In this document: positions 1 through 64,000 of the stretch, in pieces
Position numbering within the stretch: the stretch's first letter is position 1
Layout of the letters: each line of letters begins with the position of its first letter
DNA from: Lingula anatina
Lineage: Eukaryota; Animalia; Brachiopoda
Direction: 5' to 3'
Length of the DNA stretch: 64,000 bases
Assembly: GCA_051362555.1 (NCBI GenBank)
Contig: CM120646.1
Location: 434,001 to 498,000 of the forward strand
Translations under genes and position numbers: made by a program
The notes under the pieces: generated by a model
What the model was told of the DNA's origin: nothing
The model's input: the letters and a program-made list of their open reading frames with translations, nothing else
The model's database searches: none

Positions 1-1107
1 TAGCTTGACATTGCAGATCCATCTGATCATGGCTCGGTCAAAATGTTCATTAAAATCAGGTTATGTTAGATCAAGTGCATTACATGGTCCAATTTCAGGA
101 AAGTTCATTTCTGGTCACAGGACAAACTGTAGGGCTTAAATTCAACTGCCCAACAAATGAGCTTTACAAACTTGAGCATCTCTAAAAGTTTGCTATTCAG
201 GAACTCACAGTGTGACATCTTAATTGTCAGTGAAGGGCATCTGACCTCTGTTTTAAACTTCTGCCCCATCATGAATGATACGGGTCCTAGCTCCAAATTT
301 TCTTTATACAAAACAATTTTTTCATATATTCCTAATGAATCCCCTCTTGACCATGTTTTGACAAAAGTTTCATCACATTAAAACAAATCTGCAATGTAAA
401 TGTTCATGATTTAGTATCAGTAGTAGTGATACACCTGTTCCTTGCTGAAATATACCAGACATTTTGGTAATGGCTTCATTGTTAAGAACATTAATTATAC
501 TGCTATCTGGAAGCCATGTCTCTTCTTTATTTAATGATTAAGTTTTTATTTTCATTTTTTTTTTAATCAGTCCCCTGTTGATATTTTAAAGAATTCTTAA
601 GAAGAATATTAAACATACTAAAAAGTTCTTAGATAATGTTATAAAATGCAATGCGTTTGTTATCAAGTTCAGAAACCCGCCGTCTGGGTCATGTTGAAAA
701 CGTCAACCTACTGAACGCTGAGCAGACGCTGAGAGCAAGGTCACCTTTACTCGGCGTTAATTTATCTATATCGGATTGATAACATTATTGGGCATGAGGC
801 AAAAGGTTACATTAACCTTAAATGATATTGTCATAAAAACCATTTAAGCAAATAATTGTCATAATAATGAGAGTTCATAATTGGTTCAATTGCAAATTAG
901 TTCTGAATATATTGCACGTATTCCTCGAAGAACGAGAAATTATACAAATACTTAAAAAGAAAGCAGCTGTAACTTGGAAGTCTCTTGGAAGAAAAGTATA
1001 AAACAGATTTAGCCAGGATAACAAGAGGTTTAATTATCGTTAGGTTCCGTACACGAATACCGGCTAATCAACAGAAATGAATAATCAGTAACGAAATAGT
1101 AACTTAC

Positions 1108-1142
1108 CCGTTCAGATCGACATTCCTTCGACAGGTTTCCAT
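1108..1142 (-). CDS. Possible first coding exon (METCRRNVDLN-) of an unidentified gene running off the left edge
   Basis: Minus-strand ATG at 1142 followed 35 nt later by a consensus donor GG|GTAAGT (plus ACTTAC 1102-1107), with a promoter-like motif cluster about 350-430 bp upstream. No downstream exon could be identified in 1-1100. Confidence 0.3.
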
Positions 1143-1497
1143 TATAACAGCTTGAGCGATAGTCTGGAAACGGTGGATTTTATCAACAGATATTTGGGCT
1201 TAATTTTCGTCAAAATCAGAAATATATTCTCAATCACTTCAAGGTATTGATGATAGGGAGTCCCACAAAATCAATCGAATGTAAAAACTCTCAACGTCTT
1301 CGCGTATTTCGTCTTCAAAATGTATTGGCTTCAGAAAGAGCCCGAGCAGCTCTAACCCTGGTTTGTTTTGAGAACTGACTGTAGTAGATTAGGTGTTATA
1401 AATGGACCGCTAAGCCCTATATCTAGAGCGCAAATGTTTACGATTCTATCGAACTGAATGGAAAACACGTCTTATCGCGCGGCGAGGGCAGACAGGC

Positions 1498-1577
1498 CAC
1501 GTGCTTCTCGTGTGATTGGACGAAAAGGAGGTGTGTCCAAGACGAGTTGATTGTGTGGTCTACAACTCTGACGTCAG
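1498..1577. promoter_or_regulatory. CpG-rich promoter-like cluster: E-box, CCAAT box, CRE
   Basis: CACGTG 1498-1503, ATTGG (CCAAT on minus) 1515-1519 and palindromic CTGACGTCAG (full CRE TGACGTCA 1569-1576) in a locally CpG-rich stretch upstream of the putative minus-strand exon. Confidence 0.5.
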
Positions 1578-1952
1578 CGCAACGTGCGTAATGTCTCTAT
1601 TAATCTGTATTTGTTCGCTATTTAGTATTCATAATTTTGTTTCGTTGACTTTTATTCTACTTTCATGTTTATATGACTTGAGTGTTACACCGCAAGCTGC
1701 CCTATTTATTTATTTTTCCATCATTAGATCCGATAACAGGAAAAACGAAATAACCAACCTGTATAGGTCCTTATTTTTTTAAAAAAATTTCTGAATTATA
1801 AATTCAAAGTAAATAAACCAGGAAGTAAATAAATGAATTAGGAAGGTTAAAGGACTTCCGGCGCCCTGGGTATCATGTCCAGTACCCCACTTGCAAAACA
1901 ATTAATAGGATGTTAAACCTGACATTCTACTGTACCCATATTCAGTCCTAGC

Positions 1953-1966
1953 CAGGGCCGTAGCCT

Positions 1967-2002
<36 letters not shown>

Positions 2003-2431
2003 AGGGGGGGGGGGCAGCTGCCCCCCCTGGGATTTGAGGTGCAAGAAAAAAAAAATCGCAAAGGTAAAAAAAAAAAAAAAATTGCAAAGTTGGTATCAAT
2101 TCTGTGAGAAAATGCACTCATGGCCACTAGACAATCATTCAACAATCTGTTTACAAAGGAGTACTGTTTTTAGCCAACTCAGTTCATGCCAAAAAGCTCA
2201 TCCTCCCTTAGGGAACTATCCCCCAGGCCAATTTGCATGTTGCGTTAAAAAATGACTGTACTTATGGCAAAATGAACCCACAATTTCTGACTTCTGATTG
2301 AGCAATAAATAACAGTTAAAATGCACCAGAATGCAGTTTTATACATAGAGTTTTTAAAAAATTTCCACACCGCCCCCTCGTGTCCGCTTAATGCCCCCCC
2401 CCCCTGGCATTTTGCTAAGGCTACGGCCCTG
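1953..2431. mobile_element. Non-autonomous DNA transposon (MITE) with CAGGGCCGTAGCC TIRs
   Basis: Perfect 13-bp TIR: CAGGGCCGTAGCC 1953-1965 and GGCTACGGCCCTG 2419-2431. Flanks CTAGC/CTAGT (5-bp duplication, 1 mismatch). Internal poly-G and poly-C tracts. Confidence 0.75.
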
Positions 2432-2692
2432 CTAGTACATGCGAAAGATCTAAGCAGATGAGCATTCAGATGAAATGGCCTATAATTATAATTATACATT
2501 TAATTATATCAGCCTATTCAGATGTAATTATAACATTAAGGAAATTTACATTTTAATGTAAATATAAACCTTTGTTCAGTAGGCCTAAATTATAAATATA
2601 TGTGTAGGCCTACGCACCTGTTATTGATAAAACGGCAGACTAATTCAGATAGCTTTAATCAAAGAGATGTATATAGATGCACACTGTATCTA

Positions 2693-4358
2693 CAGGGTTA
2701 CCACTTAATATGGAATATTATTTTATGGCGAGTAAATTTTCTACAAAATATTTAATTTCTCTCTAACTACTTTAAATCCAAAGCTGAGGTGGCACTCCAT
2801 GTGTAGCCAGGTGTGTTACCTAATTACCACACTACTCTCGAAACAATTGATGCATGCAGTTGCATGTTCTGTGGTCAGAAATGTGAGGGGTGGTCTTTTC
2901 GGCAATTTCTGCTCTTGTATAAAAACGCATGGGTTTGGTCAATCTTTGGAGTGTGTCTAGAGAAGAAACAAAGGGATCGCTCTGAAACTTGACAGGTACC
3001 TTAGTGAAGATATGGTTCGACAGCTAAGCAACGCAGCTTACTATGGAATTCTTGCTCTCAGAGAAAATGGCCAGAAACGGACAGCCATTGCCAGGTAATT
3101 CAACATTTATCAGGAACCGTTTGTGAAGTCCTCTAAAGAAATGCTGCAACAGGGGCACCTACATGTACTCCAATACCTCGACCAGGGTGTCCGCGTATCA
3201 CACCAAGAAGACAGGATCGCCTTCTCCTTAGAGGACGCCGTGCTGGTCGTACAAAGACAACCCGTGTCCTCAGAAAAGAGAGGCAGAATGTCATTCAAAC
3301 GCCAGTTTCAAGGACCCTCGTGAACAAGAGATTACTGCAAGCTGGTTATTTTGCACGAAGGCCAGTAGGGAAACCACTGTTAACAGCAGGTCATATACAG
3401 CGACGTCTGCAATGGGCTGGGGACCACGTGCGTTTGCAGCCAAAACACTGGAATCACGTCGTTTTCAGTGATGAGGCAAGATATGGATTTTTTTAGGGTT
3501 GATCGTCGAATCCGTGTCCACCGACGTGTACGAGGGGCATAAAAGGATGATTGTGTACTTCCTAGGGTGCAAGCAGGGGATGGTAACGTCTCTGTTTGGG
3601 GAGCATTTCATGTCGGTACCCAGAACCAGTTGGTTTTTCTAGGAGGCAACCTCATCCAGGATTCCTACAGAGACATTCTACAGCAATCAATTCTTCAATT
3701 GGTAAGAGTCATCTTCAGGAACAATTTTGTGTACCAAGACGACTGCGCAACCCCACATCGAGGCCGCAGAATCACTGTTTTTCTTCAAAACCAATGGGTT
3801 CAGGAACTGCCCTGGCCTGCAAACTCTCCAGATATGAACCCAATTGAAAATCTGTGGGCGGAAGTAACTCACAGAATTCATAGTTATGGTCCTCGGCCGG
3901 TAAATAGTGATAAACTGCGACAGGCAAATATCACTGCGTGGAATGATATCCCCACCCAAACTCTAAAAAACGTGTCACAGGATATGCCATGTAAGATGAG
4001 GGCGCTGCAAGCGGCTGCTGGAGGTCATACCCGCAATTACTGACTTTTCATGATTTACTGTAGTGAGTTCTTTGTCTGTGTAACATATCACTGTCCGGAG
4101 GCTATCATTTTCTTTAATATCTTATCTTAAAGTTTATACTGACATCAAACTGTTGATATGGTTTTCTGGGGGTGTTCCTTTCTTTTGAATGACATCTTAT
4201 GTCAGATTTGATATTATTGACCAAAATATCTCACAACAGAAGACTGGATGTTATTATCACTCAGTGACATACTTTTTTAATGACTCAAGCCAAAAAAATT
4301 TAATCAGCACTCAAAAATAACAATGATAAAAAATATTCCATATTAAGTAGTAACCCTG
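2693..4358 (+). mobile_element. Full-length Tc1 (IS630-Tc1-mariner, DD34E) DNA transposon, inactive
   Basis: 27-bp TIRs with 1 mismatch (CAGGGTTACCACTTAATATGGAATATT at 2693; inverse ending at 4358), TA target duplication at 2691-2692 and 4359-4360, about 1.67 kb, internal transposase remnants. Confidence 0.95.
3012..4043 (+). pseudogene. Degenerate Tc1 transposase
   Basis: ATG 3012, in-frame TAA 3096, frameshift in the T-run near 3490 and another stop near 3540. Motifs WNHVVFSDE (first D), FVYQDD (second D) and WPANSPDMNPIENLW (E), with 34 residues between the second D and E. Confidence 0.9.
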
Positions 4359-5402
4359 TACATCTCTTATAGCTACGATGTAGTGCGTGGTAAGTTGCAT
4401 GTTACATGCAATATAATCTTTTATTTAATTCATTATTAATATATGTAAGCCTAATGATGGAACAGAGTGATAAAATGTCCGGAAATATGTGTTAATTTTA
4501 AATGTAAATGAGTGTTGGTATAAAAGAGGCGACAGAGGGCGGGAGGGGGAGAGATATAAAGTTGGAAGGCAGAGAGTTTTGAAGCTTCAGAGCTACTAGC
4601 AAAAGAATAAAATATGTAGCAGAATTTTTTAATCCCTGTGTCAGTAGTGTAATTTGTGAAAATCAACAGAACAACCTGAATAGCCAACAAGGCTGATCAA
4701 TTACGCTAGCATCATCGTTCATTAATTTGTGGATTTTGCAGTCAGGTGCTACGTAACCATCTTAAGAACTGTTTTATTTAAAAGTACAGTGGCTCTGTTA
4801 TAACAGAAATCGGTTTCATTTCATTTACTTTACTGTCACGCCATGTTTGAGGTCCATTTTACATCAAGCGTTACCCACTAGCGATACGGTATACCCGGTC
4901 AGAAAACACTGCAAGAAAGAAAGTGATCGAGAGACTGACAACTAAAAAAAGTGGCTATTTTTACGCAAAATAGTCCATCAGACGGAGTTCTCGCGCTCAA
5001 CACGACCAAACTAGTGAAATAGAGTAACTAATAGCGGTATTGTATGTTACGACCTCTCAAAGTATAGCCCCCCTACCGGAACAGACTGTATAGTCTACAT
5101 AGAGCTACATGTAGAGTGTACCACTCCACGTGAAAATTAAAGGTCTAAGCTACTTCAAACAAGGAGTTTCAAAAATCTTCAAAAGTTTTTGCTCCAACAT
5201 TCTGTACTGAAACGAAAGTCGTGTTTTCAGTTCAAGCGACGTCTGTCGGAAAAAATACCTCAACTTATATAACTTGATGTAAAGTTGTATAACGGTCACA
5301 TGATTGGGTGTGACTTTGTAAAAGAGGGTCGCGATAATGAAATAAATTCAAGGGTACCTCAATCTACTATCAACACGCATCTGTCTTTTATTTGCCTGTG
5401 TA

Positions 5403-5416
5403 GTTTCCATGGCAAC
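5403..5416. promoter_or_regulatory. RFX X-box motif GTTTCCATGGCAAC
   Basis: Matches the palindromic RFX X-box pattern; lies about 650 bp upstream of the predicted start of the membrane-protein gene. Confidence 0.45.
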
Positions 5417-5726
5417 GGAGAGCGTAAGTTGGGCAGATGAAATTGACGTTACAAATTCGAAAAGATTTATTTTTGAGGGGGGGGGGGGGGAGCATAACTC
5501 GTTTTTGGCGCCACAAGGAAATACCTTGAAGTTGTTGCAAATGCAATTTTGCTGAATTACTAAATTAAAGGGTATATTTTTCAGATATTAAAATCAGAGG
5601 TTCGGCACATAATCATTCATTTACCGGAGATATTTATTCTTACATGGACTTCAAAAATTACATGGCAGACCCTTATCTTGATGATTTTATATATCATCCA
5701 CAAATGCAGATGTGTAAACTATATTT

Positions 5727-5801
5727 GATTGCCTCAGTATTCGACCTTCTTCATCTGAGGTAAATATATAGAACAGCGGAAGGTTGAATACTATGGCAAT
5801 C
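5727..5801. mobile_element. 75-bp foldback mini-MITE
   Basis: GATTGCCTCAGTATTCGACCTTC 5727-5749 versus the inverse of 5779-5801 (20/23 identical), flanked on both sides by TATTT. Confidence 0.55.
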
Positions 5802-5943
5802 TATTTCAGTTAAAACAAAATGCCTCATCCGAACACCCCAACCTGTATTTGGCAGCCCCTGTCAATTGCTGTCATTAAGCATACTTTTCTGTGATATATG
5901 TCCCTGAGGTTGACTGGCTGTGTCCAACAGTAAACAAAACTGG

Positions 5944-6162
5944 CCAATCCGGTGAAAGGTCACAGAGATAAGGACGGTATACTGTTCACCTGCACGTTGC
6001 CTGAAGCGTGAGTTGTAGCTGAACATTTCCCAGTATATAAGTCAGAATTCCTGATTTGACCTCAAATCAAGAACGCGTTCAGTTGGCTTCTGTAAGAACG
6101 ACTTAACAGTTAACAGATCCGTCTACTCCAGCTCGGCACATAAAAGACAGTAGTGTGGCGCA
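5944..6162 (+). promoter_or_regulatory. Core promoter and non-coding exon 1 of the membrane-protein gene
   Basis: CCAAT 5944-5948, TATATAA 6034-6040, then a donor CA|GTAAGT at 6163. The next acceptor TTTTTTCAG at 7639 precedes the ATG exon. Confidence 0.55.
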
Positions 6163-7651
6163 GTAAGTATACGAAGTTCACTTATTGTATCAGGGTTGTC
6201 AAGCATTACTTTGCTTAAAACATGTAGATTTGTTGTTAACCTTGATATTAGTAATATAATATCACCTTTGAAGAATGGGTATCATATCTAAACCATGACA
6301 ATACCCTGTTTTTCAATGGGGTCGGTCTTTCTTGGGTCTACCTGCACATCGTTAAATCCGCTCAATTTAACTCATCTGAAGAGTTAATTAAACATTGAAA
6401 GCAAGTTAACTGTACAATCAAATTGAGCCCCCCCCCCCCCCTTGTGTAACGTTTCAGGGTGTAAGAGACCTAAACTGTGTTTCAAAAATCTTCAAATTTT
6501 GTGACGCTCTAGAAAAAAAATTCCGATGTATGTGATTTTCTCGGAGTTACTGTACCAGTGTTTCAGGTGTCAAAGTTTTCAAAGGGCTGACCATGGCTCT
6601 ATCGAGTTAAGAAAAATTAAATTTTCAGAAAATGAAATGTCAAAAGACGTTTTAAGCATTATAGAACGGTTACCAACGTAACAGAAAACTTAAAAATTTT
6701 CAGGAATATCCCACAAATGGTCCTCAAAAGTCAGTGTTGTGTAATTCTTTTACTTCGAGCCTGTCCGTAAGTTTACTAGAGGCCAATATAACTGGGCACA
6801 GGGGCTATAAAACAATAAGTAAGAAACCGCTTATATAACCATGGAGATAACTTCCTCGTGACTCAGATTCCTCTGACCATTAGATCAGACGCTGGACCCC
6901 GCGTTATAAAATGACTGACCAGATCAGGACAGACGCGTATTCTGTTGATAACGCACGTACACGTGGTACAGCGCGCACGTTCCCTGCTCCCAGTACCCGG
7001 TGTGTCAGTGCCTGTGATTGAGTCCTATTTTTTCACAGTATTTTCCATGTACTAGTTACAGTAAAATTTTATTATTACTGTGTTAATACATTACGGTACA
7101 GCCAGCAGAACTCACATACTGAAAAATATGATATCAAAATGACACAAAATCGAAATTAAATTAATTACAACATTGGTGTAAAAAGTGTCACATTCCTTCA
7201 CTCATTCTCAGAACACAACATAAAACTTTATAAACGTCTTTTGTTAAAATTACCGAAAATAATTCACTTAATGTAGTCTTTACAATTCCAGTAAGTAGAC
7301 TACACGGGTGAGCAATGAAAGTCTTCAGGTCATTTCTTGAACATATTAAAGTGCTATTTTAAGAAAACGGTGACATTTTTGTAATATTATGGAAACCACA
7401 GGCGACGGGTGTAGAATATGGACACGCATGGTTGTTACCTTGCGAATCTAAAAACTGCAAAAAGCGACCCTTAAAATATCACACGTAAGTGCTCATTAGA
7501 ATCAGTATTGTACTGGTCGGTGTTTTGTGCGATTTGATGAGAGTTATAATGTGCCATTTTAAAATCCATCAACCGATAAGGTTACAGCCACCAAATCCGT
7601 TTTTACAGCGTAATATTGAACGTCTTCCTTTTTTTTCAGACAAACCAGAAA

Positions 7652-9219
7652 ATGTACATGACCGAGGAGACGTCCAAGTTCCGTCACAAGCCCGCGGACA
7701 TTGCTCTAGTCGTCCTGGCAGCAGTGGCGTACACACTGTGTATCGTCTTCAACGCGTTGGCAGCGAGTCCCGCTGGGGTGTCAACAGGTGAGTGGACAGC
7801 AGACCCGCAGGTCAAGGGGGCGGGTTTACGAGGGGGGGGGGGGGTCCCCGTCCCTTTTCAGAAAACAACAGGGTGTATTCTGCTCCCTTACTTTTTCAAG
7901 AGAGGAGGTAACACATATTTCCTAAGAAGGCAAAGATGAACCCTACCTCAACCCCTAGATCAATCTGTGATTGTAATCCTTAGATTTGTCGTTCACCGTG
8001 AGAGTACAATAGAATGACACAGGTGGCTGATTAGATTTTACGTAATTTAAGAGTCCAGTTGACCCCTTCCGAACCATGGAATTCATTCAGTTCTATCACA
8101 GAGTACAGGCGTTATGAAAACAACGTTATCTAAATCGTTAATAATTACCCAGAACTTAAACTGAATGGGTCTCACCTTAACGATAAGGGTCACGGTAAGT
8201 TATGTCAGTGGTGGGGTGGGGTGGGGATCTGGGTGGGGTCTTACGACTCTCTACTAGAGCGTTTAAACTGACATGAAAGATAAACGACGAGATGAAAATA
8301 CCAAGAAAATGTGTAGTATTGAGCCATACTTAAATTGAGTTATTCTTGAAGACATATATGTAGTTATTATTATAATTGCTATGTAAATTATTTATTTTTA
8401 GCATTTTCAGTTATGTCAAAAATATTTTTGTTCTTCTTAGGTCTGTACCTTAACAACACGGGGGATATTGCCGACTATTTCTATTTAGAAATCACCCCGG
8501 CAGGATGGATGTTTTCTGTTTGGGGCTTCATCTACACTTGGCAATATCTCTGGATTATCTACGGCATTATCAACATATTCCGTCGCACGGATGACGGTTA
8601 TTTCTACGCCGTCTATCCCATTATGCCTCCCGCCATGTACGCCGTCTTCACCGTCAATAACATCTCGAACGTCGTCTGGCTGATTCTGTGGGACCGGCTG
8701 TTATCAGCTTGGGCCTTGCCTTGCATTGCCCTGGTGCCATTCACGCTCTATATCTGCCTGTTCATTTCATTCCGACGACTGAACGACAATAAAGTGACCA
8801 TGATAAATCAAGGATACAGAAAGGACGTCTGGTTGACACGATTTTTAACCCAGAACGGCATGGCTTTCTACGCCACGTGGACGACCATAGCAACCCTGTT
8901 GAATGTCGCCATAGTGATGACGTACGATGGTTCAGTCGCCATGGAAACCTCGTGCACCGCTGTCTTGGGGATTCTTGCAGTGGAGCTGTTGTTTTGGTTC
9001 ACTCTTGACAATTTTGTTCTGGACAAATTCACACGTTATTTATTCAGTCCCTTTATAATAATCCTGCTCGCGCTGACGGCGAGTCTCGTGCAAGGTTATG
9101 ATCCAACAAAGACCAATAAAATTTTCACGATGGTTTTGTTGGGCATTGCAAGTGTCATGGCGATCACTAAAGTGGCTTTCATGATTTGGCGACACAGAAC
9201 GCGCCCTCTAGAAAATTAA
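7652..9219 (+). CDS. Multi-pass membrane protein, TspO/MBR (tryptophan-rich sensory protein)-like, 304 aa; coding exons 7652-7787 and 8441-9219
   Basis: Phase-1 GT-AG junction (ACAG|GTGAGT at 7788; TTCTTAG|G at 8440) gives a continuous frame. About 8 hydrophobic segments and the motif EITPAGWMFSVWGFIYTWQ, resembling the ITPAGxxFSIWGxIY signature of TspO-related uncharacterised membrane proteins. AATAAA at 9634-9639. Confidence 0.85.
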
Positions 9220-9654
9220 TGTGAAATCAAATGAATCACGAACGAACAATATCATTATTTCATTATTGTAATACCGAGAAATCATGGTGGTGCTGCCCTG
9301 CTCTTTATTGTAGAACTGAAATATCCTAATACTGTTAGCCATCTTTAAGTGAATGCTTTCATTCATGCAGTTTTTAAACTTAGATTTCACAACATTTCGA
9401 CCTTATCTCAACGCCTTCTTCACTGCTGACGTGGAGTCCCTGGTGTCACCTGGTGACAGTGTGCGGGATGTCAACCAGTTCGACAGCCGATATTACTATC
9501 CCATATTAATCTGACTGTTTGAGGTCATTTGTAGTGGATATGCTATTTTTGTGTAGTTGTCGGAGAATTTCGAGACATAGCTAGTGCCATTTAATTTATA
9601 ACCGTTTAGTGTTTTTTTATACAAGTTGAATTGAATAAAAGATTGAAAAACAGC

Positions 9655-9955
9655 CTCACCCTGTTGAGAAATCTCAAGGCTGATTACATAGGCCTATCTG
9701 ATAATTGTTTGCTTAACTGCTCAGGCACTGCCACTTAGCAGGTCCAGTCTAAGTCTGCGTGACAGCAATCAAGACAGTTAATTACTCTGACTTCAATCAC
9801 TTGCTCTTCTGTGACAGATAAAAAAGCCTTAGACTGGTTGCGTAACGAGCAGTTATCACATCGTTGTGAAGCTCAGCTCATGCAGAGCAAGTACAAAGCC
9901 TTTGGCGCGCGCGCAGAGATAATTGTTTCCACATGGGATTCCTCAACAGGGTGAG
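9655..9955. mobile_element. MITE with 22-bp TIRs
   Basis: CTCACCCTGTTGAGAAATCTCA 9655-9676 versus the inverse of TGGGATTCCTCAACAGGGTGAG 9934-9955 (20/22). No clear target duplication. Confidence 0.65.
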
Positions 9956-11237
9956 TTGAGCCCTAAAAGACCATCTATCTAGCTAGAGACATATCTGTGA
10001 ATATCTGCAAAAAATCTATCACTCGCCCTTGTAGAGGGTACAAAGTAACTATGGGGTAAAAGAATTGATCACATCATTTTGTAAAGTGACCGCATCCAAT
10101 AGTGCTAAGAAAGCGCTGGCAGTGAGTCGAAATGAAATAATTTAGCATCTTAAAGTAACATTATTAAAGAGACTTGATAGGCCTATACACAAAACGATTT
10201 AATTAAAATAAAAGCGCAATATATTTATCGTTAATCAGCCTGATTAATTTACCAATTAAAGGTTATAACCGATTGACGTTGAGGAGGTATTCGGCTGAGT
10301 AGGCCTATAAGTTGGAGGTGATGATGATGATATGGCAGTTCAAACTAATGGACGTCCAAACAACGTGTTGAAGAATAAAAATATATACATCTTCCCGGTT
10401 TACATAACCTATTTCAAAGATTATAAAAAAAGATCAGTGTCTCTAAATCTGCCATTGTAATAGTTGAGACATAAGCGCAATGCGTTTTCTCCGCAAAACA
10501 CAAAAACCGATGACGCTTTGTTTTGTGTGCACGCTTTAAATAGCCTGTATACAAAATACTGCTGCAAGACCGCTGTCAACATCCGTGTTTCTTGCACAGT
10601 ATTTGTGTTTACTGAAGGTAAATATATGCATGGTGGTATAATATACATTTTTATTATAGTATGCACTGGCTAATGTGAATATGGCAAGAGTGGCTCTGTA
10701 AATATTACGATATGCCGGTGACCCAGCTCTCGTAGCTGGATTAAGCACCGCCATTTTCTTACTGCTCTGTTCTCTTTCCTTTCATTATAGCAATAGTGGT
10801 TATATCAAGGGTATAAATCTGAAATATGCAAGGAAATGTTTTCATATGTTTTTGCTCTGCTGTAGAATAATTGTTCTGCAGATGAAAAAGGCATCAAAAT
10901 TGCTCAACTCGCCAACAAGACGAATTGTAATGTTTGCTCAAATTTTACTTAAAAATGAAATGTATGCAAACTTTTGATACGAATTACCCCTTTTAAGCTG
11001 AAATACAAGCCAATTTTGTAATGAAAATACCCTTTGACTGCATGGATGAATGTGTAACTAGGTCAAGGTCATGAAAGGGTCACTGTCAGTAGGTCAAGGT
11101 CATGGCAGCTATGTAGGTCACTGTGACATTGCATTATAAGCTTAATGACTAAAGAAAGATTTAAATTATTGAGGCTATATTATATATATATTTAAAATAT
11201 GTAATGTATATGTGGATGTTAAAATGTATTTCAGAAC

Positions 11238-14200
11238 ATGCCGACCAGTACACTACCGCCCAAGAAAAAGTCGTACATCCCTGAGGAAGAAGGTATGTAT
11301 GTGCATGCATGAGTACACATATGTACAGATGCTTGCATTTTTAGCATGCATGCGCAAATATGTAAATAAGTGTGGATACTGTACATGCATGGTAATACAG
11401 TTCATAAATATAGTTTATATCCTGAAAAAATGGCAAAACATTTAAAAGATGCCTTTTATTTGTAAGATCATAATGCATGCTAGTTCAAGGCATCACATTG
11501 TTACCATTATGAATGTGAAAAGAAATGCTTAATAGTTCATACTAATATGTAGAATGTGAAAATGCTTAAAGAGAAAACAAGAAGAAAACAAAAATGGTCT
11601 GGAATACGTATACTTTCATTATAATAAACACACTGTATATAATATTGACATATTCTCTTGGTATCAGAGAGTGGTGTCACTGGCGCAATGCACCATGTCA
11701 CAACCACCGGTGTGGCTTTTCTGGACAGTTTGAGTGAGCTCCCCGCCAAACGCGCCCGCCCAGAACGTCTTCCAAAGGAAGAAAAACTGGTGGAATGGTA
11801 AGAATTTTGTTTCTATAAATAATGGCGCATGTTCTTGACAAAAAAATCATCACTATTATTTTATCCTATCACAGACAGTTTCTTACATGTTTTATGACAT
11901 TGTCAGTTTCTATCAGGACATCTTCTGATCAGTTTCATGCACAAACACCCGTAGTCACTCTATCACCTGTCCTGTCTACATTGAACAGTCTCAGTGACAT
12001 TAACACAAACAGACTGAGTAATGGCAATTCTTCTTAAGATATTCTGATTTAATGTCTCGACAGATGACCAGGGGGCTTATATTATAACATCCACCCGACT
12101 GTTGTCTTCAAAAACACAGATTGCATTATCTAATGTTTTAGGTTGAAGAATAATTTTGAGAAGAAAGAAGAAAAGAAAGTTGCAAAATCTGCAGCCTATG
12201 AAAAGTACCTTGAAGAATGTTCAGAGAACCCGGCCTTTGATAGTCTTGCACTAGACAAAGGGGATTTTTTAAAGGTGAAAAGTTTGTTTGGTGAAATATA
12301 ATAAGACTGTATTTCAGACATGCTGAAACTGTCGGTCCGATTGGTCATGACCGAGAAAATTTGTCTGGACCGGTAAAAATTTGGATTTGGTTGGTCCAAA
12401 GGACCGACAAGAGTTTTAAGAGCCGCAATTTTGCATTTACGATCATCATTCGACATACTTCACTAATAAAATTATATAAAACCCAAAGCGTTTGTCCCTT
12501 CCATTTCAAACTTTTCACATTCACAAACAAAGTAAGCTCCCCTAATCGTATCTGTCTCAAACTAATAGGGTTATTTTCGGTCCGACAAAAATCCATTCAG
12601 TCCGACAAATTTTTCATTAGTGCCGGTCCAAATGTCCAGCCATTCTGAAAATTTTTCAGCAGGTCTGGTATTTTAATAGTGCTTAAAAATGTGAATTCAG
12701 TACTTTTATTTTAAGGTATGCTTCATTCTTACCATTTCTGGCACCTCTGCTTTAACGTTGGTATAACCTTGCTTTGTTTCTTCAGAAGTTCAAAGATTTT
12801 ATTTTAAAATTGACTTTCAGGTGGTAAAAGAGATATTTGATGGTACGTTTGGGTTAAAAGAAAGCTCCAAGTATGTGGGCGAACTGAGAGAGGTGAAGAC
12901 CAGACCAAACCGTCCCAAGGTGAAGGCACCAAGTTTGGGGCTCAAAATGAAAGAAATTATTGAAAATGTCATCACAGAAGCTGGGAATCCTGTATCTTTT
13001 TACGAGGGAGTTTTCCACTTCAAGCTGCCCCTAGACCCCCATTCATAGACTATCAAGCCATTCCTTCCAACTGTTTTCTTACAAACCCAAATCATGTCTT
13101 CATAACTGATTCAGCAGTTAGCCAGCAATTGCACAGAAATCTAATTACTAAAAAGATTCTTTTTGTGAACGTAAAAGTTTTCCCATAGTTGTATCATAAT
13201 ATACTGGAAATACAAAATTGTTGCTGTTTAAACAGTACCAAAATGCTTTCTTTACATATGCCTCGGAGGAAAGGTTTGTGAAAAAAGTTTCACATAATTG
13301 TAGTATAATATTCAGGTACCAGTAAACCCAGCCACTCTCCCTTGGTACCATGTAAACATTTTCAAAAACACTTCCTTAACATCTGCCTCAGAGGAAAGGT
13401 GTAAGATTTTTCTTACTGAAGACTCAGATCGCCCACAAGTATCCAGCTTTGCGGATCATGGACTACCCTGAGAAGCTGAAGAAAAGTCTGGAGAGGGAAG
13501 TGAGGATGGGACACATTGAGGTGGTAAGTGAACTGGTCACATGTATTCCCTTGTGGAAATTTCCTACAGGACTCGATGGGGCTCTTCAGGAATTCTATTG
13601 AATGTCCTAGGACAAATGGTCTGTAGGACCTTACAGAGTTTTGACACTGTAGGACATCCTATTGGACCATATAGAAAATTTTCTCAGGAGTTATTTCAAT
13701 AAAGTTTTATTAATGTGGAGATTTAAAGTGTAAACTGTTGCTCATGTTGTATCTGAAGCTGTAGATAAACCCGAGCTCTACCTTCAGGTGCGTGGCATCG
13801 GCGCCTGTGGGTACTACCGCTGTCCTGGTGACCCCCTGAGGGAGGACGAGGAGGAAAACAAAGAAAACAAGAAAGAAACAAAGAAGAAAGGAGATGAGGA
13901 GAAAACAGAGGAGGGAGATGTGGAGAATGCTGAGGAAGGAGGGAAAGAAGGAGGAAGTGAGAAAGGAAAGGAGGAGGAGAATAAGGAGGTATTCATGTAT
14001 AGCAATAATATTTTCAGTTCTGAGCAACCATTACTCTCTGAATGCCAGTGTCACATTTTTGTAAGTCATTAGTCCAGGGGCCTCAAATTTTCTTTTTACA
14101 TAGATTATAATTTTATCGAGCTAAGTCCATGTTTCATCCAAATGACATTGTAATGCCAGCAATGAAAATAAAATGGTCAAGAAAATTTAGAAGTAAATAC

Positions 14201-16059
14201 CTCTTTGAGTATGTGACATGGTTGAGGATATTCACATATTTTGTTTGGTGTAATAGGGAGAAGAGGGAGATGATGAAGCTGAGAAGAGTGCAGGAGAAGA
14301 CAAGAAAAAGAAAAAGAAGAAGACTAAAAGAAAGCAAGCCAGTTACTGTAGGTACTATTTTAATTGTTTGAGTTTGGGTTTAATAAAGTAATGTCAGGCT
14401 TATATGGGGTTCATTTTGATACTGATTGCTTATAAATTGTGGGTATATGTCTATTTTTACGAGTCCTGTTCCAAATACCAACCACATCAGTACTATATTT
14501 GCATATTTAACTTTTAATCAGCAGCATACGGCCAGCGTATAGTGCACAGCCATCCGCAGAAAATAGAGGACACATTCCCATTGGCTCTTACCTTTATGGC
14601 AGATCCCAAGCACGCCACAATGGGGAAGATTAGCAATTACATCAACCGTTACTACCCCAACGTCAATATACAATCTAAGTAAGTCATTGAGAAAAAGGCA
14701 GAAAGTTTTAAAAAATTTTTTTGACAGTTGGTCACTGCATTGCTATTACAGTTGTTAAAAGTTTATTTTCCAAGTTTGATACTTGCTTTGAAGAGGAGTT
14801 GGAAATCTGAATATGTTAGTTGATGAGCACATGTTTAAAATACATTTTGGAAAAGAGTATTTTTTAAACTTATTTATGTATTTCTAGATTGAAGAAATGT
14901 CTGGAATCAGGAGAAGAGAAAGGGCTCTGGGTCAAATATTCTGGGAGTTCATACAGACTGGAGGCTGATGAGTTTGACCCCAGCAATGGTGAGATAGAAT
15001 ATGTCATCATATATCATACATATTGTGATGTAAGATCCCTTATGAAATTTTCTTTAAAACACTTAAGGAATTCTATCAGACATCCTGTGGGATTCCTATC
15101 TAGGATATATGTCCTATAGGAACCTGTAAAGTTTGGGCTACTATCCTATAGGATCCCACAGGAACTTTCAGTCAGGGATATATCATCACTATACACTGGG
15201 TAGGAAAACTCTTAATTGTAAAATGAATAAATATCTGTTGTATTTGATGTTTACAGTTGTATACATAGCTTGCATATCACAGCAGTGGTTGTTTAATGCT
15301 TTCACTATTTTGATTGCATTGAATTAATAGATTTGGACTTGAAATGTTTAACAAATAAAAAGAAAGAAACAGAATTTCTGTGCTCTAAACTCCAAAATAG
15401 ACAAAAACAATGCAGGTTTTGAACAATCTGAAGTCCAAATTGGAGGTATTTTGTGTATCTGGGATTTCAGAGGACAATCTTCCCACTCTGATCTGCAATG
15501 CTATTGTGGCATGTAATGAACCCAAACAGTGCAGCTCCAAGCTACTGAAGCAGTATATCATGGACTACCACCCTGACTTTAAAGTGGACGCCAGGCCGCA
15601 GCTCTTCAAGAGGGCTGTGGAGAGAGCCTTGAATAAGGGGACATTGAGGTGATGGGTTTATTATTATGTTAACAATAAGATTCCAACCCTTTCTCCCTGT
15701 GAGGTGCTTTATCCAATTCTGTCATTTTAATAACTTTCACATTGATTTTACATGAACCCAGTTTCTTTTCAAACTTTTGACAATATCACATTCACAGGAA
15801 ACATTGTATTTTGAATTATAAACAATTGTTGTGTTTATATTACATCATTCATAATACTGATGCCATATTTCTCCATTGGCAATCTTCCAGACAGCTGTCT
15901 GGTATTGGACTAACAGGTTCCTTCCAGCTGAGTAAACCTTTCACCCCCACCCCCTCCATGTTGGCTGGTACTGATACTGGAGACACTGATGATGAGGAGG
16001 GAGGAGAAGATTACTGGGAGGACAGCAAGGTAAAGGAGATAAGAATGAGGGCCACTGGG

Positions 16060-16103
<44 letters not shown>

Positions 16104-17096
16104 TATTCACTAAAATCACAACCTGAAAGTTGAAGTTGCACACATAAGAATAGAGAGAGATTCAGTTTTTATTGCACCAATTTTCTATTAATTTTAAGAA
16201 GGGCTCGTTAATTGGTTTTGGAAAGAAAATATGAGTAAGTGTTGCCAGTGTGAAGCTGGTAAGAATCAATTATAGCCGTTCAAAGACAGTAACTGTCATT
16301 GTGTTTAAGAAATTGAGGTAATGTCTTTTTTCCCATTCAGGTGTATGATGCATACGTTCCAAGGCCGTCCAAGAGAAGAGGTCATGGTCGTAAAGCCGCC
16401 ATTCGTGACCTTGACCAGCTGCAGATCAGACACGAGGTTAGCCGGAGGAAGAAGTCCACTGTGACTAAAAAGGGGCGAAAGACTACTACCAAACGCAGGT
16501 CGTATAAAGAGGAGAGTTCTGGCAGTGAATCAGAAAGTTCTTCAGAGTCGAGCTCATCATCATCATCATCATCATCAGAGGAAGAAGAGGAGGAGGAAAA
16601 GAAAGTGGCAGCAAAAACCAAAAGGAGGCAACCTCAAAAACAGCAGGGCAAACCTGCTAAAAAGACACCCCCGAAAAAACAAGGGGCTCGAAGTTCACCA
16701 AGGAAATCTCCCAAGTCTGTGTCATATGTGGAAGAGACAGATTCTGAGGGTGAAGAAGAAAAACCAGTGAGATCATCTGGCAAAAAAAGTAAAAGATCTG
16801 CTCCTGCCAAAAAATCCCAAGCTGAGGAAAGCGACCAATCAGAAGATGAGGCTGTCTCACAAAAGAAGAGTTCAAAGTCAACTCCAGCATCTACAAAGAG
16901 AGGCAGAAGATCGGCGTCAGCAAAGAAATCCCAGGACGAAAGTGACAAGTCAGAGGAAGAAGATGCAAAGAAGAGTCCAGGTAAAAAGTCGCCAGCAGCC
17001 TCACCTAAGAAGAGTAACAAGACTTCAACAAGGAAAAGATCATTTCAGGGCAATAGCTCTGGTGTCCCACCCAAAAAGAGAGGGCGGCCATCTTAA
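11238..17096 (+). CDS. HP1BP3: HP1BP3-like linker-histone (3x H15) chromatin protein, 747 aa; coding exons 11238-11292, 11668-11797, 12142-12274, 12821-12991, 13392-13523, 13788-13988, 14257-14347, 14522-14678, 14888-14988, 15471-15648, 15891-16029, 16341-17096
   Basis: All 11 junctions are GT-AG and phase-compatible (2244 nt). H15-1 MKEIIENVIT..HKYPAL..LKKSLERE..VRGIGACGYY; H15-2 IEDTFPLALTFMADPKHA..YYP; H15-3 NAIVACNEPKQCSSKLLKQYI..RPQLFKRAVERAL..QLSGIGLTGSFQL, each resembling the corresponding HP1BP3 domain. Lys/Ser-rich H1-like tail ending PKKRGRPS. A probable non-coding exon ends at a donor at 10618. Confidence 0.88.
12315..12667. mobile_element. Intronic MITE with 14-bp TIRs and 6-bp target duplication
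   Basis: CAGACATGCTGAAA at 12315 versus inverse CAGACCTGCTGAAA ending at 12667; exact GTATTT direct repeats at 12309-12314 and 12668-12673; internal GGTCCG/CGGACC-type subterminal motifs. Confidence 0.85.
12992..13391 (+). other. U12-type (minor spliceosome) GT-AG intron in the HP1BP3-like gene
   Basis: 5' site GTATCTTTT (U12 consensus RTATCCTTT, 1 mismatch), perfect branch point TTCCTTAAC at 13372-13380 ending 9 nt before the AG (13390-13391), no polypyrimidine tract, reading frame preserved across H15-1. Confidence 0.82.
13548..13690. mobile_element. Degenerate CCC-terminated, CCTATAGG-rich MITE (CMC/EnSpm-like)
   Basis: Imperfect TIR CCCTTGTGGAAATTTCCTA versus inverse CTCCTGAGAAAATTTTCTA; TT on both flanks; internal TCCTA/TAGGA motifs shared with the copy at 15037. 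Confidence 0.45.
15037..15177. mobile_element. CCC-terminated, CCTATAGG-rich MITE (CMC/EnSpm-like)
   Basis: Starts CCCT..TGAAA, ends TTTCAGTCAGGG, AT on both flanks (2-bp duplication); internal TCCTATAGGA palindromes. Confidence 0.5.
16062..16101. repeat. (ATA)n microsatellite
   Basis: About 13 ATA units in the last intron of the HP1BP3-like gene. Confidence 0.95.
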
Positions 17097-18951
17097 AGTT
17101 CACTAGAAACATTTCTAGAACAATTAATAAATGAACTAGATCACAGTGAGAGCGAGAGAGAAAGAAACATTTTATATTGTGGTAAGGGGACACTGCCAAA
17201 CCAATGTTGGAAAAAGCGAGCAGTATTTTCCGAAGTTTGTTTTGAAGACATTGTTGGAATGGCACAGTGCAGTTTGGAATGGACATAGACCAGTTGGTGC
17301 TGATGGTTACTGTAGAATCATGGTCACTTGTAGCATTAGAAGACAAACATTTTGATAATTTGTGGTTGAGGTAGTGGACCAGGTCGGCACAATACAGCAT
17401 TAGACTAGAGGAGTGACCCCCTGGGTGAGTGTCTGGCTGTCACCCCTGGGGTACTGACTGGATCCCCTGGGGGACACAATTGCTATAAGGTTCACTGTGA
17501 CATAAATAGAGAAGATTTCACCTCTAATGATGAGAATGTATTGACAATTTTTGATGACAGCAGATATATGCTGGTTCCTTTTTTGATGATGAAAGAAAAA
17601 TTCTGTTATAGTTGTGGATGTGTGGTTTCTTGACTAAAGCGCCAGCTACAGTCTGCAAATGCATACTAGTTACTTTATGGAGTTTCAGAATATTATTGTT
17701 GTAACACAGTGTGTGTTTGGTACTGGTTGACATATTAGAGTGGGAAGAGTTGATGTTGACACTGAGCGAACACTGTGGAAGGATACTTAAAAAAAAAAAA
17801 GCAGGAGTGAAAATGTTCGATGTGTAGGTGACCTCACAGTGAACCAAGTTGGTCATGAAGCTCTTGCAGTCCCGGCTGCCTTGATTATCAGACTGGATGA
17901 AGGTGGCCTTCTGCTGTACTGGTGACTCTGATCACAGTGACTTCAGCCAAGTCATTATTTCGACGTGGAATGCATGCTGACCATTTCGTCTTTTGGTTTG
18001 CATGAATGTTCATGTGGTTTGTTGAATCATAGAAACATTGTGTGTATAGTGCAGGAAGGAGAAGTAATATGGGGTATGTTGTTAGCAAAAAATTTTTTTT
18101 TCATGGAAAATTAATTTTAAAAAAGGTACCCCCCTTTCGACTTCAAACATGTCTTGAGCTGATATTTTTGTAACAGTTTAAATTAGTTTTTAATTGTAAT
18201 TTATAAAGCCCCAATTTGTAGCTAGCACATAAAAATAGGCTTCAGTTTATCATTTATTTTTAAAAACAATATCATGCGGATATTAGTATATGTTGTAGTT
18301 GTTGAAGGTCCTTTGTGTACTTAGTACACATTAGTAATATATACACACCTAGTACTAGTAACTGTATGTAGTAATGTACATGTTATAGTGTAGAAATGAA
18401 CATTGTTATTGTTAATAGGATGAAGTGCACAACTTGTGCCGAGGCCAGTGTCCTGTGACATCACACTTTGTAATTTTAAGTTTAGGAAGGTCCTGGAAAC
18501 CAGGCTTGGATTTCAAGTGAGGGGCTGAAGGGGGGGGGGGGGTAGTCCTAATATATCTAAGTGAACATCACACTTAAGTGGGTCAGACAGAATTGAAGAA
18601 ACTTTCATAATAAGTGGGAACTCACTGCATGGTAGCCTATTAGTTTGACAAGGAGTGCACATGTTGTCAGCATGGGTAAGCCATGTGACACTGCAGTATT
18701 ATGTCATCACGTGGAAGTGACATTGGTAAAACCAATCTGTACACTATTATTGGTCAAAGGTTTTCATAATTAGTCAACAGTGGTTGGCTCTTCATATCAC
18801 TGTAGACATGTGCTTCTTCTGTATCTCAGTGTTCTTGCAGTGAAAGTTGTAGTCGTGACACCAAAGTGTCTTTGTGAATGTTTTGTAATTTTAATGACTG
18901 AAAAGAAACAACTTCTGTCATCACTGACGTGACTTTATGCCATAGCTGAAA

Positions 18952-19107
18952 TCATGAAGTATGATATCAACTTTTGGTGATGTCATGGAAAAATGATATC
19001 AACTTTTGGTGATGTCATGGAAATATGATATCAACTTTAGATGATGTCATGAATTATGATAACAATAGTTGATGACATCAGTGGTAGTATGAAATCAACT
19101 TCTGATG
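18952..19107. repeat. 31-33 bp minisatellite, about 5 copies, in the probable HP1BP3-like 3' UTR
   Basis: ATGATATCAACTTTTGGTGATGTCATGGAAAA-type units starting at 18961, 18993, 19025, 19056 and 19089, decaying rightwards. Confidence 0.85.
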
Positions 19108-21924
19108 GTTTCTAAAGGCATTTCATTATGTTGTGCACATTTTATTGCAATTTTTACATTAAACTTTTAAAGGTCCTAAATAGTTGACTTTTCTTAAATA
19201 TGTATAAGGATGACATACATATTATTTGTAAATTTTATTTTCCCTTGTCTTTAAGTAAGTTCTAGATCTTGATAAATATGTTAGCTGATAGGTTGCAGAA
19301 TCTGAAACAGAAGGTCAGTTCTTTTACTGTAATTTTGAAAGATAACTTTTTTTTTCCAAATTACATGAATTTACTATTTTGGCATTGTAACAGACAAGTT
19401 TTGTTAAGTTTAAGGTACATGTAGATTGTTTCACTCATATAGTCAAGGTTTTATTATTCAATGAGGAACATGGTAAAACCTGTTCTAAACAGAGCTTCCC
19501 CTGCCATCACTTGCTATGGTGATATCTTTGGGTCTTGAACCCTTTGTTTTTTCTCAGTGTTTTAAGCTAAAACAAACTAGTTTCAAAAAAATCAACTTAT
19601 GTTAACACAGAGTTCTTTAATATTTTTCCAATTTTCATTTTAAGGTATCCCTATTGAAATATTGTTTAGGGCAAGGATATGCACAGATTTTTTTCTTAAG
19701 TGAGATTTTAAGTTTCATCAACTTATTTGCTTTCTTACATAATCTTATCTTTTTCTTATTCAAAGGTGCTCTGTACACATTTAATTGTTGTACACATTAA
19801 ATGTTATAACATGCAATCTACAGTTGAAGCATGCTTTTGAAGTAAGTATAACTTGAAGTCTACATGTTAAAATGTACAATGTTACATATATTATTGTCCA
19901 GCAAAGTCCTCTTTTAGTTAATATGTTTCTTATATATATGAAGATATCTGTTTATAGCGTAATTTATACAATATGCTTTTCATGTATTGAATGTTAGATG
20001 GCAGAAGTAAAAGCCTAGTTCTGATGTATTATATTTGTTTATCCATCCTCCATTTTTTAACCATCTACCGACAAAAAAATTAGATACCCGTCAATGTAAA
20101 CTTGACAATATGACCGTCATTGGGAACACGTCTTGACATTTAGTTCATTTTCTGCAGGTGACTACTGCAATGTTTTTCAACCAAAACAATACTTAACAGC
20201 TGCTTAATTTGTCAGGAAAATAATTTCATGCCATAAAAATTCCAAAAACAGGCAACTACACTGTGATCTGTAATAAAAGTTTAATTTCACAGGTACATGA
20301 CTCCATAAAGACAACAGACAATGAAAAAAGTAGTCACTATCTCCTACAAATGATGTCCAATACATGATAAACTGGCAAAGTGAGTCACAGGTAAAAAGCA
20401 GATTGCGATGTCTTGAACAGTTTGTCTTTTAACCCTTAATCAATGTAAGTTTTATATAAAATCAATCCTGAATGTGTTGTATATAAATGGAGTCATTTTG
20501 AATTCAGCCACTGCATCCATCTTGCAGAACATAACTACAATTTAAAATGGAAATTAATTTTTCTGATGTCACATCCAACCACCGTAGTAAACACAACCTT
20601 CTAAAACAGAAACAGCTAAAATTGGATTTAAGAAGCAAGAAAACCGTATAAGACAATAATGACTAGTTTACTTGGATAAACTACACTTGAATCTTACCAT
20701 CAGAGAAAATCTGAAAAACAGAACACATTATGGTTTAGGAGGAAAAATACTGCAATGATGACCTTGTTAAAAATGGTAGCCTTTTTAGAAAGATCAACAT
20801 GTTGTAACTGTAAGGTCATTTAGTTCATGTTTGGGCTAAAGTTTAGCTTACTAAAGAGCCTACAGGGTCACAGAGTTAGAAGGTATGTCTGACATATAAC
20901 AGTTGACAACAGCTTATAACAAACGTGATTATCTGGATATGATCGATGTTCCAAAGAGAATCAACTTGCAAAATTGCTGCTATATTCTGATAATGAGTAA
21001 AATCTGTTTTAAATTACAATGCAAAAAAATCCATCCTATAAACCTGTTGTACAGAATCATATGAAAACAAATTTTAAATTTAAAGATGGTAAAATCGCCA
21101 CCTATTTACCCCTAACATGACCAGCAATATCTTACCCCACGGAGGATATCTACCTTTCATCTTTTCAAACTAAAGACAAAATAAAAAGTTTACTTCAGAC
21201 TCATTTATCTGCAAATCCTTAAAATATTCTTAGTTTTGTTTCTACTACATGTAATGCTACCTTTCTGACTTTTACTCAGAAATCTGCTTCCTTTTGCTTT
21301 CCACAAGTACTCCCAAATAATAGTATATTTTATATTTAATTTTTTTCAAATACCTACGATAAGGGGATAAATGGATCTACAGATAGAAAATGTTTACCTA
21401 GCTTTGTTGCTTCCTCCTAACTTATCAATGTTTTTTTATTTATTTCATTTCCGTTCTATATATTTCAATATTACCAGTAACAAGTGAACACACTGACAAA
21501 AGGATACAAAAGTTGCATACATTTACAATGTATAATTTGAAGGGTTCAACACTGACCTATTGACCTGCAGCCTCGGAAAAAAATTGTGCAAGTATTTCTT
21601 TGTTCATGTTGCAACCAAGCAATGCAATCTTGACAATTTACAAATTAAACAATGAAGAATCATATATTTAAAAACACTGCCATCAAAACGTCATCATCAA
21701 CTGCAGTTTGGCCCTGAGCACGAGTTACAGCCGGTTTCCATAGCAACTACACATTGCAGTGCAATCCTACCACAACTGGCTGTAACAAGCTGCACGTGGC
21801 GCAAACAAGATTTGAGCTGGTCCAACTAATACCAACCGGTCAGCACCGGTCAAAACTGGCCAAAGTTTGATGAGCAAGATCAAACCGAGTTTGCCAGAAC
21901 CAGTTCTTTCCGGTATAAACCAGT

Positions 21925-24900
21925 TCAACTAGTTGGAACCAGTTCAAAATGATCTTGCTCCATTGGTTTCTTAATCCAGGCGCCTAGTCCTTGCGTCTCA
22001 AATGCTTTGAAAAGCTTCTGTTTTGCGAGCTGATAGTCAACAGCATTGGCCTTTGCCTCTACATAGAAACGAGGGAGCTCCGTCTGCCCTGACGCAGCTG
22101 AAACTTTGCCAAAGAGCTCATGGAAACAACGATAGAGAGCATGCTTGCAAACTCTGGATGGCTGTCCGTCTTCTGTCTTTCCTGTCGTAGCATTCACTAC
22201 CTCCAAGCTGGGGTCTCCAATGCACCAATTGACACTAAAACCTGGAGCTTTGCCTGGAAAATCATAGAATAAGACGGAGAAATAAAATTCATGCATGTGA
22301 CTGATTAGACAAATAGTATCACTTAGAGAAAAGTAAAATTTGCAACATACAAGCTAGTCCAAAACCAAACACATTTTTTGCACTGATGCAACCACTCTAA
22401 TTCTCCTGTAGTCTATCTAGAGTGCCCCAGAACAGTACCAACCTGGCTGCCTGCTCTCAGGGTTGCTGATTCCACTGAGAAGCGGTGTGTAGAGCTGGTA
22501 GGGTTGGGGGAGGTCCTCTATGCTGCCTAGTCTGATGTACAGAGCCCGGGACAGGTGCTCTCTGTGGTACAAGCTGCCCAGGATGACACTGCTGAAGTAG
22601 ATGGGGTCCACAAAGTGACTGAGGAGGGCACCTGCAGGGAAGAAGAAGTACATGTCTTAATTCCTGTGCAGGCTAAACTAGTAGAATTATAGAGAAAAAC
22701 AACAATTCTTATTCAACCATATAGGGGGCAAAACACTTAAGATGAGACAAATTTCCCGCGTCATTTCATCTCACACAAACTTTTCACATTTTTTCTTGTG
22801 CAAGGATCATAACATTATATACATGACCAGCTTATCTTGTCTCAATGCTCTAACTGTATGCTAGGAGGAGCAATTGCCAGTGTTGACATCTTCATACCTT
22901 GAACCCCGAGAACGTTCCACCGTGCCAGCTTGTCACTGCAGGACATGGTGAGAAGACGCTCCCCCTGAAGTACACCGTCCCATGTCTGTACTGGAGAGTT
23001 GGCTTTCACTGGAATGGTGCCTGGAAGAACAGACAAATTTGACATCAGTGCCATCTTTTGAACAACACAGAGCAGCTGCAGTGTGGACTCTGGTTGTAGA
23101 TTTTGCTGTCCTTTATCTTTACTAAGTTCAGATTTCTGTCTCTGAAATGGCGCTTACAAGTACAAGATATAAAGTTTCACAGCAATTACTTGATTTCTCA
23201 GTCCAACAGCATGAATATGTCTGAAAAAGATTTCTGTAAATTTTCAAAAGCTTTAGATGTTATATTAGTTTTTATGGAAAAAGCAGATTCTATTCTGAAG
23301 AGTAACATTCTCCATTATAAAACAAGGTTCCATCTAAAAAGTTCTCAGGTAAATGTCATTTTGACCTTTAACTTTTTTTTTTCGCATGGAAATAAAAAAG
23401 AACCAACAAAAAATGGTCCCCTCACCTTCTCCAGATTCGATCTTTGTCCTTAGCTGCCCTCGCGCCCGTCTGTTTGGATGGCGGTCAGAATTGTCATCCT
23501 GACCCAATTCATGGGGCGAGAATATTCTGGCGTCCCCACAGGGGCTGGTGCTTATATACAGGTGAAAATTGACGTCATCTTTCAGACGGTAGCCACCGCC
23601 ATCTTTGGGGGTAAAGATGCTCTCTTCACTGTTCTCGTTATTTACATGGAGCTTCAGTTGGGAGTAGAAATAGCGCAGTAAGCAGCGTCGTGCGATGATC
23701 TCTGCATGACAGTCGTTCAGTCCATACCCGTGATCGTTGATGTGTTCACCGTTGATGCATTTTGTTCCTGTTGACAGTGTTATTACCTGGAAAATGAACA
23801 ACTGTGCAAATAACAGATGTGCTGTGAGACAAGTTGAAAATCAGAAATATTCTGAAAAATTTTCCATTTAACAATACATTTTATCAAACTTATTCCCTTT
23901 GAGTGTCATAACATACAGCTTACGCACATTCATTAGACATCTGATAAATTAGCTTTCACTTCTTATGTAGTACAGCAAACTATCACCATTTATCATTATT
24001 TAATTTGCATGTATGTTAACCATAATGCCATATTGAATTTTCTCCAAATTTTAAATGTGACTCCCAGACTCCTCCAGAGGAACCCACCTTTCCCGGCTCG
24101 TCTTTCTGTGTCTGAACTATTCCAGCCAGGACCTTACGGCGCGACTGCGGGGTTGTCATGTTGTTAGTCAGCTCCGCAAACTTCTCATGGACTGCACCAA
24201 CAACGAGGTCGGCAAGTATTGCTGGCGCAGTCCCAGAGAAGTTGGGCCCAACTACCGGCTGTAGAGCTGATAAAATAAAATGAAACATCAGGATATTTAC
24301 ATATCTTTGCCCAAAGATTCTTGCTTGTAAACATGGGCTACGTGACGAGCAATGCCTTTTAAGTCTATCAGCCTCACTGCTGGCTGGCAAGTGATTTTAT
24401 ATCAAAACTTTCTTGATAATTGATTTTGTCTGGGTATACCCAGTATAGAAAGATGACAGCAGTTTTAACTTGTGCCTTTTAAACATTAATCAATGAGACA
24501 TATTTGTGAACACTATCACTATAAAGACAGATTGCGCAAATGTCATTACAAGAAAAGAACATATGACAATGTTCCGACTTATGGGGCCCTGTGCTCAAGG
24601 GACCTTTTTACTGCTTCATTAAGTTTTCAGTTGTATTTCTTCTTACCGCACTTTTAATTGCAGACTATAAAGTTCTACTAAAATTCATTGAATGAGAACA
24701 TAAATGTAAATTAAGGATAATACCAATCATTTCGGCTATGTTGAATATGAGACGCATTAGCAAAGGACGTAATATAAAATATTGGCAAAATATCTCACTT
24801 CCTTCTGCCACGTTTGTACAGAGTTTCCTGCCATCTGAGACAATTTTTTCTGGTCATTGCCCAAATGAGCTAAACTAGATTCAACAATTGGAAGCTAAAT

Positions 24901-27292
24901 CTTTAACTTGACTAGAATGGTCCACTTGTCAATATCCCTTTGGACTCAAGATACAGATTTTTGTTTCAAGGAATCATTTCAACAATGTGCCAGATGGACA
25001 AATAAATCCTCAGAGAGCTGGCAACAACATGTTTGCAACTAAGAAATTTCTAAATATATTTTCATTGTTCTGAGATTATTATCCTGCATGAATGGTGCAC
25101 ATGAAAGGGCACCCTCTCTCCCCCAATAATAATAAAAACCCTGATAAAAATGGGTGCTCACATACACTGTTTGTGCAAATACAACACCCAAGTATGTTAA
25201 GCATAAAAAAAAATTTCAATTTTTGGATGGAAAATCTGCAGGCTTGTTTTGAAGCAATTCTGCAGCAAATGGGACAAACCATGTGACCAATTTGCTGCAG
25301 ACTAGCTCTCTATAAACACACAATGTACACTGGAGAGCAAAAGCAACACAACTTAAAATATCACATATCTAATATACTGCAAAATCTGGTTATTAAAAAA
25401 AATTTAAGTGTTAACCGACAATCTGATCATTTTTTTAAGTAAAGTATTAACATATACTCTTTAAGATGTAAAGATAATTCAAATTTAAATTATTTAGTAC
25501 ATGTCCAAAACTATTATGCCATAGAAGAGAATTACATAAAATATTTCAAACAGAGCGTTTTTGGAGATTCAGATTTTCAATGAGAGTTCTAAATATAAAG
25601 CTCTACATAAACCAGATTAAGCAGTAATGTTTGTAGTGTGCTGCCAATGCTCTCATAACACTGTGGAAGACATACACACTGGCGTAGTCTGGTAGCACAC
25701 TTATGTCTGCGTGGATACAGAACTCAAAGTATGAGCAAATAATAGGATGAATAAAAAAGAAATATTAATCTATGAAACTATAACGACTGTTATCTAGACC
25801 AGATAAAAAGGAATGGATTCTCTGAAAGGTGCAGTGCACTAAACAAAATTAAAATTTGACATAATTTGAAAAAGGAAAATTAGGCTGTTTAACTAAAGCC
25901 CATTTACAGGGGAAAAATAAAGAAATAATGTTCACTACATAAAACTAAAAAAACTGAATTTTTCTAAAAAAGACTTAGTCAAAGCATCTATTTGCTAAGT
26001 GTGATAAAAAAGCCATGCTATAAGAAAAAACTTGTGCAGGTCTTCTAGAAAAACAAAAATTTTTAATAAGATCCACAGACAGAAATGTTACACCAAACTA
26101 CACTTCATATATGTCTTCCTATTGTCAACATTCTGCACACCAGGGGGAGCTGTTCTCAGGGAAAGATAGCTGACTAAAGCTTCAAACAAAATCCCCGAGG
26201 AAACAAGATCTCATCTTTAGATACCAGTATTTGGCAAAATTTCTCTAACATCCTTGTTTTTCTTATCTTCACCAGTGTTAATTTCTTTTGTTTAAAATTG
26301 TCTGCAACAAAACAAAACAAAACAAGAACCAAAAGAGAAAAGATGCCAGGCAGAGTGACAAAAGCTGAAATGAGTGAGAACAGAGCCCCCTGGTGTGAAG
26401 AATGCCTGTGCTGTAGCTCTACCTGGAGCCTGGGAGATTTCCAAGTTGAAGATCTTGCTGAGGGCGGCCTGAGCCGCATGCGCCTTGGCAACTTTTTTGT
26501 TTCTCCCCGAACCCTGAAATGTCTCTCCATCCACCGTCACCTCCATAGTGAAGCTCTTAGCGTGGCTCTCTCCCGTTTCAGAGACAAACTCATATTTCAG
26601 TCCTGGCCGCTGCTCGTTAAGAATCATGACGGGATTTTTCCCAGAGGGCTGGGGAGGGATAGGTTTCGGCAGCCCAGACCCATTTAACGAGGCAGGGGCT
26701 GGGTGCATAGCGCCATCTATATTTAGAGCTACCTGTGTTCCATTGCCATTCTGGTTGTCCCCATGCTGCTGGTTGGACTCAAAACTATTGAAGATGAGAT
26801 CAGCATTTTCTGCTGCATCTGACGTAAAATCTGCATTGGTCACCATTTGCTTTCCCATGGCCTGCATTGCCTCTGATGCATTGGGAAACTGGACAAACGA
26901 CCGAAGGGCTTTCTCTGCGGCATTGAGCTTGGCCCTCTTTTTAGTGTTCCCAACACCTTCAAATGCCTGTCCGTTCACCTCCACAGAGATAATGAAGGTG
27001 GGCGCATGCACGGGGCCGCTCTGCGACATCACTTTGTACTGTAGCCCAGGCTTGATTTCATTAAGTTGCATCAAAGCGTTTTTGGGGAGAGGAGGACCTG
27101 ATGTCTTCTTCCTCTTTTTCTTCTTCCCCCCACCATCTAGCTGATCTGGAAATGGCCGCTTTCTGCCTCCTGGCAGCATCTCGATGTCTCCGTCTGAGTC
27201 TTCCTGAGTTGGTATGTCCTCTGCCTGACCTTGTTCTGCTTCTTGACGCTGTTTCTTTATTTCTTCTTCTATGAAATCAGGCTGTGGTTCAC
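21925..27292 (-). CDS. ADARB1: Double-stranded RNA-specific adenosine deaminase ADAR2 (5' partial, about 683 aa seen); exons 27292-26423, 24266-24088, 23786-23426, 23020-22898, 22631-22443, 22253-21925
   Basis: NLS GRKRPF..KKKKRKK; dsRBD1 [37 protein letters not shown]; dsRBD2 [26 protein letters not shown]; deaminase motifs [43 protein letters not shown]; C-terminus [11 protein letters not shown]. All junctions GT-AG and phase-compatible. The first seen exon starts in phase 1 at an acceptor, so the start exon probably lies further upstream. Confidence 0.96.
26129..26404 (-). repeat. 30-bp intronic inverted repeat (27/30) next to the ADAR2 dsRBD-exon donor
   Basis: Plus 26129-26158 CATTCTGCACACCAGGGGGAGCTGTTCTCA versus reverse complement of 26375-26404 CATTCTTCACACCAGGGGGCTCTGTTCTCA. 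Confidence 0.9.
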
Positions 27293-28724
27293 CTGAAATG
27301 ATAAGACAACATAAGATAAAGAGTGAGACTGAACATTAACATTACATAAGATTAAGTATTACCCTGACTTTGGTAAAATAATTGTAGCAGGTGCTCAAAA
27401 AGTTTTATGTAGCAGCAGGTGGAACCCGACAGCATCATAATTCTTATTGCAGGAATACATTGCTTCCTGTTACAAAAAAATCCTTCTTAACATGTCTACA
27501 GTGAATTTACATTTTAGGCATCCTTCTCTGTTGTATCTGTAGCAAGGTATTTCCCAGAGAGCCCTCTAGCCATCATTTGGACAGCCACTGGGCTCAAAAG
27601 ATGGCCTATATTTTCAAAGACAGCTGGATCCTTTAAGAAATTTCTGGGGAATGACGGTATATTTGTAGTTGGACTCCCTGTAAATTGGTGACAAAATCAG
27701 AGATCAACATTTTGGACACCCTGTATCCCAAACCCTGGGGAAACCCTCTAATCTGTTGTGATAGAAAATACTATACACTTGGTTAAAACTGTTCTAAATA
27801 CATGCAGAGAAACGATTCAGAACCATGTTGATTCTTGTCACCCCAGAAGAGACCTTTTAATCGGCAACCTATAAGCATGGACGTAATGAATTCTTACATC
27901 ATAGGTCTTATCTCACTCAGAGCTGGGTATCAACACTGGAATTTGTACCTTAGATATGTAAACCTTGTTTTGAAATGAACAATAATTAAAATACATATTG
28001 CAATTTTATAACTGGCCAAAGTCAAATGTAGTCTGAAAACCCTTTAGAACAGATATACTGTATATATAAGTGATATTTTTTTCTTATTTAGATAAGAAAT
28101 GGTGTCATCGGGCTTTGTCACCTGGGTTAACAATGAAATTAAAATATGTATGTTAATAAAAAAGTAGATCACCACTCATAAATAGACCCTCTAATTGAGT
28201 TCTAAATTGGATACCAAGCATCAAAGGAAGTCTTGAAATAAAGAAAAATTATTCTTCACCCAATGATGGATCCCCATAATCCATCATCACTTTTAAGGTT
28301 AATGGAATAACTGAAAGCTAATTAAGCCCTCTTTGCCTAATTCCTCTTCCCATTATATTTTTCATCACCTAAGGCAAAAGATTAATGTGCTGTTATCTTC
28401 TATCTTCAGGTTAAGTCACAGTGTGATCAGTCAAAATGATGGCTCATTTCTCATCTTCATGGTTGAATTAACTGGAGTAATTACCTGTCTATCTAAACAG
28501 AAATGTACATTTTAAGATTCCAAATCACAGGACTCTGAATGTATAGACTTGTCATTAAACATGTTATTTACTAATATTTAAAATAACACCTGAATACTAA
28601 GAGGATCTTTCTTAAGCAATGGGTTTTAATCCCTGGAGGAGGCAATCTTGTATATTGATACCACAGTGACTGTAATTGTAATTCAAAGAATGCAATACCA
28701 GTAAGACACTCTTGTCAAATAGGT

Positions 28725-28883
28725 CAGGGGCGGATTTAGGCCGTCTTCTGGGTCACGGTCAGATTTTCAAGTTTACATTGTCAGCCAACTAATGTTTTCT
28801 GTTGGAAGACGGTCAAAAATGAAAGATGGATCAACAAAGATAATTTGGAAGACTGTCAGAAAATATATCTGGATCTGCCCTTG
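28725..28883. mobile_element. MITE with CAGGGGCGGAT-type TIR and 5-bp target duplication
   Basis: CAGGGGCGGATTTAG at 28725 versus inverse CAAGGGCAGATCCAG ending at 28883; exact TAGGT on both flanks. Confidence 0.75.
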
Positions 28884-29259
28884 TAGGTACTCTTATTTTA
28901 CAATGATCTTTTATTTGCAACATGTTCACATTATTGCTAATTTCCTTAAAAACACACAATTACAGAAATCATCTGGGACATCCAAACATTTCACGAAAAA
29001 TTAGTTAAACTGCAGCAATCTTCTTGATTGACAAGCTCCATCACTTTGCAAGCACTCAACCTAATCATGTAAAATCACTTGCCTATCTCCCACAGCAGCA
29101 GAGAAATTACATGAAATGCCTGCATTAAAATGGATCACTTTATCCAACAGCAAGCATAAGATTGAATTAAGTCTGCTCTCTGGTATTTTAAATGATCAAT
29201 ACATCACATGATGCATCATTAACCTATGAGACAACAAACCAGTGAAAAAATTCCTTCCT

Positions 29260-29445
29260 ATTTCTCTCTCTAAATCTGTCTGCCTGTCTGTCTGTCTCTC
29301 CTTCCCTCCCCCCCCTCTCTCTGCATACCTACTCTCTCTCTACATCCCTACACACTCTCTCTCACCACTCTACTCTCTCCAACCCTATTCTCTCTCCCTC
29401 TTTCTCTCTCTACACCCCCTACATACACTTTCTCTCTCTCTCTCC
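29260..29445. repeat. CT-rich low-complexity tract
   Basis: Interspersed (CT)n, (TCTG)n and C runs. Confidence 0.8.
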
Positions 29446-32400
29446 TGAATAAGAGAAGATATCTCACCAAACCCTGTCCTTCTCATACATCAGTTCACCA
29501 GACCTTCTCCCAGTAGAATACCTCTAAAAACATGACAGCAAGAGTACATGTGACTGCCCATATCTCCAGGAGATAGAGGCACAAAGTCAACTGTTTGATT
29601 GAGAGCAGGGATCTTAACAACACAGCACAGGTGGAGATAACACTATCTATCAAAATATTGGGAGATCTGCTAGGGTAAAATGGAGGATACATTCCTGAGA
29701 GGTCCAGATTTCCCTTACCTATATGTCATATGTCTGGAGATGAAATCACTGGATTTTCCCACATTTGTGCCAATAAAACTTCTTTTGCAGAATTCAATTT
29801 TCCAAATGAACAACCTAGTTTTATGTTTCTCAATAACATGTAAACTGCATGCAAGGTCTGCAAATAAATATCTGAGTAATTTCTGACATAATTCTGACAT
29901 TTTTTCAAGAAAACTTTCCCTACAGTATTCAATTTTCAAAATTAAACAACTTGGTCCCTAACTACTAGTAAATAACTCACTTACTTTTGGAGGTCTGATC
30001 AGTTCATCTCTCAGCCCAAAATATCAGGAATGACAGCTACAGCAATCCTAATAACTTGAACTATAGGCAGTTACAAGTAGACATCTTACCTTGCAACCCT
30101 TAACTGATGAAGGAGAAGCAAACGTCAGATTCATCACATGTTTCCTGCCAGCTATACCAGATTATCACCTTCCTTGTAGCTAATTATAATTACCAGATAA
30201 TATTGGCAATAGGGTTTCATAATGCATTACAAGAAAAACAAATTTATATATATTTTGAAAGAGGAAAAATTTGAAAGACAAGCTACCAACTTAAAAATCA
30301 ATATTTCAAAACTTTCAAACAATAAGCAGATCTTCTTAAAATATTGAAGCAGCAGCCAGTTTAACCAATATATAACTGTGTGGATAGTTTAGCCTAGATT
30401 AGTATCAATATATTAATCATAATATGTGGGAAATATATAAAATGACTACAAAACCATATTTTCACAAGATAAATCATGCAGAATAACTGACATCAATTAA
30501 TATAAGTGGGGTTTCCAGATGAATTGGGTCCAACTACCTCAGTTCACCCTATCTAAGAAATCTGTCTATATATACAGTTAACTTGGGGTCCACTCTAGTC
30601 TCTCTATTGTCCCACCTACCAACACTGGAGAAAAAGTCTTCAGCTATTAGAAAGGCTTCCTGTGGAGAACTAATCATAATCACATGGCCTGCTGAGATGA
30701 GTAGAATGAGGACAACTCAACTTGACCCTGAACACAACTTGGTATGTTAGCACCAACCACACTGCAGCTTTACAATGTCATTATTAAACAATATCATTAC
30801 ATATATTGTCATGTTTTGCCTAGCTGGAGTTAAATACACACACACACAGAACTAACCTAAACAACTTCTTTCCACTCCCCATAGCCAAAAGGCTGCAATG
30901 CTGCTATACGGTAATTATTCTGTATAACTGAACAGAACAAATTAAGCATAATAATAACTTTTCAGAAGTTCTGAATAGGAAGAAAGCTTTGTTTAGAAAG
31001 ACTTGTCTTGAAATAACTAAAACTGAAATATTGGCACAAACGAAGGATTTGAAACTTAAGAGATAATACCATACTTTCAAGTTATGTCACTGGTAGTTCT
31101 ATCCCAGAGAGCATCTGAGCCCAACCTGTGTTTGCACACACTATCTTACTGATGAGCTGCTTAAGGTAGATTAACACACAAACATACTCTGCTAGGTCAA
31201 CTTGACACCTTAACATATCAATAGAATTTATCTCTTAATTGACTTACACTGCACCTTGGTCTGATGAATACTATTTGTTTTTTGCCTGATAAATTTTGCT
31301 AATATTAGATGATGATGATGATGATGATAATAATTTACAGTTAAAACAGAATTTTGAGACAAAACAGCAATAATCTGTTTTCAAAGAAATTCAAACATTT
31401 TGCATTTTTCTAAGCCAATCACAGCACCACCTTCAGTAATTGACAATAATATTATTTGGTTTCTGATGACTGGCAGGGGTCACTGACTGACCAGTCTTTA
31501 TGTCTACACACTTCAACTGCTTGGTTAATGTTGATTGGCACACAGCTAATGGACCTACTGCTGAGCTTTCAACTTTTTCTAACCCCTAGTTAATGATCTT
31601 GTTTGATTTTGACCTCAGGACAGAGGGTTTCTGGGTCTTTCTCACACAAGGACCAATATGTGGTGAAATACTGAGAAATATCCATGATGTTTAGATCTTT
31701 GCTAATAGTTATATAATCACATCTAGAACTGTTCCCCACAGAAATCTGTTGGTGATTTTCACTCACTGCATATTCAGTTTAACATTTTACAGAGCCAACA
31801 AAACTTTTATTTCACATTTCTCACAATAAGTTGTGTTTCAAGTGGATATAGGTTGATACAACTAAGAACTTCACACCTCAGTAGTGTAATTGCTGTCAGC
31901 TCAACATGCACAGAAAATGAGAGCGTCCAGAAAATGGAACTTCAACATCTAAGGCTTGGTACAGGTCAACAGATCATGATTTGATGCAGTTGTAAGTCTT
32001 ATCAACTGGTTTTGAGTTGTCCTGATGAGAGAACTCACACTGCACATTTATATAATTAACCTGAGACATGGAGAGTGTTTTTTTAACCATTTTGATAAAA
32101 AAAATGCAAATCGATACAAGACTAAGTGGTAGATTCTTCATTGATTTTTTCATTCTTGCCTTCAACAGATCAAACATTAAGAGAACTACTTTGCAAAAGC
32201 GGCAAATCTAATTTCTTCTCCTCTAGTTGAACTTCCCAAACACGGAGCAGACGATGAATCAAAGTCAATATAATTATACATAATCTTCAGACGATGATGT
32301 TGGAGAACTCAGCAGTTCTTTCTGTGTCGCCAGGAGAGTAATTACAGTCTTATGGAGAGATAACTCTTCTATAAATCATTACTTCAGAGACAGTGAACAA

Positions 32401-34589
32401 CATAATGATTTGGGCAAATGTTGGTTGTTAGTGAAGCCTGCATCCCCCCCCCCCCGAATACCCTGAGTACGCTGACATATTGCAATTAACCAAGGCTAAG
32501 TAACACTTGTTAACTGAAGAGTGACAATCAAAATCTGCTAAATGGTTCACGATTATAAGGTAATGACTTAATTTCTTTAATGAGGAAAATTACGATTTTT
32601 AAAGGCACTGTATATTTTAAATCATTAATTTTTAAAATTAGAACATTTCTATTGTGTGATAGCAGCAAAGATGAAAAGCAGACTACCCTATGGTTCTGCT
32701 CTATGAAGTAAAACCAACACTCATGATACAGAAACATACCTTCAATAATTCAATTATTACAAATTGCGTACTGATATCTGAAAGATAATTTTTCCCCATT
32801 GAAGAGATTGAGTGTTACCATAAATGAATTCAAACCCAATTTTCCTAGTTCTACAATTGCCAAGAATTCAGTTTGTATAAATCAAGTGATTACTTCCCAT
32901 TCTGAAAACCCTTCTTCTTGCTATACTGATAAATTGTGATCCCCTCATGGTAATAACCAAGTAATTCTATTAGAGAATGATGTACTATCCTCCAGCAGTC
33001 ATTACAGCAGAATTCAACCAACTGATGGAGATTTCATCACTGAAGCATTCCCATCATGGCTAAGACTTAAAGGCAATCAGCAATCATTAACTGTTACTGC
33101 TCAAAGTAAGGACATAAAGATGACAAGACGAGCAGACTGTATGAGACTGGAAGTGTAAAGCTCTGGCCTAATAAACAGACTGGGCATTTGCGAACTCAGC
33201 ATCAGGTTTGTGAGCACAAATGCCTAAATTAATGACTTGAGCCACAAATTAAGAGAACCAATGTTAAATTAGTAGCCTCGCGTTCAGTGATAGGACCCAC
33301 AAATGATATATCCAGATTGTTTGTGTGGTTCATCACTGTGCTCATGGCGACTAAGACCCACTCCCAAAGATAAGATCGATCCAACTAGATCGACCTAACT
33401 CTCTGGGGGTTCACGCTAAATAGCTGTCAGCCGAGCGGGCACAAAAGATAATTACCCCCATACAGCTTGTAGTAGGCGGGACGGACATTTAAGCCAGATA
33501 ATCTGACAGTAATCTAGTGAGACTCCCCACAGAGATAGATCGATCTAAAATATATGGGAATGCGCCCTAATTTTACGTTGTGGTGATTGATTTGTAGCTT
33601 GATCCATTTGTGCTCTCATATCTGAGACTCATGTTTGCAAGCAGCAATTTTTATTATTTCTGAGGCTTGAACCTGGACTTGGGGTAGGCAGACAGTGAAC
33701 AGGTGCCCGCCATGCCTATAATTCCTATAATTTTCCATATTTTCTTTGACCAAAGTGCTTTATCTTAAGAACACTAGAAGCTGAGCCAACACTTGGCAGA
33801 GTAAGCTGGACTGAAGGTAGGCAGAAAACAGGTGCTTGTCATGCCTTCCATTTCTATAATATTCTGAATTTTTTTCACACAAAAATGTTTTATCTTTAGA
33901 ACATAGTATTGAAATGTGCCAGCAAACAGTGGCCGACAGCTCCTTACTTTAAATAACAGAGAATGTCTTAAATTATAAATATCCACGGTGTACATAGAAC
34001 AGCACAGCGAGGAACATGACAAGGTAATACTAATGTGATATATTTAAACAAAATATGTCAATTATATCTATTAAAGAAAATACTGTATTCTTACTTCTGA
34101 AAAGTGATCTTGGTGCATTTTTGATGACAAGTCTGCGAGCAATTAATGGCAAATGTTGAAAAAAAAAACTACTGGAAAATGTGAGTTGTTCAAAACTTAA
34201 GGTTCACTACTGTAACAGGTGTATAAAACTCCAGGAAATCCTGCAGGTGAGAGGACGTCACTCTCCAGGTGAGAGGATGCCAAACCAGGCCAAAAATTAT
34301 AGAAATATCAAAGCCTGGCAGTAGTAAACCAACCAACCAACCAACCAACCAACCATACACACACACAATGTGTAATATAAATGTGAAACTAGAGGATCAG
34401 AGAGGCGATACCGCCTCCGAATATTGTACCACCAGCTGGAGCAAGCACATTCGTATAGACCCCCACATACACAAAAAAAGGAAGACAGCCACCAGTCTTG
34501 TGCTTGACAAGCTGTAAAAATGCAATCAAAGAGAATTTTCAAAATATGCAAAAAATATATATATAACTAAAAAAATGGTACAATCAAAG

Positions 34590-35435
34590 TTAAGTTCATC
34601 ATAAGGTAGGTCAAAGGTCAATTCCAAGGTCACAGTAAATTGCCAGACTTCCTATTCAACTTCAATAGTAACTATGGGCCTATCTCTGCCAGGTTTGGAG
34701 TTAAAAGAGAAAGAAATTAGCAGAGTTCAGTTCATGATAATAAGTAGGTCAAAGGTCAATTTCAAGGTCACACTTAGATTGCCAGTATATAACTTCCTAT
34801 TCAAGTTCAATAGTAACTATGAACCTATCTCTGTCAGTTTTGGAGATAAAGGGGAAGCAAAATATGCAAAGTTCAGTTCATGGTGAAAAGTAGGTCAAAG
34901 GTCAATTTTAAGGTCACATGTAGATTGCCAGTATATGACTTCCTATTCAACTTCAATAGAGACTATGGACCTATCTCTGTCAGTTTTGGAGATAAAAGGG
35001 AAGCAAAATTTGCAAAGTTCAGTTCATGGTGAAAAGTAGGTCAAAGGTCAATTTCAAGGTCACACTTAGATTGCCAGTATATAACTTCCTATTCAAGTTC
35101 AATAGTAACTATGAACCTATCTCTGTCAGTTTTGGAGATAAAGGGGAAGCAAAATATGCAAAGTTCAGTTCATGGTGAAAAGTAGGTCAAAGGTCAATTT
35201 TAAGGTCACATGTAGATTGCCAGTATATGACTTCCTATTCAACTTCAATAGTAACTATGGACCTATCTCTGCCAGTTTTGGAGATAAAAGGGAAGCAAAA
35301 TTTGCAAAGTTCAGTTCATGGTGAAAAGTAGGTCAAAGGTCAATTTTAAGGTCACGTTTAGATTGCCAGTATATGACTTCCTATTCAAGTTCAATAGAAA
35401 CTATGGACCTATCTCTGCCAGTTTTGGAGATATAA
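34590..35435. repeat. 146-bp satellite array, about 6 units
   Basis: AGGTCAAAGGTCA recurs at 34608, 34746, 34892, 35038, 35184 and 35330 (138 bp, then 146-bp spacing); units are near-identical. Confidence 0.95.
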
Positions 35436-36289
35436 GGGACTAAATGGTATAATATTGGAGTTACCATAGTGTGCCATAAATTTCCTACAGAAAAAAATTA
35501 ATTAAAATAAAGAAAAGGTCATTTTGGTCAAAATTCTTGAAATGGGAGGTGCTCTGAAGTTCCAGATGTTCAAATTTGATGAAATAATGTCATTTTTGAC
35601 CACAAGTTGTCTGCTTTGCCAAGCCTGCACATTTTGCTTTCACCACCAATATGTACTTTTTGATAAAGCGTAACTCGAAAACCGTATGGAATACAAAAAA
35701 ATGGAGACCACATCCAGTGTTGGGCTTTACATGCTCTACATAATGCAAAAAAGAATGGGTGTCTAGCATTAACGGTTCCCGAATTAGAGACAGTTTTCAG
35801 TTTTGATATCTTATGGCCGCTACTCCCGTGAAAATGCACCGATTGACCCCAAATTCACGGAGATGAAAGATGACCCGAAGGGTAACACTTTCCATTAATA
35901 TTATTAGTTAAGTCTGTGTGGTGTCTGAATAAGAGCGCAAAAAATTTTTTTTTTCGGCAAAAATTTTGTTTTTTTGAAAATTTTGGCCCGTTTGACCTTG
36001 AAATAAAGGTCAAAGGTCAAATCCAAGGGCATATTTGAAATCTACACATATGACTTTTGGAAAGCTGTCTGTAGAAAATTTTCCCATAATTCCTTCCGTA
36101 GGGGAGATAATTAGCATTTAATTTTGCCATTTTTGGACAAGGGTGCATTGCAATGAGTGCCACACCTAGACCCCAATACCGACAAAGCCCAAATTTTACG
36201 TGGAACGAGTTGAGATTATAGGTGACCTAAATCCAAGAGATGGGTATGGAGACCCTTACCGTCTAGGAGGAGAAGCGGTAACGGTGACT

Positions 36290-36353
36290 TGGCGGCGGAG
36301 CCGCAGGAGCCGCAGGAGCCGGCGGAGCCGGCGGAGCCGCAGGAGCCGGCGGA
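36290..36353. repeat. 9-bp GC-rich microsatellite (GCCGCAGGA/GCCGGCGGA)n inside the HINE
   Basis: About 7 units; gives the spurious RSRRSRR and PAPAAP ORFs. Confidence 0.9.
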
Positions 36354-37228
36354 ACATACGGGTCGGGACTAAAACCATGTGTACCGCCAGCGCCTACGCT
36401 GGTGGTACAATAAATGCTTTGATACATCAGAATAAGACATGCATTAAACACTTCACAGTAATGAAGTGTCAGCTGTAAAATGTTTCCAAAAATTGTTACC
36501 CCCTATTTTGGGTTGGAGTTGGGGTTTGGTTTGGGATGGTAAGCCCAACATTGGTGATTGATTCTGAGAAGTACCTAACTACCTGACACCTGCCATATCA
36601 TGTGCCTGGGCATTTCAGGCAAGTCATTGTCTCACAGTGTTAACTCACATGGTGTGAGGAAGATTTCTATCTATAGTATGCAGGGACATTCCTCTTCCAT
36701 GCAAATAAAGTGTCAACATACCATGCTGAAAGTGAAATGGTCATTAAACAGGCTGCGTACACGCATGCTCACACCTCAGCATGCAAGCAATACTTTTGTC
36801 AATGCAAATAATCAATGCCAGGCACTCACCGTAATATTTCACCCAGCAAAAAAAAATAAAAAATAAAATAAAATAAAAATAAAAAAATTAACATTATAAT
36901 TATAACATGGCAATTTCCAGTTTAAACTGTTATATCACTCTACTTCCATTCAGAATTCTACAGTTAGTGAATGAAAACGTCCCTTATTTCAAATCCACTA
37001 TTTCATGCTTGTGTATACTAGTATGTCTGTCTATATCGTTATAAAATATCTCTCTCACTCCCTCTCTCTCCCCCTCTCACATACACACGAACACACACAC
37101 ACATACTGTCTTACCTTATGGAATCCTTTTGTTAATGACAATCACAACCTCATGCCAACAATGATCACATCTCACTCCATGTCTGACTATATCCCCCAGA
37201 ATCTGAACTCTTCACCACAGCAAATAGC

Positions 37229-37276
<48 letters not shown>
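37229..37276. repeat. Poly-C homopolymer, about 48 nt (poly-G in the ADAR2 sense strand)
   Basis: Seen directly; length may be affected by sequencing error. Confidence 0.9.
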
Positions 37277-37277
<1 letters not shown>

Positions 37278-38436
37278 TCTCCTTCTGGATATAGAGACTT
37301 TTCAACCAGAAAAGCACAACTCATTAGCAAAAGATGAAAAATATCACCACTGCCTTGGGTTGAAAAACATCATCTATCTTTTCCATTATGCTGTCAGTAA
37401 TTAAGACCTCGTTAGGGCTTCTTTATCCATTACTCCAGTTAAATATTCTGTAGCTAAGACAACTGAGGCAATATCATTCTTCTTATAAGTTAAAAGGGAT
37501 AATTAACTTAAATATCTTCCAGAATACTACAGAAAATACTTCGTGTTTCTGGCCAGCAGACAAAATTATGCCAATCTTCCAGCCACAGTCATAATATTTA
37601 ATATCTGTACTGACAGTTTCAATTAGTTGAGGATACACTGGAACTGCCTGTAGTTGAGGATACACTGGAACTGCTAGTAGACAGGAAACTTAAACAATGT
37701 ATATCATCTGGTGTGTGATTTCAGTTTGAACCATTCTTTACTTTTGTAATGATAACAACAAATCATGTGCAGTGGAAGTAATGGCAGTCTGACTCCACCC
37801 TCCCCCCCCATTTTCTTTTCTGGCACACCGTCCACTATCAGCTCCAAAAAATACAGCTTTCACGTGAACAAAACAAATCAATTTCTTTTTCCAAAACAAT
37901 CTTTGTCACTTCAACCTGAAAAAAGCTTCCGAATTTCTGAAAAGTGAGTAGATTCAATGTCAAAGAGCAAATATTTGTACTTGTAACTAAAATATGATAC
38001 ATCATGAAAAAACAAAGCAATGGAATAATGGTATGTGGAATTATTCAGCAATTTCTCCCTATCCATTAAAAAAAAAAATCATCCATCGCTTTTCACACTA
38101 TCAGGCCTGTTACAGTGCCAATCTATTATCAATCCAGACATTAGTCTCTGTAAAGAGAGAGACATGAGGGTAAGTTACCCTTATTAGCAACCAAATTCAT
38201 CATTTTCTACATCATGGCAACAGGCCATCATTGTTATCATGGCTAAACAACTTCAAACCCAAATATTTGTTTCTGTCAAATAAGAAACATTAAAGTCAAA
38301 GTAAAATAATTTTCAGTGGACTCACAAATAAGCTAAAATGTCTTAAGTACATATAATTCATAATAATTTAATCTATATAGTATACTATTATTAGATGGGC
38401 CACTTCCAGTTTATACTGTTATAGCATTCTATTTTG

Positions 38437-38603
38437 GGCAGCGCTAGCAATTTTTTCGCTTAGCCAAATCATCACTCCCTTTCTGTCTATTTGTTATCCA
38501 ATAGTGTTAATTTGACTAAAATGAGTCAAATCAAGCCCTTTTTTCTTTAGCCAATTTAAGTAAGTTTTAGCATTTGGCTAAATTGGTGAGTGTTAGCGCT
38601 ACC
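38437..38603. mobile_element. Degenerate MITE with AGCGCTA..TTAGCCAAAT inverted ends
   Basis: Left GGCAGCGCTAGCAA..TTAGCCAAAT versus inverse of right GGTAGCGCTAACA..TTAGCCAAAT; internal TAGCCAA/TTGGCTA motifs. Confidence 0.5.
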
Positions 38604-41600
38604 TCAGCTATTTCTATTCAGAATTCCAGAGTTACTGAATGAAAACATAACCAATTAACTTGCTGGCAAGATATTTCATTATAACCCTCCACAGAAATCA
38701 TCCCATGGTTCCCGTACCATCCAAAACAATTTGGACTCATAAATATCCAGGTGCAAACAGACATCAACCATACTATAGAAATCATCCCTTTGGTTTCCAG
38801 TCTTTCCCTAAAAGCACTCACCAACCTCGCAGTCCCAGAGCTCAATACAATTGTTTCCATTCTGGCCAGAGTCTTCCAGAGCTTGTTGCCCAGAACACCA
38901 CACTACTGAAGTCTTAGATCTGACAGAACAGTTTCACTTCATCCACGTCCCCCACGCAGGGCCCTGGCTCTGGATATGGAGGCCATCAGTGAGCATTCTT
39001 AACAAATATCATTGACTATCCAGATTTAGGGCTATCCAGTAAGTACACTTAGAATAATCAATATGTGGTCCAAGGCGGACTCCTAAATTGTTCTAGATGA
39101 ATTATTTTATTCAAGGAGCACTTGCAGTTACTGACGAGTGTATTCTTAGTATTGTCTTTAGCAAGCTGTTACTTATTTACAAAGACTTAATTATATTTAA
39201 ATATTATCCTTGATATCATCCCTTTGTCAATATAGTGAAATATATGCATAACTATGAAAATTGCATTTCTTTTCAGACGTGTTTTCCACAAAATTTGTGT
39301 CATGCACATTTTCATCTCTATTAAATCCTACACCAAGAACCACCACTAGACGGGTGCCAATTAAAATCAAAACCCCTTGAAAGGTTGTTATTTCAAATTG
39401 CACCACTGGATGTCTAACCACAAGTGCGACCTCTCGCGCCACGTTCTGCCAACCCTCGTCAAGAGGCCACTGCTAGGCAGTTGTCTGGAGCGTACCATGG
39501 CTGGCAGTGAGGTTATGGTAATTATTCACAAATTTTATCACCTCCAATTATTACAATATTTTTTTTGAAAAGTTCAATGTCTGAAGTGATTCATATCTGA
39601 ACCTGCCTCAGGTTGAAAAATTGCAGATCATCTTCTCCTTTAAGGTTTTAACAACAGACATTCATTATGAGAAATAAATTTAAATGCTTTGCTTCAAACT
39701 TGGTGAGTAATTACCGTAACAGCTGTATTCTGCAGCATGAAAACTTCAGTCTAGAATGAGTATTCAAATATGAAATTTCTTTTTTTTTTTTTTTTTGAAA
39801 AACACGTAGCATTCATTTTATTCATTAGAAATCAACCCATCCTAATGAAACATTTGATTGGCCCTTGGAAACGGTCAACAGTGAGGAACAAAAGTGTGGA
39901 TTTTATCTTGAGAACTGTATACCTGATTTAAAAACTCAGGCTCTAATAACTACTTCTACAGCCATCTATAATCACATTATTATACAGTTTGCCATGCTGT
40001 GTGCCACCTTCAGTTACCATACAGGCAAAAGGCAGACAATAGAAAAGACATTAAATTTTGCTCCAAAAAAAAAAAAAGTTGAACAGAGATAAAAACAGAT
40101 TCAACATAATTAAGACATAGCAGAAATCGATTTCATCTCTTAATCAGAATTTCATTGCAGGATTTTCTCTAAAACTTTAATCTCCATGTTATGTGCAGGG
40201 CAACAGATTTGCCTAAGACACGTTCAATTTATTTTGTGGGAAAAAAGCATTTCCGAGAGAAAAACAGTTTGTTTGTCAATTTACATTTCCGCATACTTGT
40301 GTTCAGGGCAAGAATGCATTATGGGTACTATTTCATTAGCCAAATCAGACCAATCATCTCACTTTTTTCTACAAACTTAATTTGTCTGTCTGCTTTTCTC
40401 CCTTCTAAATGTAGTAAGATTAGGACAAGCAATCTGCCACATAATTATCTATGACATTTGTAATTTGTTTTTTTTTTTCCTCTTTTTGCTTTAACTGATT
40501 CAACTGACAATTGTCTTTAATTTTCTACAACAAAAGTTATGACAGAAAGAGTCAAAGTAAGTCATTTGAAACAAAATGTGTTCTAAGATGTCACTATTAT
40601 TAAAAGATTTTCTTGATTAAAAATTAAATATAGATAAATTCTCAGAAATCAACAATCCATGCAAAAGTTGCCAAAAGCTAATCAAAACTAACAAAGTACT
40701 TATCTTCCAATACAAATAAATGACAAGTAATTATTAAAGGCACAATGAGGAACTGCTGTTCTCACGGAGTTGGTAAGATAGCATCTACAGAGGTTAATAG
40801 AAGGAATTGAGTTTTAGGATTGCAAAGTTTCTCTTTTAAGTGCTGTGGGGCAAAGGAAACTATTTTTCTTTTTTTTATTTATTTTAGAGCATAGACTGGG
40901 AAATTTTCAAAGGGGGAGAGAGAGAGAGAGGAAGGGGGCAGGGAGGACGGGTGAGTAAATACACTTCACTATCTTATATTTCACTTGCTTCATCAATAGA
41001 ACAAAGTTGTCAATGAGATGTTTGAATTTCACTTATATAATAGGCACCTTTATGGTTGCTTAACAACACATTTCTTCAAAATTGGCTTGTCTTGTTCTCC
41101 TATCATAAACTTCAGTGTCCAGACAGGGGAGCCCCCTACAGGGCTGAATGTTCCGTACTCACTCTTGACAGACCACCACAGATTAAATTCACTCCGACAT
41201 TGGGAGGAAAACTGATGATGATTTATAAGTTCGAGACACGCATACATGTTAAGTGTGATAACAGTGTAAAATTGTTTTGGAGAGACAAAGTGTTTTTGGA
41301 GAGACAAAGTGAAGAAATTGGCAAATGCAATAAAATGACTTTATTTTTTTGTAGATGATTAACCCCTTCTGCTTGTTTTGTTGATAATATTCTCAAACAC
41401 TGGCTTCTACAGTAACATTGTCAGTTCTAAATAAAACGATGGCAATGCAGTTACAGGCAATCCTCCACATTCTGAACTGCAACTTAAATGAAAATAAGGA
41501 AAAACGTGCTAATTCCTTTTCCTGGTGTTCAGATCACACCTAGGCCTCAAGGAAACAGAACCTGGGTATTTTAAGGAAGGTAAATGTAACTTGCTGAAAA

Positions 41601-41732
41601 ACATGACTCGTTTAATATGAAAATAAAATTAGTTTTCCAGAATTCCTACAAAGAGTTTGAGTATAGTAGACAGTTTTAACCTTACGATACATGGTGATTA
41701 CTTGAGCTTAACGAGTAAGTTTGTGAAATCCT

Positions 41733-41768
<36 letters not shown>

Positions 41769-44700
41769 TTTAATAAGGAAAACACTAGCAGCTGTCATAT
41801 TATCACATCAAGTGTAACTTCCTTTTTACCCCAAACAGAACATCCCCTTTGGTGTTCTTGACTGGAATGTCTGGTTTCAACTTCACTTAAAAAAAAAAAA
41901 AAAAAAAACATTTCAAAAATCCTATGCAACACTTTCACTGGTATGTTTTTCCCTAGCCATTATATTTTTCCAAAATAAAAACAAAGTGGTCCTGGAGGAC
42001 TACAATTTTCAAAACTGGTCCACAAAACAAATACTAGTAGCTAGTTGATCTTAATAAAAATAATTGTTGAGTAATATGACAAATTTTACAGACATCATTG
42101 CACATGAAGTTGCTATTAGGATATATTGCAAAAACAAGTCAGAACACATTTTCCTCACAGGTTGTAGGTTATCTAACTAATTTAAAATCCTTATTAGACC
42201 AGTGCAGACACAATCAATGCTTCTAATGAGTTGGCAACAAAACAAAATCAAAAGAAAGAAAAAAACACCCATTGTCTTTACCTCCTTCACGCTCCAGCTG
42301 TTTTGTCATTATAACATGAAAGCAGCAATTACCTTATCACAATTTTCCAAGATTTAACTGGTTCCAGGGACGGAAATGTACAATTCATTACCAAGCTCCT
42401 GTTACCCCTGCATCAGCTCCTCTCTCTCTCGGTTCTCTCGTGAGGGCTGCATCCATCTGGCATCAATAAAACATTTTAAAAAACTGGCAAAAGGACGCCA
42501 CTTTTCATCACCCCTATTACCAGCCTAGCCACCATGGGATGTCAGAGAATTACTTAAAACAGTGATGTTCTCTGAAATCCTGGAATATTTCATTATTCTT
42601 GGCTTGTTCTTGCTTTTTTTTTTTAATCTAACCCAATCAATATGAACGCTGTTAATAATCTATGCCCTTTAAAAATTTTGAGACAAAATATTAACTCATT
42701 CAATCCTTATAATAAAAAATCTAAACAAAATAAACTATAAAATTCACACAAAATCAGGGGATTTCTTTAGGACAATAACTATTGTAACAATTTCAACTGA
42801 TTATGATGCTCAGGCTTAACATAAATTGAAAGACCATGGCCAGCAAAGTCTGCCAGATAGTGAAGACGATCACCCCTATCTGTCTCCCAAAGTACATAAA
42901 AAGAAAAGAAATGATCTTATCCATGTTTCCGTTTACCTCCACGCTAACAATGTGAGCTAAATGTAGATATTAATGGAATCAGTAAGTCCAACGTAATCAA
43001 ATTTTCCAAGAATAGAGGAAAAAAAGAATCCAGTTCCATACACGTACCCTCTGGTATATACCACACTTGATGATGACTCTTTTAAGTAACAAAACAGATA
43101 AAACCATTCCCAACTTGATCACTGGCGTCAACAAACAGCACACAAGGGGAAATCATTTCTTTGCAGAACATCAGACTATTAAACGCCTGGTGAATTTCAC
43201 AATGTTTATGAATTTAGACCAGTAAATTTTTGTAATGCTCTAATTATCTATCTAATTAATAAAACATTTCTCCTTGTAACCATGCCTACAATCAGACTTC
43301 TGTACACACGACAAACAGATTGTACTTTTAAGTCAGGAGAAAATATTAACGTCAGCAAGCACACAGGTTGATACTAAAGGCCAGTCACATGACCCCCGTC
43401 CCCCCCAGGCCCTCACCCCTCTGAATAATAAATAAGCGTGTTTCCACAGCTAAAGAACACAACAAGAATAAAAGTACCTTTCTAAGTGAAGAGAGGACAT
43501 TGACTTGCTGTCTACTTAATCAGTTATTTTCAAAGGCAACATACATTATTTATAATAATTTCATAGCAACTTTTTCATTTGAAGTTAGTGGTTACAAGCT
43601 TGACTGAAGAGTATTATCAGATGTGGCTAGAAATGACTATTCTCTATTGCCTTCTCAAAAGCATAGTATGTGTTAACATACTAAACAAGACAGACAGGTC
43701 AAAATGTTATCACAGTTGACCAATGTAAAAGTAAAAACTACAACATATAGACTTAAATGACACCTATATATGATAAAATGTACTCACCAATTACAAAGTC
43801 AAATTAAAAAAAAAACCTTAAAAGAGAGCGCACAAAACATGCCTTAAGATGTCTGCAGATTTTTAAATATTTACAATTTTGAAAGAAATATTTATTTTGA
43901 AAGAAGGCTACTGTCTGGTTTAAACTTAACTGGTAGGCATTAACCACACTGTGAACTTTGAGAAGAAAACAAAGTGCCCTTCAGTTTGGCAAGCTGTGAC
44001 GGAAGCAACTAAGTGTTTGCAGCTTTTTATCCAAGTTTTAAGATCATTGACCGTCCACATCTCTTCAAAATATGGCCAAGAGAAAGCTGTAAGGCTTGAG
44101 GTGTGTTTACATTTAAGTTAGATCAACCTTCCTCACTGTATTCCTCCTTTATATTATCACAGGCTGATCTGACCATAGGCACCAAATACCATGATCCTTT
44201 CGGTTCTCCTGCCAGCCCCCACACCATACTATTGCCACACTTGGCCATGCCCCATCATCACTGGGCTATAGTCTGATGACTTACTTCAGAGAACAGATTC
44301 ATGACATTTTTCTGTCCAGTGCAAGGTTAGTTATATCTAAGATCTAATATACCATATCCGTTTATTAGATTTTAGGTTTAATCAGGTGAACGATCAGAGA
44401 ACTGGCAACCTGACGCCTACTTCAATGTACCTTAAGTTTTAGAACCACTGCTTGGCTGGGGCTTGTTGAAATTTGCTGACAGAAAATGGAGAAACTTCTC
44501 TTTAAAAAATTCAAACAAGGATTTTGAATGTACTCTTAAGTGCATGAATTGTTTCTTGTTGGCCTTATCTGAGGACAATCAAAACTTCTAAAACATATAT
44601 TGACTGATAAGTGGCCTTAATCAATATCATTCTTAATCTTTTGCCTTTTCCAAAATTGTTACAGAGTTAAGGCAAGTGTCATAAAAGATAAAAGAACTGA

Positions 44701-45339
44701 ATTAGAAGAGACATGCTTATTTAAACCTTGTAAGTGATAATTGCCAATTGTGATCTCAAGCCATAGATTTGAAATTGTGGATACCAAATCAAAGGCTCGG
44801 ACTGTGATTTCATGGCTCGAATATAAAAGCAGTGGTTGGGAACATCACTTAAGGCAGCCCTGTCAAGAATTTGACCAGCTTTCATCCAGGTTACTTACTG
44901 CTGGGGTGTAGGTTCCTCTTCTCAAACCCAATTTTTTTCAATATGAAAATAATGCAGTTTGAGGCTCTTCAGCACATAGGAACATACTGAATTTGTAAGT
45001 GGATTAAAGGTCCACAGTTTGCATCATGGTGTTTGCGATTCATGAATGGCTTTTTCTCCAGTAAACAGTAATACTCAGGGCAATTTTGATCAGGTGGTTT
45101 CAACAACCCCAACCATTGATTTATTCAAAGTAGACAGAGCAAAGAAGCTCTGAACAGTGCAGGAAAATATTGACGTCTGTCTGCAGGATTGCTTGTCCTT
45201 TGAATCAAAAAGACACAATTTTTATCATTGATTTCTTTATCATAAGGTTAAAAGATCTTAATGAAAACATCCTAATGTATTTCCAGGAATTCAATTAGTT
45301 CCAATCACTAATGCACTTTTAGGAATTCAATTAGTTAAA

Positions 45340-45344
<5 letters not shown>

Positions 45345-45387
<43 letters not shown>
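45345..45387. repeat. (GA)n microsatellite
   Basis: About 21 GA units; similar tracts near 41732 and 47952, and (CA)n tracts near 54885, 58929 and 59725. Confidence 0.95.
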
Positions 45388-45390
<3 letters not shown>

Positions 45391-48300
45391 AAGAGAGAAA
45401 GAAAGAGAGCAACTCATTGGTTTGAATTATTAATACTCCAGAAGTACGGGGCACCATGGCAACTCCTACTTCAACACAAAGAAATTGTATTTGAAGTCAA
45501 TATTTCACTTTTTTTAGTGGAAGAGCTTAAGAAGAAAAATTAAAAGTTATTCTAAGTATAGTAAACAGGGTGTAGAAACCCTGCAATGCAGGCAGCAAGA
45601 AGAAATGGCACATCAAACCCACACCATGCTACCACAAAGCAAATCACAAGAGGGACTTGACAAGTAGTTCAAAGAGGCAAAATGAAAAGAAACATTTCTT
45701 ATGAACAGCTGAACATGCCATAAATAAAATATTCTCAAATCACCAGATACAGAATAATCAATGTTGTACATTAATCAGAGGAATGCTGCTTTGATTCTAC
45801 AATCACTACAGCTGGAAACCAGACTTTAACATGATGAAACACTTCTGCAGCTTCGTTCACACAAACTGGACTGGAAAACAGTCTAAAATGTGCCAAATAA
45901 TACATAACTAAAGCACATTCAATATTGACTGGTATACACTGACAATGTTATTACATAAGAGTCAACAAAACACTGGGCTCAACATTGCCTATCTATCAAC
46001 TTCCACCCAAACAGAAAAAACAAGAACTTGTGAAAGTCAGTTAAACTCCCCATAGCATCATTACATGTAATAGGCGGTCTTGATAAAGAAAACCTTCCGT
46101 TGTAAAAAGAAACTCATCATTTAAACTATACCAGGAGTTTAGGAGATAAAGCCTCAGATTTTAAACCACATTTTGTTCAATTTATCTTAGGACAAATAAT
46201 ACTTTTCAATAATTTTTAACTAATAAATCCCACATATAAGAAGACTAAGAGAATTCTAATTCACCCTCACAGAGGCTTTTTTCAGATCTGTATCTTCAGC
46301 ATTTTGCCCCTTAGGCCCATGGTTCAGTGAACTGCCTTAACAGCATGGAACATTTCCATCATAAATCTCAACTCCAAAGGATAACAGCAATTTGAAAAAC
46401 CACAATCTTCAGTCTACTGTTCAATAAAGGAAACATGAAGTGATTTCTAATGGGATTTTTATTATCAGGAGAACAAGACTGTTGAACCTCAGCTCCCTTT
46501 TAACTCCCCAGTACTGGAACACCTCTTGAACCTGCTGGTCCTCCAACAGAGCACCTGTTCTCTTTCTAGAGCCACTTGGATTAAACCAATTAGCTGACCT
46601 TTTCATAGTGGAGAGGTAGGACCAGTAACTGACAGGCAGAGTTCTTACCTGGAGGAGAGATTAAGGCACCCGTGGAAAGACTTAGGTTAAAAGTGAAAAT
46701 TAGCAAAATCATCCTTTTAACTGCCCTGCTTATTGGGCGAAAATTTCAGGAATGAGCCAATTATTTTTTTTCCATGGAAATCCATCACAGCCTCAGACTT
46801 GCTACTTTTGGCAAGATAAATATAATATAATATTATTCAATGAAGTAATTTCAACAGCAAATCTAAATTTAATCTATGGCAAGTGACCTTAAAGTAAGGT
46901 GGCACTGAAATTCAAATGGATGGTGTATTCTAGAGGAAAGCAGAACTGCCCTTTGGAAAGAATCAGACTTCGATAAATAACAATGTTGGTATAAAGAGAG
47001 TGTTTATCTTCAACTGGGTTTGTTTAATAACACATCATAGCATTCTCAAGGCAAGAGGACTCAAGATGAATGTCTGAAGGCAAATTTATCAATTATGTCT
47101 TTAAACACATATACAGAGAGCAAGTTTACAAGAAGGCAGAAAAACTAAGGAAAACTTTGAACAAAGTTCTACTTTTTAAATTCCTATTGTATGTTGAACA
47201 GGGTTTAAAAACACTTCACAAACATAAGAGGAATATGAACTGGTAGTACATGCATGAGCTATCCTAGAAAAATGTGGTAATTAACCCCAAAAAAATTGAC
47301 ATCCATACTACATCATATCAAAAACAGTGTCATACAGCATTGACGGGAGAGATTAAATACATGAAGTTCTTTTCCCACAGAATCTTAAAGAGCACCAATG
47401 TCTGTGAGATATGACGTGGCAATTCTTTACTCTGAGACCAACTAATTTTATAAACTTATATCATCAATATGCTGTATGTGTTCATATCTCTTTGGAGTTT
47501 TTTTCCCTCGGATGTCCAACCAAGCATAAACCAAAAGTTGATAATGTTAATGCTTCACTGTGAGCAAAGTTACAACAAAATCATTCACCTATAAATTTTA
47601 CAAACACGCTGCCTGATGGTGGAAAATCACAGCTCTCCATTTGCAGAATGTTTGGGATATTTGTGCTGAATTTACAACTTCACCAGATTGTTCTACCAGA
47701 TTCTGTATCAGGCAATTTTGTGAGCAGATGCGAGCCACTCCACCTGATAGACCTCCCAGTTGGAGAAAAAATTCTGCAATTATTCTTTCCTTTCTTTAAC
47801 AGCCCAGTGAACTGTTTTAGACATTGTTTTCTTTGTAAAATAATATAGAAATCCAGCATACAGCCAGTGAGTACAAGATAGGAAGAAAGAGGTGTAAATC
47901 CCAACAGTTAAACACAACTCTAATTGGAGCAATTATACGTTACAACCCAATGAGAGAGAGAGAGAGAGAGAGAGGGAGGAGAGAGAAAGACAGAGGGGGA
48001 GAGAGGGAAGGAGGCAAGCTTTGATATACATGATTGTTGAGAAGCACTGGCCTTTGCTTATCTGGTGAATATTACACCCTAATCCAATCTACTAGACTGA
48101 TATTTTTCTCATAATAATGTTTCTCTTCTCCTGTCCTAAAAAGTTCATAATTGTAACATTCTGTTTTGGTTATCAGATAGCACACAGTTATCACAATATT
48201 GAAAGAGAGGGAAAGAAGTCATTTTCTGTATTAAGTAGCAACCCTATTCCGTGGCCCAGTACCTTCTATACTTCCTGGTGCCTAAGGGTGCCTGTATGCT

Positions 48301-49428
48301 GTATATTAGTTTAACAAGATAATCACAGCAAAAACAGGTGAAGAACAGAGAAAGGAAAACACACCACAAATGCCACAACCGTGTTTCTCCTTAATGTTAC
48401 ACAGGTACAAACATATACAGATGTCCACTGGAGAGGAGAAGGGGGTGGTGCTGATGGAAAAATGGACAAAACTTTGACAAAAAAAAAAAAAAAAAAGATC
48501 TCCACATTTCTCGTACACGTACATACCCTGGCCAACCTGCTGCAGAAACTGTGAAGCTCACTACATTTAATATACAGAGAGAATCCACTAAAGCAATAGG
48601 AATACTGAAAGAGGTTCAAATGGTTCAAACTACCTTCGAGTGCTTTTAGTCAAATATCAAAACCTTCATCAAAACCAATAATTTCATACATAAGCATGCC
48701 ACAAATCAACAATATACGAAGTGAAATAAAAACTGGAAATATCTTTCACCCTCATTGGTACAGAAACATTATTTTTAGCTCCTGGCAAATTCTCCAGGGA
48801 AGTATCCTGCCAGCAGTGAGCCATGCTTGACTAATTATAGCTGCTAATCCTGTACCTGAGGTGTCTGTATCGTTCCTCTCACCTGAAGGCTCTCCAGGTA
48901 GCGCTATGGGTACTAATTTAACAAGTTCACCATTCCTTATTACTCCTCCTTTCCAGCTCAATGAATGCTACAAATTATTGCTGGCTTTGCAGACTTCTAT
49001 CTAACAAGTTCGTGGTGCTCCTACATCGCCGCTAGCAAGGTGTCTGCCGGGCCAATACTGCTGTATTCTCAGCAGATACCCTGTAGGCTTGTAAGTGCTG
49101 GTTCCCACTGCAAACCCTGGTTGTATCTTTATTGTTGAACTAACTCTCTCCACTAAGTTGGCTGCCCACACTGCGGGATATGAGAGTGTTCTGCAGAAAT
49201 CCTCTGGTTATGGTAATTATCCAAAAATTTCAAATGCCCAATTCCAAACATTTCAGCTCTTCAAAATTCTTATTACTTGGTTTCTACTACTCACAATAAT
49301 GATTTTCTGACTGAAGAATTACAGCTCAGAATTTTCAATCAAATTTTTGACAAATTTAAATGCACAATGCATAAAATAGTTCTGATTCAATTTTGTTCAC
49401 ATTAACTGAGATATAACCAAGTATATCC

Positions 49429-49587
49429 CAGGGGCGTAACCAGGCATACACATGGATGCACTGTGCGTACAATTTTTTGAGCCAACCATGATATTATTCT
49501 CCATAAATTCAGTGTATTTTTCACAGAATATAATTGTATCTGTGAATTTTCAAAATCTGTGCGTACAATTTTAAAAGGTCTGGCCTG
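49429..49587. mobile_element. MITE with CAGGGGCGTAACCAG left end and 5-bp target duplication
   Basis: Left TIR CAGGGGCGTAACCAG; right end CTGGCCTG (TIR with an internal deletion); exact TATCC on both flanks; internal CTGTGCGTACAATTTT present twice. Confidence 0.7.
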
Positions 49588-52500
49588 TATCCAAGTAGGA
49601 CTGAAAATTCAGCCACGTCTGCTCTGAAAGCTAAGGATATTCCCTAACATTAATAAACACAACATCATTTTCCCTATTAAAATAGCAAAAAATGATTGAT
49701 ATTAACCAAAGGTTTTCATAAGGCAACAGAAAACCCCAACAGCAAGAATTAAAATGTCAGACATTTTCTTGATGTTCAGACAATCATGAAATATCAGACA
49801 ACAATATCTGGAATAGAATTCTCAACCTAAACTCTTAGTGTGTTAGAAACCAATAAAAAATCAAACAAAATTATTGAAAAACTTCCCCAAAGCAGAACCA
49901 ATTATGCAAGCAATTTCTTTCAGATGCAGGACTCTCATCTTAGTTTGGTCGATTTTACGATAACCTGAGTCTGGAACCCCTGTTCTTTGATAAAATCATA
50001 CTTTCAAACCAGCAATAATGTTTTCCTAAGCCCCCACAGGAGAAACCTGTCATGGTGTTTGCTATGCTCTCATCAGTTTTTACATTTTGTGAACTTTTTT
50101 CACACAGCTGTGGCTCTCTAAATAAGAGCTAACAGAGCAGCAAATTGGATTGCATATTCCATAAATGTGAACTATTGACAAAATTTCTCTCTAAATGATC
50201 TTGATATCTTTTTAATAAAGTTGCTACCGAACACAGCCCATGTTCAATATGGCCACCAGGCAGGGAGGGCTTCAGTTTCTTAAAAAATAAATAAAACTAA
50301 TAGAACTGAATTTTTTCACATTTGGTGATGAAAGATTCCAAAAATATCCCAGAAAATTATGATCAAAGTGCTAGATGAAAGAAAGATCAATACCTATTAG
50401 TGCACAAGTTCCTATGGCAGATGCTGACAGGGAGTAAACTTTTTGAGTACCAGTTCCAACATCTCCCACTTGGGGGCACCACATGTTGGTAAAGCACAGA
50501 GGCGGAATTTTTTTCCAAATCCCACCCCTGCAACTGTCAAGGTTTTTTTTTTTTTTTTTTTTGGGGGGGGGGGGGAGGGCTTAACAAAAGTTTTCTATCA
50601 TTATATCAAGGTGTTAAATATTTCTTTGATTTTTAAATTCATTAACTTCAGCTACCAACAAATATTTACAATGAACATTTTGAGGAATTTTATGAACTTG
50701 GCTCAGTGACCCATGCAGACCGAACGACATCTATTTTTGGATCACAATCAGCACAATCAGATAGCTATGACACCATAGTTTACCAAATGTTACTTCACAA
50801 AATATGAACACACTTAATCAGTACCAGCCATACTGGAAACAGGTCTGAAGCAATCTCCACTTACTACAGTGAACTGGCCCAGGTATCTGAACTCCAATAA
50901 TGTAATTCCCAGTCCCTTCACTGTGTCTACACTTAAATAGATACAATGTAATTACAGGTCATCCATAACTGATGAGCACGGCGCAGTTGATTTCCAGAAA
51001 ATATTTGCCTCAAGAGAACTCCCACGGCAAACATCTAGCCAGTCTTCCTATTCTTATGAGCAATCAATAACAGCACAGAAAACAACGGGGAACCGGGAGT
51101 TTGCCCACACACTCCAGTATATATAATTAATAACTCCTCCTTCATCAGAACCCCTTCTTGTCTTGTACGACACTAAAATAACATCTTTTCATTATTTCTA
51201 CCACTAATAATTCTTTAATATCTCAATAATCAATAACATTGCATTCAGTTAGTGTGATAAACATCTTGAAAATTATCAATTATCCCTAAGCATTGATGTC
51301 CATTATATCACCTGATTGAGAAACAAGTTTCAATTCGACAAAAGTTGAAAAATCAATCAAACATCATAGTTTGTGTACTTATAATTCAATCTAACAGTGG
51401 TATTACACATGCATCATCAGGTTTTTACACCTCTGATCTTACCTTCACCTCACAGTATATATGCTCAAGAATCTTCTGACCACTCCAGCCACCCAGGACA
51501 AATCACTGCTGATATCTCAGAGAGGCTGTTTTAAGATTGTAAAGAAAATAACTTAATTTCAAGGTAAGCCCTATCTATCACGCAGACATGTATCTGTGCT
51601 TGTGTTCACTCACTGCCTCACACTCTGCATTCTGCTGGCTACCACGAGCCACAAGCTACAGGCTGCTCTCTCTAAGAGAGGGTGAATACCGCACTCTGAC
51701 TTGTCCAATATTTATGCTCTCCTCAGGTAAATTTGCATTCTTCAGGTTATTCCTGCTTAATAAAGCTAAAGGTGGTTCTCTTCTCCCATTGAATATACTC
51801 TGCAGTCATACCAGGCACCAATTTACAACCATCATTTGAAATGAATTCATAATAAAAAGGCTGTTTTAGGATAAATTAATTAAAAAAGACCAATGCTTAA
51901 AAAAGCTTTGTGCTCTTTTCTTTAAAGAAAGAAGGTAAAATCCACAGAGCATCATGAGAGGATTCTTAAACATCTTTCAACTTCAACCCCCCTCTCTCTG
52001 GGGCCTAATTAACTATCTACAGTGCTGCATATTAAAAGAATTTTTTTTTTAATCAAAGGCATCAACATTCATCTGGCTGGTTTCTCTTGTGGCCTCTCTA
52101 CAGTTGCCTTTATCATCACAAATGAAAAGTTTCTTGCTTCTGCTCACACCAACCAAAAAAAGACATTAATCTAGAAGTTAATGTACATTACAACATCTAA
52201 GTGCATTACCAGGCCTGTTTCCATAGCAACAGTCCATAGAGTGCTTGGTTTATAATTATCAAACAACTCTTGAGAAATGTAACTGTTTTCTCCTCTTCAT
52301 TTTTCTCCACTTGTTCAATATTTTCTTCATTTTCCTTTTAAGTGTCACAAATAAATCAGTCATTTCTATTCTCCAAAGACAGCAGAAAACCATTCTTTGC
52401 CTTTATAGCTGAAAATTAAGTTCACAAAAATAAAAATGGCCTGTCAAACCTTCTACGGCTGAAAACATTATTAACGAGGCATAGAAGAGTTTCATTGCCA

Positions 52501-54878
52501 TTAACTATATCCATTTGTGTGTTACATGTCCTACTATGATGCTCCAGGGAGTTTTTTTTTTTCTTGACAACAGAAAAATATAAAACTATAATACACAAAT
52601 TATTAGTGCATCAGAGACGAGCACTGTAAACACATTATGAAGTAAATCTAAGAAAGCGGCTGACCAGTGTTCCTAGAGGGCGCTATTATTCACGACCCAG
52701 GGTGTAAAATCTGCCGCTGGGGAGCAGCCATTTACAATCTAATATCTGCTTTTAATCAGAAAATATGTTCACCGCACTGTGTCCAGGCTTTCAATGACAG
52801 CTATGAAAGAAGGATTTGTCTTTAGGCAATTTCATTAGAGGACTTCCTATCTTTGTGTTTCACAATAAGTTTGCGTCCTCTGGGAATTTCGTCAATGGCA
52901 CTTCATCATTATGAATAAGAGCACCTTTATGCCACTGTCAAGGTTGCTGGTGCCTTCAGTGGTACCTTTTCCACCTTGGGCCACTACCTCACTCTGGCAT
53001 CAAATTTCTTTTAGCCAAATAGCATGATAATTTCAATCAAACCAAACTATAAAACAATATGAACAATAAATTTAGTGATGATTTATAATTAAATATAAGT
53101 AAAATATTTTACAATTTTCTGAGCCAAAATCACAATATCTTATGGCATAATGCATTTGGAAAAGAATTTCAAATGTTGGTTACAAGGACTGGCCATAATG
53201 TGCCGAAAATATTTTTCTTCATAACTGCTCTTGTTTTGGGAATTATATAGGCACTATGGGTATTTTATGGCTGGTATCAAGGGTACAGGGGGTCCAAAAT
53301 GTGAATCTGCAATTTGGTCATCAATATACAGATATTCCAACCCAAGCAAGACCAACCAATCAACCCTAAAATTTTGTAAGATGTCCAGCCATCTTTGGAA
53401 ACAGAGGCCATCTTTTGGGGCTAATGGCCGTCCAAAAAACGACTGGACAACTTTCTGGGGAAAGCCACAATATATTTCATGGCTGGTAAACATCCTGAAG
53501 AGGAAAAAAAGTATGCGGAAATGAAACATTTTCATTCATACTTTATAATCTGCTCTTAAAAGAAAAAGTCAAAAAGTCACCACCCAAGAACAAATTACTC
53601 TGAGAGATACCTTCAGTATTCCATCATTCCGTTCTTGGCAAAATATTGAAAATGGAGATGTGTTTAATTCTCTGAACAGTCACAAGGGACATGATAAATC
53701 TGGCTTCTAAATTGGTTTTTACCTCATATTTTTTTGTGAACCTGGACCTAATCTGCTCAGACTCCCAGTAGTATATGTCTATGAATTCTCAGAAAAGACA
53801 GAAATTATTTTTGTCATTAAAAAATTCCTCTGAGTTCATCAATTGCCATCAATTAGGCTTGACAAAATTTTATTAAAAGCTATCAAACAATGCTTAATAA
53901 AAAACAGTAATTTTTTTCAAGATCAACAGCTATTATTGAAATTGTTTAAATTCCAATATTTTGATGACTATCTAGAACATCTTCTTCAGGGAATGAGGCT
54001 ATCAAGGGAATGAGGCTATCCAGGTACATAGCCCCTGCCCATGGACGATGATGCCCCATGAGAAAGGAAGGCTCTTATTCTCTTCATGGTTAAAAAAAAA
54101 TCTATTTCACATTTCACCATAACTTTTCATCCTGTCACTTTGAAACATTCCACATAACAACTTGAAGATGATTTATTGGATCTCACTGCCATGTAAAATA
54201 TTCTTTACATGTGACATCAATTTATCAAGTAGCAAAAAACTTCTGCAAAATTGGCCTGACCCCCCTCCCCTCTTCATGTGGGCCTCACTGTTTTCTAAGC
54301 CAAAGACAGAAATATTTGCTCACAAATCCATTCATAGACAAACGTGGCATGACAATGACAAGTTGATAAATATAAAATTACATATCTTCCTGCCTGTTTT
54401 CTTCCAAAACCAAATCATTTCTAGTGAATGTCAAACAATTTACAAGCGTATGTCTGCCCCAAACCAGGCTGCTAGGCATAGTGGTTTAATTTCACACCCC
54501 TGTACAACTATTGTCTACAGCTGCTGTACTGGAATAAATTTGTCTTCCACACAAGAAGAATTTCCTGACATCCATAAACAAACTTTTTTATGTAATGGTG
54601 ACCTTTTTGCAGAAAGAAAATGTTCAATCACTCATATTTAGAGTAAAGTTTGATGTCAAGTTCAGTCAAGGTTATGCCTAAAAATCCTGCTTTTAACCTC
54701 TGAAGTGTATGGCCAAAGTAACAGTACGTATTTTCAGATTTAACAGCTTTGAAAGCTAAATAAAATTGTGGTTTCCTTTTCAAGCATGTGTAATGCAAAA
54801 TGCCAAATTACCTTTTTTCAAAACCAAATTAAATTTTTTTTTTTCACCAACTAATATGAATAAAAATGTTCCCAAATT

Positions 54879-54918
<40 letters not shown>

Positions 54919-57900
54919 GATACCCCCTGCAGTTAACAATTTATGCACTTCTCAAATAAGCCTCTAGTCTTACACAGTGACAATCGCCCCTAGTGTGAAA
55001 CCATTAAAACTGGCTTTATAAGGATCAAAGCACTGTCAACTGGACATTGAAAAAGGGTCAGGCAGTGTACACTGACCAGTTGACTTAAGGGTGGACACTG
55101 GTGAAATCCTTAAGACCCACTCAGCTGTGTGATTGGATAGAACTTCAGCAGACACTACCATGGAGTTTGGTTACATGGAAGGACTGTAAGTTGTTCTTCC
55201 TGGTGGTGTTTTATTTCTGCTTTTACAAATTAACACTGCATTAACCCCAGAGCTGACTCTGTGTGATAGGGACGTTATACAACCTAGCGATAAGACAGGG
55301 TTTTAGGAACAGGGAAACATATCCGTGGCGTTACATATCATGTTCAAAAGCTAACAAACATGACACCTTGCTGAACACCCGTTTAGAATATGCAACATGA
55401 CAGCTACGCTGGGCAGACACACACATGTGACAGACAGACTGGGAAAACACACATGACAATTATGCATGTTTTTATTCTTATTCAGAAAAAAATTTAACTT
55501 CTGTTCCTGCATTGGTAAAATGTTAGGAAAAATCAGGAAATAAAAAATTAAAACCTGTGATTGTGTTATTCTGTTGAATCTGCTGTCGCCAACATTAAGA
55601 CCAGCTGGTGCTAATTAAATACCTGTATCAAACCCGTTATCTTCAGCCACATGTTATGACAAGGATACCTGCATTTATTAATCTCATACTGTAACTATAT
55701 TTTTATAATTGGCACATTTTCACATATTTAGTCCTGTGAACACCCAGTCTGATCATTTGAACTGACACTGATACGTCTCCTCCCAGACTTCCCTCATTTA
55801 TGAATGTCCCATCTTATACCAGACCTGTAACCAGCCATATAAAGGAGGGGGGGGGGGGGGGGGGCAGTGGGAGGATCAAATAAAATGGACTTTCTTTACC
55901 TCTTAGTTGACCCAGCCTGATAAAATTCAAAAGCCCTGGTTCAAATTATGATTCCTCGTGTACTGTTTTTGCCCAAAAGGACTGTTCTTTTGACCCCCCC
56001 CCCCCCCTTCCTGTAGGCATGTTTTTCCTAGTGTTTGTCATTCTTGCGTCTTCAGCCCATTTCCAGTCAGTTAATGTTATGTCAGACCAGTGACATTTCA
56101 TAGATATAAGCTCAGTTACTGGCCAAAACCTCTGCCTTGTTCTGGTAGATTCTTTGACCCTGGTGCACCCTAGTGGCTCAAGAGCACAGAATTTAAGAAG
56201 TTTTTGACACAGACTGTGACAACACACAAAACAGACTGCAAATAACAGTGACACTGTCTTCTTTATCAAACCAAATGTAGAGAGATTACTACCAATGGAA
56301 ACCATCATTACTGCATAAAATAAAACAGGAGAAAATACAAGTTTCTTTCTATTTATAAAAACTACATCTGATGTAGAAAGGCTATAGTGTATACTCACCA
56401 CACTCTCTGCATGCAGTGAATTGAGGGGTGCAAAAAGTGCGCGGTCTCCTCCTCAAATTGTCTCCTAACCACCTGAACTCACAGCCCCACTTACGACACA
56501 CGACCCATTCAAACCAACAAATACATAGATAGGCTCTGAACCGGTTTAAAAAACTGTGTAACCATTGTAACCTTGTAGGTGACAACTACACTATGTTACT
56601 ATGTTCAAAAAGTGGCCGAGAAACTTAATTTGGCTGTAGACTTATCACCTATCAAGGTACCATAATGTCATATAACCAACTTCCAAATCTAAAATAGAGT
56701 TGCAATATACCCTATAGCTTATCAAATCATGAAATGGCGGCAAGTGTGAATTGGCCCCTATATTTTCCACCTGTAGCTCCAAGCTCTCTTTTAATACTCA
56801 TTAAATTAAAATGATGTCAATAGCCGTCTAAAGTCTTTTCACAGTCTGACCTCAAATGATTTGACTACATCAATGGGTTGTCTAGGCAAAGTCAAGAATT
56901 TTGTGAATAAGCAACAAAAACTCTTTTCAAAGCTTATCTTTAGTCCAAAGGCGAAGCTTGGACACTTCAATGTGGTTACTTACCATGCTAAATAAAGAAA
57001 ATGTTAATTACAAATGTCTTAATGAACATGGAAGGGGAATAGAAATATGTTGTTTGGGAAAAAAAGCTACCTAGCCAACCATAAAGGAGTTTGTTCTAAA
57101 AAGCTCTTAAAGGATTGAAAAGAAATTGCTATGCTACGATAAAAATAAATGATGACTACATTAAATTTGGACTAGGTTTGTGAAAAAAAAAAAAAAAAAA
57201 AAAAAGACCAGACATTTGATCAACCTTAGCTGCAAAAAGAAAATGGTTCAAAAAGCTTCTATAAAAACATAAGCCATCTTTACTTTATTCCAAAGCATAA
57301 AATAAATTAATGCTCGGACTCTTCCAGTGAATCTCTGGCCAAGCTGATAACCAGTGTTTGTAGTCAACTGAGGCAGGGGGAAAGCAATCACTGCCTTTCC
57401 CCAAGGATACATATAATCAACTCTTTGGATGGATTCCCAGTGTACTTGTGACCTTTTAACTTAGTATGTGCTATCTTGACTAGGATTAGCTCACCGTACA
57501 GAGTACATCTAATCTTTATTGTGACCCACCTACAATACTTACTCATAATTCTTACTCTCTCTGCAGTGACATTACAGTGCCAAGTTAAGATGTCATAAGA
57601 AGACTAGGAATGTCCCATTACGCCACTATATCAAATGTCATAGTAATGGGCCTGAATTCAATGATTTAGGTCTATCTGCCTCTCTCAGCCTTGTCTGGGT
57701 TACAATTAAGACATAAAATCAATCTTGTTGATCTCTTTATTTCAGACATGGCTGATCTTTGCTCCAGAGTGCCGCCCACTGCTGTGTTGCTGATTATATC
57801 TCTATATTCCCTATCACTATATTCCTGTCACTCAGGGTCAAAGCTTAACATTTTTATTTGACCAGATATTGACCAGAATGACCAACATTCACAGCTGGAC

Positions 57901-58210
57901 AACTCTACTTGACCACAATGACTGACAGGTCGTAACTGAGACTCCTGATTTGACCAGTATTACTGGCGGGTTGTGCTGTTAAAGAAATGTTTCTGGAATA
58001 ATCTATAATGGGGAGTATTTGGGGAATTGAGATGAAATCCTTGGAAGCAAACATTTAATCTCACTTTGACTGAGGATAATGATGGCGGTTGGGGTGGGGG
58101 ATTAAATGGATGTGGTAAGAAATAAAACTGGATCTTTTCTTTAATCAAATATAGCTTCTGGTGAACAATTTTCTGTGTGACTTTTGTGATCTCAACTGGC
58201 ACATCACAAT

Positions 58211-58390
58211 ATTGATTGTGGTAGAGGAGACCTTATTGTGGTAGATGACATGTTATTGTGGTAGGTGAGACCTTATTGTGGTACGAGACCTTATTGTGGT
58301 GGGTGAGACCTTATTGTGGTGGGTGAGATCTTCTTGTGGTAGGTGAGACCATATTGTGGTACGAGACCTTATTGTGGTGGAAGAGACCCA
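58211..58390. repeat. 18-20 bp minisatellite, about 9 copies
   Basis: GAGACCTTATTGTGGTAGGT-type units in direct tandem, without unique spacers. Confidence 0.9.
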
Positions 58391-59707
58391 ACTATGGTAG
58401 AAAAAACAGTGTTTTAGTCTAGTAAAACTTTGTGATTGGTAATCAAAGAAATTAAAACTATCTAATAGCACAGTTATATATTAGTCTGGATCTAACATAG
58501 CTTGATTCAAGTAAATTACTTAATCAAAAATGAAAGTAAAGTGGCAAAAGCAAAAAACTGATAAAACACTGAAGATATTTTTCACTCTGTTACACCTTGG
58601 GCAAAGTTTCAGCATAACAGCTTACAGAGTACAGATTAAACAAGTACAGTCTACAAAGATCCACAGAATTCCATAAAAATGTGTAAAACAGAACTGACAA
58701 AGTGTGTAGTAAACTATCAAGGGCAGCTGCCTGTACAGATGATAAGACAGAGTGGAAAGTGGTTTGGTAATTGAAATGTTGGATACGGCAGCTCAAGCAT
58801 AGAACACAGGCACTGAACTGCAACTGACAATGAATTAACTATTTAGCTGGTTTATGTTCTTGGTGGCTGTTAAGTGCTCTCTCTCTCTCTCTGACATACA
58901 TACACAAAAGACACTCAAACATATGCAGACACACACACACACACACACACACACGTGCAGATACGTAAAAAAATTCACATGCACATGAACACACATTAAG
59001 TTGGGTCTCTTTATACACTAACACATACAAACACACAAGCAAACTTACACATACATTATCATGTCCCTGTAATACTATTTGTCACCAGGTCTAATCTCAT
59101 CCACTTCCATCTTTCTTCACTCCATTCTCACCATGGACACCATACAACAGACTCAAACTGCATTTTTTTCCTGCCACATAAAGGCTGGTGTGAGCACATA
59201 CTCCATCTTAAATAAACCGTTTCATGTGCCCAGACGGATTCAGCCCAGTGACAGTGAATACACCTGCGTGTTTTACACAGTCAAATGTCTCTTTAGCCCT
59301 GAGCTATCATCTCTGCCAACCATGAAAGGACTTCCTGCCCCATATAATGGGCCGTCACACAGGTTAAACTCAAACATAAAATTGCTTTCAACGTGGTCCT
59401 TTGAAGGTGGCGAGCTCCTGTTGCATGAAACGAGGCAAGGCGTAGAAAGGCATTGACCTGTTAATGTGATGTGGTCGTTTTCCTTCCCTTTTTTGATGGT
59501 CATTAGCTGCACTCACATTTGCGTGCAGGTCCAAAATTTTGCAACAAGTTTATGCGGGTGCATTTCTGGTGCAGTGAGTGCTGGGTACCTTTATCTACCA
59601 AGTGTGCCTCATATTTTATTTGGCAATAATCATGGTTGGTCTGCCCTTGCCCATCTTGTAAAAAAGCTAACCTATAGCCTTAAGGACATTCACAGGTAAA
59701 ACAAAGC

Positions 59708-59738
<31 letters not shown>

Positions 59739-59789
59739 ACACACACTCACACACACATACACAGACACATTCCTTGCACACAAAGTTTA

Positions 59790-59932
59790 TGGCTCTGTAA
59801 CTCGAAAGCATTAGGAATTGCGACTGAGCACAAGCGTCTCTATTTCATAGCTCGGGACTTATTCACCCCAAATAATAGCCTCAAAATTAAAGGTGATATC
59901 TCTAATCGTAATGCTTTTGAGTTACAGAGCCC
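59790..59932. mobile_element. PIF/Harbinger (Tourist-like) MITE
   Basis: (T)GGCTCTGTAACTCGAAAGCATTAGGA versus inverse GGGCTCTGTAACTCAAAAGCATTACGA; TTA on both flanks (59787-59789, 59933-59935), the duplication typical of PIF/Harbinger. Confidence 0.8.
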
Positions 59933-62900
59933 TTATCCTTTGACAACAGGGACCATCTCATTATCTACAGGGATTAATGAAAAAGAAAAGGAGGCATTTC
60001 TTTCATCTGACATTGCCAAGCTCACTTTTTTGTAAGACAAAAGCTGAAAAAAGTTTTTAAAGCAATCCTGTGGCAAACAGCTGCTTTTATTTCACAATAA
60101 TTTATCTATTTACTTGTATCCTATGAAATCTAACCCTAAAATTTGCCATTGTTGGCAGAACTACACCAAGAAAACATCCAAACTGTAACAATTAAGACAC
60201 AAATGCACACAAAATGATGTAAATAGCTGCTACTTAATGGTGAACAATCAGCTCTGGAAAATACTCCAAAGTCATATTTTCTATATCTACATATGCACCG
60301 TCCTAAACTATTTATCTTTCCCAATATATAATCAGACCTTAAAAACAATAAAACCCCTCAAATAAAAGTAGCTGATGTCGAGATCTCCTTCTGATATATA
60401 CGATACACATGGCGGTTAAAGTGACTGGCCATTTAGAACTAAATTATTAAATTTATTAAGAATGGTATGAAACACTGAATTCAAGTGCATGGAGGGCTGG
60501 AGCAATGAAACTCGAGTTGGAGAATATTGCTTTCTTTTTAAGGAAATTTGATGGTGGGAAAACTCCAGATAGGAAATCTTGATTTCCCAAAGCAAGAATA
60601 ATTTTCCAATTACAAGTCTGAGCGCAGCAGATTTGGTTATCGAGAAAAAAAGATTGATTAGATTTATAGATTGGTGAAAAACACATCCTCATCGCTGCGA
60701 TCTGCCCTTTCCTAATCCATTTCTAGTCCTGAATCAATTCCATCTTCCTTGGGAACACACTATCTTTTAAATAAGTTTTCTTTACTTTTTATCTTCAATG
60801 TGCAGGCATTCAAATGGACCTCAAGTGATTGCAATAAATCAGTTGATTGCTTGACCATTTGCTGTTTACTCAAGGGGAAAGAAAACCAATGTCAACGCAT
60901 AAAATAGGTTCTACTGGAGAACATGGAAGTCAACATAAGATACCCCTACAGTCTTTCAATAACTTAATATATTTTCAACCTATCTTTGAATAATCTCCCT
61001 TAATTTGCCCCTTCAGAGAAGAAATTTTACACAAATGAATGTATCTCCTGTGAGACAAAAACCTCTGGATTAAAACCTAAACAGGTTCTGTGCCAGCCAG
61101 CTGTTATTCCCAAACGTTTTTCAAAAATGAAATCAAATTTGCTGGTATAAAATGAATCACTAATAAAAGTGCACACATCCACAAAGTTCAACAATGTTTT
61201 CATACTCCATCAGGGGGCGCTACGGTAGTGCAGTGTCCCCAACTATGCTGGCTTAGCCCTCGTCATACCAGCAGCTTGTTTTACACAATTATTTGGTGAA
61301 CATTTGGTTCTAACTTTGAGATGGAAAATAACTGTCTACTTCATTTCTTGACAAAATCATGGGATCCCTCAATAATAACATAACTGTTTATCTATTAAAG
61401 TTTTGACATTTGCGTTCATTTTCTAATAAGTCTACAAACATGGCAGGGGGTCCTGGGGCCACCTAGGCCAATTATATTTTTGGCTCTGCTGATAGTCAGA
61501 ATGATCACAATATTCATGTGAACCACACACCAGAGGCAGAGTTCTAATTTTTCTCAATCATGCTTTTTTTGTAAAATGTATTTTAGACAGATGAAATCAT
61601 CTGCTGACTTAAGTTTTTGTTTAATACCGTCAAGATTCTCTGTGAAAATCATTTTAGTCAACAAAAATTCAAAGCTAACTCACCTGAAACCCCCACATCA
61701 CCAGAGACGGTGTTGTAATGTAAGGTTTTCCTATGTGAGTCCCCAGACCTGGCCTTAACCTGACCTTGGAGCAGCCAAAAACTCCGCTACAACCCACAAT
61801 TACCTGCTTACCAACCTGTTCATATCAGACCCAATTCAGAGTCATTTGAAAAAATCTCGGCAAAGACATAATTTTACAATACAATGACTTCAAGCTTGGT
61901 TGGACAAGCCCTTCAATGGAACAAGTCAGGAAGACATTTTTTGACTGTATATATATAATCAAATCAACCACTTCAGAGCTAGACTTTTCAAAAGCCAATC
62001 TATTTAACAGACCTAAAATGGTCAGAACTATTCTCGGTGTCATTGTGTCTAAGTGTGAACTCGCCCCAGGCATGCAATGAATACGAGAACTCATCTGTGC
62101 TGTTAGAGACACTTGCGTCCTGGTGAAATAAACCTGAAATGATTAGGCATATTCACAAAATGAGACGATAGAATGTCCCGGGTAGTATTTCTGCATGTAT
62201 TTATCCAAAGAAATTGGAGCTGTTTAGATTTGTTGTCAGGTTTTGTGACAACTGTAACCTAAATCGGGTTGCATTTGTTTGTGAGACTTGTGCCCTTAAT
62301 TCCGTGTCTACTCAAGTACATCTTCAGACTTGGAGGAGGGGAGGAAAAGGGAAGGAAGGAAAGGCAGAGATCAGGTATCTCATCACTTGGTAGAGAAATC
62401 CCTCACTAGTAAACTTCATATTCACAATAAGAGATGTGCAATGGCAAAGAACAACCCTGCTTGTATTCATGTAGAAAGAACTGCATCTGATTCAAAATGA
62501 TGTCAGAATCTCCGAAAATCATCTTAAAGCACACTAGAAAATTTTTAATCCAAAAAGAAGTGTAAAATGTGAACCTGTGACAACATTGATCAATTTAAAA
62601 AACACAGTGCAGCACAGAAGTTCTTTTCCACTCTACGCTGGCTGACTGAAAATATCTACAAAATATATATGTTTTAGACACCAAGGGGTGAAATGAGCTA
62701 CGTAGTACTGGTAATATGACGCTTTTATTTTCTGCATCAAAATTATTAAGAAAGTAAGAATGCTTTACCTTGATCTACTTGGCTAATTCAACATGTCTGC
62801 ACCAGCTCCGATAACAACCAGAGATATACACAAAATGACAACTATCCTTTTTCACCTCCCTCTTAAATACACATATGATTCTCTTTCGCAAATAAAATCA

Positions 62901-64000
62901 ACTACAAATTTTCTATTATCCAAGGTTTTGTCAAAAGAAAAATCAAGTAATTTCACACCCTTAGCCAAGAGGTATTTTGCCAAGGCGTGCTATAGCCACC
63001 TCCGTCACGGAGACACAGCAGTACAACACATAATACAGGGTTTATAGAAATGAACACTCAATGGGCGAACATACTGAACATACAAATCTTTTCTATCATA
63101 TCACTCTCTGATTAGCCTATTATGTCTTCACGTATGTCTGCAGGCTAAAAATTTTACAGCCTAATAGGTTATAGTAAAATGTTGAGAAAAAGGTTTCTGA
63201 TTCTGTGCTCTTTATTTTCTTTAGCCCAAATCATTTTCCATTCTCTCACAAACATTTACGTCGTAATTAAGAGAGATATATACAGACAGACAATGGATTC
63301 TTGTCATCAGATACAGACATGCCAATCAAGAGAAATGAACATATTACTGTTATAACAAAATCTGAAACAAGTACGGAATAAATTGAAGATGAACTGCTAA
63401 ATCTTTGTGGAGTTTAAGTTTACCACCTGACATCTCAAAAATAATCAATAATTTATTTACTGAAGGTAAGAGCACAGTCTACGGAGGTGTCAATGCAGTA
63501 TTTACTTAGTTGTAAAGATCATCGCAAAGGTTGAGGAACGCAGGGTCACCATGTCACCAACTCGCTGCCCTCAGGTGATCACTAAACTGGCAAACTGTTG
63601 GTGGTCTGACCCCCCATTATCTGACCCCCTACCATTATCTGACCCCCTACCATCACTTTCTCTGAACTGTCAGCTAACTCTGGTCTGGCAAACTGATGCC
63701 AAATGCTAAAAAATAATTCCACTTTGTCAGAAAAAAAAAAGAAGTTTAATATGTAACTACATTTATTTGGTCAAGGCTTTTATCAAATTGGTACAAAATT
63801 GCGATTTGCCAACGATTTGGTCCAAAGAAATATCATCTTGGAGATAGAGAATTAAAATGATCTGAATGTTTCCCTCCTCTCCTCCACATAATACAGCTTT
63901 ACTCCACACTTTGCCATCCCTGAACTCAAGTAGACCGTCAAGTCACAAGGTTGAATCATCTTCCAAATCCCCACCCTCCAACAAAGCTTCATCTTTAAAA

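What the first reader, a model, noticed from the sequence alone, without database searches (positions are those of the whole stretch)
11788..12890. RFX-type winged helix fused in front of three H15 domains in an HP1BP3-like protein
Seen: the spliced exons encode LVEWLKNNFEKKEEKKVAKSAAYEKYLEECSENPAFDSLALDKGDFLKVVKEIFDGTFGLKESSKYVGELRE. This follows the RFX DNA-binding-domain pattern (V.WL..N.E, S..Y..YL..C.E, F.K....F.G, SKY) by eye, but lacks the basic RTRRLGTRG wing that reads the X-box. Known: vertebrate HP1BP3 is described with three H15 domains and an HP1-binding N-terminus, not an RFX domain. Inference: a four-winged-helix linker-histone-like protein with a degenerate RFX fold, an architecture I do not recall being described. 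It is invisible in the ORF track because it is split over three exons.
Basis: partly seen in the sequence, partly recalled or inferred. Interest (0 to 1): 0.78.

Follow-up and report, generated by a model that had tools for sequence, protein, structure and literature searches.

The report
Clipped RFX domain on HP1BP3-like protein
This spliced, transcribed lamp-shell gene encodes a protein with three histone-H1-type domains preceded by a domain related to RFX transcription factors that is predicted to have lost its DNA-sequence-reading hairpin; molluscs and annelids share the layout, and the extra domain likely helps grip chromatin without reading sequence.

Summary
The gene has 12 coding exons (746 aa). 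RNA reads support 10 of its 11 coding introns, including both inside the RFX domain, and one exon encodes both the end of the RFX domain and the start of the first H15. The protein is 737 of 744 identical to NCBI's Lingula anatina HP1BP3. Its N-terminal domain passes Pfam RFX_DNA_binding (29.7 bits; cut-off 27), and its model matches RFX5 and RFX1 best. The RFX + 3xH15 layout occurs in 20 named brachiopod, mollusc and annelid species; no named hit lies outside Lophotrochozoa. Helix-3 basic residues are kept, the core is acidic, and no conserved HP1-binding PxVxL was found. Most likely it is a non-sequence-specific chromatin-gripping accessory to the first H15 (about 50%). Databases already flag the domain pair automatically, but my searches found no paper describing it, and this scan had not noted it before. 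Verdict: new variant of a known kind; interest 0.5.

The parts
10560..10617 (+). 3' part of the non-coding first exon (donor at 10617; 5' end not mapped, start coordinate approximate)
   Evidence: Joint 10617^11236 in X1, X4, X7, X8 and X3, X5, X9
11238..11292 (+). Coding exon 1, start codon, residues 1-18
   Evidence: joint 11292^11668 in 12 reads of X9
11668..11797 (+). Coding exon 2: basic K/R arm (residues 44-49, 11742-11759; possible NLS or DNA arm) and start of RFX helix 1
   Evidence: K[KR]x[KR] before helix 1 in 29 of 30 family members; joints
12142..12274 (+). Coding exon 3: RFX helix 1 end, strand 1, helix 2, first half of helix 3 (K106 = RFX1 K45)
   Evidence: This exon alone hits PF02257 at E=6e-4; model
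12821..12991 (+). Coding exon 4: end of helix 3, inferred wing-deletion point (residues 112-114, 12836-12844), last strand and S-x-Y motif (115-124), conserved basic tail, linker and first helix of GD1 in one open frame
12941..13826 (+). H15 globular domain GD1 (residues 147-220; exons 12821-12991, 13392-13523, 13788-13988)
   Evidence: Model helices and strands; only PDB sequence hit of the middle exon is HP1BP3 2rqp, E=0.06, of homologue P0031 2rqp, E=0.003; family net charge +7.1
13827..14550 (+). Long charged GD1-GD2 linker (residues 221-313; acidic then basic)
   Evidence: Low pLDDT; 78-140 aa in 26 homologues; net -17 then +10
14554..14972 (+). H15 domain GD2 (residues 315-384); begins P-Q-K-I, no canonical PxVxL in front of it
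15473..15939 (+). H15 domain GD3 (residues 391-465), tightly linked to GD2
   Evidence: PF00538; 2rqp E=3.6e-8 against H1 E>=0.013; GD2-to-GD3 spacing 76-81 aa in 26 of 26
15940..17096 (+). Acidic tract and long, mostly basic disordered C-terminal tail with four S/T-P-x-K/R sites; stop at 17094-17096
   Evidence: joint 16029^16341

Best explanation
The gene encodes a spliced, transcribed HP1BP3-like protein in which an RFX-type domain, predicted to lack its whole DNA-reading wing hairpin, sits just before the first of three histone-H1-type domains and likely acts as a non-sequence-specific helper for gripping chromatin. Shown: the exon structure, the RFX and H15 homologies, conservation across brachiopod, molluscs and annelids, loss of the canonical wing arginines in either alignment register, and two closely spaced domain pairs (RFX-GD1, GD2-GD3) separated by a long charged linker. 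Predicted: a 17-residue deletion of the hairpin. Inferred: GD1 docks at the nucleosome entry/exit site as reported for human GD1; the clipped RFX domain, through its helix-3 Lys/Arg and the basic arm and tail that flank it, touches neighbouring linker DNA electrostatically and cannot read the X-box; GD2-GD3 can reach a second site; and the protein is a housekeeping chromatin organiser not anchored by a canonical HP1 motif.
For: Splicing and expression. RFX homology. Wing loss: the model range 20-81 covers 1dp7 1-76 with 59 aligned, leaving 17 chain residues unmatched; hhalign opens a 17-column gap over the wing in all three modes (probability 98.9-99.1%); a PSSM prefers this register in 30 of 30, and the reverse test in 22 of 32. 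Six of the nine RFX1 DNA contacts listed in PMC12311785 lie in that segment. Of the other three, the K45 equivalent is K/R in 30 of 30, R48 in 22 of 30, R19 in 3 of 30. The basic arm has 57.7% mean identity, among the best-kept segments. Spacing from the invariant S to GD1 is 18-26 residues in 28 of 29. Analogies from papers: human GD1 binds nucleosome entry/exit sites (PMC4344522 citing earlier work); MORF WH1-WH2 places one winged helix on linker DNA and its H1-like one on the dyad (PMC9908889). An oyster EST annotated as HP1BP3 ranks among the most evenly expressed genes (CV 0.028; PMC3191543; same family assumed).
Against: No binding data exist for any member. The core is net acidic (mean -3.0, range -5 to +2, n=30, against +4.6 in 35 canonical domains; part of this is the deleted wing itself), and the small residues A41 and G44 beside K45 (35 of 35 in canonical domains) are replaced, so even helix-3 contact may be gone. 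The basic arm could be only an NLS. The core is less conserved (35%) than the GDs (47-52%). The deletion register is not settled by sequence alone: a BLOSUM sum prefers the other register in 19 of 30, edited HMMs split 15 of 30 and favour the other register for this protein (33.4 against 31.7 bits), and HMMER and MAFFT chose it by default. The domain model rests on 11 sequences (pLDDT 72, pTM 0.56) and Foldseek E-values were only 0.21-0.24.
Confidence: 0.5

Rival explanations
1. The clipped RFX domain is a pseudo-DNA-binding domain reused as a protein-docking or self-regulating module: its acidic core binds a partner, histones or the adjacent basic GD1, and the K/R arm is an NLS.
For: Acidic core against GD1 at +7.1; loss of R19, A41, G44 and the wing; family-specific conserved tail after S-x-Y (44% identity; columns); RFX5 uses an acidic surface to contact H2A/H2B (PMC12311785).
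Against: A basic residue is kept at the K45 position in 30 of 30 and at R48 in 22 of 30; the RFX5 histone-contact position is Glu in only 11 of 30 and Lys here; no partner is identified.
Confidence: 0.3
2. The domain still reads DNA sequence, but a new motif, using helix 3 and the basic arm (or a shortened, rewired wing), making the protein a sequence-targeted linker histone.
For: Invariant basic residue at K45 and invariant S122; in the alternative register a short wing keeps K at R62 (22 of 30), G60 (19 of 30) and Y67 (22 of 30); precedent of an atypical winged helix reading CpG next to an H1-like one in MORF/MOZ (PMC9908889).
Against: K45 is R in 16 and K in 14 of 30, which suggests charge rather than base reading; R58 is absent in 30 of 30; the core is acidic and evolves faster than the GDs.
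Confidence: 0.12
3. The domain is a folded spacer with little function of its own, kept mainly because it lies between the NLS and GD1.
For: Identity of 35% is nearer the linkers (25-33%) than the GDs (47-52%); vertebrate HP1BP3 works without it (PMC4344522; Atlas chordate cluster lists PF00538 only).
Against: Present in 58 of 59 H15-bearing proteins examined, the exception being an N-terminally truncated fragment; W, C, F and S core positions and the K45 charge are kept across three phyla.
Confidence: 0.08

Closest known systems
Vertebrate HP1BP3 (HP1-BP74)
   Same: Three H15 domains, an acidic tract and a basic tail (PMC4344522). GD1 and GD3 match human HP1BP3 2rqp better than any H1; GD2-GD3 matches a chordate HP1BP3 cluster over 155 residues. 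NCBI gives the same name.
   Different: A folded RFX-type domain replaces the unstructured Glu-rich N-terminus; no conserved PxVxL (human PQVKL at 255-259); GD1-GD2 linker of 78-140 aa; bivalve and cephalopod members have only 45-61 residues after GD3.
RFX transcription-factor DNA-binding domain (RFX1 1dp7, RFX5 8zjr; PF02257)
   Same: Three-helix core, W/Y/C/F core residues, K45 and mostly R48, last strand and following K-E-x-S-x-Y/L motif.
   Different: Wing hairpin predicted deleted (17 aa); R19, A41 and G44 mostly lost; net acidic core; no BCD domain in the protein; forms its own clade (100/99).
KAT6A/KAT6B (MOZ/MORF) WH1-WH2 tandem
   Same: An extra winged helix directly before an H1-like one; one on linker DNA, one on the dyad (PMC9908889). 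A works-like analogy.
   Different: WH1 is SAMD1-type and reads unmethylated CpG; no acetyltransferase here; the extra domain is RFX-derived.
ARID2 RFX-like domain (PBAF)
   Same: RFX-type domain in a chromatin protein rather than a transcription factor; profile hit E=8e-5; tentatively placed on extranucleosomal DNA (bioRxiv 10.1101/2022.05.20.492795).
   Different: Part of a remodelling complex, no H15 domains; whether its wing is changed in the same way was not tested.

Membership tests
RFX DNA-binding domain (PF02257) | Profile score above the curated cut-off | tested here: met
   29.7 bits against 27, but only profile positions 4-56 of 79; several homologues fall under the cut-off
RFX DNA-binding domain (PF02257) | RFX-type helical fold | tested here: met
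   Predicted model: RFX5 Z 8.5, rmsd 1.7, 65 aligned; RFX1 Z 6.7, rmsd 1.7, 59 aligned; next chain Z 5.6
RFX DNA-binding domain (PF02257) | Wing with R57, R58, G60, R62, K66, Y67 | tested here: not met
   Deleted in the preferred register; in the other register R58 is Arg in 0 of 30, R62 in 1 of 30, K66 basic in 3 of 30
RFX DNA-binding domain (PF02257) | Helix-3 contacts K45 and R48 | tested here: met
   K/R in 30 of 30 and 22 of 30; K106 and K109 here
RFX DNA-binding domain (PF02257) | X-box binding | not testable with these tools
   Needs EMSA or SELEX
RFX transcription factors | BCD (dimerisation) or RFX5 N-terminal domains in the same chain | tested here: not met
   P0001 has no such Pfam hit at E<=1
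HP1BP3 | Three H15 globular domains | tested here: met
   Three in the model and by family HMMs; Pfam resolves two in P0001 and three in several homologues
HP1BP3 | Globular domains closer to HP1BP3 than to H1 | tested here: met
   2rqp is the top or only PDB hit; GD1 hits are weak (E 0.003-0.06) and 2rqp is a single HP1BP3 domain
HP1BP3 | PxVxL HP1-binding motif between GD1 and GD2 | tested here: not met
   No conserved P-x-V-x-[LMVI] in 59 proteins; one (P0029) has a match just before GD2, and four including this one have a loose match inside GD2; GD2 starts P-Q-K-I here
HP1BP3 | Acidic tract and basic C-terminal tail | tested here: met
   Net -10 at 466-500, +26 at 584-746; tail short in bivalves and cephalopods
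HP1BP3 | Unstructured Glu-rich N-terminal region | tested here: not met
   Residues 54-132 are modelled as a folded domain, pLDDT mostly 75-91
HP1BP3 | Orthology to the vertebrate gene by tree or shared introns | not tested
   No full-length vertebrate or other deuterostome sequence came back or 80
HP1BP3 | HP1 binding and heterochromatin enrichment | not testable with these tools
   Needs co-IP and imaging

The most novel reading that the evidence does not exclude
Across Lophotrochozoa a linker-histone-like protein carries a transcription-factor domain that lost its wing but reads a new DNA motif through helix 3 and a basic arm, giving a sequence-targeted linker histone; vertebrates replaced this targeting module with the HP1 hook, and the triple-H15 gene goes back to the bilaterian ancestor.
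Probability: 0.12. Interest if true: 0.8.

Novelty: new variant of a known kind. Interest (0 to 1): 0.5.

Why it matters
HP1BP3 is described as a vertebrate elaboration of the H1 family (PMC4344522, discussion). A triple-H15 relative in brachiopods, molluscs and annelids would, if orthologous, move its origin to at least the bilaterian ancestor, with different lineages using different add-ons: an RFX-derived domain here, an HP1 motif in vertebrates. The domain is also a natural experiment: an RFX fold apparently stripped of the hairpin that reads the X-box and kept across three phyla, which allows a direct test of what the helical half of an RFX domain does. In practice the database name 'HP1-binding protein 3' may mislead for these animals, and automatic RFX hits on them should not be counted as RFX transcription factors.

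Tried and rejected
Own genome not held, so copy number and this species' canonical RFX genes were not checked. No RNA holder was listed by index; runs of the same species label were laid instead. Chimeric gene model: rejected by reads and by exon 12821-12991 holding both domains in one frame. Species-specific oddity: rejected. Intact canonical wing: rejected in both registers. Wing lost by exon skipping at the present intron: rejected, since the deletion point lies 6-8 codons inside exon 4. Foldseek on the full-length model gave no E<=0.001 and mostly H1 domains. Complex prediction of RFX domain with GD1: no verdict, score 0.00, alignment not used. Donor RFX subfamily unresolved: AU p 0.25 and 0.26 for the two alternatives tested; best tree support 84; ARID2 was not in the tree. 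Atlas feature scores were all under 0.9. Metagenome scan: 6 loci of 86 candidates, no outgroup identified. Paper searches found no description of the pairing: HP1BP3+RFX (14 papers, listing only); HP1BP3+linker histone+evolution+invertebrates (0); RFX+winged helix+nucleosome+linker histone (5, listing only); HP1BP3+globular domains+phylogenetic (1); HP1BP3+mollusc (1); RFX+Capitella+Lottia (1, listing only); HP1BP3+invertebrate (10, listing only apart from the two read in part). The library lacks most subscription papers, and no supplements were read. Earlier scan notes: one unrelated H15 fusion, nothing on this.

Full report
Gene and expression. Reading 9000-20000 gives a plus-strand gene of 12 coding exons, 11238-17096, all with GT-AG introns and a 746-codon open frame. 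RNA reads from eight runs of the same species label (four per call) support a 5' UTR intron and 10 of the 11 coding introns, including both introns inside the RFX domain and the joins into and through GD1. Reads use the 14525 acceptor. The join 13988^14257 was not listed. No single read spans the whole transcript, but exon 12821-12991 itself encodes the end of the RFX domain, the linker and the first helix of GD1, so the fusion is visible in the DNA. The product is 737 of 744 identical to P0001, which NCBI names HP1BP3 of Lingula anatina; the window is therefore from that brachiopod or a very close relative.

The N-terminal domain is RFX-derived. P0001 scores 29.7 bits on PF02257 (cut-off 27), over profile positions 4-56 of 79 only. 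A profile of 11 family members finds RFX5, ARID2 and RFX1 as its only good PDB hits (E 9e-6 to 2e-4; next 0.72). The domain model (pLDDT 72, pTM 0.56) matches RFX5 (Z 8.5) and RFX1 (Z 6.7) first among 48,161 chains (same values). Foldseek ranks the same two first with probability 0.97 but E about 0.2.

What happened to the wing. Canonical RFX domains have two similar stretches 13 residues apart: the wing ending in S-K-Y, and the last strand followed by K-E-x-S-x-Y/L. Residues 114-124 here can be placed on either. Three lines favour the other register, a clean 17-residue deletion of the hairpin. (1) The structural alignment ends at model residue 81 against the last residue of 1dp7, with 17 of 76 chain residues unmatched (deduced from ranges, since residue pairs are not printed). 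(2) hhalign opens a 17-column gap over the wing in all three modes. (3) Substitution patterns agree column by column from 116 to 124; a PSSM prefers this register in 30 of 30, the reverse test in 22 of 32. Against it, a BLOSUM sum prefers the wing register in 19 of 30, and edited HMMs split 15 of 30 and favour the wing register for this protein. My canonical set was picked by a wing motif, so its wing columns are invariant by construction, which biases the forward PSSM test. I put the deletion at about 80%. In either register the canonical reading is lost: R58 is Arg in 0 of 30 and R62 in 1 of 30. Of nine DNA contacts listed for RFX1 and RFX5 (PMC12311785; abstract, section 23, first part of the discussion and passages read), six lie in the hairpin; K45 stays basic in 30 of 30, R48 in 22 of 30, R19 in 3 of 30; A41 and G44 are replaced; the core averages -3.0 net charge against +4.6.

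Distribution. The layout RFX + three H15 is found in proteins named from 20 species: one brachiopod, three annelids (Capitella, Owenia, Dimorphilus) and 16 molluscs covering gastropods, bivalves and cephalopods (phylum placement from my own knowledge). Of 131 proteins fetched, 59 carry a family H15 domain and 58 of these carry the RFX domain too; the exception is a fragment starting at GD2 (some are near-copies or short fragments). Many were found with the RFX region, but five found with GD2-GD3 alone all have it (63-113 bits), as do the two intron-free metagenome loci of six. An unfiltered search of 1.84 billion representatives with the RFX profile gave 96 hits; I looked up names for 30 proteins (26 of these hits and 4 earlier ones), and no named RFX + H15 protein lay outside Lophotrochozoa. 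Many hits are unnamed. The family's RFX domains form one clade against canonical ones (100/99; 96 with wings removed and six long or incomplete rows left out), and GD1, GD2 and GD3 each group by position (100/99, 87/77, 99/93; two long-branch proteins left out). A chordate HP1BP3 cluster lists only PF00538 and the human N-terminus is described as unstructured. No other deuterostome, ecdysozoan or cnidarian HP1BP3 came back, so gain in Lophotrochozoa and loss in vertebrates cannot be told apart.

Relation to HP1BP3. GD3 matches human HP1BP3 2rqp at E=3.6e-8 against 0.013 for the best H1; GD1 hits only 2rqp, weakly; GD2-GD3 aligns over 155 residues with a chordate HP1BP3 model. Orthology is likely (about 85%) but was not tested by a tree with vertebrate sequences. 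The human HP1 motif PQVKL lies between GD1 and GD2 (PMC4344522; abstract, section 17, end of the discussion and passages read). Here GD2 begins P-Q-K-I and no PxVxL is conserved, so I call it HP1BP3-like and do not claim HP1 binding. Both genes have 13 exons with the start in exon 2 if there is only one UTR exon here; intron positions were not compared and this may be chance.

Anatomy and mechanism. Spacings define two pairs: RFX-GD1 (18-26 residues from the invariant Ser to GD1 in 28 of 29) and GD2-GD3 (76-81 start to start in 26 of 26), separated by 78-140 charged residues. Mean pairwise identity among 26 full proteins is 58% for the basic arm, 35% for the RFX core, 47-52% for the GDs and 25-33% for linkers. 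The full-length model shows four separate folded domains (pTM 0.33). I infer that GD1 (+7) binds at the nucleosome entry/exit site and that the clipped RFX domain, with its helix-3 basic residues and basic flanks, adds non-specific contact to neighbouring linker DNA, much as MORF WH1 sits beside its H1-like WH2 (PMC9908889; abstract and section 14 read) but without a read-out. The acidic core keeps a protein-docking role a strong rival. ARID2's RFX-like domain has been tentatively placed on extranucleosomal DNA (bioRxiv 10.1101/2022.05.20.492795; passages read). An oyster EST annotated as HP1BP3 is among the most evenly expressed genes (PMC3191543; one passage read).

Novelty and score. Precomputed Pfam already lists both families on 9 of 14 hits, while UniRef names several members only as H15-domain proteins. 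Seven paper searches found no description of the pairing, within a library that lacks most subscription papers; no supplements were read. The clipped wing, the missing HP1 motif and the lophotrochozoan range are the additions. New variant of a known kind; interest 0.5.

Noticed in passing
Proteins P0023, P0024, P0026, P0032, P0034, P0035, P0038 (not in the window): A family of 870-1090 aa proteins with five tandem RFX DNA-binding domains, several with altered wings; the one named member is from the mantis shrimp Oratosquilla oratoria.
   Followed up: partly
window 12315-12667: MITE-like element with 14-nt terminal inverted repeats inside the intron that splits RFX helix 3; reads from many divergent copies pile up on it.
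   Followed up: partly
window 9655-9955: Second non-coding element with 22-nt terminal inverted repeats and multi-copy read pile-up, upstream of the gene.
   Followed up: no
window 21928-27335, minus strand: ADAR-type gene (two dsrm domains and adenosine deaminase exons), convergent with the HP1BP3-like gene.
   Followed up: partly
window 3137-4040, plus strand: Tc1/mariner transposase remnant (HTH_Tnp_Tc3_2 and DDE_3 in separate frames).
   Followed up: no
window 7580-9219, plus strand: Hydrophobic multi-pass membrane-protein-like reading frames (289 aa at 8350-9219) with no Pfam hit.
   Followed up: no
P0002, P0005, P0009, P0010, P0012, P0020, P0028: These homologues (named ones and their clusters are bivalves and cephalopods) have only 45-61 residues after GD3 with near-zero net charge, so they lack the H1-like basic tail.
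   Followed up: partly
window 13240-13275: 36-nt, 83% identical copy of the acceptor region of the 13392 exon lies 125 nt upstream in the intron; no joint to it was listed in the reads.
   Followed up: no
window 14522-14525: Tandem CAGCAG acceptor; reads use 14525. P0001 is one residue shorter in the preceding lysine run and one in a later glutamate run.
   Followed up: yes
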